Assembly (NCBI GenBank): GCA_964016885.1
Contig: OZ024753.1
Coordinates: 17,918,001-17,982,000 of the forward strand
Source of the DNA: Eledone cirrhosa
Lineage: Eukaryota
DNA length: 64,000 bases
Reading direction: 5' to 3'
Below the pieces are notes generated by a model that was not told where the DNA came from, ran no database searches, and saw only the letters and a list, made by a program, of their open reading frames with translations. The number at the start of each line of letters is the position of its first letter. Position 1 is the stretch's first letter. Made by a program: the position numbers and the translations under genes. This document shows positions 1 through 64,000 of this stretch, piece after piece.

Positions 1-13351: not shown

Positions 13352-13961
13352 TGTCAGGTCACCAGTTGGTGCTACTGGTAACATGTATTCCAGTACAACC
13401 TGTCTCATGGTCGCGTCGTTGGCGACTAAACTGGCAACCCCACCAAGGTTTCTTGGTGAGGAGGGTGACTTTGGACATCCTGGAGGACTAAAAACAAAAC
13501 CTGTCAAAGGGCAAAGGAGGTCTTAAGAGTCAATGGCCATCCGAAATCACCGGGAGAGATGACCCCTTAGCCTTTGTCAAGACAGAATTCTAGGAGAAGA
13601 ACAACTCTGATATAACACCTGCAACCCTGATGGTATCCAATGATGTTGACTTGTTCTTCTTTTTGGTGAATATCATCTTGGTTAAGAGAGTGGGACTGGC
13701 TTTGTGCAGTGCCTTTGCTCACTATAAAAGCTTCACGGCACTGGCATTGCTTTATATCTGGAGATCTCTCTGCACTTGTCGTCACATGGTACCATGGGCC
13801 CAGCACTATGTGTCAATAATTGTCACAAGTGTAGTGTTTGTACCAGAGTTTTCAAGTCGCTGGCTGGACTAAAAAGCCACATTCGTTCAGCGCATCGGTA
13901 GGGGTTCTCCTACATGGATATAAAGTAGTGGCCGTACTCAAAAACGAGTTGGCAGCCACCA
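13352..13961 (+). mobile_element. 610-bp solo-LTR-like element (TG...CA)
   Basis: Starts TGTCAGG, ends GCCACCA; near-identical reverse copy at 54115-54711 with the same ends; no TIR; microsatellite flanks. Confidence 0.6.
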
Positions 13962-14217
13962 TATGTGTGTGTATGTATCTATGGTTGTATGTATGGATGT
14001 ATGTATGTAACGATGGATGGATGGAGATATGTATTACGCATGTATATATGCATGTATGAAAATATGTATATATGTTTACCCTCCAAACGAGTATCCTCTA
14101 CCTCCATATAACTTACCCGCCGCCCCATGGTCTCGGCCGAAGAAATGGAGAATACTCAGCCCGAAGGACAGCGAAATTAAGAGAGAGAGAGAGATGAGAG
14201 AGAGACGCTGGAACATC

Positions 14218-14281
14218 CGGGTCTCGCACCTTCGGGTCTCGCACCTGCGGGTCTCGCACCTGCGGGTCTCGCACTTGCGGG
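14218..14281. repeat. 15-bp tandem repeat (cgggtctcgcacctg) x ~4
   Basis: Direct reading. Confidence 0.9.
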
Positions 14282-15691
14282 CATCCACCACCTCTCCGGT
14301 AGCCGTAAGTTAGTAGTATTGATATTTCAGATAACATATGGCTGATGTTCCGTTAACACGGTATTAGTGGTGTTGACAATATTTTCTCTCGACCCTCGGC
14401 ACTGTATTATATACACTTGTCGTTTCAGACGTCGTGTTTACTGCCTCGGTTATTGTTTCTGCTTGAATGGAATTCGTTGATATTGTTTCTGTAATGATAT
14501 TGTTTGTAATGATTATTCTGATACTTAGATTGTTATTTTCGCTACACACAACCCTTTCATCCGTTCGGTTCCTGTGTTAACCGCGGCTGATTATCGGGTG
14601 GAGTTGTTTCCATTCTTGAAGGAACTAGCCGAGAGTTTCACTAGCAATCCCCGACTTTCATCGCCTCCGCCGCCCTCTCGTTGGTCGGACAGAAAATGCC
14701 AGCGAAGATAATTATCTGAATTTCGTTTTTAATAAATTTATTTTTCTTCGTTGTTATGTACCTAACGGCCTGAAAATGGAACTAGTACTTCTTTTGAACC
14801 CCAAACCTAGATTCAAGCTGCGTAACCATCGTATCTGTTACGTGGATTAAAAGTGTTTGTTTTTTTAAGTTGGGTGCATAAATCACGATGTACTTCATGG
14901 AAAATGGTACTGGTGATTAGATATTGATTTCTTATAATGGTAGAAGATCTACTATACGGCAAGAATTATATGGTCAATTACATCTGCCTTGTACTCAGAT
15001 ATTACTTCAATCAATCAATCGATCCTGAACAGATGAAAGGAAAACACGAATATCGAATCATTTGATCTCACAGCTTAAAGCGACATCACTAAACCTATCC
15101 TAGCATTTTGCCCTCAGTCTAACGATTGTGCGTATTGATATATAACCACGATAATATATGATTTAAAGGAAATACGATAAATATTTCTAATAATTAAATT
15201 GAAAGTTTGTATTCGTAATCGTTGAGGTGTGAACGTGAGTGTTTTATCTCTGGAATATTAAAATGTGTTTTCAGTACATTCTAACATAATTAAGCATCTG
15301 TCTATTTCCAAATAACGAGTATAGTTTCAGATGAAGAATTTTCAGTAAAGAAATAAAACAAAATTATAAAATAAAATTATGAAACGAACTTATAAAACAC
15401 CACTGATCTAGAAATGATTGCAAACATTTCATTATTTTAAGTTTTATTGCATAACGTCTTGGTAAATGTTAACATCTAATTGATAGTTAAATAATTTATA
15501 TAGTGTTATCTATATCTCCCTTTAGTCATGATTACATAATCATTGCTGTGATATAATTTGTCAACAGGTGGAGAACATGCATTGCTGTGTTTTGTTATGG
15601 CGCTTTAAGTTCTGAATTAAAATTCCACACGAATCAACATCGAGATTCATTATAAAAGTTGATTTATTATTTATTATTTGTTTATTTCATT

Positions 15692-16094
15692 AGGATTGGC
15701 AGAATTGGTAGAACGTCAGACAGTATGCTTCGCAGCATAGTTGCGTCCCTTCATGTTCTAAGTTCAAATCCCGCCGAGGATAACTTTCGCTTCTATTCTT
15801 ACGGGATTGATAAAATAAAGTACCAGTTATGCGCTGGGGTCGATTTAATCGATTTGCCCCTACCCCCAACTTGCTGGTCTTGTGCTTAAAGTAGAAACCA
15901 TTATTTGTTGTGAATTGGCAGTATCAGTAGAGGGTTGGATGCCATGCTTTCTAGCATATTTACGCCCCTTTACGGTTTGAGTTCAAATCCCGTCGAGGTT
16001 AACTTTGCCTTTCATTCTTACGGCCTCGATAAAATAAAGTACCAGTAATGTACTGGGTAATTTCTGGGCTTCTTCCAAAAGTAGAAACAATTAT
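15692..16094 (+). mobile_element. Two tandem tRNA-derived SINEs
   Basis: Same consensus; 15692-15905 and 15914-16094. Confidence 0.85.
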
Positions 16095-16712
16095 TTGTTT
16101 ATTCTTTCATTCATTTATTTATTTATTTATTTCGATATTTCAATGTATGTTTCTACTTCATTAAAAGGTAAACTTCTCTGTTGAGGTTTGTGCAGCATCT
16201 GGTCTGTGTTTTGGGGTCGGGTTGTATTATAGACATGATTTAGTCCACTATAATACTTGTGCTTTGCTCAAGGGCATAGTTTGTAGTTTCTGGTGTTATT
16301 CTAGTGTTGCATAATCTCTGTGTTGTGTGAATTACGTTCTTTAGCAAGACTATGAATGTGTCTTGCATGTGCTTCTTAATCGGTGTCCAGCGCTGATCGT
16401 GTCACCTTTATCGTTTATGGTTTACGTAACATTAACTAATTGCAGAGATCAAGGCACTGTTTATGTGAACTATTAGCGTTGTAGTATCAGTCTAGTGTCA
16501 GTTATGTCGAGATATATTATATAAGTTTGTGTTAATCCTGTAGAGTATATTCTTATGTACGATGTGTTAGTTTATCTGATTCTTATATAGAGTGTCTAGT
16601 GTGTGGAGATTCCTCTGTTTCAATTGTCTTATTGAATCGATAAAATCTTGCGCAGTATCTACCTGGCAAATCTATAGATTGATCTGTGAGGAATCCTGTG
16701 ATCTATCGTAAA

Positions 16713-16981
16713 GAGCCGTAGCTCTATGCTGCAAAGCATGTTGTCCGACGCTCATCTGGTACTGCCAATCCATCACCCTATAGTATAGTTATAATTGTTT
16801 CTACGTTTGGCCCAAGGCCAGCAATTATCCCAGTGTATTACTGGTACTTTATTTTATCGACCCCGTAAGGATGAAAGGCAAAGTCAACCTCGGCGGGATT
16901 TGAACTCAGACCGTAAAGGGACGTAACTATGCTGGAAAGCATGGCGTCCGACCCTCTACTGATACTGCCAATCCACCGCCC
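16713..16981 (-). mobile_element. SINE (16793-16981) plus partial SINE (16713-16778)
   Basis: Consensus match; TSD tagtatagttataat. Confidence 0.9.
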
Positions 16982-18682
16982 TAGTATAGTTATAATGGCA
17001 ATGATTAAGCTGAGCTATCTTTGCAGTTTATGTATGAGACGTAAAATGATGATTTCAGCCGCGTAGCTTATATTGACATGACTGGTGACGAGGAGTATAA
17101 GAATAATTTACAAGAAAATTACAGAGACAAACTACGACACCACGAAAGAAACTGAACGCTTAAACGTTAGAATTTATAATTAATGAAAACTACAAACATA
17201 ACGTGTTTAAAATATTCATTTGGTAAACGATGAGCTCTTGTAAAAAAAGGCAGAGAAGAGAATCTCAGAATTTCAATCAATTAAAGGTAATTAAATCTAG
17301 AATCCTGTGGAGAGATAGTGGGATATTTAGCAGGTATCGCTGGTATTCGAGTTAAGGTTACTGAAAAATGATGGATTGTTATAAACAGCAGAATTTAAAT
17401 TAAGATTAATTTAAAAGTGGAATACTGTGGGGAGATATTCCCACATACATTCGTGTGCTCATAACTAAGTATCGATCATAGTAAAATTAACGATATTGGA
17501 TAATGAAGAATTGATGTATTAAACACGTGGGAATTATATCTTAATATATAAATGTAAATCTATGTTTGTTTCACGTTGTAAGTCTCAGCTTTTGTACATC
17601 ATTTGCTGACATTTTGCATTCGGTCGCATGTTTATAAGGCAACGTGAAAGGGTTAGGTGACGTCTCCGATAATTGATGTTTCTTAGACCTAGGAATAATT
17701 AAAACTAGGAATAATCCCTTAGACCAAGTATTGTTGTTGCCATTGGAAACATTTTCTGATTACAACAATAATTCATTTCAACAAATTATGCAAATTAGTA
17801 TATTAGTTGGAAACGACGCATGTTTTCCGGGTAAATAAAGAAATGATAGGTAGCTTTTAAAATTGATTTTCTCTGATTTTGTAGCTGAATTTGAGTCATC
17901 ATCTGATAAATTGACACTCTAAACAATCTAAAAATTGTCAGCATCATTCTAAAATGGTGTCTAAAATAGAGTGGATGCTTGCGATTTTATTTATGTAAAA
18001 ACAAATCTGTGCAAGGCCGGGTACGGCTTTTAGTTGTATTATATATCAGAATCCTAGAGGTATAAATATAATGCTTGATTTCTTTAGATCATTTAAATTT
18101 ATATTCTGAGATTGTTTGAATGAAGTAACATTGAAGTCATATTAAGAATTATAATTGTAAATACAGATATACATGCATATTCTAACATACTATTCATGAA
18201 CATACGATTGAGTCAAAGTCACAAAAATTGCATTTATAATGTCCTGAAACAAAGGAATCTCATAAATTTGAATTGTTAACCGACATTAAATATTGTTATG
18301 ACAAGAGACATATACATTTTGGGTGTATTCGAACTATAAATGTCATATTTTTTGACAATATTAGTTGAACGCCATAAACATAATACTAATGGTTATCATG
18401 GACTCCGCATACATTGTTAATCAAACAGAAAATGATATAGATTCCGGAAGAAAACATTGTATTTAGTAGGCATAAAGTTTCCATCCCCCAAATATATGTC
18501 GAATACCATTTTTCATACGCTTTTATTCACATATACGATTAAATGTTCTAGGAAAATTTTATAATCGAATGGATTGAGCTCCGTATAATAATGATTCTTA
18601 GGTAATTATTACCAAACGGATAATTCTGAAAATCTGAAATAAATCGAACTGAAAATCGAGATGAAAGAAGCTAGATACTGTA

Positions 18683-18719
<37 letters not shown>

Positions 18720-18724
18720 ATATA

Positions 18725-19142
18725 TATAAAATAAAATAAATAAGTAAAATGTTTACAATTTGGCTTCGTTTATTACTGCTTTATATATTTCGGTGACAGC
18801 CATCTTTGGCTGTGACCTCTTCAGGCAGTCCGAATTAGTGTGGTAGAGACGAGTACAGATGTTGTTGAGGTGTATAACTTTGTCAATACTCTGATATGCC
18901 CAGTTCCTGTGTACTCGTCTCTACCACACTAATTCGGACTGCCTGAAGAGGTCACAGTCAAAGATGGCTATCACCGAAATATATATTGCAGTAATAAACG
19001 AAGCCAATTTTTAAACATTTGACTTATTTATTTATTTTATTTTACATTACTCCGGAGTAACCAAACCAACCTGCGAACTTCGTCGAGTGCTCCAGCCTGC
19101 ATACTGAGGTGTTGGTATACAGCCAACATATACTCAAACTTT
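18725..19142 (+). mobile_element. Fold-back PLE-type mini-element, family C
   Basis: 18727-18857 is inverted at ~18910-19040, then a ~100-bp tail; both arms carry an HHR; TA flanks. Confidence 0.8.
18938..18992 (+). ncRNA. Type I hammerhead
   Basis: acugc-CUGAAGA(18943-18949)-ggu.c.acaguc/ggcuau.c.acc-GAAA(18976)-uauau-AUU-gcagu; mirror copy at ~18775-18830 on the minus strand. Confidence 0.8.
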
Positions 19143-19164
19143 ATATATATATATATATATATAT

Positions 19165-22100
19165 ATAGATAATTTAATATATCAACTAACATAAGCGCAC
19201 AGATGCACGCCCATGCCAGCAAATACACAGGTTATGTCATAGTACCTAGGTGGTTCAATGCAGGAGAATGCAGAACAATAATATAAAGGACGTAAAATAA
19301 GAAAATATTTTTTTAAAAAAATTTAAAAAAAAAATTTTTTTTCTTACTTAAATTTTCACTCCAACTAATTAGTTTCTGCAATGGGATAAAGACAGTTACG
19401 TAATCCAACTGTCGAGAATTCATTGCGTCATCAGGAAGTCTATTCTCAGTTAAGTCTCCAGGCAATGCGCGGACACTGGCGGCTCATATAAAAATAATAA
19501 TAATTCGGTAGATCGAACAGCTTGCGTGGACTGGATTCTATGTACCGAAATTCTCACTGCTTCAAGTCAAATGGCCGATTCTAAAGAATCAATCACGTGA
19601 CACAGAGGCTAGTTAGAAGGAATGGGATGGTAAGATGACTGACGCCTACTAACACCCCAAAAAAAAATTTTTTTAGAAGTGGTTTTGACAAGTTTGCTCG
19701 ACAAATCAGTGATTTGGAGATAAATATAGATAATTTAATATATCAACTAACATAAGCGCACAGATGCACGCCCATGCCAGCAAATACACAGGTTATGTCA
19801 TAGTACCTAGGTGGTTCAATGCAGGAGAATGCAGAACAATAATATAAAGGACGTAAAATAAGAAAATATTTTTTTAAAAAAATTTAAAAAAAAATTTTTT
19901 TTTCTTACTTAAATTTTCACTCCAACTAATTAGTTTCTGCAATGGGATAAAGACAGTTACGTAATCCAACTGTCGAGAATTCATTGCGTCATCAGGAAGT
20001 CTATTCTCAGTTAAGTCTCCAGGCAATGCGCGGACACTGGCGGCTCATATAAAAATAATAATAATTCGGTAGATCGAACAGCTTGCGTGGACTGGATTCT
20101 ATGTACCGAAATTCTCACTGCTTCAAGTCAAATGGCCGATTCTAAAGAATCAATCACGTGACACAGAGGCTAGTTAGAAGGAATGGGATGGTAAGATGAC
20201 TGACGCCTACTAACACCCCAAAAAAAAATTTTTTTAGAAGTGGTTTTGACAAGTTTGCTCGACAAATCAGTGATTTGGAGATAAATATAGATAATTTAAT
20301 ATATCAACTAACATAAGCGCACAGATGCACGCCCATGCCAGCAAATACACAGGTTATGTCATAGTACCTAGGTGGTTCAATGCAGGAGAATGCAGAACAA
20401 TAATATAAAGGACGTAAAATAAGAAAATATTTTTTTAAAAAAATTTAAAAAAAAAAATTTTTTTTTCTTACTTAAATTTTCACTCCAACTAATTAGTTTC
20501 TGCAATGGGATAAAGACAGTTACGTAATCCAACTGTCGAGAATTCATTGCGTCATCAGGAAGTCTATTCTCAGTTAAGTCTCCAGGCAATGCGCGGACAC
20601 TGGCGGCTCATATAAAAATAATAATAATTCGGTAGATCGAACAGCTTGCGTGGACTGGATTCTATGTACCGAAATTCTCACTGCTTCAAGTCAAATGGCC
20701 GATTCTAAAGAATCAATCACGTGACACAGAGGCTAGTTAGAAGGAATGGGATGGTAAGATGACTGACGCCTACTAACACCCCAAAAAAAAAAAAAATTTT
20801 TTTAGAAGTGGTTTTGACAAGTTTGCTCGACAAATCAGTGATTTGGAGATAAATATAGATAATTTAATATATCAACTAACATAAGCGCACAGATGCACGC
20901 CCATGCCAGCAAATACACAGGTTATGTCATAGTACCTAGGTGGTTCAATGCAGGAGAATGCAGAACAATAATATAAAGGACGTAAAATAAGAAAATATTT
21001 TTTTAAAAAAATTTAAAAAAAAATTTTTTTTTTCTTACTTAAATTTTCACTCCAACTAATTAGTTTCTGCAATGGGATAAAGACAGTTACGTAATCCAAC
21101 TGTCGAGAATTCATTGCGTCATCAGGAAGTCTATTCTCAGTTAAGTCTCCAGGCAATGCGCGGACACTGGCGGCTCATATAAAAATAATAATAATTCGGT
21201 AGATCGAACAGCTTGCGTGGACTGGATTCTATGTACCGAAATTCTCACTGCTTCAAGTCAAATGGCCGATTCTAAAGAATCAATCACGTGACACAGAGGC
21301 TAGTTAGAAGGAATGGGATGGTAAGATGACTGACGCCTACTAACACCCCAAAAAAAAAAAATTTTTTTAGAAGTGGTTTTGACAAGTTTGCTCGACAAAT
21401 CAGTGATTTGGAGATAAATATAGATAATTTAATATATCAACTAACATAAGCGCACAGATGCACGCCCATGCCAGCAAATACACAGGTTATGTCATAGTAC
21501 CTAGGTGGTTCAATGCAGGAGAATGCAGAACAATAATATAAAGGACGTAAAATAAGAAAATATTTTTTTAAAAAAATTTAAAAAAAAATTTTTTTTTCTT
21601 ACTTAAATTTTCACTCCAACTAATTAGTTTCTGCAATGGGATAAAGACAGTTACGTAATCCAACTGTCGAGAATTCATTGCGTCATCAGGAAGTCTATTC
21701 TCAGTTAAGTCTCCAGGCAATGCGCGGACACTGGCGGCTCATATAAAAATAATAATAATTCGGTAGATCGAACAGCTTGCGTGGACTGGATTCTATGTAC
21801 CGAAATTCTCACTGCTTCAAGTCAAATGGCCGATTCTAAAGAATCAATCACGTGACACAGAGGCTAGTTAGAAGGAATGGGATGGTAAGATGACTGACGC
21901 CTACTAACACCCCAAAAAAAAAAAAAATTTTTTTAGAAGTGGTTTTGACAAGTTTGCTCGACAAATCAGTGATTTGGAGATAAATATAGATAATTTAATA
22001 TATCAACTAACATAAGCGCACAGATGCACGCCCATGCCAGCAAATACACAGGTTATGTCATAGTACCTAGGTGGTTCAATGCAGGAGAATGCAGAACAAT

Positions 22101-24993
22101 AATATAAAGGACGTAAAATAAGAAAATATTTTTTTAAAAAAATTTAAAAAAAAATTTTTTTTTTCTTACTTAAATTTTCACTCCAACTAATTAGTTTCTG
22201 CAATGGGATAAAGACAGTTACGTAATCCAACTGTCGAGAATTCATTGCGTCATCAGGAAGTCTATTCTCAGTTAAGTCTCCAGGCAATGCGCGGACACTG
22301 GCGGCTCATATAAAAATAATAATAATTCGGTAGATCGAACAGCTTGCGTGGACTGGATTCTATGTACCGAAATTCTCACTGCTTCAAGTCAAATGGCCGA
22401 TTCTAAAGAATCAATCACGTGACACAGAGGCTAGTTAGAAGGAATGGGATGGTAAGATGACTGACGCCTACTAACACCCGAAAAAAAAAAAATTTTTTTA
22501 GAAGTGGTTTTGACAAGTTTGCTCGACAAATCAGTGATTTGGAGATAAATATAGATAATTTAATATATCAACTAACATAAGCGCACAGATGCACGCCCAT
22601 GCCAGCAAATACACAGGTTATGTCATAGTACCTAGGTGGTTCAATGCAGGAGAATGCAGAACAATAATATAAAGGACGTAAAATAAGAAAATATTTTTTT
22701 AAAAAAATTTAAAAAAAAATTTTTTTTTCTTACTTAAATTTTCACTCCAACTAATTAGTTTCTGCAATGGGATAAAGACAGTTACGTAATCCAACTGTCG
22801 AGAATTCATTGCGTCATCAGGAAGTCTATTCTCAGTTAAGTCTCCAGGCAATGCGCGGACACTGGCGGCTCATATAAAAATAATAATAATTCGGTAGATC
22901 GAACAGCTTGCGTGGACTGGATTCTATGTACCGAAATTCTCACTGCTTCAAGTCAAATGGCCGATTCTAAAGAATCAATCACGTGACACAGAGGCTAGTT
23001 AGAAGGAATGGGATGGTAAGATGACTGACGCCTACTAACACCCCAAAAAAAAAAAATTTTTTTAGAAGTGGTTTTGACAAGTTTGCTCGACAAATCAGTG
23101 ATTTGGAGATAAATATAGATAATTTAATATATCAACTAACATAAGCGCACAGATGCACGCCCATGCCAGCAAATACACAGGTTATGTCATAGTACCTAGG
23201 TGGTTCAATGCAGGAGAATGCAGAACAATAATATAAAGGACGTAAAATAAGAAAATATTTTTTTAAAAAAATTTAAAAAAAAATTTTTTTTTCTTACTTA
23301 AATTTTCACTCCAACTAATTAGTTTCTGCAATGGGATAAAGACAGTTACGTAATCCAACTGTCGAGAATTCATTGCGTCATCAGGAAGTCTATTCTCAGT
23401 TAAGTCTCCAGGCAATGCGCGGACACTGGCGGCTCATATAAAAATAATAATAATTCGGTAGATCGAACAGCTTGCGTGGACTGGATTCTATGTACCGAAA
23501 TTCTCACTGCTTCAAGTCAAATGGCCGATTCTAAAGAATCAATCACGTGACACAGAGGCTAGTTAGAAGGAATGGGATGGTAAGATGACTGACGCCTACT
23601 AACACCCCAAAAAAAAAAAAAATTTTTTTAGAAGTGGTTTTGACAAGTTTGCTCGACAAATCAGTGATTTGGAGATAAATATAGATAATTTAATATATCA
23701 ACTAACATAAGCGCACAGATGCACGCCCATGCCAGCAAATACACAGGTTATGTCATAGTACCTAGGTGGTTCAATGCAGGAGAATGCAGAACAATAATAT
23801 AAAGGACGTAAAATAAGAAAATATTTTTTTAAAAAAATTTAAAAAAAAATTTTTTTTTTCTTACTTAAATTTTCACTCCAACTAATTAGTTTCTGCAATG
23901 GGATAAAGACAGTTACGTAATCCAACTGTCGAGAATTCATTGCGTCATCAGGAAGTCTATTCTCAGTTAAGTCTCCAGGCAATGCGCGGACACTGGCGGC
24001 TCATATAAAAATAATAATAATTCGGTAGATCGAACAGCTTGCGTGGACTGGATTCTATGTACCGAAATTCTCACTGCTTCAAGTCAAATGGCCGATTCTA
24101 AAGAATCAATCACGTGACACAGAGGCTAGTTAGAAGGAATGGGATGGTAAGATGACTGACGCCTACTAACACCCGAAAAAAAAAAAATTTTTTTAGAAGT
24201 GGTTTTGACAAGTTTGCTCGACAAATCAGTGATTTGGAGATAAATATAGATAATTTAATATATCAACTAACATAAGCGCACAGATGCACGCCCATGCCAG
24301 CAAATACACAGGTTATGTCATAGTACCTAGGTGGTTCAATGCAGGAGAATGCAGAACAATAATATAAAGGACGTAAAATAAGAAAATATTTTTTTAAAAA
24401 AATTTAAAAAAAAATTTTTTTTTCTTACTTAAATTTTCACTCCAACTAATTAGTTTCTGCAATGGGATAAAGACAGTTACGTAATCCAACTGTCGAGAAT
24501 TCATTGCGTCATCAGGAAGTCTATTCTCAGTTAAGTCTCCAGGCAATGCGCGGACACTGGCGGCTCATATAAAAATAATAATAATTCGGTAGATCGAACA
24601 GCTTGCGTGGACTGGATTCTATGTACCGAAATTCTCACTGCTTCAAGTCAAATGGCCGATTCTAAAGAATCAATCACGTGACACAGAGGCTAGTTAGAAG
24701 GAATGGGATGGTAAGATGACTGACGCCTACTAACACCCCAAAAAAAAATTTTTTTAGAAGTGGTTTTGACAAGTTTGCTCGACAAATCAGTGATTTGGAG
24801 ATAAATATAGATAATTTAATATATCAACTAACATAAGCGCACAGATGCACGCCCATGCCAGCAAATACACAGGTTATGTCATAGTACCTAGGTGGTTCAA
24901 TGCAGGAGAATGCAGAACAATAATATAAAGGACGTAAAATAAGAAAATATTTTTTTAAAAAAATTTAAAAAAAAATTTTTTTTTCTTACTTAA
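19165..24993 (-). mobile_element. Tandem array of 10 full + 1 partial 561-568-bp hammerhead-containing monomers (retrozyme-like)
   Basis: Monomer starts near 19165, 19726, 20287, 20855, 21420, 21986, 22551, 23115, 23681, 24246, 24807; copies differ almost only in homopolymer length; each full copy has tcatcag and aactaattagtttc. Confidence 0.9.
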
Positions 24994-26261
24994 TGACGCA
25001 ATGAATTCTCGACAGTTGGATTACGTAACTGTCTTTATCCCATTGCAGAAACTAATTAGTTGGAGTGAAAATTTAAGTAAGAAAAAAAAATTTTTTTTTA
25101 AATTTTTTTAAAAAAATATTTTCTTATTTTACGTCCTTTATATTATTGTTCTGCATTCTCCTGCATTGAACCACCTAGGTACTATGACATAACCTGTGTA
25201 TTTGCTGGCATGGGCGTGCATCTGTGCGCTTATGTTAGTTGATATATTAAATTATCTATATTTATCTCCAAATCACTGATTTGTCGAGCAAACTTGTCAA
25301 AACCACTTCTAAAAAAATTTTTTTTTGGGGTGTTAGTAGGCGTCAGTCATCTTACCATCCCATTCCTTCTAACTAGCCTCTGTGTCACGTGATTGATTCT
25401 TTAGAATCGGCCATTTGACTTGAAGCAGTGAGAATTTCGGTACATAGAATCCAGTCCACGCAAGCTGTTCGATCTACCGAATTATTATTATTTTTATATG
25501 AGCCGCCAGTGTCCGCGCATTGCCTGGAGACTTAACTGAGAATAGACTTCCTGATGACGCAATGAATTCTCGACAGTTGGATTACGTAACTGTCTTTATC
25601 CCATTGCAGAAACTAATTAGTTGGAGTGAAAATTTAAGTAAGAAAAAAAAATTTTTTTTTAAATTTTTTTAAAAAAATATTTTCTTATTTTACGTCCTTT
25701 ATATTATTGTTCTGCATTCTCCTGCATTGAACCACCTAGGTACTATGACATAACCTGTGTATTTGCTGGCATGGGCGTGCATCTGTGCGCTTATGTTAGT
25801 TGATATATTAAATTATCTATATTTATCTCCAAATCACTGATTTGTCGAGCAAACTTGTCAAAACCACTTCTAAAAAAATTTTTTTTTTTTTGGGGTGTTA
25901 GTAGGCGTCAGTCATCTTACCATCCCATTCCTTCTAACTAGCCTCTGTGTCACGTGATTGATTCTTTAGAATCGGCCATTTGACTTGAAGCAGTGAGAAT
26001 TTCGGTACATAGAATCCAGTCCACGCAAGCTGTTCGATCTACCGAATTATTATTATTTTTATATGAGCCGCCAGTGTCCGCGCATTGCCTGGAGACTTAA
26101 CTGAGAATAGACTTCCTGATGACGCAATGAATTCTCGACAGTTGGATTACGTAACTGTCTTTATCCCATTGCAGAAACTAATTAGTTGGAGTGAAAATTT
26201 AAGTAAGAAAAAAAAATTTTTTTTTTAATTTTTTTAAAAAAATATTTTCTTATTTTACGTC

Positions 26262-26268
<7 letters not shown>
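24993..26268 (+). mobile_element. Inverted segment of the same array (~2.3 monomers)
   Basis: Exact reverse complement of the monomer; ends cgtcctttata into (TA)n. Confidence 0.9.
25546..25627 (+). ncRNA. Type I hammerhead, representative of all array monomers (second + copy from 26111)
   Basis: acuuc-CUGAUGA(25551-25557)-c-gcaaug..gacaguu/aacuguc..cauugc-a-GAAA(25609)-C-UAAUUA-GUU(25620-25622)-ggagu. Confidence 0.85.
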
Positions 26269-26300
<32 letters not shown>

Positions 26301-26419
26301 AAGTAATTCAGTCGGAAAGGTCCAGAAAAAAATAGTTCTTTATGTAAATTACAGAGCTTATTAGTTATGTAATAAACAACATAAGACCATTTTATACATA
26401 TATATAAATTATATATATA

Positions 26420-26804
26420 TATAAATTAATAAACACAATGAAATAAAAACAAAGAACAAGTTCCTTATATTAAAAAAAAAAAAAATTCATCATCTTACGA
26501 TTGTTTCTGGGATGTATATGTGTGTTGGTATGTATATCATATTTATCTATGGAAAAATATTACAAATTATCAGAGGAAATATACATACCTTCACATATAC
26601 ATGCCGTCCTCAGAAACGATCGTAAACTGATGAATTTTTTAATATAAGGAACTTGTTCTTTGTTTTTATTTCATTGTTTTTATTAATTTATCTTGACTCT
26701 GTTTTCCTATGATTTTTTTATCGAAAAATTTTAATGCATCTTCTCTTTTCATGATATTTGGATTACATTGAGTTCTTCATACGGGTTGGACACTACCGTA
26801 TATT
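26420..26804 (+). mobile_element. Fold-back PLE-type mini-element, family D
   Basis: 26421-26509 is inverted at 26611-26691; long-stem-II HHR on the minus strand (CUGAGGA at 26607-26613); tail homologous to 1405-1517. Confidence 0.75.
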
Positions 26805-27263
26805 AAAACAGGGAAAAACCACCAGTGTATGGAATATATAACCTTTGAAAGACAGGGTAGACATACGATAATAAAAAATATAAATTAAAGTGTATATACA
26901 TACCTCTATAACTATATAACACACGCACAAATCCAAATAAATCTGTTTCGCCAATAAGTTGTTGACAGAAATGAAATAGCCCATGGTTCGTCAGCGCGTG
27001 TAAGGTTATACATTTCAGAAAACCCTAAGAGAATTTAAAGCGACCGTCCAGCTACACGTGGGAGAGAGAAGTCACAGCGTGTTCATAGGTTATAGATTCC
27101 ATACACTGGTGGTTTTTCCCTGATTTATTGATGGCGCACTATCTCTCTCTAGTGTGTTACCTTTTCAACATATTGTATATTAAAGAACTCAGGATTCCTT
27201 CTCCTTTGAGCACATTATGGACAAGGAATAGCGAGAGTCCATGGCTCCGTTAATTTATCGCGG

Positions 27264-27265
<2 letters not shown>
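26805..27265 (+). mobile_element. Fold-back PLE-type mini-element, family J
   Basis: cagggaaaaaccaccagtgtatggaat (26809) is inverted at 27096-27122; HHR in the minus arm. Confidence 0.6.
26919..27001 (-). ncRNA. Hammerhead fold with GUG at the cleavage triplet (probably inactive)
   Basis: acacgcg-CUGACGA-a-cca..ugg-c-GAAA-cagauu/gauuug-U-G-cgugugu; 7-bp stem I, 6-bp stem III. Confidence 0.65.
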
Positions 27266-27300
<35 letters not shown>

Positions 27301-27321
27301 ATATTTATTTATTTATTTATT

Positions 27322-27540
27322 TATTAAAATAACAGATTAAAGTTTATGCAAAGAATCGCTGCTTTCACCCTTATCGAGTTTCAGAAGTTTCCGTTAAGGG
27401 TGAAAGCATCGATTCTTTGCTTAAACTGTAATCTGTTATTTTGATAAATATTTGCTCTACGGTTTTTATATATTTAATATATATTCATTCTTATCGAGCC
27501 CCCTTTGGATTTTAGTCTTCAAATTTATTATTATTACTAT
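27322..27540 (+). mobile_element. Fold-back PLE-type mini-element, family E
   Basis: 27322-27373 is inverted at 27392-27445, then a tail; reverse copy at 35286-35460. Confidence 0.7.
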
Positions 27541-27555
27541 ATATATATATATATA

Positions 27556-30500
27556 TTGTTATATTTGGGGAGGGTCATATTTGCGTAATATTGCCAGAAT
27601 TAATAACAGAACACACTCACTGTTTGGTTGGTTTTCGATTCTCGCTGCCTTTTATATATATATATATCTGCGATCTAACTTACTCGGTCCTCAATGTTGC
27701 CATTGACTGACCGGCGGTCAAAAATAATACAGATACAATATAGACAAACACATATATATATAGTTTACATAATTTACATAAATCTTTCGTTGCACATCTG
27801 CAACATCGTCAGTGGTGTTATATTCATTGTTCCTCCTGTTGTGTTGTATGTCTACGCCATTTTTTTTTTTGTGTTCAGTCTGTCTATATATTTATTTATT
27901 TATTTGCTTGTTTGTTTATCTTATTTTATTTTGTCTTCTTTGCGCATGCGTTTGCGTGTGTGTATAGTGTTATGTGTGATGTGTGACTAGTGTGTATAGT
28001 GTTGTGTCTGCTGGGTGACTAGTGTGTGTTTATGTGCTTGTGTATGTATTTATTTATCTTATTTTATTTTATTTAATTTACTTATTTATTTATACTTCTC
28101 TTAGGTCAATGTTGTTTGTTTGGGTGTTGTTGTTGTTCCACTCATTCTTTCTGTTTAGCTTTGGTCTTCTAATTTCTATTTCACTGGCCTCTCTGATTTG
28201 CCTATCTGCTGGGTCATTCCTATGTTTAGATATTATTCTAATTTCTATGTTGTCTATGTTACCGTCATGTTGTTGTCTAGCATGTTCGTATAGTACTGAC
28301 CCGTTTTTTCGTCCTTTTAGTTCCCCCCAGTGTTGGTCTATCCTTTCACCTATGCTACGAGCTGTCTCACCTATGTATGTTGTTGTCGTGTTTCTGCAAG
28401 TACCCTCTGTACATCTTATGCTATAGACTACGTTTCTAGTTTTACAGTTTATCCGGGGGTTCACCTTACATATGATACATTTCCTATTGGTACAGTGGGT
28501 TTTCTTAAAAGGGTAGGTTTTGCTGATCAGGGATTTTATGGTGGTTCCTGGCTTTTCTACCACCTTTATTTTTAAGTGGGTCTTTCTCAGGGCCTTTCTA
28601 CACTGGTTAGCTAATTTCCCTCCAGGGGTGGCGTCCACAAACATGACACTCTGATATCTCTGGTTGTCGTACCATGATGTGGCCTTCCCTATCTTATGTC
28701 TAGTCCTATCTAAGCTATTCCATGATTTGCTCCTGTATAGTGGGCAAATTCCTTTCATGTCCAGTTCTATGAGGGTCTTATACTTTTCCATGGCTCCTTC
28801 GTATACTCTGACTCTGTCTCTTTGGTTGTAGCCAGAGAACTGCATGCGGTTGATGAAGTGTTGGATGTGTCCTTCCATTTCTGTTGGGTCGCACATGCTG
28901 GACACATTCTTCATCACTCGTACCAAATCTGCGATCAGAATATTAAACTTAGCACTACTGGACATTGCTGAGTTTTTGAGTATCAGGTATTTGGAGGCCA
29001 TGGGTTTAGCATAGTGTGAGTGGAGAATTTGGGCTCTCTCGTCTATAGTGTTAATCCAGAGTTCTGTGTCTAATACAGGTAGTCTATTGTTAGGGTGTTT
29101 GGAAGGGAAGTCTATAGTTACAGTTATACTCTGGTGTATGGAATTAGCTATCTGCTGGATGCTTTCCATCGTGCTACGTTCTAAATCAAACTTGTTAGTG
29201 CTCTCTAGTGGGGGTGTTCTTATAACTATATTGATATCGTCTACATAACGAGAGTACATGATGAGGTCTATGGAGCTTTCATTAAGGAGATCTTTAAGTC
29301 TCCTTTCCCACCATACCATGAAAAGGTTGGCAACATCACCAGCTATGCTGACGCCGATGGCTGCTCCCTCATTTTGGGTGTAGATTTTCTCATTGAACTT
29401 AAATATGTGGCCCTTTAGGGTAGTTTTGATACTAGCCCCTATTGCATGTGCGACCATTTTTCTTACCTGATCAGTGTTTTGGGGGGTCCGTATAGCTTTG
29501 GTCCACCCAATCCACCTTCCTATGGGAGTCTTTTTAGCCATTGAGGTTATGGTGGGGGGTCTACCTCTTATAGGTCTACTAGGGCAGAAACATCTAAGGT
29601 CATGGCTGTCTAGGTAGTCAGTGTCGTAGGTAAGTCTAAGTAGGAGGCCCAGTTCGTCTGTGTCGACGTCGCAGAACTCCACCTCACTCTCAATGATCAT
29701 CTCCACACATCTTTTCACAGCAAAATCAATGTTAATGGATGGGTACAGTGACACCACATCCATGCTGCCTATTATGCAGTTGGATAGGCTCCTGTTTTTG
29801 TTGCACTCACTGATTCTGCTGAGGAGGTCCTCTGTACTTTCACATACATCTGGGGACATCTTGATTATGGGGCGTATAACCATTGAGAGGAAGTAGGAGA
29901 TCCTGTAGTTGCTAGCTATATTAGCTCCGCATACGGGTCTTGTTGGTGGTCCTGTTGTCGGGTCGTCGACTGTCTTGTGGTCTTTGCGGAGCCCATACAA
30001 GGGTGGTATGCCATTGTTAGACGCCTGGAAGTTGTTGGCAGTGCGTCTGCTTGGCTTTAGGATGTCAGTCCACATCATCATGTGAGCGTTGAGGATTTTT
30101 TCTCTCCCATCGTGTGTTAGTTGTGCAACTTCGCTCGTGTTGGTGATGTGGGGTTGCATTGCCTCGATGTAGTTCGGCATGCTATCTATTGACATCCTAC
30201 CAGACTTATCTGTGGGTAGACACACTACCTCACCATCCCTTGTGCGCTGCTTGAGGCTAACCAAGCCTTCTACAGGTTTTATCCCAAGTTGTTGGGCCTC
30301 TGGTCTGCTCTGTCTCATAGTGTACCTGTCTACTACTTGTCTAATCTTATTTCTAGCTATGGTGAACTGTGCCTCCGTCTCGTCATCTATTTGCTGTGGT
30401 ATGCAAACTCTTTTATTAAAGGGTAACCTCGTAGGATAGATATTACCCATCTTATATGTTTTGTCAGCTGGGTTGAAAAATAGTTTCTCTAAGGGGTTGT

Positions 30501-31741
30501 CGTTATTTCTATCGTCATAGTTGTGTGTGTTGCTATTATTGTTATCATGGTGGTTGTTGTTGTTTCTATCATTAGCATTAATATTATTATTGTTATGATT
30601 GCTAGATGTATTGTTGTTTACTTCACCGTTATTGTTGTTGTTGTTACTGCTATTTCTACCATTGTGGTTGTTACTATTATTATGTTTCTTGTTTTTGTTG
30701 ATGTTGCTACATGTACTATTTCCATTATTACCACTGTGGTTATTGTTGTTGTTGTTGTTCGTATTGTTACCGTTATTACTACTGTGGTCACTGTTGCTGT
30801 GTCTGTGGTTAACGTTTCTATTATTATTATTATTGTGGTTGTTGTTGTTCTGTCTATCGCTAGTATTATTACCATTATCACTATTTCTCACTTTCCTGCC
30901 ATTGTTATGGTTATGGCTGTTATTTCTATCCCCAGAGTTATTGTTTATATTACTACTACCGTTATTATTGTTGTTGTTGTTGTTTACCTTTGCATTCCAA
31001 CGTATTTTTGTGAAACACTTTTCCAGCTCCGTTTTGCATTCCATAGGGTTAATCTTTTTGTAGATGGCAAATTTTGGTGGTAACTTTAGGATTTGTTGTT
31101 CTTGTTCACTGATTAAAGTGTTCCCATAGATATTTACTGTGTGGTCATTGGTAAATTCTTCCGGTAGTTTTACATCACTCATACGGATGTTGTCGATGTT
31201 ATCTGGGTATTTTTGAGAATATTCGATTTTCCCCAGCAGACACAACACTATACACACTAGTCACACATCACACATAACACTATACACACACGCAAACGGA
31301 TGCGCAAAGAAGACAAAATAAAATAAGATAAACAAACAAGCAAATAAATAAATAAATATATAGACAGACTGAACACAAAAAAAAAAAAAAATGGCGTAGA
31401 CATACAACACAACAGGAGGAACAATGAATATAACACCACTGACGATGTTGCAGATGTGCAACGAAAGATTTATGTAAATTATGTAAACTATATATATATG
31501 TGTTTGTCTATATTGTATCTGTATTATTTTTGACCGCCGGTCAGTCAATGGCAACATTGAGGACCGAGTAAGTTAGATCGCAGATATATATATATATAAA
31601 AGACAGCGAGAAGCGAAAACCAACCAAACAGTGAGTGTGTTCTGTTATTAATTCTGGCAATATTACGCAAATATGACCCTCCCCAAATATAACAATATCT
31701 GTTTCGACACACGATTTCATATAAAAAACCTCGCAAAACTA
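27556..31741 (-). mobile_element. Young Penelope-like element with ~460-bp inverted pLTRs
   Basis: 27556-28016 and 31232-31696 are near-identical inverted repeats; extra 45-bp tail at 31697-31741; TA flanks. Confidence 0.95.
28090..31257 (-). CDS. PLE polyprotein: reverse transcriptase + C-terminal GIY-YIG endonuclease (Neptune/Nematis-like); N-terminus truncated at the pLTR junction
   Basis: 1055-aa open frame: PTDKSG, PPLYGLRKDHK, RPVC, SMDVVSLYPSI, GAAIG, RYVDDI, LPVLD, CxxxxCxxC..C, NVVY..YIGETARS..ERIDQH, LNRKNEW. Confidence 0.92.
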   Translation of the reverse strand: MCIVLCLLGKIEYSQKYPDNIDNIRMSDVKLPEEFTNDHTVNIYGNTLISEQEQQILKLPPKFAIYKKINPMECKTELEKCFTKIRWNAKVNNNNNNNNGSSNINNNSGDRNNSHNHNNGRKVRNSDNGNNTSDRQNNNNHNNNNNRNVNHRHSNSDHSSNNGNNTNNNNNNNHSGNNGNSTCSNINKNKKHNNSNNHNGRNSSNNNNNNGEVNNNTSSNHNNNNINANDRNNNNHHDNNNSNTHNYDDRNNDNPLEKLFFNPADKTYKMGNIYPTRLPFNKRVCIPQQIDDETEAQFTIARNKIRQVVDRYTMRQSRPEAQQLGIKPVEGLVSLKQRTRDGEVVCLPTDKSGRMSIDSMPNYIEAMQPHITNTSEVAQLTHDGREKILNAHMMMWTDILKPSRRTANNFQASNNGIPPLYGLRKDHKTVDDPTTGPPTRPVCGANIASNYRISYFLSMVIRPIIKMSPDVCESTEDLLSRISECNKNRSLSNCIIGSMDVVSLYPSINIDFAVKRCVEMIIESEVEFCDVDTDELGLLLRLTYDTDYLDSHDLRCFCPSRPIRGRPPTITSMAKKTPIGRWIGWTKAIRTPQNTDQVRKMVAHAIGASIKTTLKGHIFKFNEKIYTQNEGAAIGVSIAGDVANLFMVWWERRLKDLLNESSIDLIMYSRYVDDINIVIRTPPLESTNKFDLERSTMESIQQIANSIHQSITVTIDFPSKHPNNRLPVLDTELWINTIDERAQILHSHYAKPMASKYLILKNSAMSSSAKFNILIADLVRVMKNVSSMCDPTEMEGHIQHFINRMQFSGYNQRDRVRVYEGAMEKYKTLIELDMKGICPLYRSKSWNSLDRTRHKIGKATSWYDNQRYQSVMFVDATPGGKLANQCRKALRKTHLKIKVVEKPGTTIKSLISKTYPFKKTHCTNRKCIICKVNPRINCKTRNVVYSIRCTEGTCRNTTTTYIGETARSIGERIDQHWGELKGRKNGSVLYEHARQQHDGNIDNIEIRIISKHRNDPADRQIREASEIEIRRPKLNRKNEWNNNNTQTNNIDLREV

Positions 31742-32009
31742 TATATATATATATATATATAAAATATATGTCGGTGGAATTCTATCCTAACTTTCTAATT
31801 TCAATTAAATTAAAATAGTAAGGAAAACTGTCTAGCTAATTTAACGGATAAACGAACATTTTCACGACTAATTGTCGAGTTTTGAGACTCAGAAGAATAT
31901 GTTGAAGAATACCAATGTTTAGGATTGATGGAACACAATGGACAATTGTTAACATCAATTCAACCGTGAAAATACCCGTGAAAGTAACACAAGAAATGCC
32001 GCAGAACGA

Positions 32010-32036
32010 GTGATGGTGAAGATGATGTAGACGATC

Positions 32037-32071
<35 letters not shown>

Positions 32072-32125
32072 AATAATAGTGATAATAATAGTAATAGTAA
32101 TAGTAATAATAGTAATAATAAATAA
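32010..32125. repeat. (GAT)n and (TAA/TAG)n trinucleotide microsatellite
   Basis: Direct reading. Confidence 0.9.
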
Positions 32126-34253
32126 TATATTGAAGAAATAAATCCAAATGGTATTAGTGAAGAACTGTACTGCTAACATGTTTTCTTTTCTCGTTTTATT
32201 TTCTGTAGTATTTTCTAATTTGCAATCTTTAATATGATTGATTTCGAGAATAGAATATTTCACGGTATTTTGCCATCTTTAATGCTAGACTGCTAGTATT
32301 GATATTGGTAATTAAAATTAGAAATATTTCTTCTTGTGTTAGTCATATCTCATTGGAAGATATTACAGAAACCTAAACATACATGAGTATAAGGGATTGC
32401 TTCCTTACTTCGTTTATATATATTTTCTATTTGACAATGAAATTATAGTCTACAGATTGCCTTGTCTCAAATTAGAATTGTTGTGTATTTTCCAATTTGT
32501 CAACCTATCTGAAATAAATTCAGAGAAAGCTGAAGAGAGACAACTGGTATACACCTTATTGGTTAAAATTAGAGGAGCAACGTCAGTGTCTTTGGGCATT
32601 TTTTCTGGTCCTCTCATGCAGACAAAAGGAGTTATCCTCAAAATGGAAAATTTCCTATTACTAGCAATACGTTTATACTGAACTAAATACACTAAATGGG
32701 TATATAGAGTGTTAGATAGAGAGACGGATTACCATGAAATCTGTGGCTGTTTTAAAGGAATCCTCTCTGCTGTAAGTATTTGGGCAAGGTATATTTGTCT
32801 ATATAGCATGGTCGTGACGTTCCAGCTCCTGACTAAACGGTCAGAAATACGCTTGAAGCTATAAACACTGTAATCTAACGAATTGTTAATTATTCATTTT
32901 TGTTGCTGATTAAACAGTGCTCACTACATGAGACTCGGACATTTAGGCCGCAGTTGGACCTGAAACATTGGACATTTGATAACTTTATCCGTAGGGAATA
33001 AGCAGTGACGGTGATGGTTTATGAAGAGCGGAATTTAAAGCCGACAGACAGAAGTCTTTTATAATATAAGAAGCCAACATTTACACCACACCAATTCAGA
33101 ATAAAAGCGAAACTTAATTAGTGACTACTTTGAATGGAAGAAAGCAACATAAATCTGTTAAAAAAGAAAATATATATAGCTTTAGTTGCACTTCAAATTT
33201 CGTACAAAACCTCTCTTGAATTATATTGTCAAAATTATATTTAATTCTTTCGTAATGTTCTTGCAGTTGTTACTGAAATATATTAATATTTTACTGAAAT
33301 ATTATAATCTAATATGTATCAATAGAGAACACATTATCGTTTACAAATATTATAACTGCACAAACACGTTCATAACATCATCTAGCTTCATTAACTTCGC
33401 TTAGCAAACCGTATTAAAATAGAGTTCCAGAATACAACAAAAATATATCCGATAGCAAACATAATACATAACGTTATATAATAGATTCAGAGAAAGTTTT
33501 TATACTTCGGTATTGAATATGTTAATAATTCTTGATGTGCTTCACCGTAGAAGATTTTTTCCCTAACACTTACTTTATTTCACAAACGATATGTCACCAA
33601 CACAAGACATCAAATGAAAAAAAATAATAATTACGGTAGTTTCTCTTCTTTTCTTGCAAATTCAGGAATCGGTGACACAAACATATAAAAATAAAAATTA
33701 AGAATAAAGTTGTATGTGAGAAACACTATGTTGTAGTTTTGATGAAGATCCGATAACATATATAATGATATAATCCTAGTATACTGCATATAATAAGACC
33801 AAACGAGTATTTAGCTTATGTACACTGAAGTCAAGTTTAGATTTCTTCCGGTGATAAAATATTGTCACGGATATTTCAACGTCGAAGATGTATGGAAAAT
33901 ATTTGGATATTTTCATATTCTCTCAAGCAATGTCATATAACGTCTACCTGTTAATTATTTATCAAGTTTGTTGGCACTACGTTGACGAAAGATAATTCGA
34001 TACCTGGGTTAATAAACACCTGTTGATCAATCAAGGGAGATAATATAAAGTTTTGAACCAATGTAGAATTAAAGACTGTGATGGCATTTGAATAATTTGA
34101 GTATTTAAATGATAAAGACAGTTCAAGTGGGGTATTTTTGATTATTTTATATAATCGATCTCATTCCTTCATTATAGGGTTACAACACTATTTTTAAATA
34201 GTATGATATCGTGCCGTGTAGGGTTACGGCACTATTATCTCGCGCCTAATTGT

Positions 34254-34617
34254 AGAGGGTCGGACGCCATGTTTTGCAGCATAGAGATACATCCCTTTAC
34301 GGTCGGAGTTCAAATCCCGCCGAGGTTAACTTTGCTTTTCATCCTTACGGGGTCGATAAAATAAAAGACCAGTAATGCACTGGGATAATTTCTGGCCTTG
34401 TGCCTAATGTAAAAACAATTATTAACTAGGTGGCTTGGCAGTATCGGTAGAGGGTCGGACGCCATGCTTTGACGCATAGAGTTACGGCCCTTGCTATTCT
34501 CAGTTCATATCCCGCCGAGGTTAACTTTGCCTCTCATCCTTACGGGGTCGATAAAATAAAGTACCAGTAATGCACTGGGTAATTGCTGGCCTTGTGCCAA
34601 AAGTAGAAACAATTATT
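34254..34617 (+). mobile_element. Two tandem SINEs
   Basis: Consensus match; attattaactag follows both copies. Confidence 0.9.
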
Positions 34618-34639
34618 AACTAGTATTATCTCTTGCCGC

Positions 34640-35082
34640 TATCATTATAACACTTTAATAGTATGATATCCTTCCTCCATCATTACAACATTATAATGGT
34701 ATGATATCCTTCCTCCATTATTACAACACTATAATAGTATGATATCCTTCCTCCATCATTACAACACTATAATAGTATAATATCCTTCCTCCATCATTAC
34801 AACACTATAATAGTATGATATCATTCCTCCATTATTACAACACTATAATAGTATGATATCCTTCCTCCATCATTACAACACTATAATAGTATAATATCCT
34901 TCCTCCATCATTACAACACTATAATAGTATGATATCCTTCCTCCATTATTACAACACTAACATAGTATGATATCCTTCCTCCATCATTACAACACTATAA
35001 TAGTATGATATCCTGCCTCTATTATTACAACACTATTATGAAATAGTATGATATGCTTCCTCTATTATTACGTCACTATTAT
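34640..35082. repeat. 38-bp minisatellite, ~11 copies
   Basis: Unit acaacactataatagtatgatatccttcctccatcatt. Confidence 0.95.
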
Positions 35083-35111
35083 TAACTGAAATATTCATTA
35101 ATTAAGCAAAG

Positions 35112-35272
35112 ACGGACGCCATGCTTTGTCGCATAGAGTTACGGCCCTTGCCATTGTGAGTTCAAATTCCGCCGAAGTTAATTTTGCCTTTCATCCTTAC
35201 GGGGTCGATAAAATAAAGTACCAGTAATGCACTGGGTATTTGCTGGCCTTGTGCCAAACGTAGAAACAATTA
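35112..35272 (+). mobile_element. 5'-truncated SINE
   Basis: Consensus match. Confidence 0.85.
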
Positions 35273-35285
35273 TATATATATATAT

Positions 35286-35453
35286 AGTAATAATAATAAA
35301 TTTGAAGACTAAAGTCCAAAGATGGCTCGATAAGGATATATATATATCAAATATATAAGAACCCTAGAGCAAATATTTATTAAAATAACAGATTAAAGCT
35401 TAAGCAAAGAATCGCTGCTTTCAGCGATTTTTAGCTTAAACTTTCATCTGTTA

Positions 35454-35460
<7 letters not shown>
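35286..35460 (-). mobile_element. Fold-back mini-element, family E
   Basis: Reverse-complement homolog of 27322-27540. Confidence 0.7.
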
Positions 35461-35490
<30 letters not shown>

Positions 35491-35647
35491 TATCGTTCTA
35501 TATGGTTGAATACAAAAGATGTAATCTGAGTTTTTCGAATATTAATAATAATATTCGATTCGTTTGCAATTATGCAAACAAGCCTCAATTTTAAAGCCAT
35601 GTCAGTAGAATGACCCCGTCATTCTTGTTCTTGTATTGGCAAACAAA

Positions 35648-35694
35648 ACTGCAGACACTAATGTTTCTGGGTAATTACCCTTCATCAGTACAGT
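35648..35694 (-). ncRNA. Compact type I hammerhead with GUC triplet
   Basis: acugua-CUGAUGA-a-ggguaauuaccc-a-GAAA-ca-uuag-u-GUC-ugcagu; 6-bp stem I. Confidence 0.8.
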
Positions 35695-36279
35695 GTACTG
35701 CTTACCTGCCAACTGTCAGAGCTAGGGAAAATATATGATATTTTCTAAAATATACAGTGACTGACCGGCCTGATTTGCATTTTGTCAGACTGTCTGATCA
35801 GTCAGATCTGTATTTTAACAGACCCACTGGTCAACCAGATTTACATATCAGCAGATAAGCCAGTCAGTTTTATCTATACCAGCGATTAATGGCCGGGTTT
35901 GCCATATTCTTATGTGTAGAGAAATATCCATGATCCCCAACAGACAACTGATGAAGGAAAATTTTCCCCGGTTCATGCCTTCCTCTTATTTATAAGTACA
36001 CCTTAGCCAGCAGCTTCACAGCCCCTGTTTCTTCCTATACATATACATAGTTGTTATATAGTAAGGTGTATTATTGGTTGTGCAAAACACTCCAATAAAT
36101 ATATATATATGTATATATAGATATAGATATATATTATATATAATATATATATAAAGAATAAGAAAACGAAAGAGTTAATAAGGTGTTTCTTAATATTTAT
36201 ATATCAACTCTGCGTGAACCATACTGCATTCAGCTTTAAACCCTCTGGTAAAGTCTACACCCGCAACACTGTTATTATT

Positions 36280-36453
36280 ATCAGTAGAGGGTCGGACGCC
36301 ATGCTTTCCAGCATAGTTACGTCCCTTTACGATGTGAGTTCAAATCCTGCCGAGGTTGACTTTGCCTTTCATCCTTACGGGGTCGATAAAATAAAGTACC
36401 AGTAATGCACTGGGTAATTTCTGTCCTTGTGCCTAAAGTAGAAACAATTATTA
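36280..36453 (+). mobile_element. SINE
   Basis: Consensus match. Confidence 0.9.
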
Positions 36454-36472
36454 TTAAAATGTTCTCTCTCTC

Positions 36473-36529
<57 letters not shown>

Positions 36530-36824
36530 GAAAATCTGAGTCAAAAACTCGCGTTAATACCCTGTAATTTATGAGCTGAAAGTATAAAAACCGGCCTCTT
36601 TATAATATATACAGTTAAACACACAAATAAGTGTGTTTAGAATTACATGGGTTGGAAATCCACTTTGGTGCAATGTATATAATCTATGAAGAAACGGAAT
36701 ATACATAAAAACCGGAAAAGTTGAATTAAAATGTACTAACCTTTCCAATAACACTTAATCTCCTGGAAAAACTACAGTACCGCTTTTCAACCCATGTAAT
36801 TCCAAACATAATTATTTGTGTTTA
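36530..36824 (-). mobile_element. Fold-back mini-element between TA tracts (no HHR recognised)
   Basis: 36617-36658 is inverted at 36783-36823. Confidence 0.45.
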
Positions 36825-36894
36825 TATATATATATATATATATATATTATTCAAAATTTTAATAAATGAAATATATTCTCATAATCAAAATATA

Positions 36895-36957
36895 TACTTT
36901 ATTATACATATTTCAAAGGTACAATGGTGTTTAAGTACGTTTTCATCAGACAAAATA
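36895..36957 (-). ncRNA. Type I hammerhead (family B relative)
   Basis: uauuuugu-CUGAUGA-aaa.c.guac/guac.c.uuu-GAAA-uaugu-AUA-auaaagua. Confidence 0.8.
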
Positions 36958-37082
36958 TAAGATTTGATATGTGACATTCAGCTACGGTTTTGATTATTCA
37001 ATTCCAGTATTGGCAGTCGTGTTCTTCTAATTTATTATAAAATTGTATTCCTTGATTAATCAACGAACCATATTAATCTGTG

Positions 37083-37117
<35 letters not shown>

Positions 37118-38148
37118 TACGGGATTATTTATATATAATACTTGTTTCTACTTTAGGCACAAGGCCAGCAATTTATCCAGTGCATTACTGGTACTTTATT
37201 TTATCGAGCCCGTAATAATACTGTTGTGTGTTTAGTTGTGATTACTCAATCGAAGCCTAACTTGATTTATTGTATTCTGAAAGTAAATTATAGTAGCACT
37301 AGCTGCATTATATAACCATACTGGCGGATTATAATTCATTCTTATCACAAATGTTGCATCATTAATTTATGAAATTGCTATCACCTACTTACGCTAGATT
37401 TACTTTTACACTTTGGTTAAATTTACAGGGGAATCTCAAATAGAAAGGCATAGCAAAATGTTTCTGCATGTTAACACTTGAATGAACAATACTTCTAATC
37501 AGCAAATATGTCAATGGCATCATTGAATAATCTACAATGGAATTTTTCAAATAATTCCACCAATTAACCTTATCGTTGTCATCTCATGAAGAAAGAACGC
37601 TGAGTTATCTTGCATCTATTATCAAGATTAGTGCTGCTTTATTTCATATCACTGTGAATTATCTAAGAGCTATTAGCTAATTAATGATCACAGTGAAATA
37701 TGTATTTAACATTCCTGTCCAACATGATTATTGTTTCCCAATTATTGGTCAATAACATTTTTATCTCGGAGCTACTTATATTTTCTTCGTTATATATTGG
37801 GCATTTCTTTACTATTTTATTGTCGATATAATTAATGACTTCGACAGATCCGTTCATGTAATTTTGTCGATCTTCTTGCAAAATATTATATAAATCTCTT
37901 CTGCAAAGTAGCCTATTTAATACAAATGTCTTATAAATTCCTACTGAAAAGTCGCCTATTTTACAAATTTATTGAAATGTCAGAGATTCTTCATATTTAT
38001 CAATGCTCTGTCAAATACAAAAAAACTCCCAGAGAAAAACTCCCCATAGAATAGGTATTTCCAATATTACTGAAAATCCTTATTTGTGTAATTAGTGCGT
38101 CTAATTGTCACCAATTCTAGAACAATACTGACATCATTATCGTATAAT

Positions 38149-38460
38149 GGCGGTGGATTGGCAGTATCAGTAGAGGGTCGGACGTCATGCTTTACAGCAG
38201 AGCTACGTCCCTTAACGTTCTGAGTTCAAATCCGGCCAAGGTTAACTTTGCCTTTCATCCTTACGGGGTCGATAAAATAAAGTACCAGTAATACACTGGA
38301 ATAATTGCTGGCCTTGTGCCAAAAGTAGAAACAATTATCGTATAAGTGTGTTCAAATCCCGCCGAGGTTAACTTTGCCTTTCATCCTTCCGTGGTCGATA
38401 AAATAAGTACCTGTAATGTAATGGATAATTGCTGGCCTTGTGCCAAAAGTAGAAACAATT
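38149..38460 (+). mobile_element. SINE plus tandem truncated SINE
   Basis: Consensus match; atta.cgtataa occurs three times at the junctions. Confidence 0.9.
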
Positions 38461-38754
38461 AACGTATAAATGTTATTGAAAACTATAAAAAAGAATGGTA
38501 TCTGCGTGTATATATAGATCTGTTTGTATCTATCGTTGTTCTCGTATAAGTAAGGCTACTTGCATTTGGTCCATTTTCTTGGTGGTACTCCTTCCAAACT
38601 TAGAATTTACATGGGACGAAAATGTATTAATTTTTCAGACCATTGAGTACTTAGTGACTGCCTCAAACAATTCGAGTGGTATCAGCTATAACTGCGATTT
38701 ATAAATATTATTTTTATTATACTTATTGTTATTATGATATATATATATATATAA

Positions 38755-38946
38755 GGGCGGTGGATTGGCAGTATCGGTAGAGCGTCGGACGCCATGCTTT
38801 GACGCATAGAGTTACGGCCCTTTCCAATCTGAGTTCAAATTCCGCTGAGGTTAACTTTGCATTTTATCCTTACGGGGTCGATCAAACAAAGTACCAGTAA
38901 TACACTGAGTAATTGCTGGCCTTGTGCGAAAAGTAGAAACAATTAT
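38755..38946 (+). mobile_element. SINE
   Basis: Full-length consensus match. Confidence 0.9.
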
Positions 38947-39369
38947 GATATATATATATATATATATATATATGACTGTGTGTGTGTCTGTGTGTGTATG
39001 TGTGTGTGTGTGCCTGTGTATGTGTGTGTGTGCGTGTCTGTGTGTGTGTGTAATATGTAGTTCCTCGATTCCCGAGTTGTGTTGGCCGGTAAATACAGAA
39101 TAAAAAGGTACTGAATACATTGATAAAGAATAGGCACCTTTAATATAAATATAGAAATAACTTCTACTGAATTAAAACTGTGTCATCCGTATGAAATCAC
39201 TAGGAATGCCCCCCTCTCTCCCTCTCTCCCTATATATATATATATTTATACACACACACACACACACACACACATATATGAAAGGATCGATCGACTTTCG
39301 TCAAATCGTACCGAGGAAACAAATTTTTCGTCGGTCTTTCCAGTCGCTAGTACTATCTATCGGTCGCAA

Positions 39370-39500
39370 CTCCAGGTAGAAGGAGTAACGTGAAATAAAG
39401 TGTCTTGCTCAAGGATATAATGCATCGGCCGGTCCAAGAATCGAACTCACAACCTAAATATTGTGAATCCAATTCTCTAACCACTCAGCCACATGCCTTC
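39370..39500 (-). mobile_element. Second tRNA-derived SINE family, 5' part
   Basis: Minus strand: A-box TGGCTGAGTGG, B-box GAGTTCGATTC, then ccttgagcaagacactt. Confidence 0.75.
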
Positions 39501-39504
39501 ACAC

Positions 39505-39901
<397 letters not shown>

Positions 39902-40332
39902 ATATATATATATATATATATATATAAACAAACTTTTAATGGATAGAACTGTTGAATATATAAGAAAGCGGGTAAAACCTCTTGTACATAGTCAATTCTT
40001 CAAACCCATACTTACAGAACTTATTAGCACATGAATCAAATTCTTTTAGTCATTTGGTATTTTCCATTACAAACGAATACAATTTAGTATTTTCCGGGTA
40101 GCTGCTCTATTACAATGTCCATATAATTAAATATTATTTTAGATTGAAACATTGTTCAGTGTATCATCGTTTTCTGAGCAAGTATTGAACAGCATGTAAA
40201 TATTTTCAAATATTTTAATGGCTGAAATACGGTCAAATATGTCAGAAATAAAAATGTCATTTTTCTTAAGGAATTTGATTATTTTGGCCGTAGATTGAGA
40301 GCATTTAACAAACGTTTATCTCGGAAGTATAC

Positions 40333-40556
40333 AATAGTTTCTGATTTAGGCACAAGGCCAACAATTTTAAGGGAGAGGAACGTCCATTAAATCGACCCGT
40401 GTGCGTTACTGGTACTGTATGTTATTGATTCCATAAAGATGAAAGGCAAATCTAAACCTCGGTAGTGGGGATTTGAACACAGAACGTAAATGGACGTAAC
40501 CCTATACCGAAAAGCCTCTTGTCCGACTGTCTATCGCTACTGCCAATCAACCATCC
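40333..40556 (-). mobile_element. Diverged SINE
   Basis: Consensus match. Confidence 0.75.
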
Positions 40557-41780
40557 TCTTTATCGTCAATATATAATGCTATTAAAGATATTACGATTAG
40601 AATAACCGCGAATGAAATATTAATATTTATTTACTAAAAAGGAAGCAACTCTTAAGCTAAGTAACATTCAGTAAAAGAACGACCTTTTTAAAACGACCTG
40701 TTTAAATGTGATAAATTAGCAAGTAACATTTGATAAGTTAAAACGACAATTAAACTGAAAAATTTGGCAAATTCCCATAATCATTTGGTACTAATTTTGA
40801 CAGTAGTTACTTCCCCTGTCAATGCCGGAGTCGTTCCTGTTACAACGTGAATGTGTAGTTGAAATCCCCTGGATTAATGTATCAAAAACATTATGTGCAC
40901 ACCAAGTGCGGTATTCGGCGATAGATATAAAAGAGATCACCAACTGTGTCATGTCTACATGGCAGACATTTTACGTTATTCAACGTTACATGCCGCTAAC
41001 ATACATATTCTCTAAAGAGTAAATATATAAATACATGTGTCTGAATAACTGTAATGGTGGTTTGTGATATATGTACCATATATGTGTACAGCTTTATAGC
41101 AACAAGGCAATATGTTAATCCTGGTGGTCAGATCCCGGTCAATTATATACTGGAAATTTTGCGATGGCCGAGTCTTCAGATACGCCTTGCAGAGTTTCCT
41201 ATCAGACTCAACTCTCAAATATTGATCCAGTTGAATCCTCAATAGAGACAAATAGAGCTCATGGATATTATCTTGGTTGTTGTCTACCTCTGGCTCTGCT
41301 TTCGGTTAAGAGAATGGCGAATCTATTAACTGATCACCGTGTAAATATCTGCAAGATGAGACTACGTAATGTCAAGACAACCCACAAATTGGCAGGTCAG
41401 CTAGACCTAGAGGATAAATTGGAAAATGCTGGCTGATGAGGGGGTGAAGACCAGATGTAAAGATAATATTGCATTCAAAGTTAGGGAACTTGTCTTAGGA
41501 AACTAGTCTTAGGAAGTTGAAATAGAATAGAGACTGTTCAGCCCAGCAGGTTTTGCTTCAATTTTTAAATACGAAAGTGTCTCGGTGTAGCACTGAGTGG
41601 CAGATAGACCGTTATGTTCAATTAGGAGGTTAAAAATGATGCAAGTCTTTCATCTTAAATACGTGTTAAATTCAGGTGCGAAAAGTCGCAGCAGAGACAG
41701 TAAAGTCATGGTTAAAAAAAGAGGACGACTTTAAGGTTAAGATGGAATCCGTCTTAAGATCAGCAATTAGAGTATTCTAG

Positions 41781-41818
<38 letters not shown>

Positions 41819-41830
41819 ATATATATATAT

Positions 41831-42024
41831 GTTTATCCCGGGTGCAATTGGGGGTAACCATAGTAAGTAACGTACTCTATACATAGCACAGTATAAATAT
41901 TTAATATAGAAATGGTTTCTACAGGACTAGAACTATTTCGTTCGGGAGAAATCATCAGGAAAGTCCTGATGATTTCTTCCGAATGAAACAGTTCTAGTCC
42001 TCGATGTAGAAGCCATTTCTATAT
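41831..42024 (-). mobile_element. Fold-back mini-element, family G (CUGAUGA..GAAA core on both arms)
   Basis: Inverted arms meet at atcatcaggaaagtcctgatgat; homologs at 44778-44960 and 52219-52375. Confidence 0.75.
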
Positions 42025-42505
42025 ATTATATATATATTATATATATATTATATATATATTATATATATATTATATATTATATAAATATTATATATATATA
42101 TTATATATATATATATTATATATACATATATATTATATATATATTATATATACATATATATTATATATATATTATATATATATTATATATATATATATTA
42201 TATATATATTATATATATATTATATATATATTACATATATATATTATATATACATATATATTATATATATATATATTATATATATATTATATATATATAT
42301 ATTATATATATATTATATATATATTATATATATATTATATATATATTATATATATATTATATATATATTATATATATATATATATTATATATATATATAT
42401 TATATATATATTATATATAGATTATATATATATATATTATATATATATTATATATATATATATATTATATATATATTATATATATTATATATATTATATA
42501 TATAT
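42024..42505. repeat. (TA)n/(TTA) compound microsatellite
   Basis: Direct reading. Confidence 0.95.
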
Positions 42506-43656
42506 TCATTAGTTAAGCAAAACAAGACCACAAATTTCACAAGGAAGACATTATTAAAAGATTGTCAACATATTTTAGTTTGATGTAAGGAATGTAGTGA
42601 ATAATATTAATAATAATAATTATATATATAATAATTATAATAATAATTATATATATAACTCAGATAATTATATGATACCTCCCCTACATTGTCTCTCAAT
42701 TAAAACATTTAAAAGTTAGCACTTAACTATAAACTACCGACAATGTCTAATCTCTCCAAGAGTTACTTCCCCTGAAACCACCCTCCAATTAGTAAGGTAA
42801 ATATGTCGTTTGGCAGCCATCTTGTTACCCACAAGCAGATCTGACACAATGCAGCCTCGACAGATGAATACTCCTTGATTATGGCTGACAGCTGATGCAA
42901 CCAAGACACCATAGTAAAAACCAATATATGGAACATTATATTATGTAACATTCTCTCATTATTTTAATTTATATTCGGGTGGTGGATTGGCAGTATCGGT
43001 AGAGGGTCGGACGCCATGCTTTCCAGCATAGTTACGTCCCTTTATGATCTGAGTTCAAATCCCGCCGAGGTTGACTTTACCTTTCATCCTTACGGGGTCG
43101 ATAAAATAAAGTACCAGTAATGCACTGGGTAATTTGCTGGCCTTGTGCCTAAAGTAGAAACAATTATTTTAATTTATATTCCTTTGAAGTTCCGATGAGC
43201 CGCTCTGTTCTTTAAATATGTTAATTATTATTAACTGAACCAGATCAATTATGATATATAGTCATCTGATCCAGAAATACGGGGTCGATAAAATAAAGTA
43301 CCAGTAATGCACTGATTAATTGCTGGCCTTGTGCCTAAAGTAGAAACAATTATTATTCATATTATTATTATTATTCTCTACATTCCTTACATCAAACTAA
43401 ACTATGTTGACAATCTTTTAATAATGTCTTCCTTGTGAAATTTGTGGTCTCGTTTTGCTTAACTAATGAATATTTCCAGCTCTGCGCACCTAACATCTGC
43501 ATGAACCCAGCTACCTAGCTGCTTCCTACTGCATATTGCGCATTGAGCACATGCCTTTACGCTTTGGCTTCTAACTAACTCACCAATCTCTCCTCTCATA
43601 TCTCCTCTCCTATCTCCATCTCTCTCTTTAAGATCGGTTACTCTTCAACTGTGTAT
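42504..43656 (+). mobile_element. Fold-back element (42504-42597 inverted at 43378-43472, plus tail) with nested SINEs at 42977-43167 and 43278-43355
   Basis: ~93-bp inverted repeat; SINE TSD attattttaatttatattc. Confidence 0.6.
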
Positions 43657-43708
43657 TATATATATATATATATATATTATATATATTATATATATATTAT
43701 ATATATTA

Positions 43709-43785
<77 letters not shown>

Positions 43786-43789
<4 letters not shown>

Positions 43790-43993
43790 ACAGTGACATA
43801 AACAGGTACTCAAGTTTCGTTGGGTTCTAGGCCCCAATTCAACCATAGACGGCCATCTTTGTTTTTGTTTTTCTAGGGCCCAGAACCCAACGAAACTTGC
43901 GTATCTGTTTATGTAACTGTTGTAATTATACTAAACTCGTCCTATGGACTGAGTGTTCTTACTCTTGGATATTTCCACTTAACTTTTACTTCA

Positions 43994-43996
<3 letters not shown>
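43786..43996 (+). mobile_element. Fold-back mini-element with HHR 3' half
   Basis: 43787-43834 is inverted at 43876-43923; cGAAAcuugcGUA. Confidence 0.6.
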
Positions 43997-44060
<64 letters not shown>

Positions 44061-44070
44061 ATATATATAT

Positions 44071-44286
44071 ATAGGGAAATGTTCAAGACGCCGACGGTAG
44101 AGCTCAATCAATTTCGACGGCTATTTCTGGACTAGTAGTCTGTAGTCCAGAAATAGCCCTCGAAATGGCTTCAGCTCTGCCGTCGTGGTCTTGAACATTT
44201 TCTAATCCCCACTCCACTACCCTAAGTATTGAGTACTCTTGTGCGTTATGCTCCATCTGGTTCCTTACCACACTTCCTTCCTTCTA
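44071..44286 (+). mobile_element. Fold-back mini-element, family F
   Basis: Inverted arms around 44135; tail. Confidence 0.7.
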
Positions 44287-44738
44287 TATATATATATGCT
44301 TGGCTGCACTGCTGAAGGGTAATCGTCGGCTTAGCTGCGGCTCGAGCTTCGAATATGCTGTACTTGCATTTGTATTACTATCTCCTAGACCTAATGATTA
44401 ATTGATTAATTTAATTTGACAATTCTGTTGATTGGTTAATTATTTATGTTTGTTTAATAACGGTCTGGTTGAGTGCTTAATTCACTTTGTGGATGGAACT
44501 TTTTCTATTACTCATAATTTGAATTTGACCGCCATAAACCGGGGTTAGCTCTCTTTGGAGTAACATGTGCCATCACAACCGGATTTGTGTCAGAGCGAAA
44601 ACCTGTTGAGAAAATAAATCCACTGTTCGATCTTCCAGAAACTTAACTTGTATACACTACAAGCGGATCTTGTTGATTTCGGATTTACAGAAACCTAACT
44701 GAGATATTGAATAATTTCGAAGTGATGGTCCAGGTTTG

Positions 44739-44777
<39 letters not shown>

Positions 44778-44778
<1 letters not shown>

Positions 44779-44956
44779 GTTATTCCGGGTTGAATCGGAG
44801 GTAACCACAGTAAGTAAGGTACTCAATACATAGCAGAGTATAAAAGTTTTAATATAGATGAGATTCTACAGGACTAGAACTGTTTCATTCATTAGAAATC
44901 ATTCCTGATGATTTCTAATGAATGAAACAGTTCTAGTCCTGTAGAATCTCATCTAT

Positions 44957-44960
<4 letters not shown>
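44778..44960 (-). mobile_element. Fold-back mini-element, family G
   Basis: Perfect ~52-bp inverted repeat meeting at aatcattcctgatgatt. Confidence 0.75.
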
Positions 44961-45040
<80 letters not shown>

Positions 45041-45309
45041 TGTATATATATATATATATATGTGTATGTATTTTTCTCACGAGTCAGTTCTTTCGTTGCT
45101 ACAGACCACGCGGCAGAATTACCGGTCGCTATCTTCAACTTGCAAAGCCCTTTAAATTGTATGTTATTATTCTGAGGTTTTATACCTTGTCGAGTGTTTA
45201 AACCCGAGGTATCCATCCCTATCCAGAGTGATTCTGAGAAAGTGTAGAAGAGATTATGAAGAAGGAATCGCCTTCACCTCTAGACTTGAACGTTTTTCTC
45301 GACTGGTAA

Positions 45310-45681
45310 ATAATTGTTTCTACTTTGGCACAAGGCTAGCAATTACCCAGTGCATTACTGGTACTTTATTTTATCGACCCCGTAAGGATGAAAGATAAAG
45401 TTAACCTCGACGGGATTTGAACTCAGACCGTAAAGGGACGTAACTATGCTGGAAAGCATGGCGTCCGAACCTCTACCGATACTGACAATCCACTGTAAAT
45501 AATTGTTTCTACTTTAGGCACAAGGCCAGCAATACCCAGTGCATTACTGGTACTTTATTTTATCGACCCCGTAAGGATGAAAGGCAAAGTCAACCTCGGC
45601 GGGATTTGAACTCAGACGTAAAGGGACGTAACTATGCTGGAAAGCATGGCGTCCGACCCTCTACCGATACTGCCAATCCAC
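45310..45681 (-). mobile_element. Two tandem SINEs
   Basis: Consensus match; gtaaataat occurs three times at the junctions. Confidence 0.92.
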
Positions 45682-46197
45682 TGTAAATAATGAAAGAAAA
45701 TGGTTCTTCAGCGGGATTGGATCTCAGAGTGTAGAGAGTAGGAACATATACTCCAAACTATTCATTCAAATTTCTAACGAATTTGCCAAATCACACACGT
45801 TTTGTTCGTTCTTCGTGAATAGAATATAGAATATTATGATAGAAAATATTTATGTACCTTCATATATTGAAGCAGGTGATGTTAGGCGATTTATATATTA
45901 TATATCACATACCTTACATGTAATAAATATAATATATGAAATAGCTGTGATTTAGTTTAGTTGAAATATTCTGTTGAATGTATTATTGTAGATTGAATGC
46001 TAAATAAATTTATTATAAAGAATAATCTTTACATTTCTTTGCAGATGTGTAAATCTAAAGTATCTAGAAACCGCTTGTATACTTATGCAGTTGGAACAAA
46101 AGAGCATTCTAACATCGGAAATCTCTGGTTTCCACATTTGAATAAATATATCCTCACTGTATCGTACAAAGGATTTAAGTGAGTTTATCTTATTTCT

Positions 46198-46199
<2 letters not shown>

Positions 46200-46294
<95 letters not shown>

Positions 46295-46310
46295 TCATAC
46301 ACACACACAA
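46200..46310. repeat. (CT)n then (CA)n microsatellite
   Basis: Direct reading. Confidence 0.95.
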
Positions 46311-46792
46311 ACTAAACACGCATGCATATACATTGTTATATTATTTCTTTGTGTCTGTTAATACTAACAGAACTGTCTTATGTTCAGCAGTTTATAATCA
46401 CCACCGTATTCTGTATAACACAAAACGACTTTCCAGTTAATACCTATTCTCTTATGAGTTCAGTTGCGTGTATATAATGGTTTAGTGTATACTTTATAGA
46501 ATCTTAGAAACGCCTTCTATGCTAATGCGAGATTATTATCTTTCGTTTATAGTAATTTCTGACATTTTCTTCCGTTTGGCATTTGTTTTTCTATGTAAAT
46601 CTTCGAACATTCTCTTGTTTAAAAGCTATTGAAAATGATTTCGTCGGCAACGTTCAGATGAAATTACAGCAATCGTATTTTGGTGGTTTTCTGCTTTCCT
46701 TCATGTATATTTTAACATTAAGTAGTATGTTATTTAATTTTTGTACATAAATGGTCAAGCACATAATACCAGAATCATAAGAAACGAACACG

Positions 46793-46829
<37 letters not shown>

Positions 46830-47010
46830 GTATATATATTATAAAAAGTCGTGACGTGAAAGGTGAGCTCCAGCATTTCAACAATTCGTTCGTTCCATGC
46901 TCTACAACTCCAAGAATCGAGTATTCTGTTTAGTAATGGTCTAACTAGTTTTGAACCGATTCTATCCTAATGTATAATATATATATAGTTTCCATTTATT
47001 AATATCATTG

Positions 47011-47042
<32 letters not shown>

Positions 47043-47043
<1 letters not shown>

Positions 47044-50000
47044 AAGGATAAAAAGGACGATTGATTATTCCTTCATTGCATTTATTGATAGGTGACGCGC
47101 GTTTCGCCGCTGATCAGCTCAAGGTTCGATCTATATCGATCCTACCCGACTCAATAATCCGTAGCTCGACGGACCTTCTTAAAATGCTATAAGAAAATGA
47201 AATACATGCTATGTGATAAAGTCAGATATTCAAGAGAAGGGTCAAGGCGATGTATTGGCCTGTAGTGTATATGGGGGTGGGTGTGATGGTGAGATGTTGG
47301 TGACGATGGGTGGATGAGATGGGCTGTGGTGTGGTGGTGGTTGATTGGTCTTGGTGTGTAGAGTATGTGGGGGTGGATGTTATGATATGGTGGTGGTTAT
47401 GGTTGCTTAGTGGGATGGGCTGTGGTATGAGGTCAGCAGAAGGGTTGGGTGTGTGTGGGGGTGTGGTATTGGTGCCGCTGTCTATGGTAGTGGCGTTTGC
47501 GGTGGTGTGGCGGATGTATTGGTGGCGTCAAGGTCATTACCTAGATACTTAGCTAGACGCTCATCGTCTGACAGATGCTTTGTATATACGTATACGCACA
47601 CACATATAGGCATATATGTGCACACATACTGTTGTATAAACACACCCACCACAAAACACATACGCACATCCTTGCCCACACATATCGACACACGCTCACA
47701 CAGCCATATGTATATGTACACACATGTATGTGCGTGTGCGCATGCGGACACGAATATGGAGAGTGGGGGAGTATCGTTGGGGGTGGCGAACGACGGAGAT
47801 GGGGGAAGGTGAGAGGCAATATAGAAGGTGTTTTACATACATACATACACATACATATACCCATACACACATATGGGTATGGGCACATGGACTCACACTC
47901 ACGTATACAAAATATACACATACACACTCACACACACGTATACACACGCACATATATTCACATACATATATATACATACACATATATATATATATACATA
48001 TATAAATATATATATAAATACATATACACACACACATGTACAGACAACACAGATATACACGCACATATACACATACATGCACGTACATGAGCTCACCTAC
48101 ACATATAGTCAGATTCACCCATATACATATATGTAGACGTGCACATATACACACATACATACACATACATATAGACACACACACACATACACATACGCAT
48201 ACACATACACATATATATACAGATACGTACCCACACATACACACATGTATACACCTGCGCTCACATACACACACACACACGTACAATAACTATGCGTACC
48301 CGCACGCACACTCATACGTCCGTATGTGTAAGAATACCTACACACCGACACACACGCTATTGTTGGTTGGGGAGTGGGGGGTATGTGTTGTCGGTGTTGG
48401 TGAAGTATGGAGTTGTGTTTTGTGGTGGTGGTGGTGGAGTTGTGAGGGACAAAAATATATATACAGGATCGAATACCGGTTAAAAGGTGACATAGGGAAC
48501 GCGGGGGAGAAGCGTTTATGGACGTACGGCGATGTGTATTGTGGACATGGTGATGGTGGTGGTGCTGGGTGATATGTTCGACAAGATGATTACATGATCA
48601 GAGGTTACGGTGTGTTATAGGGTAAGGCAGGCGGGGGTTGGGGGATATATAATACAGTCGATCTGGGAGCGAGGGGTGATATGTGTTGATGATGTTAATG
48701 ATAATGATTGTTGAGGTATTTGGATGTATCTAGTGGTGGCGGTGGTTGTGTGTGCGTGCGACAGTACAATTACAGGGTCGAATTTAGCGTGGGGTTGTAG
48801 GTTAGGGTAGACAGGGGGAACATGGGGGATGAGGCTGTAGGTGTGTATGGTAGGCATATGACGATGTGTCGAGTGGTGGTGGTGGCGATGGTGTGATATG
48901 ATCGACATTGTATTTACAAGGTCCCTTGTCATTGTGGATTGCAAGGTAGATCGTATCATAGGATACCGATCTAATACGATGTTGCAACGATGAGGTGTGT
49001 ATGTTGATGTGAATTTTGGTGGTGGTGGTGGTGATGTGTGCGGCATGATATAGAAATGCGGATTTAGAAATGGTTACATGGAGTACAATACAATAAGTTC
49101 ATTGAGGTGGGCGATGTTGAGACGGGGTATATGTGGTTATTAATATGGTGTGTCATGGTTAGTGTGATTTTTGGTGTGGGTTATGTATGCGGCATGATAT
49201 ACAAAATACGGGCTTATATATGGTTAAATGCAATACAATAAAATAAGATAAAGTAAAGTAAGATTAGAATTAAAATTCGTTGAGATCGGCGATAGTGATA
49301 CGGGGCAGATATGGTTATTATTATGGTGGGTCATGGTTAGTGCGTGGCCCTCCCGCGAAAGTTTGTGCAGAAAAGGTGTTCATCCTAGTGTGTCTGCAAT
49401 TGACAATTATGTCCGACCTATAGTTTATGGCGGAATTTAGTTTAATTATTTCCACCGCCTGAGCTAGGCATAATCTGCAGTGATTTCTGTCACTGGGGAT
49501 ATATGCCACGCGTCTTTTTACTGACCACGAAATCTGGGGTTCAATATTCCTGTCCTTGAGGTCCCAGATCAAGTCGGCCAGTTTTGTTTGGGGTCGTTTC
49601 GATCTATGTTTGAAGGAGCCTCTGTGGTTATACCAGCGCTCCTTAAACGTTGTGGATGTCGCACCTATATATGAGTACTCCTTATTGCCGGCTGTGACAT
49701 CGCACCGGTAAACAGTATTCTTAACGAGGCACTCCCCGTTTAGTGGGCATTCGGCTCGTATTTTGCAGTTGCATTTGGGTGTAACCGGTGCGGTGGCACG
49801 ATGGCGGTTGGTGTCATGCGGTGTTGGTGTGGTGTGTGCTGTTGTGTTGTGTTGTGTGTGTGGTTTCGTTCTGGGTTGTGGTGGTGGTTTGTTGAGGGGA
49901 AACCATGTGTTTTTGTATTTTTGCCCTATTATTGTGTGCTATTGTGTGACCTAGGTTTGGTGCTGTGGAGAAAGAGAATTTTACGGTGTGTCTATTGAAG

Positions 50001-50418
50001 AGCTTGTGGTATTTGTATGTGTGTGGAAAAGATTGTTCAAGAGCCCTGAAAAAGGTTCCCGGTATGTTAGTGGCAACGTGTATAGAATAGGGGGGGGGGG
50101 GTTATACCACGTGACAGGTCTACTTCGGTTTATGCGTTGTTTAGTGAGGTTTTGTGGTTGGGTGGTAGTTTGTGTGTGTTTTGGTCAGGCGTATGTTTCA
50201 AATAGGTTCCAGGTTATCTATTGGCGTTATGTTCCTTGTCTATATTGGTACGCAAACGTGTACGATAGTCGGAGTTGTTATTGGGGCTGGAGAGTATGGC
50301 TTTATCTCCTAGACAGTTATGTGTGGTGCTGTCTGCGCTGCCGGCTAGGGGGCGTCTAAGGTTATTGTGTGTCCTATGTGTGGAGGTTTCTTCTAAGTTC
50401 GTTTCTAAGGGTCCTGCT
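47043..50418 (-). mobile_element. 5'-truncated Naiad-like PLE with long, microsatellite-filled 3' UTR
   Basis: VTWYNPPPYS; CNCKIRAECPLNGECLVKNTVY..YIGATSTTFKERWYNH..IWDLKD..CRLCL..NYRSDIIVNCRH (stop at 49321); HHR 3' half GAAAcgcgcGUC at ~47093-47104; the 3' boundary is inferred. Confidence 0.8.
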
Positions 50419-50468
50419 GTTGATAACAGCAAGTTATAACAATATATATGCGTGTGTGTGTGTGGGTG

Positions 50469-50499
<31 letters not shown>

Positions 50500-50506
<7 letters not shown>

Positions 50507-50870
50507 CACCACCCCACACACACACATATATATTGTTATAATTTGCTGTTATCAACGTACTTCTATGTACCACATTTCATCGAAAGCATAACCACAGCAA
50601 TCCGCAGAGACATCCACAAAGAAGGACTAGACATAGAGTTAGACACTCGCGCTATTCACTGAGTAAATGCCTGCCTCAAAAGCAATCCAGAGACAACGAC
50701 AATCAATGCATGCTGACTAACTGCCCTATCTGCGGTAGAGGTAGTACCAGCGGACACACGTGATATACCGGATTGAATGCAACAAATGTAAGGAGTTCTA
50801 CATTCGAAGCACGATTCCAGCACCCCACACGCGCATTAAAGAACACCTTAACACACACGCATCCTCATCA
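50500..50870 (+). mobile_element. Degraded PLE GIY-YIG fragment, truncated by SINE at 50871-51022 (-)
   Basis: YRIECNKCKEFYI.STIPA.HTRIKEH; inverted homolog at 52930-53320. Confidence 0.7.
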
Positions 50871-51747
50871 ATTAACCAGTACATTACTGGTACTTTATTT
50901 TATCGACCCCGTAAGGATAAAAGGCAAAGTTAACCTCGGCGGGATTTGAACTCAGATCGTAAAGAGAAATAACTATGCTGGAAAGCATGGAGTCCGACCC
51001 TCTACGATACTGCCAATCCACCAACTTTCGATTTGTTTGCAATTATACAAACAAAAGATTTTTAAAGATTCCTGGTTAACGTTCCTGAAGAACTTTCTCG
51101 CATTCGTCGGTGGCGTTTGTCAAACTGATCTCAGGATGTGCTGTGATGTGTGACTCTATATATAAGAGACAATTGGGTGTGTCTGAGCGTGTGTGTGTGG
51201 GTGGGTGGGGGGTAATGAGTGTGGGAGGTGGTAGTGAAGGAGTGTTGATGAAGGTTTAAAGGAATTAAAGCACACACACGCACGCACACACGCACACGCA
51301 CACGCACACGCACACGCAAACACACACACAAACATATATATAAGTATGAATACGCACATACATATATGTATACTACAGACGTACACTAGTATGTATATAC
51401 ATACATACATGCACACATGTATATATATATATGTACGTATGGGTTTACCGAACATTTATTATAATGCTCTGTTTGTTTGTAAATAAAGAGCCCGAATTAT
51501 TAGCCGTACAGTGTTCGGCAACCATCATTGCCCTTTTGTTCAACACTGTATATATATATATACAGGAAATAGTAAGAGCAATAGTATGTATATATATATA
51601 TGTGTACAGGAAATGGTAAGAGCAAAATAATTGATTGGGAGTGGAGTTGGGAAGTGTTGGGGTGTTTAAGGAGTGTTTTAGATAGGGGCTGTAAATGTGC
51701 CCCCTTGCTGGTTCCATTTCAATAGACGACCATTAGAGAATAAAATA

Positions 51748-51922
51748 TAATTGTCTCTACTTTTTGGCACAAGGCCAGCAATAACCCAGTATAATTACTG
51801 GTACTTTATTTTATCGATCCCGTAAGGATGAAAGGCAAAGTTAACCTCGGCGGGATTTGAAATCAGAATGGCAAGGACCGTAACTCCTTGCTGCAAAGCA
51901 TGGCGTCAGACCCTCTACCGAT
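51748..51922 (-). mobile_element. SINE
   Basis: Consensus match. Confidence 0.85.
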
Positions 51923-52218
51923 ATCTACATAAACCACATAATGGCAGGTTGTTTTTCAAAGTCTTTTATTATAGCTGAATCAACTCTCTTAAGTTTATAA
52001 AGAATAACTTCAACAATTTTCTATATTAAAGATGAATCTAGGTGTGTGTCTGGAGATGGTCGTGGTGGGTTAATGAGGTGTAAGATTCATGTCTTTGATA
52101 AGAATGGTATGACAGTAAAGAGAAGAATAAGGATAGTTTTGGAATATTTGTCAGAAATCTATGTTGTTGATATTGGTTTGTGAAGAGAAGCGGGGATCAT
52201 ATATATATATATATATAA

Positions 52219-52375
52219 GTTTATCCCGGGTTCAATCGGGGGTAACCACAGTAAGTAAGGTACTCATTACATAGCAGGGTATAAATATTTAATATAGAAA
52301 TGGCTTCTAGAGAACTAGAACTGTTTCATTCAGGAGAATGAAACGGTTCTAGTCCTCTAGAAGCCATTATTATAT
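52219..52375 (-). mobile_element. Fold-back mini-element, family G
   Basis: Same tail as 41831 and 44778; arms meet at tttcattcaggagaatgaaa. Confidence 0.7.
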
Positions 52376-52431
52376 TACACACACGCGCGCACACACACAC
52401 ATACACACACACACATACACAACACATACAC

Positions 52432-52459
<28 letters not shown>

Positions 52460-52462
<3 letters not shown>

Positions 52463-53314
52463 GTTACCTGGTAAAAAAAAAGTAAAAGTAACTTTTTTTT
52501 TGTTCTTTTATCTGTCCAATATTTCGGGACCCAAAAGTCCCTTCATTAGGATTTAAGGAACCTTCAGTGGATAATGTTCCAATTTCCTCTCTTTGGGATA
52601 ACATTTTGATTTTGATTTAAATGTTTTCTAAGTCTTTTTCAATCATTTTTCGATGGTTTCTTCGCTATTCACGTGAATGACGTCAATTGCCAATATATTA
52701 TTTCATGAAATCAATTTTCTTTTTTGTATGAGATGTTTAGTTTGTGTGCCTGTGGGTGTGTCTTTTTATGTCAAGTACTGTGTGCTGAGTTCTAATCTAT
52801 TATTTATATCCGGGTTCCTATATTTATATAAGGCTTCCTTTATTCTTAAGTTGACCACATTTCTATCACTGGCTTTAATGGTAACAGTAATTTGTTGGTT
52901 GATGTTTCTACATTTGTCGATGTGATTTTAGAATGAGGATGAGTGTGTGTTAATGTGTTCTTTAATGCGCGTGTGGAGTGCTGGAATCGTGCTTCCAATG
53001 TAGAACTCCTTACATTTGTTGCATTCAATCCGGTATACCATATGTGTCCGCTGGCACTACCTTTACCGCAGATAGGGCAGTTAGTCAGCATGCATTGATT
53101 GTCGTTGTCTCTGGATTGCTTTTGAGGCAGGCATTTACTCAGTGAATAGCGCGAGTGTCTAACTCTATGTCTAGTCCTTCTTTGTGGATGTCTCTGGATT
53201 GCTTTTGAGCCCGAGTGTGCGGATAGCTGTGGTTATGCTTTCGATGAAATGTGGTACATAGAAGCACGTTGATAAGAGCAAATTATAACAATATATATGT
53301 GTGCGTGTGGAGGG

Positions 53315-53320
<6 letters not shown>
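52460..53320 (-). mobile_element. Degraded PLE 3' fragment (GIY-YIG + 3' UTR)
   Basis: CPIC..YRIECNKCKEFYIGSTIPALHTRIKEH..NLRIKEAL..PDINNR. Confidence 0.75.
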
Positions 53321-53359
<39 letters not shown>

Positions 53360-53364
<5 letters not shown>

Positions 53365-53694
53365 CAATGATATTAATAAATGGAAACTATATTTATAAAA
53401 CCATATTTATTCTATTATACATATTTCAAGCCTACCAAAACTTTGGTACGCTATCATCAGATAAATTACGAAGTGTGTTTTATAAATAGTAACATACTTT
53501 GTATTTTATCTGATGAGGGCGTACCAAAGTTTTGTTACCCTTGAAATATATATAATACAATAAATATGGTTTCATAAATATAGTTTCCATTTATAAATAT
53601 CATTGATATTCTACTCCAGAAAACTTGTCGAGTGCTTCGAATCTGTTATAAATGTATTTGTTGAATTACCAACAAATTAAATATCCCATTGCTT
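53360..53694 (+). mobile_element. Fold-back mini-element, family B, HHR on both arms
   Basis: 53360-53470 is inverted at ~53500-53609; CUGAUGA 53510-53516, GAAA 53543-53546, AUA triplet; tail with ttgtcgagtgc. Confidence 0.8.
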
Positions 53695-53699
53695 ATATA

Positions 53700-53780
<81 letters not shown>

Positions 53781-53973
53781 TCTGCTCTGGGGAAAGGGTA
53801 GAAGCAGCATTTGAAAATTGAGTTTCTGCAAATAATTACAAATAATTACAAATAATTACCAATTTGCACATAGCATGACTAGGCTGTATAATTACTGTTG
53901 AAACATTTGTAAGCACTCGGAACAAATTACCTTTTTTATGATGTCTACCTGTTATTATTCATTCTTTATGTAT

Positions 53974-55036
53974 AGTCAACATCATTGGATACCATCAGGG
54001 TTGCAGGTGTTATATCAGAATTTTCCTTCTCCTAGAATTCTGCCTTGACAAAGGCTAAGGGATCATCTCTCCCGGATATATATATATACATACATACATA
54101 CACATATATATACATGGTGGCTGCCAACTCATTTGCGAGTACGGCCACTACTTTATATTCATGTAGGAGAACGCCTACCGATGCGCTGAACGAGTGTGAC
54201 TTTTTAGTCCAGCCAGCAACTTGAAAACTCTACACTTGTGACAATTATTGACACATAGTGCTGGGCCCATGGTACCATGTAATGACAAGTGCAAAGAGGT
54301 CTCCAGATATAAAGCAATGCCTGTGCCGTGAAGCTTTTATAGTGAGCAAAGGCACTGCACAAAGCCAGTCCCACTTTCTTAACCAAGATGATATTTACCA
54401 AAAAGAAGAACAAGTCAACATCATTGGATACCATCAGGGTTGCAGGTGTTATATCAGAGTTTTCCTTCTCCCAGAATTCTGCCTTGACAAAGGCTAAGGG
54501 GTCATCTCTCCCGGTGATTTTGGATGGCATTGACTCTTAAGAGCTCCTTTGCCCTTCGACAGGTTTTGTTTTTAGTCCTGCAGGATGTCCAAAGTCACCC
54601 TCCTCACCAAGACACCTTGGTGGGGTTGCCAGTTTAGTCGCCAACGACGCGACCATGAGACAGGTTGTACTGGGATACATGTTACCAGTAGCACCAACTG
54701 GTGACCTGACATTATATATATATATATACATACATATATGGTGGCTGCCAACTCGTTTTCGACTACGGCCACTACTTTATATTCATATAGGAGAACGTCT
54801 GCCGATGCGCTTAACGAGTGTGACTTTTTAGTCCAGCCAGCGACTTGAAAACTCTGGTACAAACACTACACTTGTGACAATTATTGACACATAGTGCTGG
54901 GCCCATGGTACCATGTGACGATAAGTGCAGAGAGATCTCCAGATACAAAGCAATGCCTGTGCCGTGAAGCTTTTATAGTGAGCAAAGGCACTGCACAGAG
55001 CCAATCCCACTCTCTTAACCAAGATGATATTTACCA
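53974..55036 (-). mobile_element. Cluster of the solo-LTR-like element: fragment 53974-54075, full copy 54115-54711, half copy 54739-55036
   Basis: Reverse-complement homology to 13352-13961; copies separated by TA/TACA tracts. Confidence 0.7.
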
Positions 55037-55227
55037 TACATACATACATACATACGGAGATGCCAATCCATACTTGCGTTCCAAACGACCGCATTAAGTG
55101 AAAGTGATAAAACATGCATTTGTTTTGTATACAAACGTATATACAAGCTTACTTACATATATTCAGACGTGCTTGTCTGAATATATGTTTCTCTACATAC
55201 ATCATCTGCCTTCATTATTACATTAGA

Positions 55228-55592
55228 GGGCGGTGGATTGGCAGTATCGGTAGAGAGTCGGACGCCATGCTTTTCAGCATAGTTACGTCCCTTTACAATC
55301 TGAGTTCAAATCCCGCCGAGGTTGACTCTTTGCTTTTCATCCTTACGGGGTCGATAAAATAAAGTACCAGTAATGCACAGGTGAATTTGCTGGCCTTGTG
55401 CCTAAAGTAGAAACAATTATTACATTAGAGGGTTGGATTATGCTTTCCAGCATAGTTACGTCCCTTTACGATCTGAGTTCAATTCCCGCCGAGGTTAACT
55501 TTGCCTTTCATCCTTACGGGGTCGATAAAATAAAGTACCAGTAATGTACTGCGATAATTGCTGGCCTTGTGCCAAAAGGTAGAAACAATTAT
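55228..55592 (+). mobile_element. Two tandem SINEs
   Basis: Consensus match; attattacat occurs three times at the junctions. Confidence 0.9.
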
Positions 55593-56099
55593 TACATATT
55601 GATATAGTAGCATTACACGTGGCATTGCATGCATTCATAATTCTACATATCGTTGTATGTAACATATATTCCTCATTTTTCAATTATATAAAGCAAATTA
55701 TTTGATTTTATTTGATATACGCCAATGGGACCCCAAATCTCTAGAGTCATCACATAAAATATTTGTATTCCATAGTCTGACAGTTTAATTGTGTCTCATA
55801 ACATAAAGGGAGAATTCTCTGAAGTGCATTGTAATATAAACTTTATTAAAAGTGTTTGTCTCTTTATTATGTGTGTCTTCAGACATATCTGCCGTACCAA
55901 TTCTCAATACAATTGAGGCAAACGCTTACTTAACTATAACTCACCAACATATTCTTCGATTTCTAGCTTTATTATAAACATATTGATCACAGCACAGAAT
56001 TGAATTTTGGTGCATGCTTACTTTCCACATAAATAATTGAAACTAGAAGTTAGGTTAGGACATAAGTAACTCATGCAAACTAATGGAATACGTGTATAA

Positions 56100-56524
56100 T
56101 ATACAGACGCACACACACAGCTACACACACACCCGCAGACACACACACATATACACACACGCACATACACATACGCACACACATACAGACATACACAGAC
56201 ATACACGCATATACACACACACATACACACACACAGGCATAAACACAGACACACACAGGCACACACACATATACACCCACACAGAGACACACACACATCC
56301 ACACACACACAGAGAGACACACAAACACACACATATACATACATACACCCACACACATAATACCCATACACACACAGACACACACACACATACAAACACA
56401 CGCACACACAGACACTCACACACACACACATAGACACACACCCACACATACACACATACACAGACACACATACACACAGACACACACGCATACAGACACA
56501 CACACACACACATATATATATATA
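56100..56524. repeat. Degenerate (CA)n microsatellite
   Basis: Direct reading. Confidence 0.95.
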
Positions 56525-56527
56525 GTA

Positions 56528-56713
56528 ATAATTGTTTCTACTTTAGGCACAAGACCAGCAATTACCCAGTGCATTACTGGTACTTTATTTTATCGAGCCC
56601 GTAAGGATGAAAGGCAAAGTCAACCTCGGCGGGATTTGAACTCAGATCATAAAGGGGCGTAACGCTATGCTGCAAAGCATGGCATCCGACCCTCTACCGA
56701 TACTGCCAATCCA
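56528..56713 (-). mobile_element. SINE
   Basis: Consensus match. Confidence 0.9.
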
Positions 56714-56716
56714 TGC

Positions 56717-59700
56717 TTTCTTTATCAACCACAAGTGTTTAGACAAAGTAGTCTTACTTTGTGTAAGGACAATACAGGACAACACAGGACAATACAGGAC
56801 GGTACAAATGGTCATTTCTGCGTGTAAAAAACAAAAATAGAGGATGTAACAAAAAAAGAAAGAATGAAAAATTCCCCAATAGGGGGAGTCTTTCGAGGGA
56901 AATTCGTGGAGAAAGCCCATTAAAAAAGTCACGGTAACCCTGACCACCCGGGCAAGTGCCCTCTCCCAGTTTTCCACCTTCAATTTACAGGCGCATACTC
57001 AGAGGAGATCCATTCACTGGGGCCATGCTTGCTCTCTCACCCATCTTTCCACAAAATGCTGGGAAGAGAGCACTTCCCTCTCTACTTTGATTTTCCTTAT
57101 CAAATGAAATTTGAAAAAGTTAATGAGGGCATCCCCAAAGAGGTAAGTGCTCATTTCAGCCCTTTCAAACGCAACCACCACACTATCTCTTTCGCCATGG
57201 CCACCTGACAGATAAAAACTGCCTGCGCTTCCCGGCTAAAGGAAGAGGGCGGAGCAATCCTCACAATGGACTCAGCTGATAGCTGGATCCGTCCTACACG
57301 CGATAGCAGGTGTTCGACATAAACCCACAAGTCAGTAATGCTCTGACACTGGACGAGTGCGAGCAGGACGGTTTCGTCGCCCAGTGCGCATCTCGGACAT
57401 GCCCGACTCACGGCACTTCCATACCTGTAGAGTTTATTCCGAACTGGCAAAGTTCCTCGGTAGCACTGCCAGGCCGGGGATTTCTGGAAGTTGTTCATAG
57501 GCTCCGGCCCGAAAGTTCCCCCGAACAGATTGGCTAGTTGATTTTCGTCGACGTCCAGAGTCTCCCCAAGTACGACGTCGCTATTCCCCTCCACTAATCC
57601 TCTATAGAACGCTGAGGTAGAGTTTACACTGATCGCATTGCCCGACTGATCGAGGGCTGTGAGCGCCTAAAGACATTCCAGTCTCGAAGCGCTCCCTCTC
57701 GATCTTCGCATGACCCAGGACTGCAGCTCCGTCAAGGAGACTAGCTAGGGAAACACGCGTCTAGCAAACAGCGACCAACCCTGATCACCGCCGAGGAAGA
57801 GGTGGAGATGTCGTAGCCTGAGCGCGTGTCTGCGCATCATCAGTCATGGTATGCCTAGCCCTCCACGTAGCGAGTGTTGACAGCAGATGGACCGCCTGAC
57901 CATCCGAGCGCATCCCTTCCACAAAAAGCGAAAGAGCAAACGTTCCAGCGCACTCAGGCGAGGCACGACGGTCAGGCGGTAGTAGATGACGGACGCGATG
58001 TATGCATTCCCCACTTCCGCTCGACCTTTCAGCGATAGCTTCATCTCTCCCCATTTCTGGGTGAGAGAAGCCAACTTGTTCGTCACCTCGTCCCAGTTTT
58101 TGTCCGTCTGGAGGTCCGGACCGAACCAGACCCCTGGCAATTTAACCGGTCCGTCCATCCAGCGCCCGACAACGCTGTTGAACGGCATGGACCTGCCTCT
58201 CCAGGTGCGGAGCTGCAGGCTCACCGACTTTTCCTGGTTGATCATTGCTCCTGTCACCACCTCGTATTCTCTTAGTGTGGTGCCGATCACCTCGATGTGT
58301 TTGGCGTTCGACACCACTACGGCGACATCGTCTTCATATGCTGACACGGGTCTTCCACATCCCAGTTCGCGCTGGACCCCCCCTCAACGTCTCCAGTTTT
58401 TTCAGTAATGACTCGGGAGTCAATACGTAAAACAGGGACGAGAGGTGACATCCTTGGTGGATCGAGCGCATGATGTTGAACGGTTCCGAAAGGTGACCGT
58501 TCACTCTCACCACAGAGCAGATGTCGCTGTTCATGTCAGCGATCCAGCCTCTGAAAACGGGCCCAAAGTCAATCGCCCTCAGGACTGCCGCCAGATAACG
58601 ATGGTCGACCCTATCGAAAGCTTTCGCTGATCTAAATTGATCAAGGACCCACACGTGCCATGTTCCCTAGCTACCCTCTCCACGAAGTATCGCATGAGGT
58701 GGAGGTTGACGTGATTGATCTGTCTGGGATGGCGCAGTTTGCGCCTCTCTTACCAGACAACCAATGACAAGCGCCAACCTCTTTACTACCACCTTGGCCA
58801 AAATCTTGAACTATGTGTTTAGCAGAGATATGGGCCTGAAATGATCTATGTTATCACCCTTGTTAGTATCCTTTCTCAGCAGCGTCACCGCTCCTCGGCT
58901 AACAGAGCTGGAAATTCTCCCGTTCTGTTGCCAGTTGCAGTAGACGTCCGCCTAGGGGTCTCCGAACAAGTCTGGCATGTATACGTAAAGTTCGTAGGGC
59001 AGACCATCCAAACCAGGTGATTTACCCTTTGTGCAGCCAGTCATTGCCTCCCGTACTTCAGCGGCTGTTATCGGCTTTTCGCAACACTCCGCCTCAGTGG
59101 CCGAGAGCCGCGGTATTAGTCGAGGTAGGCACTAAAGTCCATCCCTCGATCCGGCCGGCCGCTGCCCCCGAACAGCTGGGCGAAGTGTCGCAGAAAATCT
59201 TCACACATTTGCCCGGGATCGAGTAGCATGCGCCCGTCGTGGTCCACCAAAGACCGGATCCTGGCTTTGTTGCCACGACGCGCCTCCGCCACTCGCTTCC
59301 AGTAGCCGGGTCCCTGAAGTCTATCTAAGTCAACCTCACAGACCACGAATTTGTGGTCCGTGTAGTCGACTATTTTGAATTGTGGACAGCCTATGCTAGA
59401 CCTATCTATTTCCCTACAAAATACCCTATATATATATATATATATGATCTGTATGACTCGATGCGGTTTGTTCATCTCCACATTGGCACATTCGGGAAAT
59501 CCAGACGGTACTGTCTGAGCAGGTTTGCGAGGCTTTTACACCCTCCTCTCCTATCCGCCAATCCCACACAGTCCCAACGTGTATCTAAGATCCCGTTCCA
59601 GTCGCCCACTAACACTAAAGAGCGGACGTTCCAAGAAAGGTCTCCAGACGCCGGAAGAAATCAGGCCGCCCTGCTCCTGTCGGGCATATACGGCCACTAG

Positions 59701-60980
59701 TCTGAAACTTGACTGTCTCCGCTGGTCACGTCCATCACTACCAACTTACCTTCTGGGTCCAGGAAGATGGCCCGTATGGCGAGATCCAAGCCTCTCCGAA
59801 AAAGCACAGCCCCCCCCCCCCCCCGATCCTGGATATTTTCCTTTTTTGGTTTCTTTTCTTTTTCTTTTTTCCAGATACAGTTTCCCACCCTTCTTCGTTG
59901 TCACAATCTGTCTCCAGTTGTAATAGGTCGGCGAGTGGAAAATCCTGCACAGGCGTTGGTTTTGGTTGGGGCGTGGTGGATGGTGGAGGCGCTGGAGCTA
60001 ATTCTGGCGCGATGGGTGGTGTGGTGCTGGTTTTGCTACGGTTGCGGCTACAGTTGCTGCTACAGTTGCTTCTGTTGTTGTTGCTACAGTTGTTGCTGCC
60101 ATTTCTGCTGCTGGTTTTGATGGTTGAATCACTGGGGCGCGCAGGAGAGGTGGCCTCAACTTTTTAGCCTGAGGGCCGAAAGCCTTTAGGTGGGTCCCTT
60201 CGCCTCAAACGGCACACCTAGGCCTTCTACTCTCCACGATTACGCTGAGATTGCTGCTGTCATTCAGCTATTTCCTGTATGGTTTTTTGGTCCGCTTGGA
60301 TCAGGAACTCCATCCCAGATCCGGCCCAGTTCTCCTGCTTTACTTTAATCACCTCAATTACTTTAGTGTCAGCGAGGACGGCAGCCATTAGCCAGGAAAT
60401 TTCAATGGCCGGGGGAACCTGGGTCACCCTGACCCTTACCAGCCTCTGACCACAATAGCTTGGGACGAGTGTGAACTCGTCACTTTTTAATGGGGCCATG
60501 GAGTGTTCTCTGGCTTCCTGTGGGGTTCCAAAGAACACGTCTACGATTCCATATTTTTGCCCACATCTGATGTGGGTTTTTTGAGCCCACACATGTTCCA
60601 AAGCTTTTTGTATCTGGGACACGGATGCCCAATCCACTCGGCGTGTTTTAATGTTTATTGTGCGATATGACACGGTCCAAAGGCGCCGATGTATTAGATG
60701 GGGCGGGGCGGGGTGAGGCTGACCCTGTAACCATATTTTTTTACCATTCGCCTGGCTTCATTCAATTCTTCCTGGCGTAACTCAACCGTTTCATCTTTGT
60801 TTAGCGCTTTAGCAAACGACACATTTGGTTTTGCGCTGGTGTTGATGTTGTTGTTGTTATTCTTATTGTTGGTGTTATTGTTATTTTTGTTATTATTATT
60901 TTTAGTTTCAGTTGTGGCGGTGGTGGTGGTGTTAGTGCCGTTCGGCGTGGAACAGACGATTTTCGGAGAATCCATTTCGA
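56717..60980 (-). mobile_element. Tx1/L1-clade LINE, near full length, frameshifted (ORF1 ~60975-59900; ORF2 APE-RT-Zn)
   Basis: LVGDWNGILD and TDHK (APE), GPGYWK, KAFDRVDH, HQGCHLS, AYEDDV, GGLG, CPRC..ETV; GC-rich. Confidence 0.9.
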
Positions 60981-60989
60981 TATCACGAG

Positions 60990-63900
60990 ATCATTTATTT
61001 ATGGGGCAGCACTTCTCTCTCCACCCCCACCTTCCTTTCCAAGTGAAACTTGAAAAAGTAGATGAGGGATTGGCCGAAGAGAAAAGTGTCTGTCTTCAGT
61101 CCTTTCGACCTCGTCCACCATACAACCTCTTTCGCTACTGCCACCAGTCAGAGGAAAATTGCCTTCCCTTCCTGGCCAAAAGAAGGCGGCGGGTCGATCT
61201 TCACTGTGGACTCGGCCGATAGCCGGATCCGTTCTACACGCGACAACAGCTGTTCAACATAACTCTACAAGTCAGTAACGCACCTATACTGGACGAGTGC
61301 GTGAAGAACGGTCTCGTCGTTCTGTGCGCATCTCAGGCAGCACTTCCGTGCCTGTAGAGTTTATCTCGAACCGGTAGTGCCCCCCCCTCCCCCCGGTAGC
61401 ACTACCAAGCGAGGGATTTTTGGAAATTATCCATCTTCCCCGGCTCGAAAGTCCTCCGGTACAGATTGGTTAGTTCGACTTCGTTGACTCCCAGAGCCTC
61501 TCCGAGTGCGTCGTCGCACTACCCCCCCACTAATCCTCTATAGAACTCGAGAGAGGAAGTTACACTGAGCGCATTGCCCGCCTGGTAGAGGGCAGTGAGT
61601 GCCTGGCAACATTCCAGATGCCAGTCACCCAGTCTCGGTCTCTTCTTGACCCAGGACTGCAACTCAGTCAAAGAAACGAACTGAGGAAAGGCCCGTCTGA
61701 CAAACGGCGACCACACCTGTTCACCGTTTAGGCAGAATATATGGAGATGCCGCAGCCTCAGCGCGTGCATGGGCATCATTAGCCACGCATGCCCAGCCCT
61801 CCACGTAGAGGGTGCTGGCAGCAGATGGACCGCCTCACCAGCGGAACCTGACCCCTCCAAAAGAATTTGAAGAGGAGCCGCTCCAAGATGGCGAGGAGCG
61901 AACGGGGGAAAGGGACGACGATCAGACGGTAGTAGATGACGGACGCGATGTACGCGTTCGCCCCCTCCGCTCGACCTTTCAGTGATAGCTTCATGCCAGC
62001 CCATTTCTGAGTGAGACTGGCTACCCTTCCCGTTACCTCCTCCCAATTCTTAACCACCTGGAGGTCTGGCCCGAACCAAACCCCTAGCAACTTTACCGGT
62101 CCATCTGTCCACCGCCTAACAACGCTGATGGACGGCATGGACTTGCCTTTCCAGGTGCCGAGTTGCAAGCCCACCGATTTTTCCGGGTTAGGTTTTACTC
62201 CCGTCAAACTTTCATATTCCTCCAATAAGTTGCCGACCACCTCGATTTCTGAGGTGTCCGACACCATCACGGTGATGTCGTCAGCAGAAGCCGACACAGC
62301 CTTTCCGTGTCCCGGTTTGAGCGGGATTCCCTGCAACAGCTCCAGCTTCCGCAGTAAAGGCTTGAGAGTCAATACGTACAGAAGGGAGGAGAGAGGGCAC
62401 TTTGACGGACCGATCGGGAGACCTGAAACGGTTCCGAGAGGTGGCCATTAACTTTGACCACCGAGCAGATGCCGCTGAGCATTGCAGCGATCCAGCTTCT
62501 GAAGACGGGGCCGAAGCCAGCCGCCTTGAGGACAGCCTCCAGATACCGATGGTCGACCCTATCGAATGCTTTCGATCGATCTAAATTGATCAGAGCCCCA
62601 CCGGAGCCAGGTTTACACCCTACCCTCTCTATGATGTATCGCATTAGGTGGAGGTTGTCGTGTATGGACCTGGTTGGGATTGCGCAAGTTTGCACCTCCC
62701 CAACCAAATCCCCGACGACAAGCGCCAACCTCTTCGCTAACACCCTGGCCAAAATCTTAAACTCTGTGTTGAGCAGAGTTATGGGCCTGAAATTGTCTAA
62801 TGTGTCCCTCTTGTTCTCGTTTTTCCATATCAGCGTCACTACGCCCAGGCTCACAGAACTGGGAATACTCCCGTTTTGCTGTCAGTTGAAGTAGAGGCCT
62901 TCGAGTAGATTGGAGAACAAGTCAGGCATATTTACGTAAAGTTCGTAGGGCAGACCATCCAGACTTGCGCCTCATGCAGCCGACAAGAGCATCCTGAATC
63001 TCGGCTGAAGTAATTGGCCTTTCGCAGCGCCCAGCGTCAGCCGTCGAGAGTTGCGGCAAGCCATCGAGGTAGGGACTGAAGTCCGCCACCATCTCTGACC
63101 CGCCACTTCCCCCGAACAACCGCGCAAAATGTTGGCGAAAGCCCTCACACATCCGCTTGGAATCGCTCAGCTCGTGTCCGTCTCGGTCCGTCAAAGACCG
63201 AATCATGGTTTTATTACCACGCTGCGCCTCTGCCACGCGGGCCCATCGAACAGCTTTGGTTCCCTCGTTTCTCAGAGCACGCGCCTTAACTCTGACAATG
63301 CAGCCTTCGTGTTCGCATTGAAGAAATGGTCTAATGCCATTCTCGCCGCTAGCACGTCAGTTGCAATGCCACTACCAATAGCCACGTCTAACTTATCTAC
63401 CAACTCCCCCTCCTTTCTATTTTTCTCTAACGCTACTTCTTTGATAAACTCTATCGACATTACTCTAATCTCTCTTTTGAGAGCCCCCACCATCTATTGT
63501 TGACGACTCCCCCTATCAACATTTTCTTAACTAAATTGTTGACCTGTAAGCCTTACGTGCCGGAAATGACATGTTTAGCTTCCAGTAACCAGGTCTTAAC
63601 CTACGCGTCTTATCTAGGTCGACCATACAGATCACAAGCTTGTGATCCGAATAGGCGACCGTTTCAAAACGTGGACAGCTTACACTATTTCTGTCTATTT
63701 TCCTCATGAATATCCTGTCTATATATGATCTAGATGACCCTATGCGGTTAGCCCAGGTCCACACTGGCGCATTAGGGAAATCTAGTCGGTACCTGTCAGA
63801 CAGTTGGAACTGGCTGATAAGTTCTTGAGGCTTTTGCACCCCCCGCTCCTATCGGATACTCTCACACAGTCCCAGCGTGCGTCTAAGATGCCGTTCCAGT

Positions 63901-64000
63901 CCCCTGCTAACAGTAAAGGGCGAGACGTACCTAGAAAGGCTTCCATGCGTCTAAAGAAGTCCGGCCGTCCTGCCCCAGTCGGAGCATAGACGGCCACCAG
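60990..64000 (-). mobile_element. Second Tx1/L1-clade LINE, ORF2 region, frameshifted, continues beyond the window
   Basis: VYAPTG, LAGDWNGILD, SYIDRIF, YSDHK, PGYWKLN, NFRPITLLNTEFKILA, KAFDRVDH, SADDI, VKLLGVWF. Confidence 0.92.

Follow-up and report, generated by a model that had tools for sequence, protein, structure and literature searches.

Metazoan non-LTR retrozymes, the closest described relatives of the repeat analyzed here, are, in the accessible parts of the literature, tandem arrays of non-coding units in which every unit carries a type I hammerhead with a weak palindromic stem III. They have a low GC content (~35%) and a self-paired fold, occur in thousands of dispersed copies and share their genomes with Penelope-type elements (PLEs). 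The animal unit measures 150-450 bp in the text consulted of Cervera and de la Pena 2020 (PMC7229834), and retrozyme units span 51-972 bp in the available part of a recent preprint (Li, Clavereau and Pollet 2026, bioRxiv 10.64898/2026.07.22.740005), in which 1 of 9 predicted retrozymes cleaved. Retrozyme repeats show no motif that identifies their mobilizing machinery (2020 review, PMC7761336).

EN+ PLEs (Neptune/Hydra/Naiad), as described in the portions seen of the relevant papers, can carry an inverted 5'-truncated copy at the 5' end and a tail at one end only (bioRxiv 10.1101/2021.04.23.441226, PMC3846280), and they combine 5' truncation and (TA)n targeting with a hammerhead upstream of their ends (Craig et al. 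2021; Arkhipova et al. 2013). For the purified anole PLE PAc, the accessible text of Frangieh et al. 2024 (PMC11167929) reports that both target strands are cut and extended, that two internal RNA start sites define the tail, and that uncleaved RNA is the main substrate.

The window analyzed here is a stretch of 64,000 nucleotides from Eledone cirrhosa (contig OZ024753.1). At ~19163-26269 it holds an array of ~12.6 units, with 10.3 units in hammerhead sense on the - strand and 2.3 units on the + strand, flanked by (TA)n on both sides. The features of the array are as follows.

19142..19167, no strand: left (TA)n target, overlapping the arm end through TATAT microhomology
19163..24993, - strand: long arm of ~10.3 units, with its 3' end at monomer +195 to +200 and its 5' end at +12
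21054..24443, - strand: six units in which one 3-unit signature occurs twice without differences, a probable later duplication or an assembly effect
24993..24993, no strand: head-to-head junction, monomer +12 joined to +497 with one shared base
24993..26269, + strand: short arm of ~2.3 units, with its 5' end at monomer +497 and its 3' end at +78 to +82 (the short end)
25546..25627, + strand: representative predicted type I hammerhead, with the CUGAUGA core at 25551, GAAA, and a cut after 25622
25701..25822, + strand: tail region spanning monomer +79 to +200, bounded by the two fixed 3' ends
26265..26297, no strand: right (TA)n target, the right flank of the array

The two arms meet head-to-head at 24993, where one A is common to both, and the 3' end of the long arm is the long end, which bears a 118-nt tail. 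By analogy with the anole PLE (PMC11167929), the tail region 25701..25822 may hold the two points at which the RT starts. A preliminary description of this DNA had recognized the near-identical monomers without a conserved ORF, the (TA)n at both ends and the inversion of the last ~2.3 monomers (the + strand arm from 24993), all of which the present analysis bears out. The monomer length, previously given as up to 568 bp, is 561-567 bp when measured on 11 cut-to-cut units; described earlier as long for its class, it does fall outside the 150-450 bp of PMC7229834 and yet lies within the 51-972 bp given in the part seen of the 2026 preprint. The longest frame is 56 codons stop-to-stop, or 36 from Met, and the unit lacks the RT plus GIY-YIG ORF that defines an autonomous PLE. 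Its GC content is 0.34-0.37. As a circle, it has a minimum free energy of -134.9 against -106.9 ± 6.4 for 40 shuffles (z -4.3), a difference to which A/T-run hairpins contribute in part. With its period limit of 500, TRF did not detect the array. After homopolymer compression, the units fall into two types (nine and two units) that are one G/C change apart. Units 4-6 of the left arm match units 7-9 exactly, including the only substitution (G/C, in units 6 and 9). The original insert was therefore probably shorter than the ~12.6-mer first proposed as a single insertion, and the left arm was probably lengthened afterward by at least one 3-unit duplication.

Each full monomer had been credited with a complete type I hammerhead, and there are indeed 12 complete motifs in the 12.6 units (10 on the - strand and 2 on the + strand). 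Cuts are predicted after GUU at 25061, 25622 and 26187 on the + strand and from 19363 to 24444 on the - strand; the site at 25061, the 13th, sits in a 5'-truncated hammerhead at the junction. The representative motif consists of stem I, a stem II of six base pairs plus a C-A mismatch, and a palindromic stem III. Across 22 copies compared, CUGANGA, GAAA, NUH and stems I-III are all present, the core is invariant, 99% of cells are paired and stem II shows 21 two-sided changes; the covariation score was matched by 0 of 500 shuffles, which do not control for relatedness of the copies. The hammerhead pattern matched the genome 4,490 times, against 0 for a reversed-pattern control. Judged by these matches and by the compensatory pairs in stem II, the hammerhead pattern is present beyond chance. 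The palindromic stem III is predicted to form a dimer duplex at -10.8 kcal/mol, compared with +2.0 kcal/mol for a 2-bp hairpin, which favors a dimeric ribozyme in the modeled fold, as had been surmised. Three features count against the ribozyme reading: the invariant C-A mismatch that closes stem II, which takes the place of the canonical G10.1-C11.1 pair next to the core and is followed by a G-C pair; the GUU triplet; and the lack of an Rfam score. Specifically, the Rfam search proposed earlier gave no hammerhead family match at the gathering score over the whole window, nor at E<=10 over 18500-20300, where the top matches were miRNA models on a neighboring palindrome. The minimum free energy fold of the isolated motif has stems I and II and a mispaired core (z -1.2 and -1.7).

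Genome-wide, the unit belongs to a dispersed family with 740 candidate places, 40 of which were scored and gave 294 matches; an identity of 97-100% among the matches listed indicates that the family is young. The 40 young loci, selected for carrying a full-length unit (a choice that favors long arms), map to 13 contigs, and none has LTRs. The counts omit older diverged fragments (identity <89% or length <60 bp) in L047, L056, L064 and L068, together with a separate insertion upstream in L054. Twenty-seven of the 40 loci are two-armed, and in all 27 the arms are head-to-head. The 3' ends of all 67 arms fall at only two places, +82/85 from the cut site (35 arms) or +196 to 204 (32 arms), and 66 of the 67 are flanked by (TA)n, with L033 as the exception and L037 scored by eye. 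One end of each kind is found in 26/27 two-armed loci (binomial p 2e-7), leaving the tail on one side only. The 5' ends are scattered along the unit (Rayleigh p 0.01, KS p 0.13), with a single arm of 67 ending within 5 nt of the cut site. Every arm crosses at least one cut site and 55 of the 67 cross at least two; arms run up to 10-11 units, as many as in the longest arrays among the 40 loci. The arms share 1-8 nt at the junction in 18/27 two-armed loci, and 25/27 junctions join unrelated monomer positions (+12 to +497 in the window); L034 (488/490) and L037 (535/537) are near-symmetric. L1 twin priming likewise joins two cDNAs, primed by two target ends on one RNA, into a head-to-head inversion at microhomology. 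In L1, the first primer is at poly(A) and the second at an arbitrary internal site, whereas in the array neither site varies and the two cDNAs are multimeric.

The ends, which the preliminary description had proposed to survey along with the copy number, proved non-random. Its view that the array is no ordinary satellite holds: a head-to-tail repeat with arbitrary ends, grown in place, is rejected by the fixed ends, the inverted arms and the hundreds of short dispersed loci. Its assignment to non-LTR-retrozyme-type elements likewise agrees with a dispersed, young family bearing Penelope-type insertion marks. A Helitron-type DNA rolling circle, judged by the general features of Helitrons, was also rejected, as polarity follows the ribozyme strand and the 5' ends are random.

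Two further features of the window provide comparators.

115..980, no strand: older subfamily copy, ~512-bp unit, 77-80% identical to the array unit
27553..31740, - strand: Neptune-like Penelope element with RT and GIY-YIG, 5'-truncated ORF at 28090-31260

The older copy is head-to-head, with ends at +174 and +61 and (TA)n on both flanks. Among 30 loci of this subfamily, 18 are single-armed or unscorable by motif; the 12 scorable loci all have one end of each kind, with a tail of 113 nt. The neighboring Penelope element is two-armed as well, lies inside (TA)n and has a 43-nt tail. In its family, 17/17 two-armed copies pair an end at +251-258 with an end at +301-317 in (TA)n, and tails measure 43-59 nt. 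Because 16 of these loci were chosen by eye as neighboring -/+ pairs, arm orientation is not an independent count; the end pairing is. The family has 37,317 candidates, of which the 150 scored were at 99-100%, and is very young. This neighboring element serves as an internal comparator and as a candidate trans-acting enzyme.

The array differs from the retrozymes described in the accessible literature in its ~560-bp unit and in being known from genomic sequence alone. The 2026 preprint, in the part available, argues from pLTR homology and co-occurrence; here the argument rests on the insertion footprint, and no pLTR homolog was found in the neighboring PLE or in 0.92 Mb of fetched loci. The array shares with EN+ PLEs the absence of a discernible TSD together with microsatellite-targeted insertion (66/67 3' ends in (TA)n). 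Relative to the published accounts of EN+ PLEs consulted in part, it lacks an ORF, each arm is built from repeated copies of a short unit, the tail is 118 nt instead of 30-40 bp, and in the hammerhead stem III is full and stem II long. Compared with PAc, as far as the available text of PMC11167929 goes, one start region lies at a similar distance (85-92 nt 3' of the hammerhead cut in PAc, versus +78-82 in the array). PAc, however, starts without target homology and uses its sites without strand preference, whereas in the array the ends share TATAT microhomology with the target, and an insertion almost always uses each of the two sites once. Within the literature searched, part of it seen only in excerpt, a head-to-head two-arm insertion that targets (TA)n and has two fixed 3' ends is undescribed for retrozymes; in the text consulted, the word "inverted" is absent from PMC7229834, and "tail" and "TPRT" are absent from bioRxiv 10.64898/2026.07.22.740005. 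Retrozymes are a known kind of element, and the two-arm, two-end insertion footprint is new to that literature. "Hammerhead," "ribozyme" and "retrozyme" are also absent from a 2026 Octopus vulgaris repeat annotation (PMC13282606), and no description of a cephalopod retrozyme group was found in the literature searched, most subscription papers and supplements lying outside its scope. The family, with at least 4,490 motifs, seems to represent a cephalopod retrozyme group that has gone unreported.

We consider it reasonably likely that the array is a non-autonomous hammerhead retroelement, a non-LTR retrozyme, mobilized by a (TA)n-targeting PLE through an RNA that is probably circular. As suggested by its structure and by the accessible part of PMC7229834, tandem transcripts would be cut by dimeric hammerheads formed through the palindromic stem III, and the resulting ~560-nt monomers, sometimes dimers, would be ligated into circles. 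A PLE RT/GIY-YIG protein, probably a dimer, would bind the RNA just 3' of the hammerhead and cut a (TA)n tract on both strands. The free 3' DNA ends would then anneal to UAUAU motifs, one end at +82 and its partner at +200, and each would prime its own cDNA on the same RNA. Both RTs would pass the cut/ligation site repeatedly, giving the multimeric cDNAs of random length seen at the loci, and the cDNA ends, joined by 0-8 nt of microhomology, would leave a head-to-head insert with the 118-nt tail on one side; extension from one end alone would leave a single arm. The anatomy favors a pair of cDNAs, one primed from each target end, rather than the one multimeric cDNA insertion first envisaged. 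The identical end-pairing rule in the co-resident PLE (17/17) and the retrozyme (26/27) supports a PLE mechanism, and a 118-nt tail far longer than the 30-40 bp described for PLEs, or the 43-59 nt of the neighbor, counts against it. More tentatively, and on balance still short of what we would call probable, a dimeric PLE RT may place two active sites on one circular ribozyme RNA and carry out double rolling-circle copying into the cut (TA)n.

Variants common to both arms bear on the template. Eleven substitutions, spread over 8 loci, occur in all units of both arms, and no substitution is fixed in a single arm; T401A is carried by 12/12 units of the window array and is absent from the rest of the 40 loci. 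Divergence is 0.036% within an arm, 0.069% between arms and 0.25% between loci. At L040, two haplotypes defined by four linked markers alternate over 7+3 units, in register on both arms. These patterns suggest one template per insertion, copied into both arms. A cleaved linear monomer is rejected as that template, since each of the 67 arms runs through at least one cut site. An uncut linear read-through transcript of a tandem array, used for PLE twin priming at +82/+200 with the hammerhead slow or inactive in vivo, is unlikely but deserves the most weight among the alternatives. It fits the end and junction statistics equally well, and shared variants would be expected from it because source arrays are nearly homogeneous. 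Uncleaved RNA dominates as the anole PLE substrate (PMC11167929, text seen in part), and the non-canonical stem II base would suit a poor ribozyme. Poly-T lengths of in-register units of opposite arms are identical in 10/32 pairs versus 6.3 expected (p 0.03), an excess that leans slightly toward a linear multimer with inherited differences; yet 22/32 pairs differ and the mean difference between in-register units is not smaller (p 0.6). Moreover, 5' truncation would shrink arrays each round unless they regrew, whereas arms of 10-11 units equal the longest arrays; the strict alternation in L040 requires a period-2 source anyway; and stem II covariation over at least five variants implies that the ribozyme fold is under selection.

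Insertion of one or two units by a PLE-type process, followed by local DNA amplification through unequal crossover, is a model stated in the accessible part of bioRxiv 10.64898/2026.07.22.740005 and would account for the exact 3-unit repeat in the left arm and for the partly repeated variants of L039 and L061. We regard it as improbable, as multimers occupy the two arms at very young loci (0.07% between arms) with the fixed ends intact, L038 and L041, with hypervariable poly-T, show no repeated unit patterns, and amplification would not set the L040 alternation in register across two inverted arms. More improbable still is an inversion without two primers, made when one cDNA or antisense template folded back and primed itself or when the DNA was rearranged later. 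Junction palindromes were so interpreted for rotifer Penelopes (PMC3846280, consulted in part) and the junctions of L034 and L037 would fit, but 25/27 junctions link unrelated positions, and the second arm at the other fixed site in 26/27 loci stays unexplained. Finally, a chimeric inversion or a collapsed or expanded repeat could be an assembly or amplification artefact, to which the exact 3-unit repeat might be due. As a general cause this is rejected and we give it almost no credence: the anatomy recurs across 13 contigs, at 40 loci that differ in their flanks, unit numbers and private variants, as well as in the older subfamily and an unrelated PLE, and an artefact would not respect two fixed RNA-sense end sites.

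If double rolling-circle copying by a dimeric PLE RT is correct, the loci would be direct in vivo evidence that PLEs mobilize retrozymes from circles, and PLE tails, head-to-head inversions and tandems, including the at least 56-kb tandem that the autonomous 4.1-kb PLE also forms in the E. cirrhosa genome, would reflect one mechanism. Two questions are addressed, namely which machinery moves animal retrozymes and how PLEs make tails and inversions, and for both the loci offer a footprint that can be counted: start sites that are fixed and paired, a single template for each insertion, and a locus with period 2. Because a very young, intact, (TA)n-targeting PLE protein resides in the same genome, the model is testable in the existing in vitro PLE assay with the 560-nt RNA in linear or circular form.

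No autonomous partner turned up in the following searches, which counts against the model. Sensitive BLAST of the retrozyme unit against the neighboring PLE and both flanking elements returned A/T-rich noise only. A tblastn search with PLE domains, covering 0.92 Mb of the 3-Gb genome, detected no hammerhead pattern downstream of PLE endonuclease matches, and no pLTR homology to an autonomous PLE was found there or in the neighbor; the same search (915 kb of fetched loci) did detect Hydra/Nematis-like endonuclease fragments. Eight copies of the left-neighbor family lack a PLE-like ORF within ~2.6 kb upstream. A PDB sequence search with the PLE RT gave weak matches (E 0.05-0.15), and a pattern spanning both end motifs, with its gap set too short, retrieved 14 deletion variants. 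Among 24 sequencing runs, compared as assembled contigs and not raw reads, the 18 labeled or guessed to be RNA share 0.04 of the array words, and organisms F and G in the run listing share 0.35 and 0.33.

Our analyses placed the array among the following repeats of the window:

115–980, older-subfamily copy, ∼512-bp unit
3472–4755, plus strand, PLE endonuclease fragment, CxCX5C linker, Hydra/Nematis-like
∼19163–26269, both strands, retrozyme array, bounded by two (TA)n tracts
34641–35079, 38-bp minisatellite, 11.4 copies
49321–49938, minus strand, PLE endonuclease fragment, CxCX5C linker, Hydra/Nematis-like
55267–55597, SINE-like dimer, 171-bp

The array carries ∼10.3 hammerhead-sense units on the minus strand and 2.3 on the plus strand. 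These two arms are joined head-to-head at 24993 via one common base, which links positions +12 and +497 of the monomer (numbered from the predicted cut). The ∼12.6 units, inverted arms and (TA)n ends of the preliminary description were thus confirmed. The 11 complete cut-to-cut units span 561 to 567 bp; beyond A/T run lengths, the only difference among them is a single G/C change, carried by units 6 and 9. Twelve hammerheads are complete, and the longest frame has 56 codons, in agreement with the proposed lack of a conserved ORF. At 7.1 kb the array is the longest among 40 young loci. Its left-arm units 4 to 6 and 7 to 9 carry the same signatures, including the array's only substitution, which makes it probable that at least three left-arm units were gained once the insertion was in place or through assembly. 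Given this repeated three-unit signature, two cDNAs with subsequent growth fit better than the single 12.6-mer insertion first proposed.

The array unit has 740 candidate genomic places; scoring 40 of these gave 294 matches, with 97 to 100% identity among the 150 matches listed. The window array and 39 other scored loci, on 13 contigs, were mapped; these 40 were chosen for holding a full unit, and long arms are therefore over-represented. Two arms were present at 27 of the 40 loci, always head-to-head, and one arm at 13. The arms end 3′ at ∼+82 (35/67) or ∼+200 (32/67), both at TATAT, with no third site, and 66 of 67 ends reach (TA)n. Thus, rather than the random ends that the preliminary description had set against its reading, all 67 arms showed one of two fixed 3′ sites. 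One arm per end site was found at 26 of the 27 two-armed loci (p = 2 × 10−7 versus independent choice), and both sites were used by one-armed loci (7 and 6). The 5′ ends are scattered, with a single one of the 67 no more than 5 nt away from the cut site, and every arm runs across one cut site or more. Arm junctions showed 1- to 8-nt overlaps (18/27), were flush (4/27) or contained 2 to 65 extra bases (5/27).

An older subfamily (∼512-bp unit, 2,853 candidates) ends at +61 and +174, sites homologous to those of the young family, with one end of each kind in 12 of 12 scorable loci (30 sampled). Further subfamilies, seen among 30 hammerhead matches sampled in order of position, have the same two end classes. 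Among the older-subfamily loci (L101 to L130), several arms, such as those of L112, L128, L107 and L104, have a 5′ end ∼20 nt or less from the cut site.

Located 1.3 kb right of the array, at 27553–31740, is a Penelope-like element (PLE) that combines RT and GIY-YIG domains with a CX4CxxC linker and appears Neptune-like as far as motif comparison with Craig et al. (bioRxiv 10.1101/2021.04.23.441226) indicates. The nearest named relative of its protein comes from Octopus vulgaris (68% identity), which speaks for an octopod host. Its family has 37,317 candidates, a 4,146-bp unit and full frames of 1,217 to 1,218 codons containing an asparagine-rich insert, and is, judged by the 99 to 100% identity of the 150 scored, extremely young. 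Each of 17 two-armed copies (17 of 17) has an arm ending at +251 to +258 and another ending at +301 to +317 (counted from the PLE's own hammerhead core), both in (TA)n. Similar to this PLE, described PLEs have an inverted copy and a tail on one side only (PMC3846280; bioRxiv 10.1101/2021.04.23.441226). Because paired fixed ends in (TA)n are common to PLE copies and retrozyme, the retrozyme bears the insertion footprint of a PLE, its 118-nt tail being longer; sequence similarity between retrozyme and neighboring PLE was not detectable. Elsewhere (G000:C28:42.00-42.06 Mb, loci L147 to L150), at least 10 copies of the PLE unit extend over at least 56 kb, also head-to-head; the ORF of L147 is intact and encodes 1,218 aa.

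The variant comparison covered 304 unit pieces, with 460 positions left unmasked. Eleven substitutions, in eight loci, are fixed throughout both arms and none in one arm only; 5 of the 11 occur at a single one of the 40 loci, among them T401A, which the window array carries in 12 of 12 units. The remaining variants occur in single units (31) or are partial (2). Divergence rose from 0.036% (within arms) through 0.069% (between arms) to 0.25% (between loci), and A/T-run haplotypes are likewise common to both arms of a locus. These data point to one template per insertion. At locus L040 (G000:C4:311537800-311547700), two haplotypes with four linked markers, both with intact hammerheads, alternate strictly along one arm (seven units) and along the other (three units), with matching register when counted from the 3′ ends. 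Most simply, priming of the two arms would have taken place in one and the same unit of a dimeric template. L040 is the best single candidate locus for a dimeric circular template. Poly-T lengths in in-register units of two arms were identical in 10 of 32 cases versus 6.3 expected (p = 0.03), with mean difference unchanged (p = 0.6). Across the 40 loci, the poly-T at +255 to +268 is stable at length 8 and hypervariable upwards, to 25, from length 9, as expected for slippage at each RT pass.

The hammerhead of the preliminary description was not reported for the array by Rfam, and the isolated motif has a predicted fold with a mispaired core; it was, however, upheld by a genome pattern count and covariation. 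Specifically, the pattern with the array's stem III matched 4,490 times in the 3.0-Gb genome, and its reversed version 0 times. Across an alignment of 22 copies, the core does not vary, 99% of stem cells are paired, stem I gained a base on both sides together, and two stem II pairs show two-sided changes (21 cells, one position having four pair types), a covariation whose shuffle control does not account for relatedness of the copies. Comparison of copies thus rescues the predicted structure. Non-canonical features are a GUU triplet and an invariant C-A mismatch where G10.1-C11.1 is expected. The palindromic stem III has a computed energy of +2.0 kcal/mol as a hairpin (unstable) and −10.8 kcal/mol as a duplex (stable), which agrees with the earlier view that it suits a dimeric hammerhead and fits predicted dimeric cleavage, as described for hammerheads with such motifs (PMC4209133).

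Arm geometry, fixed paired ends, the (TA)n target, microhomology and common haplotypes are seen directly. We propose that a PLE protein would cut both strands of (TA)n, each cut target end would prime on a UAUAU of one and the same RNA, and the two cDNAs would become joined at their far ends. According to PMC11167929, purified anole PLE, a predicted dimer, cut and extended both target strands and has two internal start sites that define the tail. That PLE-type dual priming made the insertions is, in our view, highly probable. Inversion by fold-back self-priming is disfavored because 25 of 27 junctions are asymmetric.

The circular template is less certain, and dual priming on a circular RNA is the overall reading toward which we lean. 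A cleaved linear monomer is excluded as template by the cut sites crossed in all 67 arms, leaving either a circle or a multimeric transcript that was not cut. The latter, a linear multimer, is the less likely of the two; it is helped by the unusual base in stem II (the C-A mismatch) and by cleavage in just one of nine predicted retrozymes reported in a preprint (bioRxiv 10.64898/2026.07.22.740005). Ribozyme conservation, arms that match the longest arrays in length and the period-2 alternation at L040 favor the circle.

By the features testable on DNA, the element is a metazoan non-LTR retrozyme and would work like one. PLEs have long been suspected as the mobilizer (PMC7761336), a case to which pLTR homology in Xenopus was added in a 2026 preprint (bioRxiv 10.64898/2026.07.22.740005). 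In the main texts of openly accessible papers we found no retrozymes described as having arms joined head-to-head, fixed ends used in pairs or insertion into microsatellites, and no cephalopod retrozyme family, the last in line with the preliminary description.

The array is inserted in (TA)n at the end of a second non-coding hammerhead element (18729–19141; 882 candidates), unrelated to it, with a CUGAAGA core and minimal palindromic stem III. This element is head-to-head, its long arm ending ∼+154 from the predicted cut, and eight copies of its family had no PLE-like ORF upstream. Another repeated element (26298–26800 and 1400–1710), with an inverted-repeat layout and decayed hammerhead-like motif, lies immediately right of both retrozyme copies in the window. 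Fragments related to the Hydra/Nematis-like PLE endonuclease are present in many fetched loci; that at 3472–4755 lies inside an element with long inverted ends (∼2800–3170 and 5740–6110). Finally, a GC-rich block at 57150–63500 contains degraded RT and endonuclease frames, which we take to be L1/Tx1-like judging from their translations.

Follow-up and report, generated by a model that had tools for sequence, protein, structure and literature searches.

Metazoan non-LTR retrozymes are described as dispersed, many-copy tandem repeats that do not code for protein and have a type I hammerhead in every unit, and a circular RNA template and a Penelope-type mobiliser have been proposed for them (PMC7229834; Li, Clavereau and Pollet 2026, 10.64898/2026.07.22.740005). 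Penelope-like elements, in the excerpts consulted (Craig et al. 2021, PMC8557442; Arkhipova et al. 2013, PMC3846280), carry an inverted, 5'-truncated head-to-head copy at the 5' end, a one-sided tail of 30-40 nt and palindromes at inverted junctions, and lie in (TA)n targets. In vitro, PAc (Poseidon, Anolis) cuts and extends both target strands in AT-rich DNA and uses two internal start sites, the interval between them being the tail (Frangieh et al. 2024, PMC11167929).

The window analyzed here is a 64,000-nt stretch of Eledone cirrhosa DNA (GCA_964016885.1, contig OZ024753.1, positions 17,918,001 to 17,982,000 of the forward strand). At 19159-26269 it contains a two-armed hammerhead retrozyme with a 565-nt monomer, inserted in (TA)n and with its arms fused 5'-to-5'. 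The element consists of head-to-tail repeats with a hammerhead in every unit, as in non-LTR retrozymes, and has no coding capacity (the longest Met-started frame in a monomer trimer is 36 aa). The top copies of this 565-nt family are 96-100% identical, dispersed and recently mobile. On its sequence organization, the element is a member of the animal non-LTR retrozymes. Its monomer is longer than the 170-400 nt given by Cervera and de la Pena 2020 (PMC7229834). The excerpts of metazoan retrozyme descriptions consulted (PMC7229834; 10.64898/2026.07.22.740005) contain no two-armed inverted insertions, no fixed start sites and no junction maps, all of which are presented here for an element known from genome sequence. 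The inverted 5'-truncated copy, the one-sided tail, the (TA)n target and the palindrome at the inverted junction are shared with Penelope-like elements, which differ in having an ORF, in lacking arms that are both multimers, and in a tail shorter than the 122 nt found here (PMC8557442, PMC3846280). None of the RNA runs examined contained over 0.06 of the monomer words. In a neighboring part of the monomer, the family reached high depth in three RAD-seq runs labeled as one species, with no joints listed, data that are uninformative on the junction.

The window element and its inversion junction

Monomer positions are counted from +1, the first base 3' of the predicted GUU cut (window 25623), with CUGAUGA at 494-500 of 565. 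The features are as follows.

19142-19164, no strand: (TA)n target, left flank
19159-24993, minus strand: long arm, ~10.3 head-to-tail monomers of 561-567 nt each
24993, no strand: inversion junction, 1-nt microhomology (A) common to both arms
24993-26269, plus strand: short arm, 1277 nt (69 nt + 2 monomers + 82 nt)
24994-25072, plus strand: palindrome spacer, 79 nt (80 counting the shared A), a 5'-truncated hammerhead
25077-25132 (monomer +16..+71), plus strand: A/U-rich hairpin, largest arm-end hotspot of the 565-nt family
25531-25638, plus strand: intact type I hammerhead motif, CUGAUGA at 25551, predicted cut after 25622
26096-26203, plus strand: another intact hammerhead motif, the second in the short arm
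26265-26297, no strand: (TA)n target, right flank

In RNA sense, the long arm begins at monomer +12, with the sequence UUAAGUAAG starting 11 nt beyond the predicted cut, and ends at its outer (3') end at +204, the tail-bearing start site. It carries ten further intact hammerhead motifs on the minus strand. The short arm begins at monomer 497 (A6 of the core), opening with AUGA of CUGAUGA, and has its outer (3') end at +82. These positions agree with the first-pass annotation, which had placed the start of the minus-strand multimer at 24993, 11 nt 3' of the GUU cut, the beginning of the inverted part at AUGA within the core, and an 80-nt spacer between arms of ~1.2 kb. The inverted arms align over ~1.2 kb (23797-24993 against 25073-26269) and differ by two mismatches and two single-base gaps. 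Joining two arms of any periodic array 5'-to-5' yields a spaced palindrome of this kind. The same annotation had identified the spacer with the hammerhead itself, and the content of the spacer does not bear this out: helix II, helix III, the cut site (a remnant, after 25061) and the 3' strand of helix I are present, but the 5' strand of helix I is missing, as is C3-U4-G5. Judging from known core requirements, this broken hammerhead is predicted to be inactive.

The monomer contains a type I hammerhead motif (core CUGAnGA / GAAA / NUH and helices I-III). The intact motif at 25531-25638 has a helix I with distal (CUUAA/UUAAG) and proximal (ACUUC/GGAGU) parts, a helix II, GAAA, and a palindromic helix III of three pairs within a 12-nt palindrome; helix III is likewise built in dimer-capable animal hammerheads (PMC4209133). 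Where the canonical fold has a G10.1-C11.1 pair at the base of helix II, one unpaired base on each side (C on the 5', A on the 3') sets helix II apart from the core, which can be read as a C-A mismatch or as a G-C pair plus two extra bases. An extra 5' base has been reported for PLE ribozymes (PMC4209133). Across 35 distinct copies from the 565-nt family and sister subfamilies, the helices as drawn from the window pair in 90.9% of cells (98.6% for helix II). Eight pairs are changed on both sides, and 0 of 500 shuffles reach the covariation score, a result that kinship among sequences can by itself produce. The invariance of the core in these copies is by construction, because they were chosen by core pattern. 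A search of the window against Rfam gave zero gathering-level matches and no hammerhead match up to E = 10. Another short hammerhead-like motif lies at 35688 on the minus strand.

The flanks of the element are unrelated unique sequence on the two sides. Adjoining the left flank, at 18762-19010, is a separate inverted repeat with ~120-nt arms, and a similar one lies at ~27310-27440. Beside the right flank, at 26597-26640, GAAAC is followed shortly by CUGAUGA, a possible hammerhead with a different strand order.

Outer ends and the template of the two arms

Loci of the 565-nt family were mapped by jumping alignment (39 loci picked by similarity, 140 picked by pattern, and the window), giving a curated set of 181 elements and 300 arm ends. 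Sister-family segments, TA-only matches and duplicates (L070 and a second copy in L126) were left out. Curation was done by hand: nine elements were re-entered and seven corrected, and the corrections to L076 and L192 put ends inside +6..+17. One background end, that of L124, abuts unread sequence. Exact end-plus-TA patterns have 262, 138 and 587 matches in the genome.

The set contains 119 two-arm elements, all fused 5'-to-5', and 62 one-arm elements. Where both outer ends of a two-arm copy are resolved, one lies at +82 and the other at +204 in 112 of 113 cases; L041, with +82 on both sides, is the sole exception. ATATAT is found at 231 of 238 outer flanks, the inner junction shows a microhomology of 0-3 nt in 107 of the 119 two-arm copies, and in 39 two-arm copies each arm is longer than one monomer. 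The unlike fixed outer ends, the one-sided tail and the (TA)n target together make up a Penelope-like "tail" footprint. Long palindromes in tandem arrays belong to a known class of artefact, and the window palindrome might be a long-read fold-back chimera or an assembly error. However, both of its outer ends follow the family rule, it is flanked by the unrelated unique sequences described above, its arms are not mirror copies, and the same plan recurs in more than 110 other copies. We consider such an origin extremely improbable.

In 81 copies whose arms are both at least 150 nt long, the two arms of a copy disagree at 5 of 1951 polymorphic-site calls, whereas different copies disagree at 13.7%. 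The variants private to L041, and those private to L115, are present throughout both arms, in each of their monomers. We infer that both arms of a copy were written from one RNA, probably on a circular template; a read-through multimer of a single source locus would equally yield shared haplotypes. In L047 (L047:3068-7875), two monomer types occur in strict alternation in both arms, suggesting a dimeric template. The long arm of the window element contains a repeated three-monomer block (21690-24515), with a C variant at 22480 and 24175 and identical homopolymer lengths, for which a later duplication, a template slip and a multimeric template are candidate readings. The window monomers vary in homopolymer lengths, and with the repeated block, a single monomer circle alone is insufficient to explain them.

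In 45 of 112 copies the +82 arm exceeds the +204 arm in length, and this, together with the unlike fixed outer ends, means that two primings are needed. The first-pass annotation had instead invoked a strand switch. This does not hold, as the outer ends correspond to the fixed start points on the 3' side of the RNA. Moreover, fold-back copying by one enzyme would have reproduced the T12+C and T14 monomers of the long arm, whereas the short arm of the window has T9 and T13. LINE-1 twin priming also involves two primings on one RNA and leads to a head-to-head inversion with a short microhomology join, the first cDNA ending near the second primer's site. Here, in contrast, the +204 arms seldom stop in that region (9 of 117 at 66-98), the position of the second site is constant, and both arms can extend over many monomers; on the first of these counts, a classical twin-priming model with +82 as the block was not supported.

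We favor, with a probability of roughly two in three, a reading in which the window junction marks the place, inside a two-armed retrozyme insertion, where two cDNAs made by dual Penelope-type priming were joined end to end. A Penelope-type protein would cut the (TA)n target DNA, and both cut DNA ends would be primed on one probably circular RNA, at the fixed sites +204 and +82. Each cDNA would then extend a variable distance, likely until halted by RNA structure or chance, and the two cDNA ends would be joined via the 0-3 nt of microhomology. In the window element, ten monomers had likely been written into the long cDNA when it stalled in helix I, and the short one would have ended in the core after two. 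Two independent stops, one in helix I and one in the core, are the most likely account of this junction. In PAc, the start sites are equal on both strands and priming is non-homologous (PMC11167929), whereas here the two ends are almost always unlike, and both start sites end in TA-like letters that match the target.

Inner ends relative to the ribozyme

Leaving out the window, we typed 340 inner ends (65 similarity-picked, 227 pattern-picked and 48 blind). The blind hold-out yielded its 48 ends from 37 loci, with five dropped (arm beyond the fetched stretch, one also a duplicate) and three untyped arms omitted. Counts were compared with a length-matched null in which each arm length was shifted by up to 150 nt.

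The junctions are non-uniform along the monomer, and a small class lies exactly at the predicted cut. The largest hotspot is the A/U hairpin (+21..+65), with 66 ends versus 39 expected. The interval +6..+17 holds 27 ends versus 10.5 under the null (7.2 if uniform; P = 1e-4); this interval was chosen post hoc, after the data had been seen, and a window fixed beforehand (10-16) holds 10 of 275 ends versus 5.1 (P = 0.036). Seven ends, from six elements, fall at the predicted cut (564..+1) versus 2.6 (1.8 if uniform; P = 0.017), and none fall at +2..+5. The core (493-497) has 10 ends versus 3.9 (3.0 if uniform). In a Poisson model of the first 292 ends that adjusted for A+T content, the rate ratios were 5.4 for the cut, 4.1 for +6..+17, 2.2 for the hairpin and 4.4 for the core; A+T content had no effect (P = 0.33) and was rejected as the source of the hotspots. 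The core hotspot was not retained: 4 of the first 65 ends were followed by 6 of 275 versus 3.2 (P = 0.10), the scan was not significant, and a core window set beforehand (488-497) did not replicate (6 of 275 versus 6.4).

The mapping of family junctions against the hammerhead, which the first-pass annotation had put forward as its check, therefore bears out an excess close to the ribozyme and no general location there. About 91% of the 340 ends lie outside +1..+20, and 172 are at 72-473, far from the ribozyme. Most of the signal is contributed by the 227 pattern-picked ends, of which 22 lie at +6..+17 versus 7.4 expected; the similarity-picked set has 3 of 65 there and none at the cut. The 48 blind ends show no clear excess (2 versus 1.5 at +6..+17, 0 versus 0.4 at the cut). 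On these sequence counts, the effect is modest and partly post hoc. If junctions were effectively random, the excess would stem from the choice of interval and from hand curation. The flat blind set, the two ends (L076 and L192) moved by hand into +6..+17 after inspection, and the unreplicated core cluster all fit that account. It is nevertheless very doubtful given the excess in the largest set, the 17 of 168 ends versus 4.6 at +6..+17 in arms longer than one monomer, and the independent excess in the sister family (below).

At least one end lies within 564..+20 in 23 of the 119 two-arm junctions. With about one junction in five so placed, the closeness of any one of them to the ribozyme carries little evidential weight. 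L060 (496/11) is the only other junction among the 119 with the window's geometry and has an identical 80-nt spacer; common descent of the two elements was rejected from their differing flanks and homopolymer pattern and a 2-nt junction offset. A phase coupling of inner ends (-12..+62 nt) was not retained: 43 of 112 versus 19.4 fell to 20 of 71 versus 10.6 without hairpin ends, and the counts were 4 of 18 in the hold-out, all hairpin-related, and 4 of 28 in the sister family.

The first-pass annotation had proposed that reverse transcription ran almost to a ribozyme-made 5' end. In its full form, one reverse transcriptase would reach the self-cleaved end, or the end of a self-opened circle, lose 11 nt and switch by folding back. 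The seven ends at the cut, which include those of L074 and L172, agree with part of this proposal, as does an excess of near-symmetric junctions (ends within 12 nt; 21 of 119 versus 7.2). However, reverse transcription went past the cut site in 620 of 627 passes and stopped at +1 in 7, and the window short arm itself crosses three cut sites. Nor is this short arm a copy of the long arm in fold-back register, and the two primings set out above are at odds with a single enzyme. We regard this explanation as improbable. Because +2..+5 holds no ends, +12 belongs to a separate helix I peak rather than to a trimmed cut-site tail. The interval +6..+17 comprises the internal loop and the distal strand of helix I, the first folded part of the ribozyme that the enzyme meets, and the peak may reflect stalling on entry into folded helix I. 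The empty +2..+5, together with a junction in L209 (L209:6540-7090) that carries ~500 nt of stuttered +7..+20 copies, favors a stall over trimming of a cleaved end. Shorter stutters occur at the junctions of L191 and L184, and L034 has a stutter at another position. L074 (L074:217-503) is a minimal two-arm copy with both arms terminating at the predicted cut, and L172 has a short inverted filler at +1.

The foot of the A/U hairpin adjoins +6..+17, so completion of the hairpin could also account for that peak. Release or slippage after the hairpin is copied would then produce the excess, and proximity to the ribozyme would be incidental. In favor of this, no other hotspot is as large as the hairpin, the 5' foot of which lies at +16, and 5 of the 27 ends in the peak sit at +17. 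We compared this with a sister retrozyme family, represented in the window at 112-984, which has a 512-nt monomer, 73-85% identity in aligned parts and the same two-arm plan. One of its end patterns has 877 exact matches in the genome. Hand tabulation of 60 loci and of the sister copy in the window gave 82 ends, after duplicates, another family and untyped arms had been excluded. In the sister family, +5..+17 retains an excess (9 of 82 versus 3.2, P = 0.005), which in arms of at least 100 nt is not significant (4 of 62 versus 1.9), whereas the hairpin region (+21..+56) has none (6 of 82 versus 8.3). The sister hairpin energy is -1.9 kcal/mol versus -11.2 in the 565-nt family. In addition, a second A/T homopolymer tract of the 565-nt monomer (246-269) is not a hotspot. 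The hairpin is therefore an unlikely source of the peak, though a less remote one than the self-cleaved end. Two sister ends (L220 and L237) are compatible with +1. The window's sister junction, which the first-pass annotation had noted at 693 and away from the ribozyme, does lie far from it, at 691/692 (+110/+282 of 512).

Within the dual-priming reading, the exact +1 class is likely run-off at a self-cleaved end, amounting to ~2% of ends or 1% per pass. The ribozyme likely biases where a cDNA stops and does not cause the inversion, because about nine in ten seams fall elsewhere. Tentatively, and with less confidence than in dual priming itself, the inner seams may be a fossil map of in vivo reverse-transcription stops on ribozyme RNA, in which a Penelope-type enzyme moved around a single RNA circle, starting from two primers, and stalled at folded helix I. 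If so, run-off at a circle self-opened by hammerhead cleavage would occur in ~1% of passes, and the ribozyme would help to set array length.

The part of the PAc study consulted reports that the hammerhead is dispensable for insertion in vitro and that no RNA-seq reads end at the ribozyme site (PMC11167929); here, a few genomic ends are at the cut. For the role of the hammerhead in the Penelope/retrozyme cycle, the junction map supplies testable numbers: templates continuous through the cut in ~99% of passes, as expected of a ligated circle or an uncut multimer, a minor class of run-offs exactly at the cut, and stalling a short way 3' of it. What is new here is this map of retrozyme inner ends; in the literature searched, largely open-access papers, we found no published mapping of retrozyme inversion junctions relative to the ribozyme.

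Neighboring reverse transcriptase sequences

A Penelope-like element lies 1.3 kb from the retrozyme, at ~27553-31740 on the minus strand. It has a 1056-aa stop-free frame with an RT motif, GIY-YIG-like motifs recognized by eye and an RVT_1 match below cut-off. It also has an inverted terminal copy of ~470 nt, a one-sided tail of ~42 nt and TA flanks, and it carries its own hammerhead-like motif (27812 on the minus strand, 31439 on the plus strand). The footprint of two arms plus a tail is common to this element and the retrozyme. The 565-nt monomer shares no sequence with it, the only autonomous candidate compared. Frames at 3472-4755 and 49321-49938 resemble by eye the C-terminal part of Penelope-like ORFs, with no Pfam match, and the ORF list includes fragments of LINE-type reverse transcriptase frames at 57151-58383 and 61519-62894.
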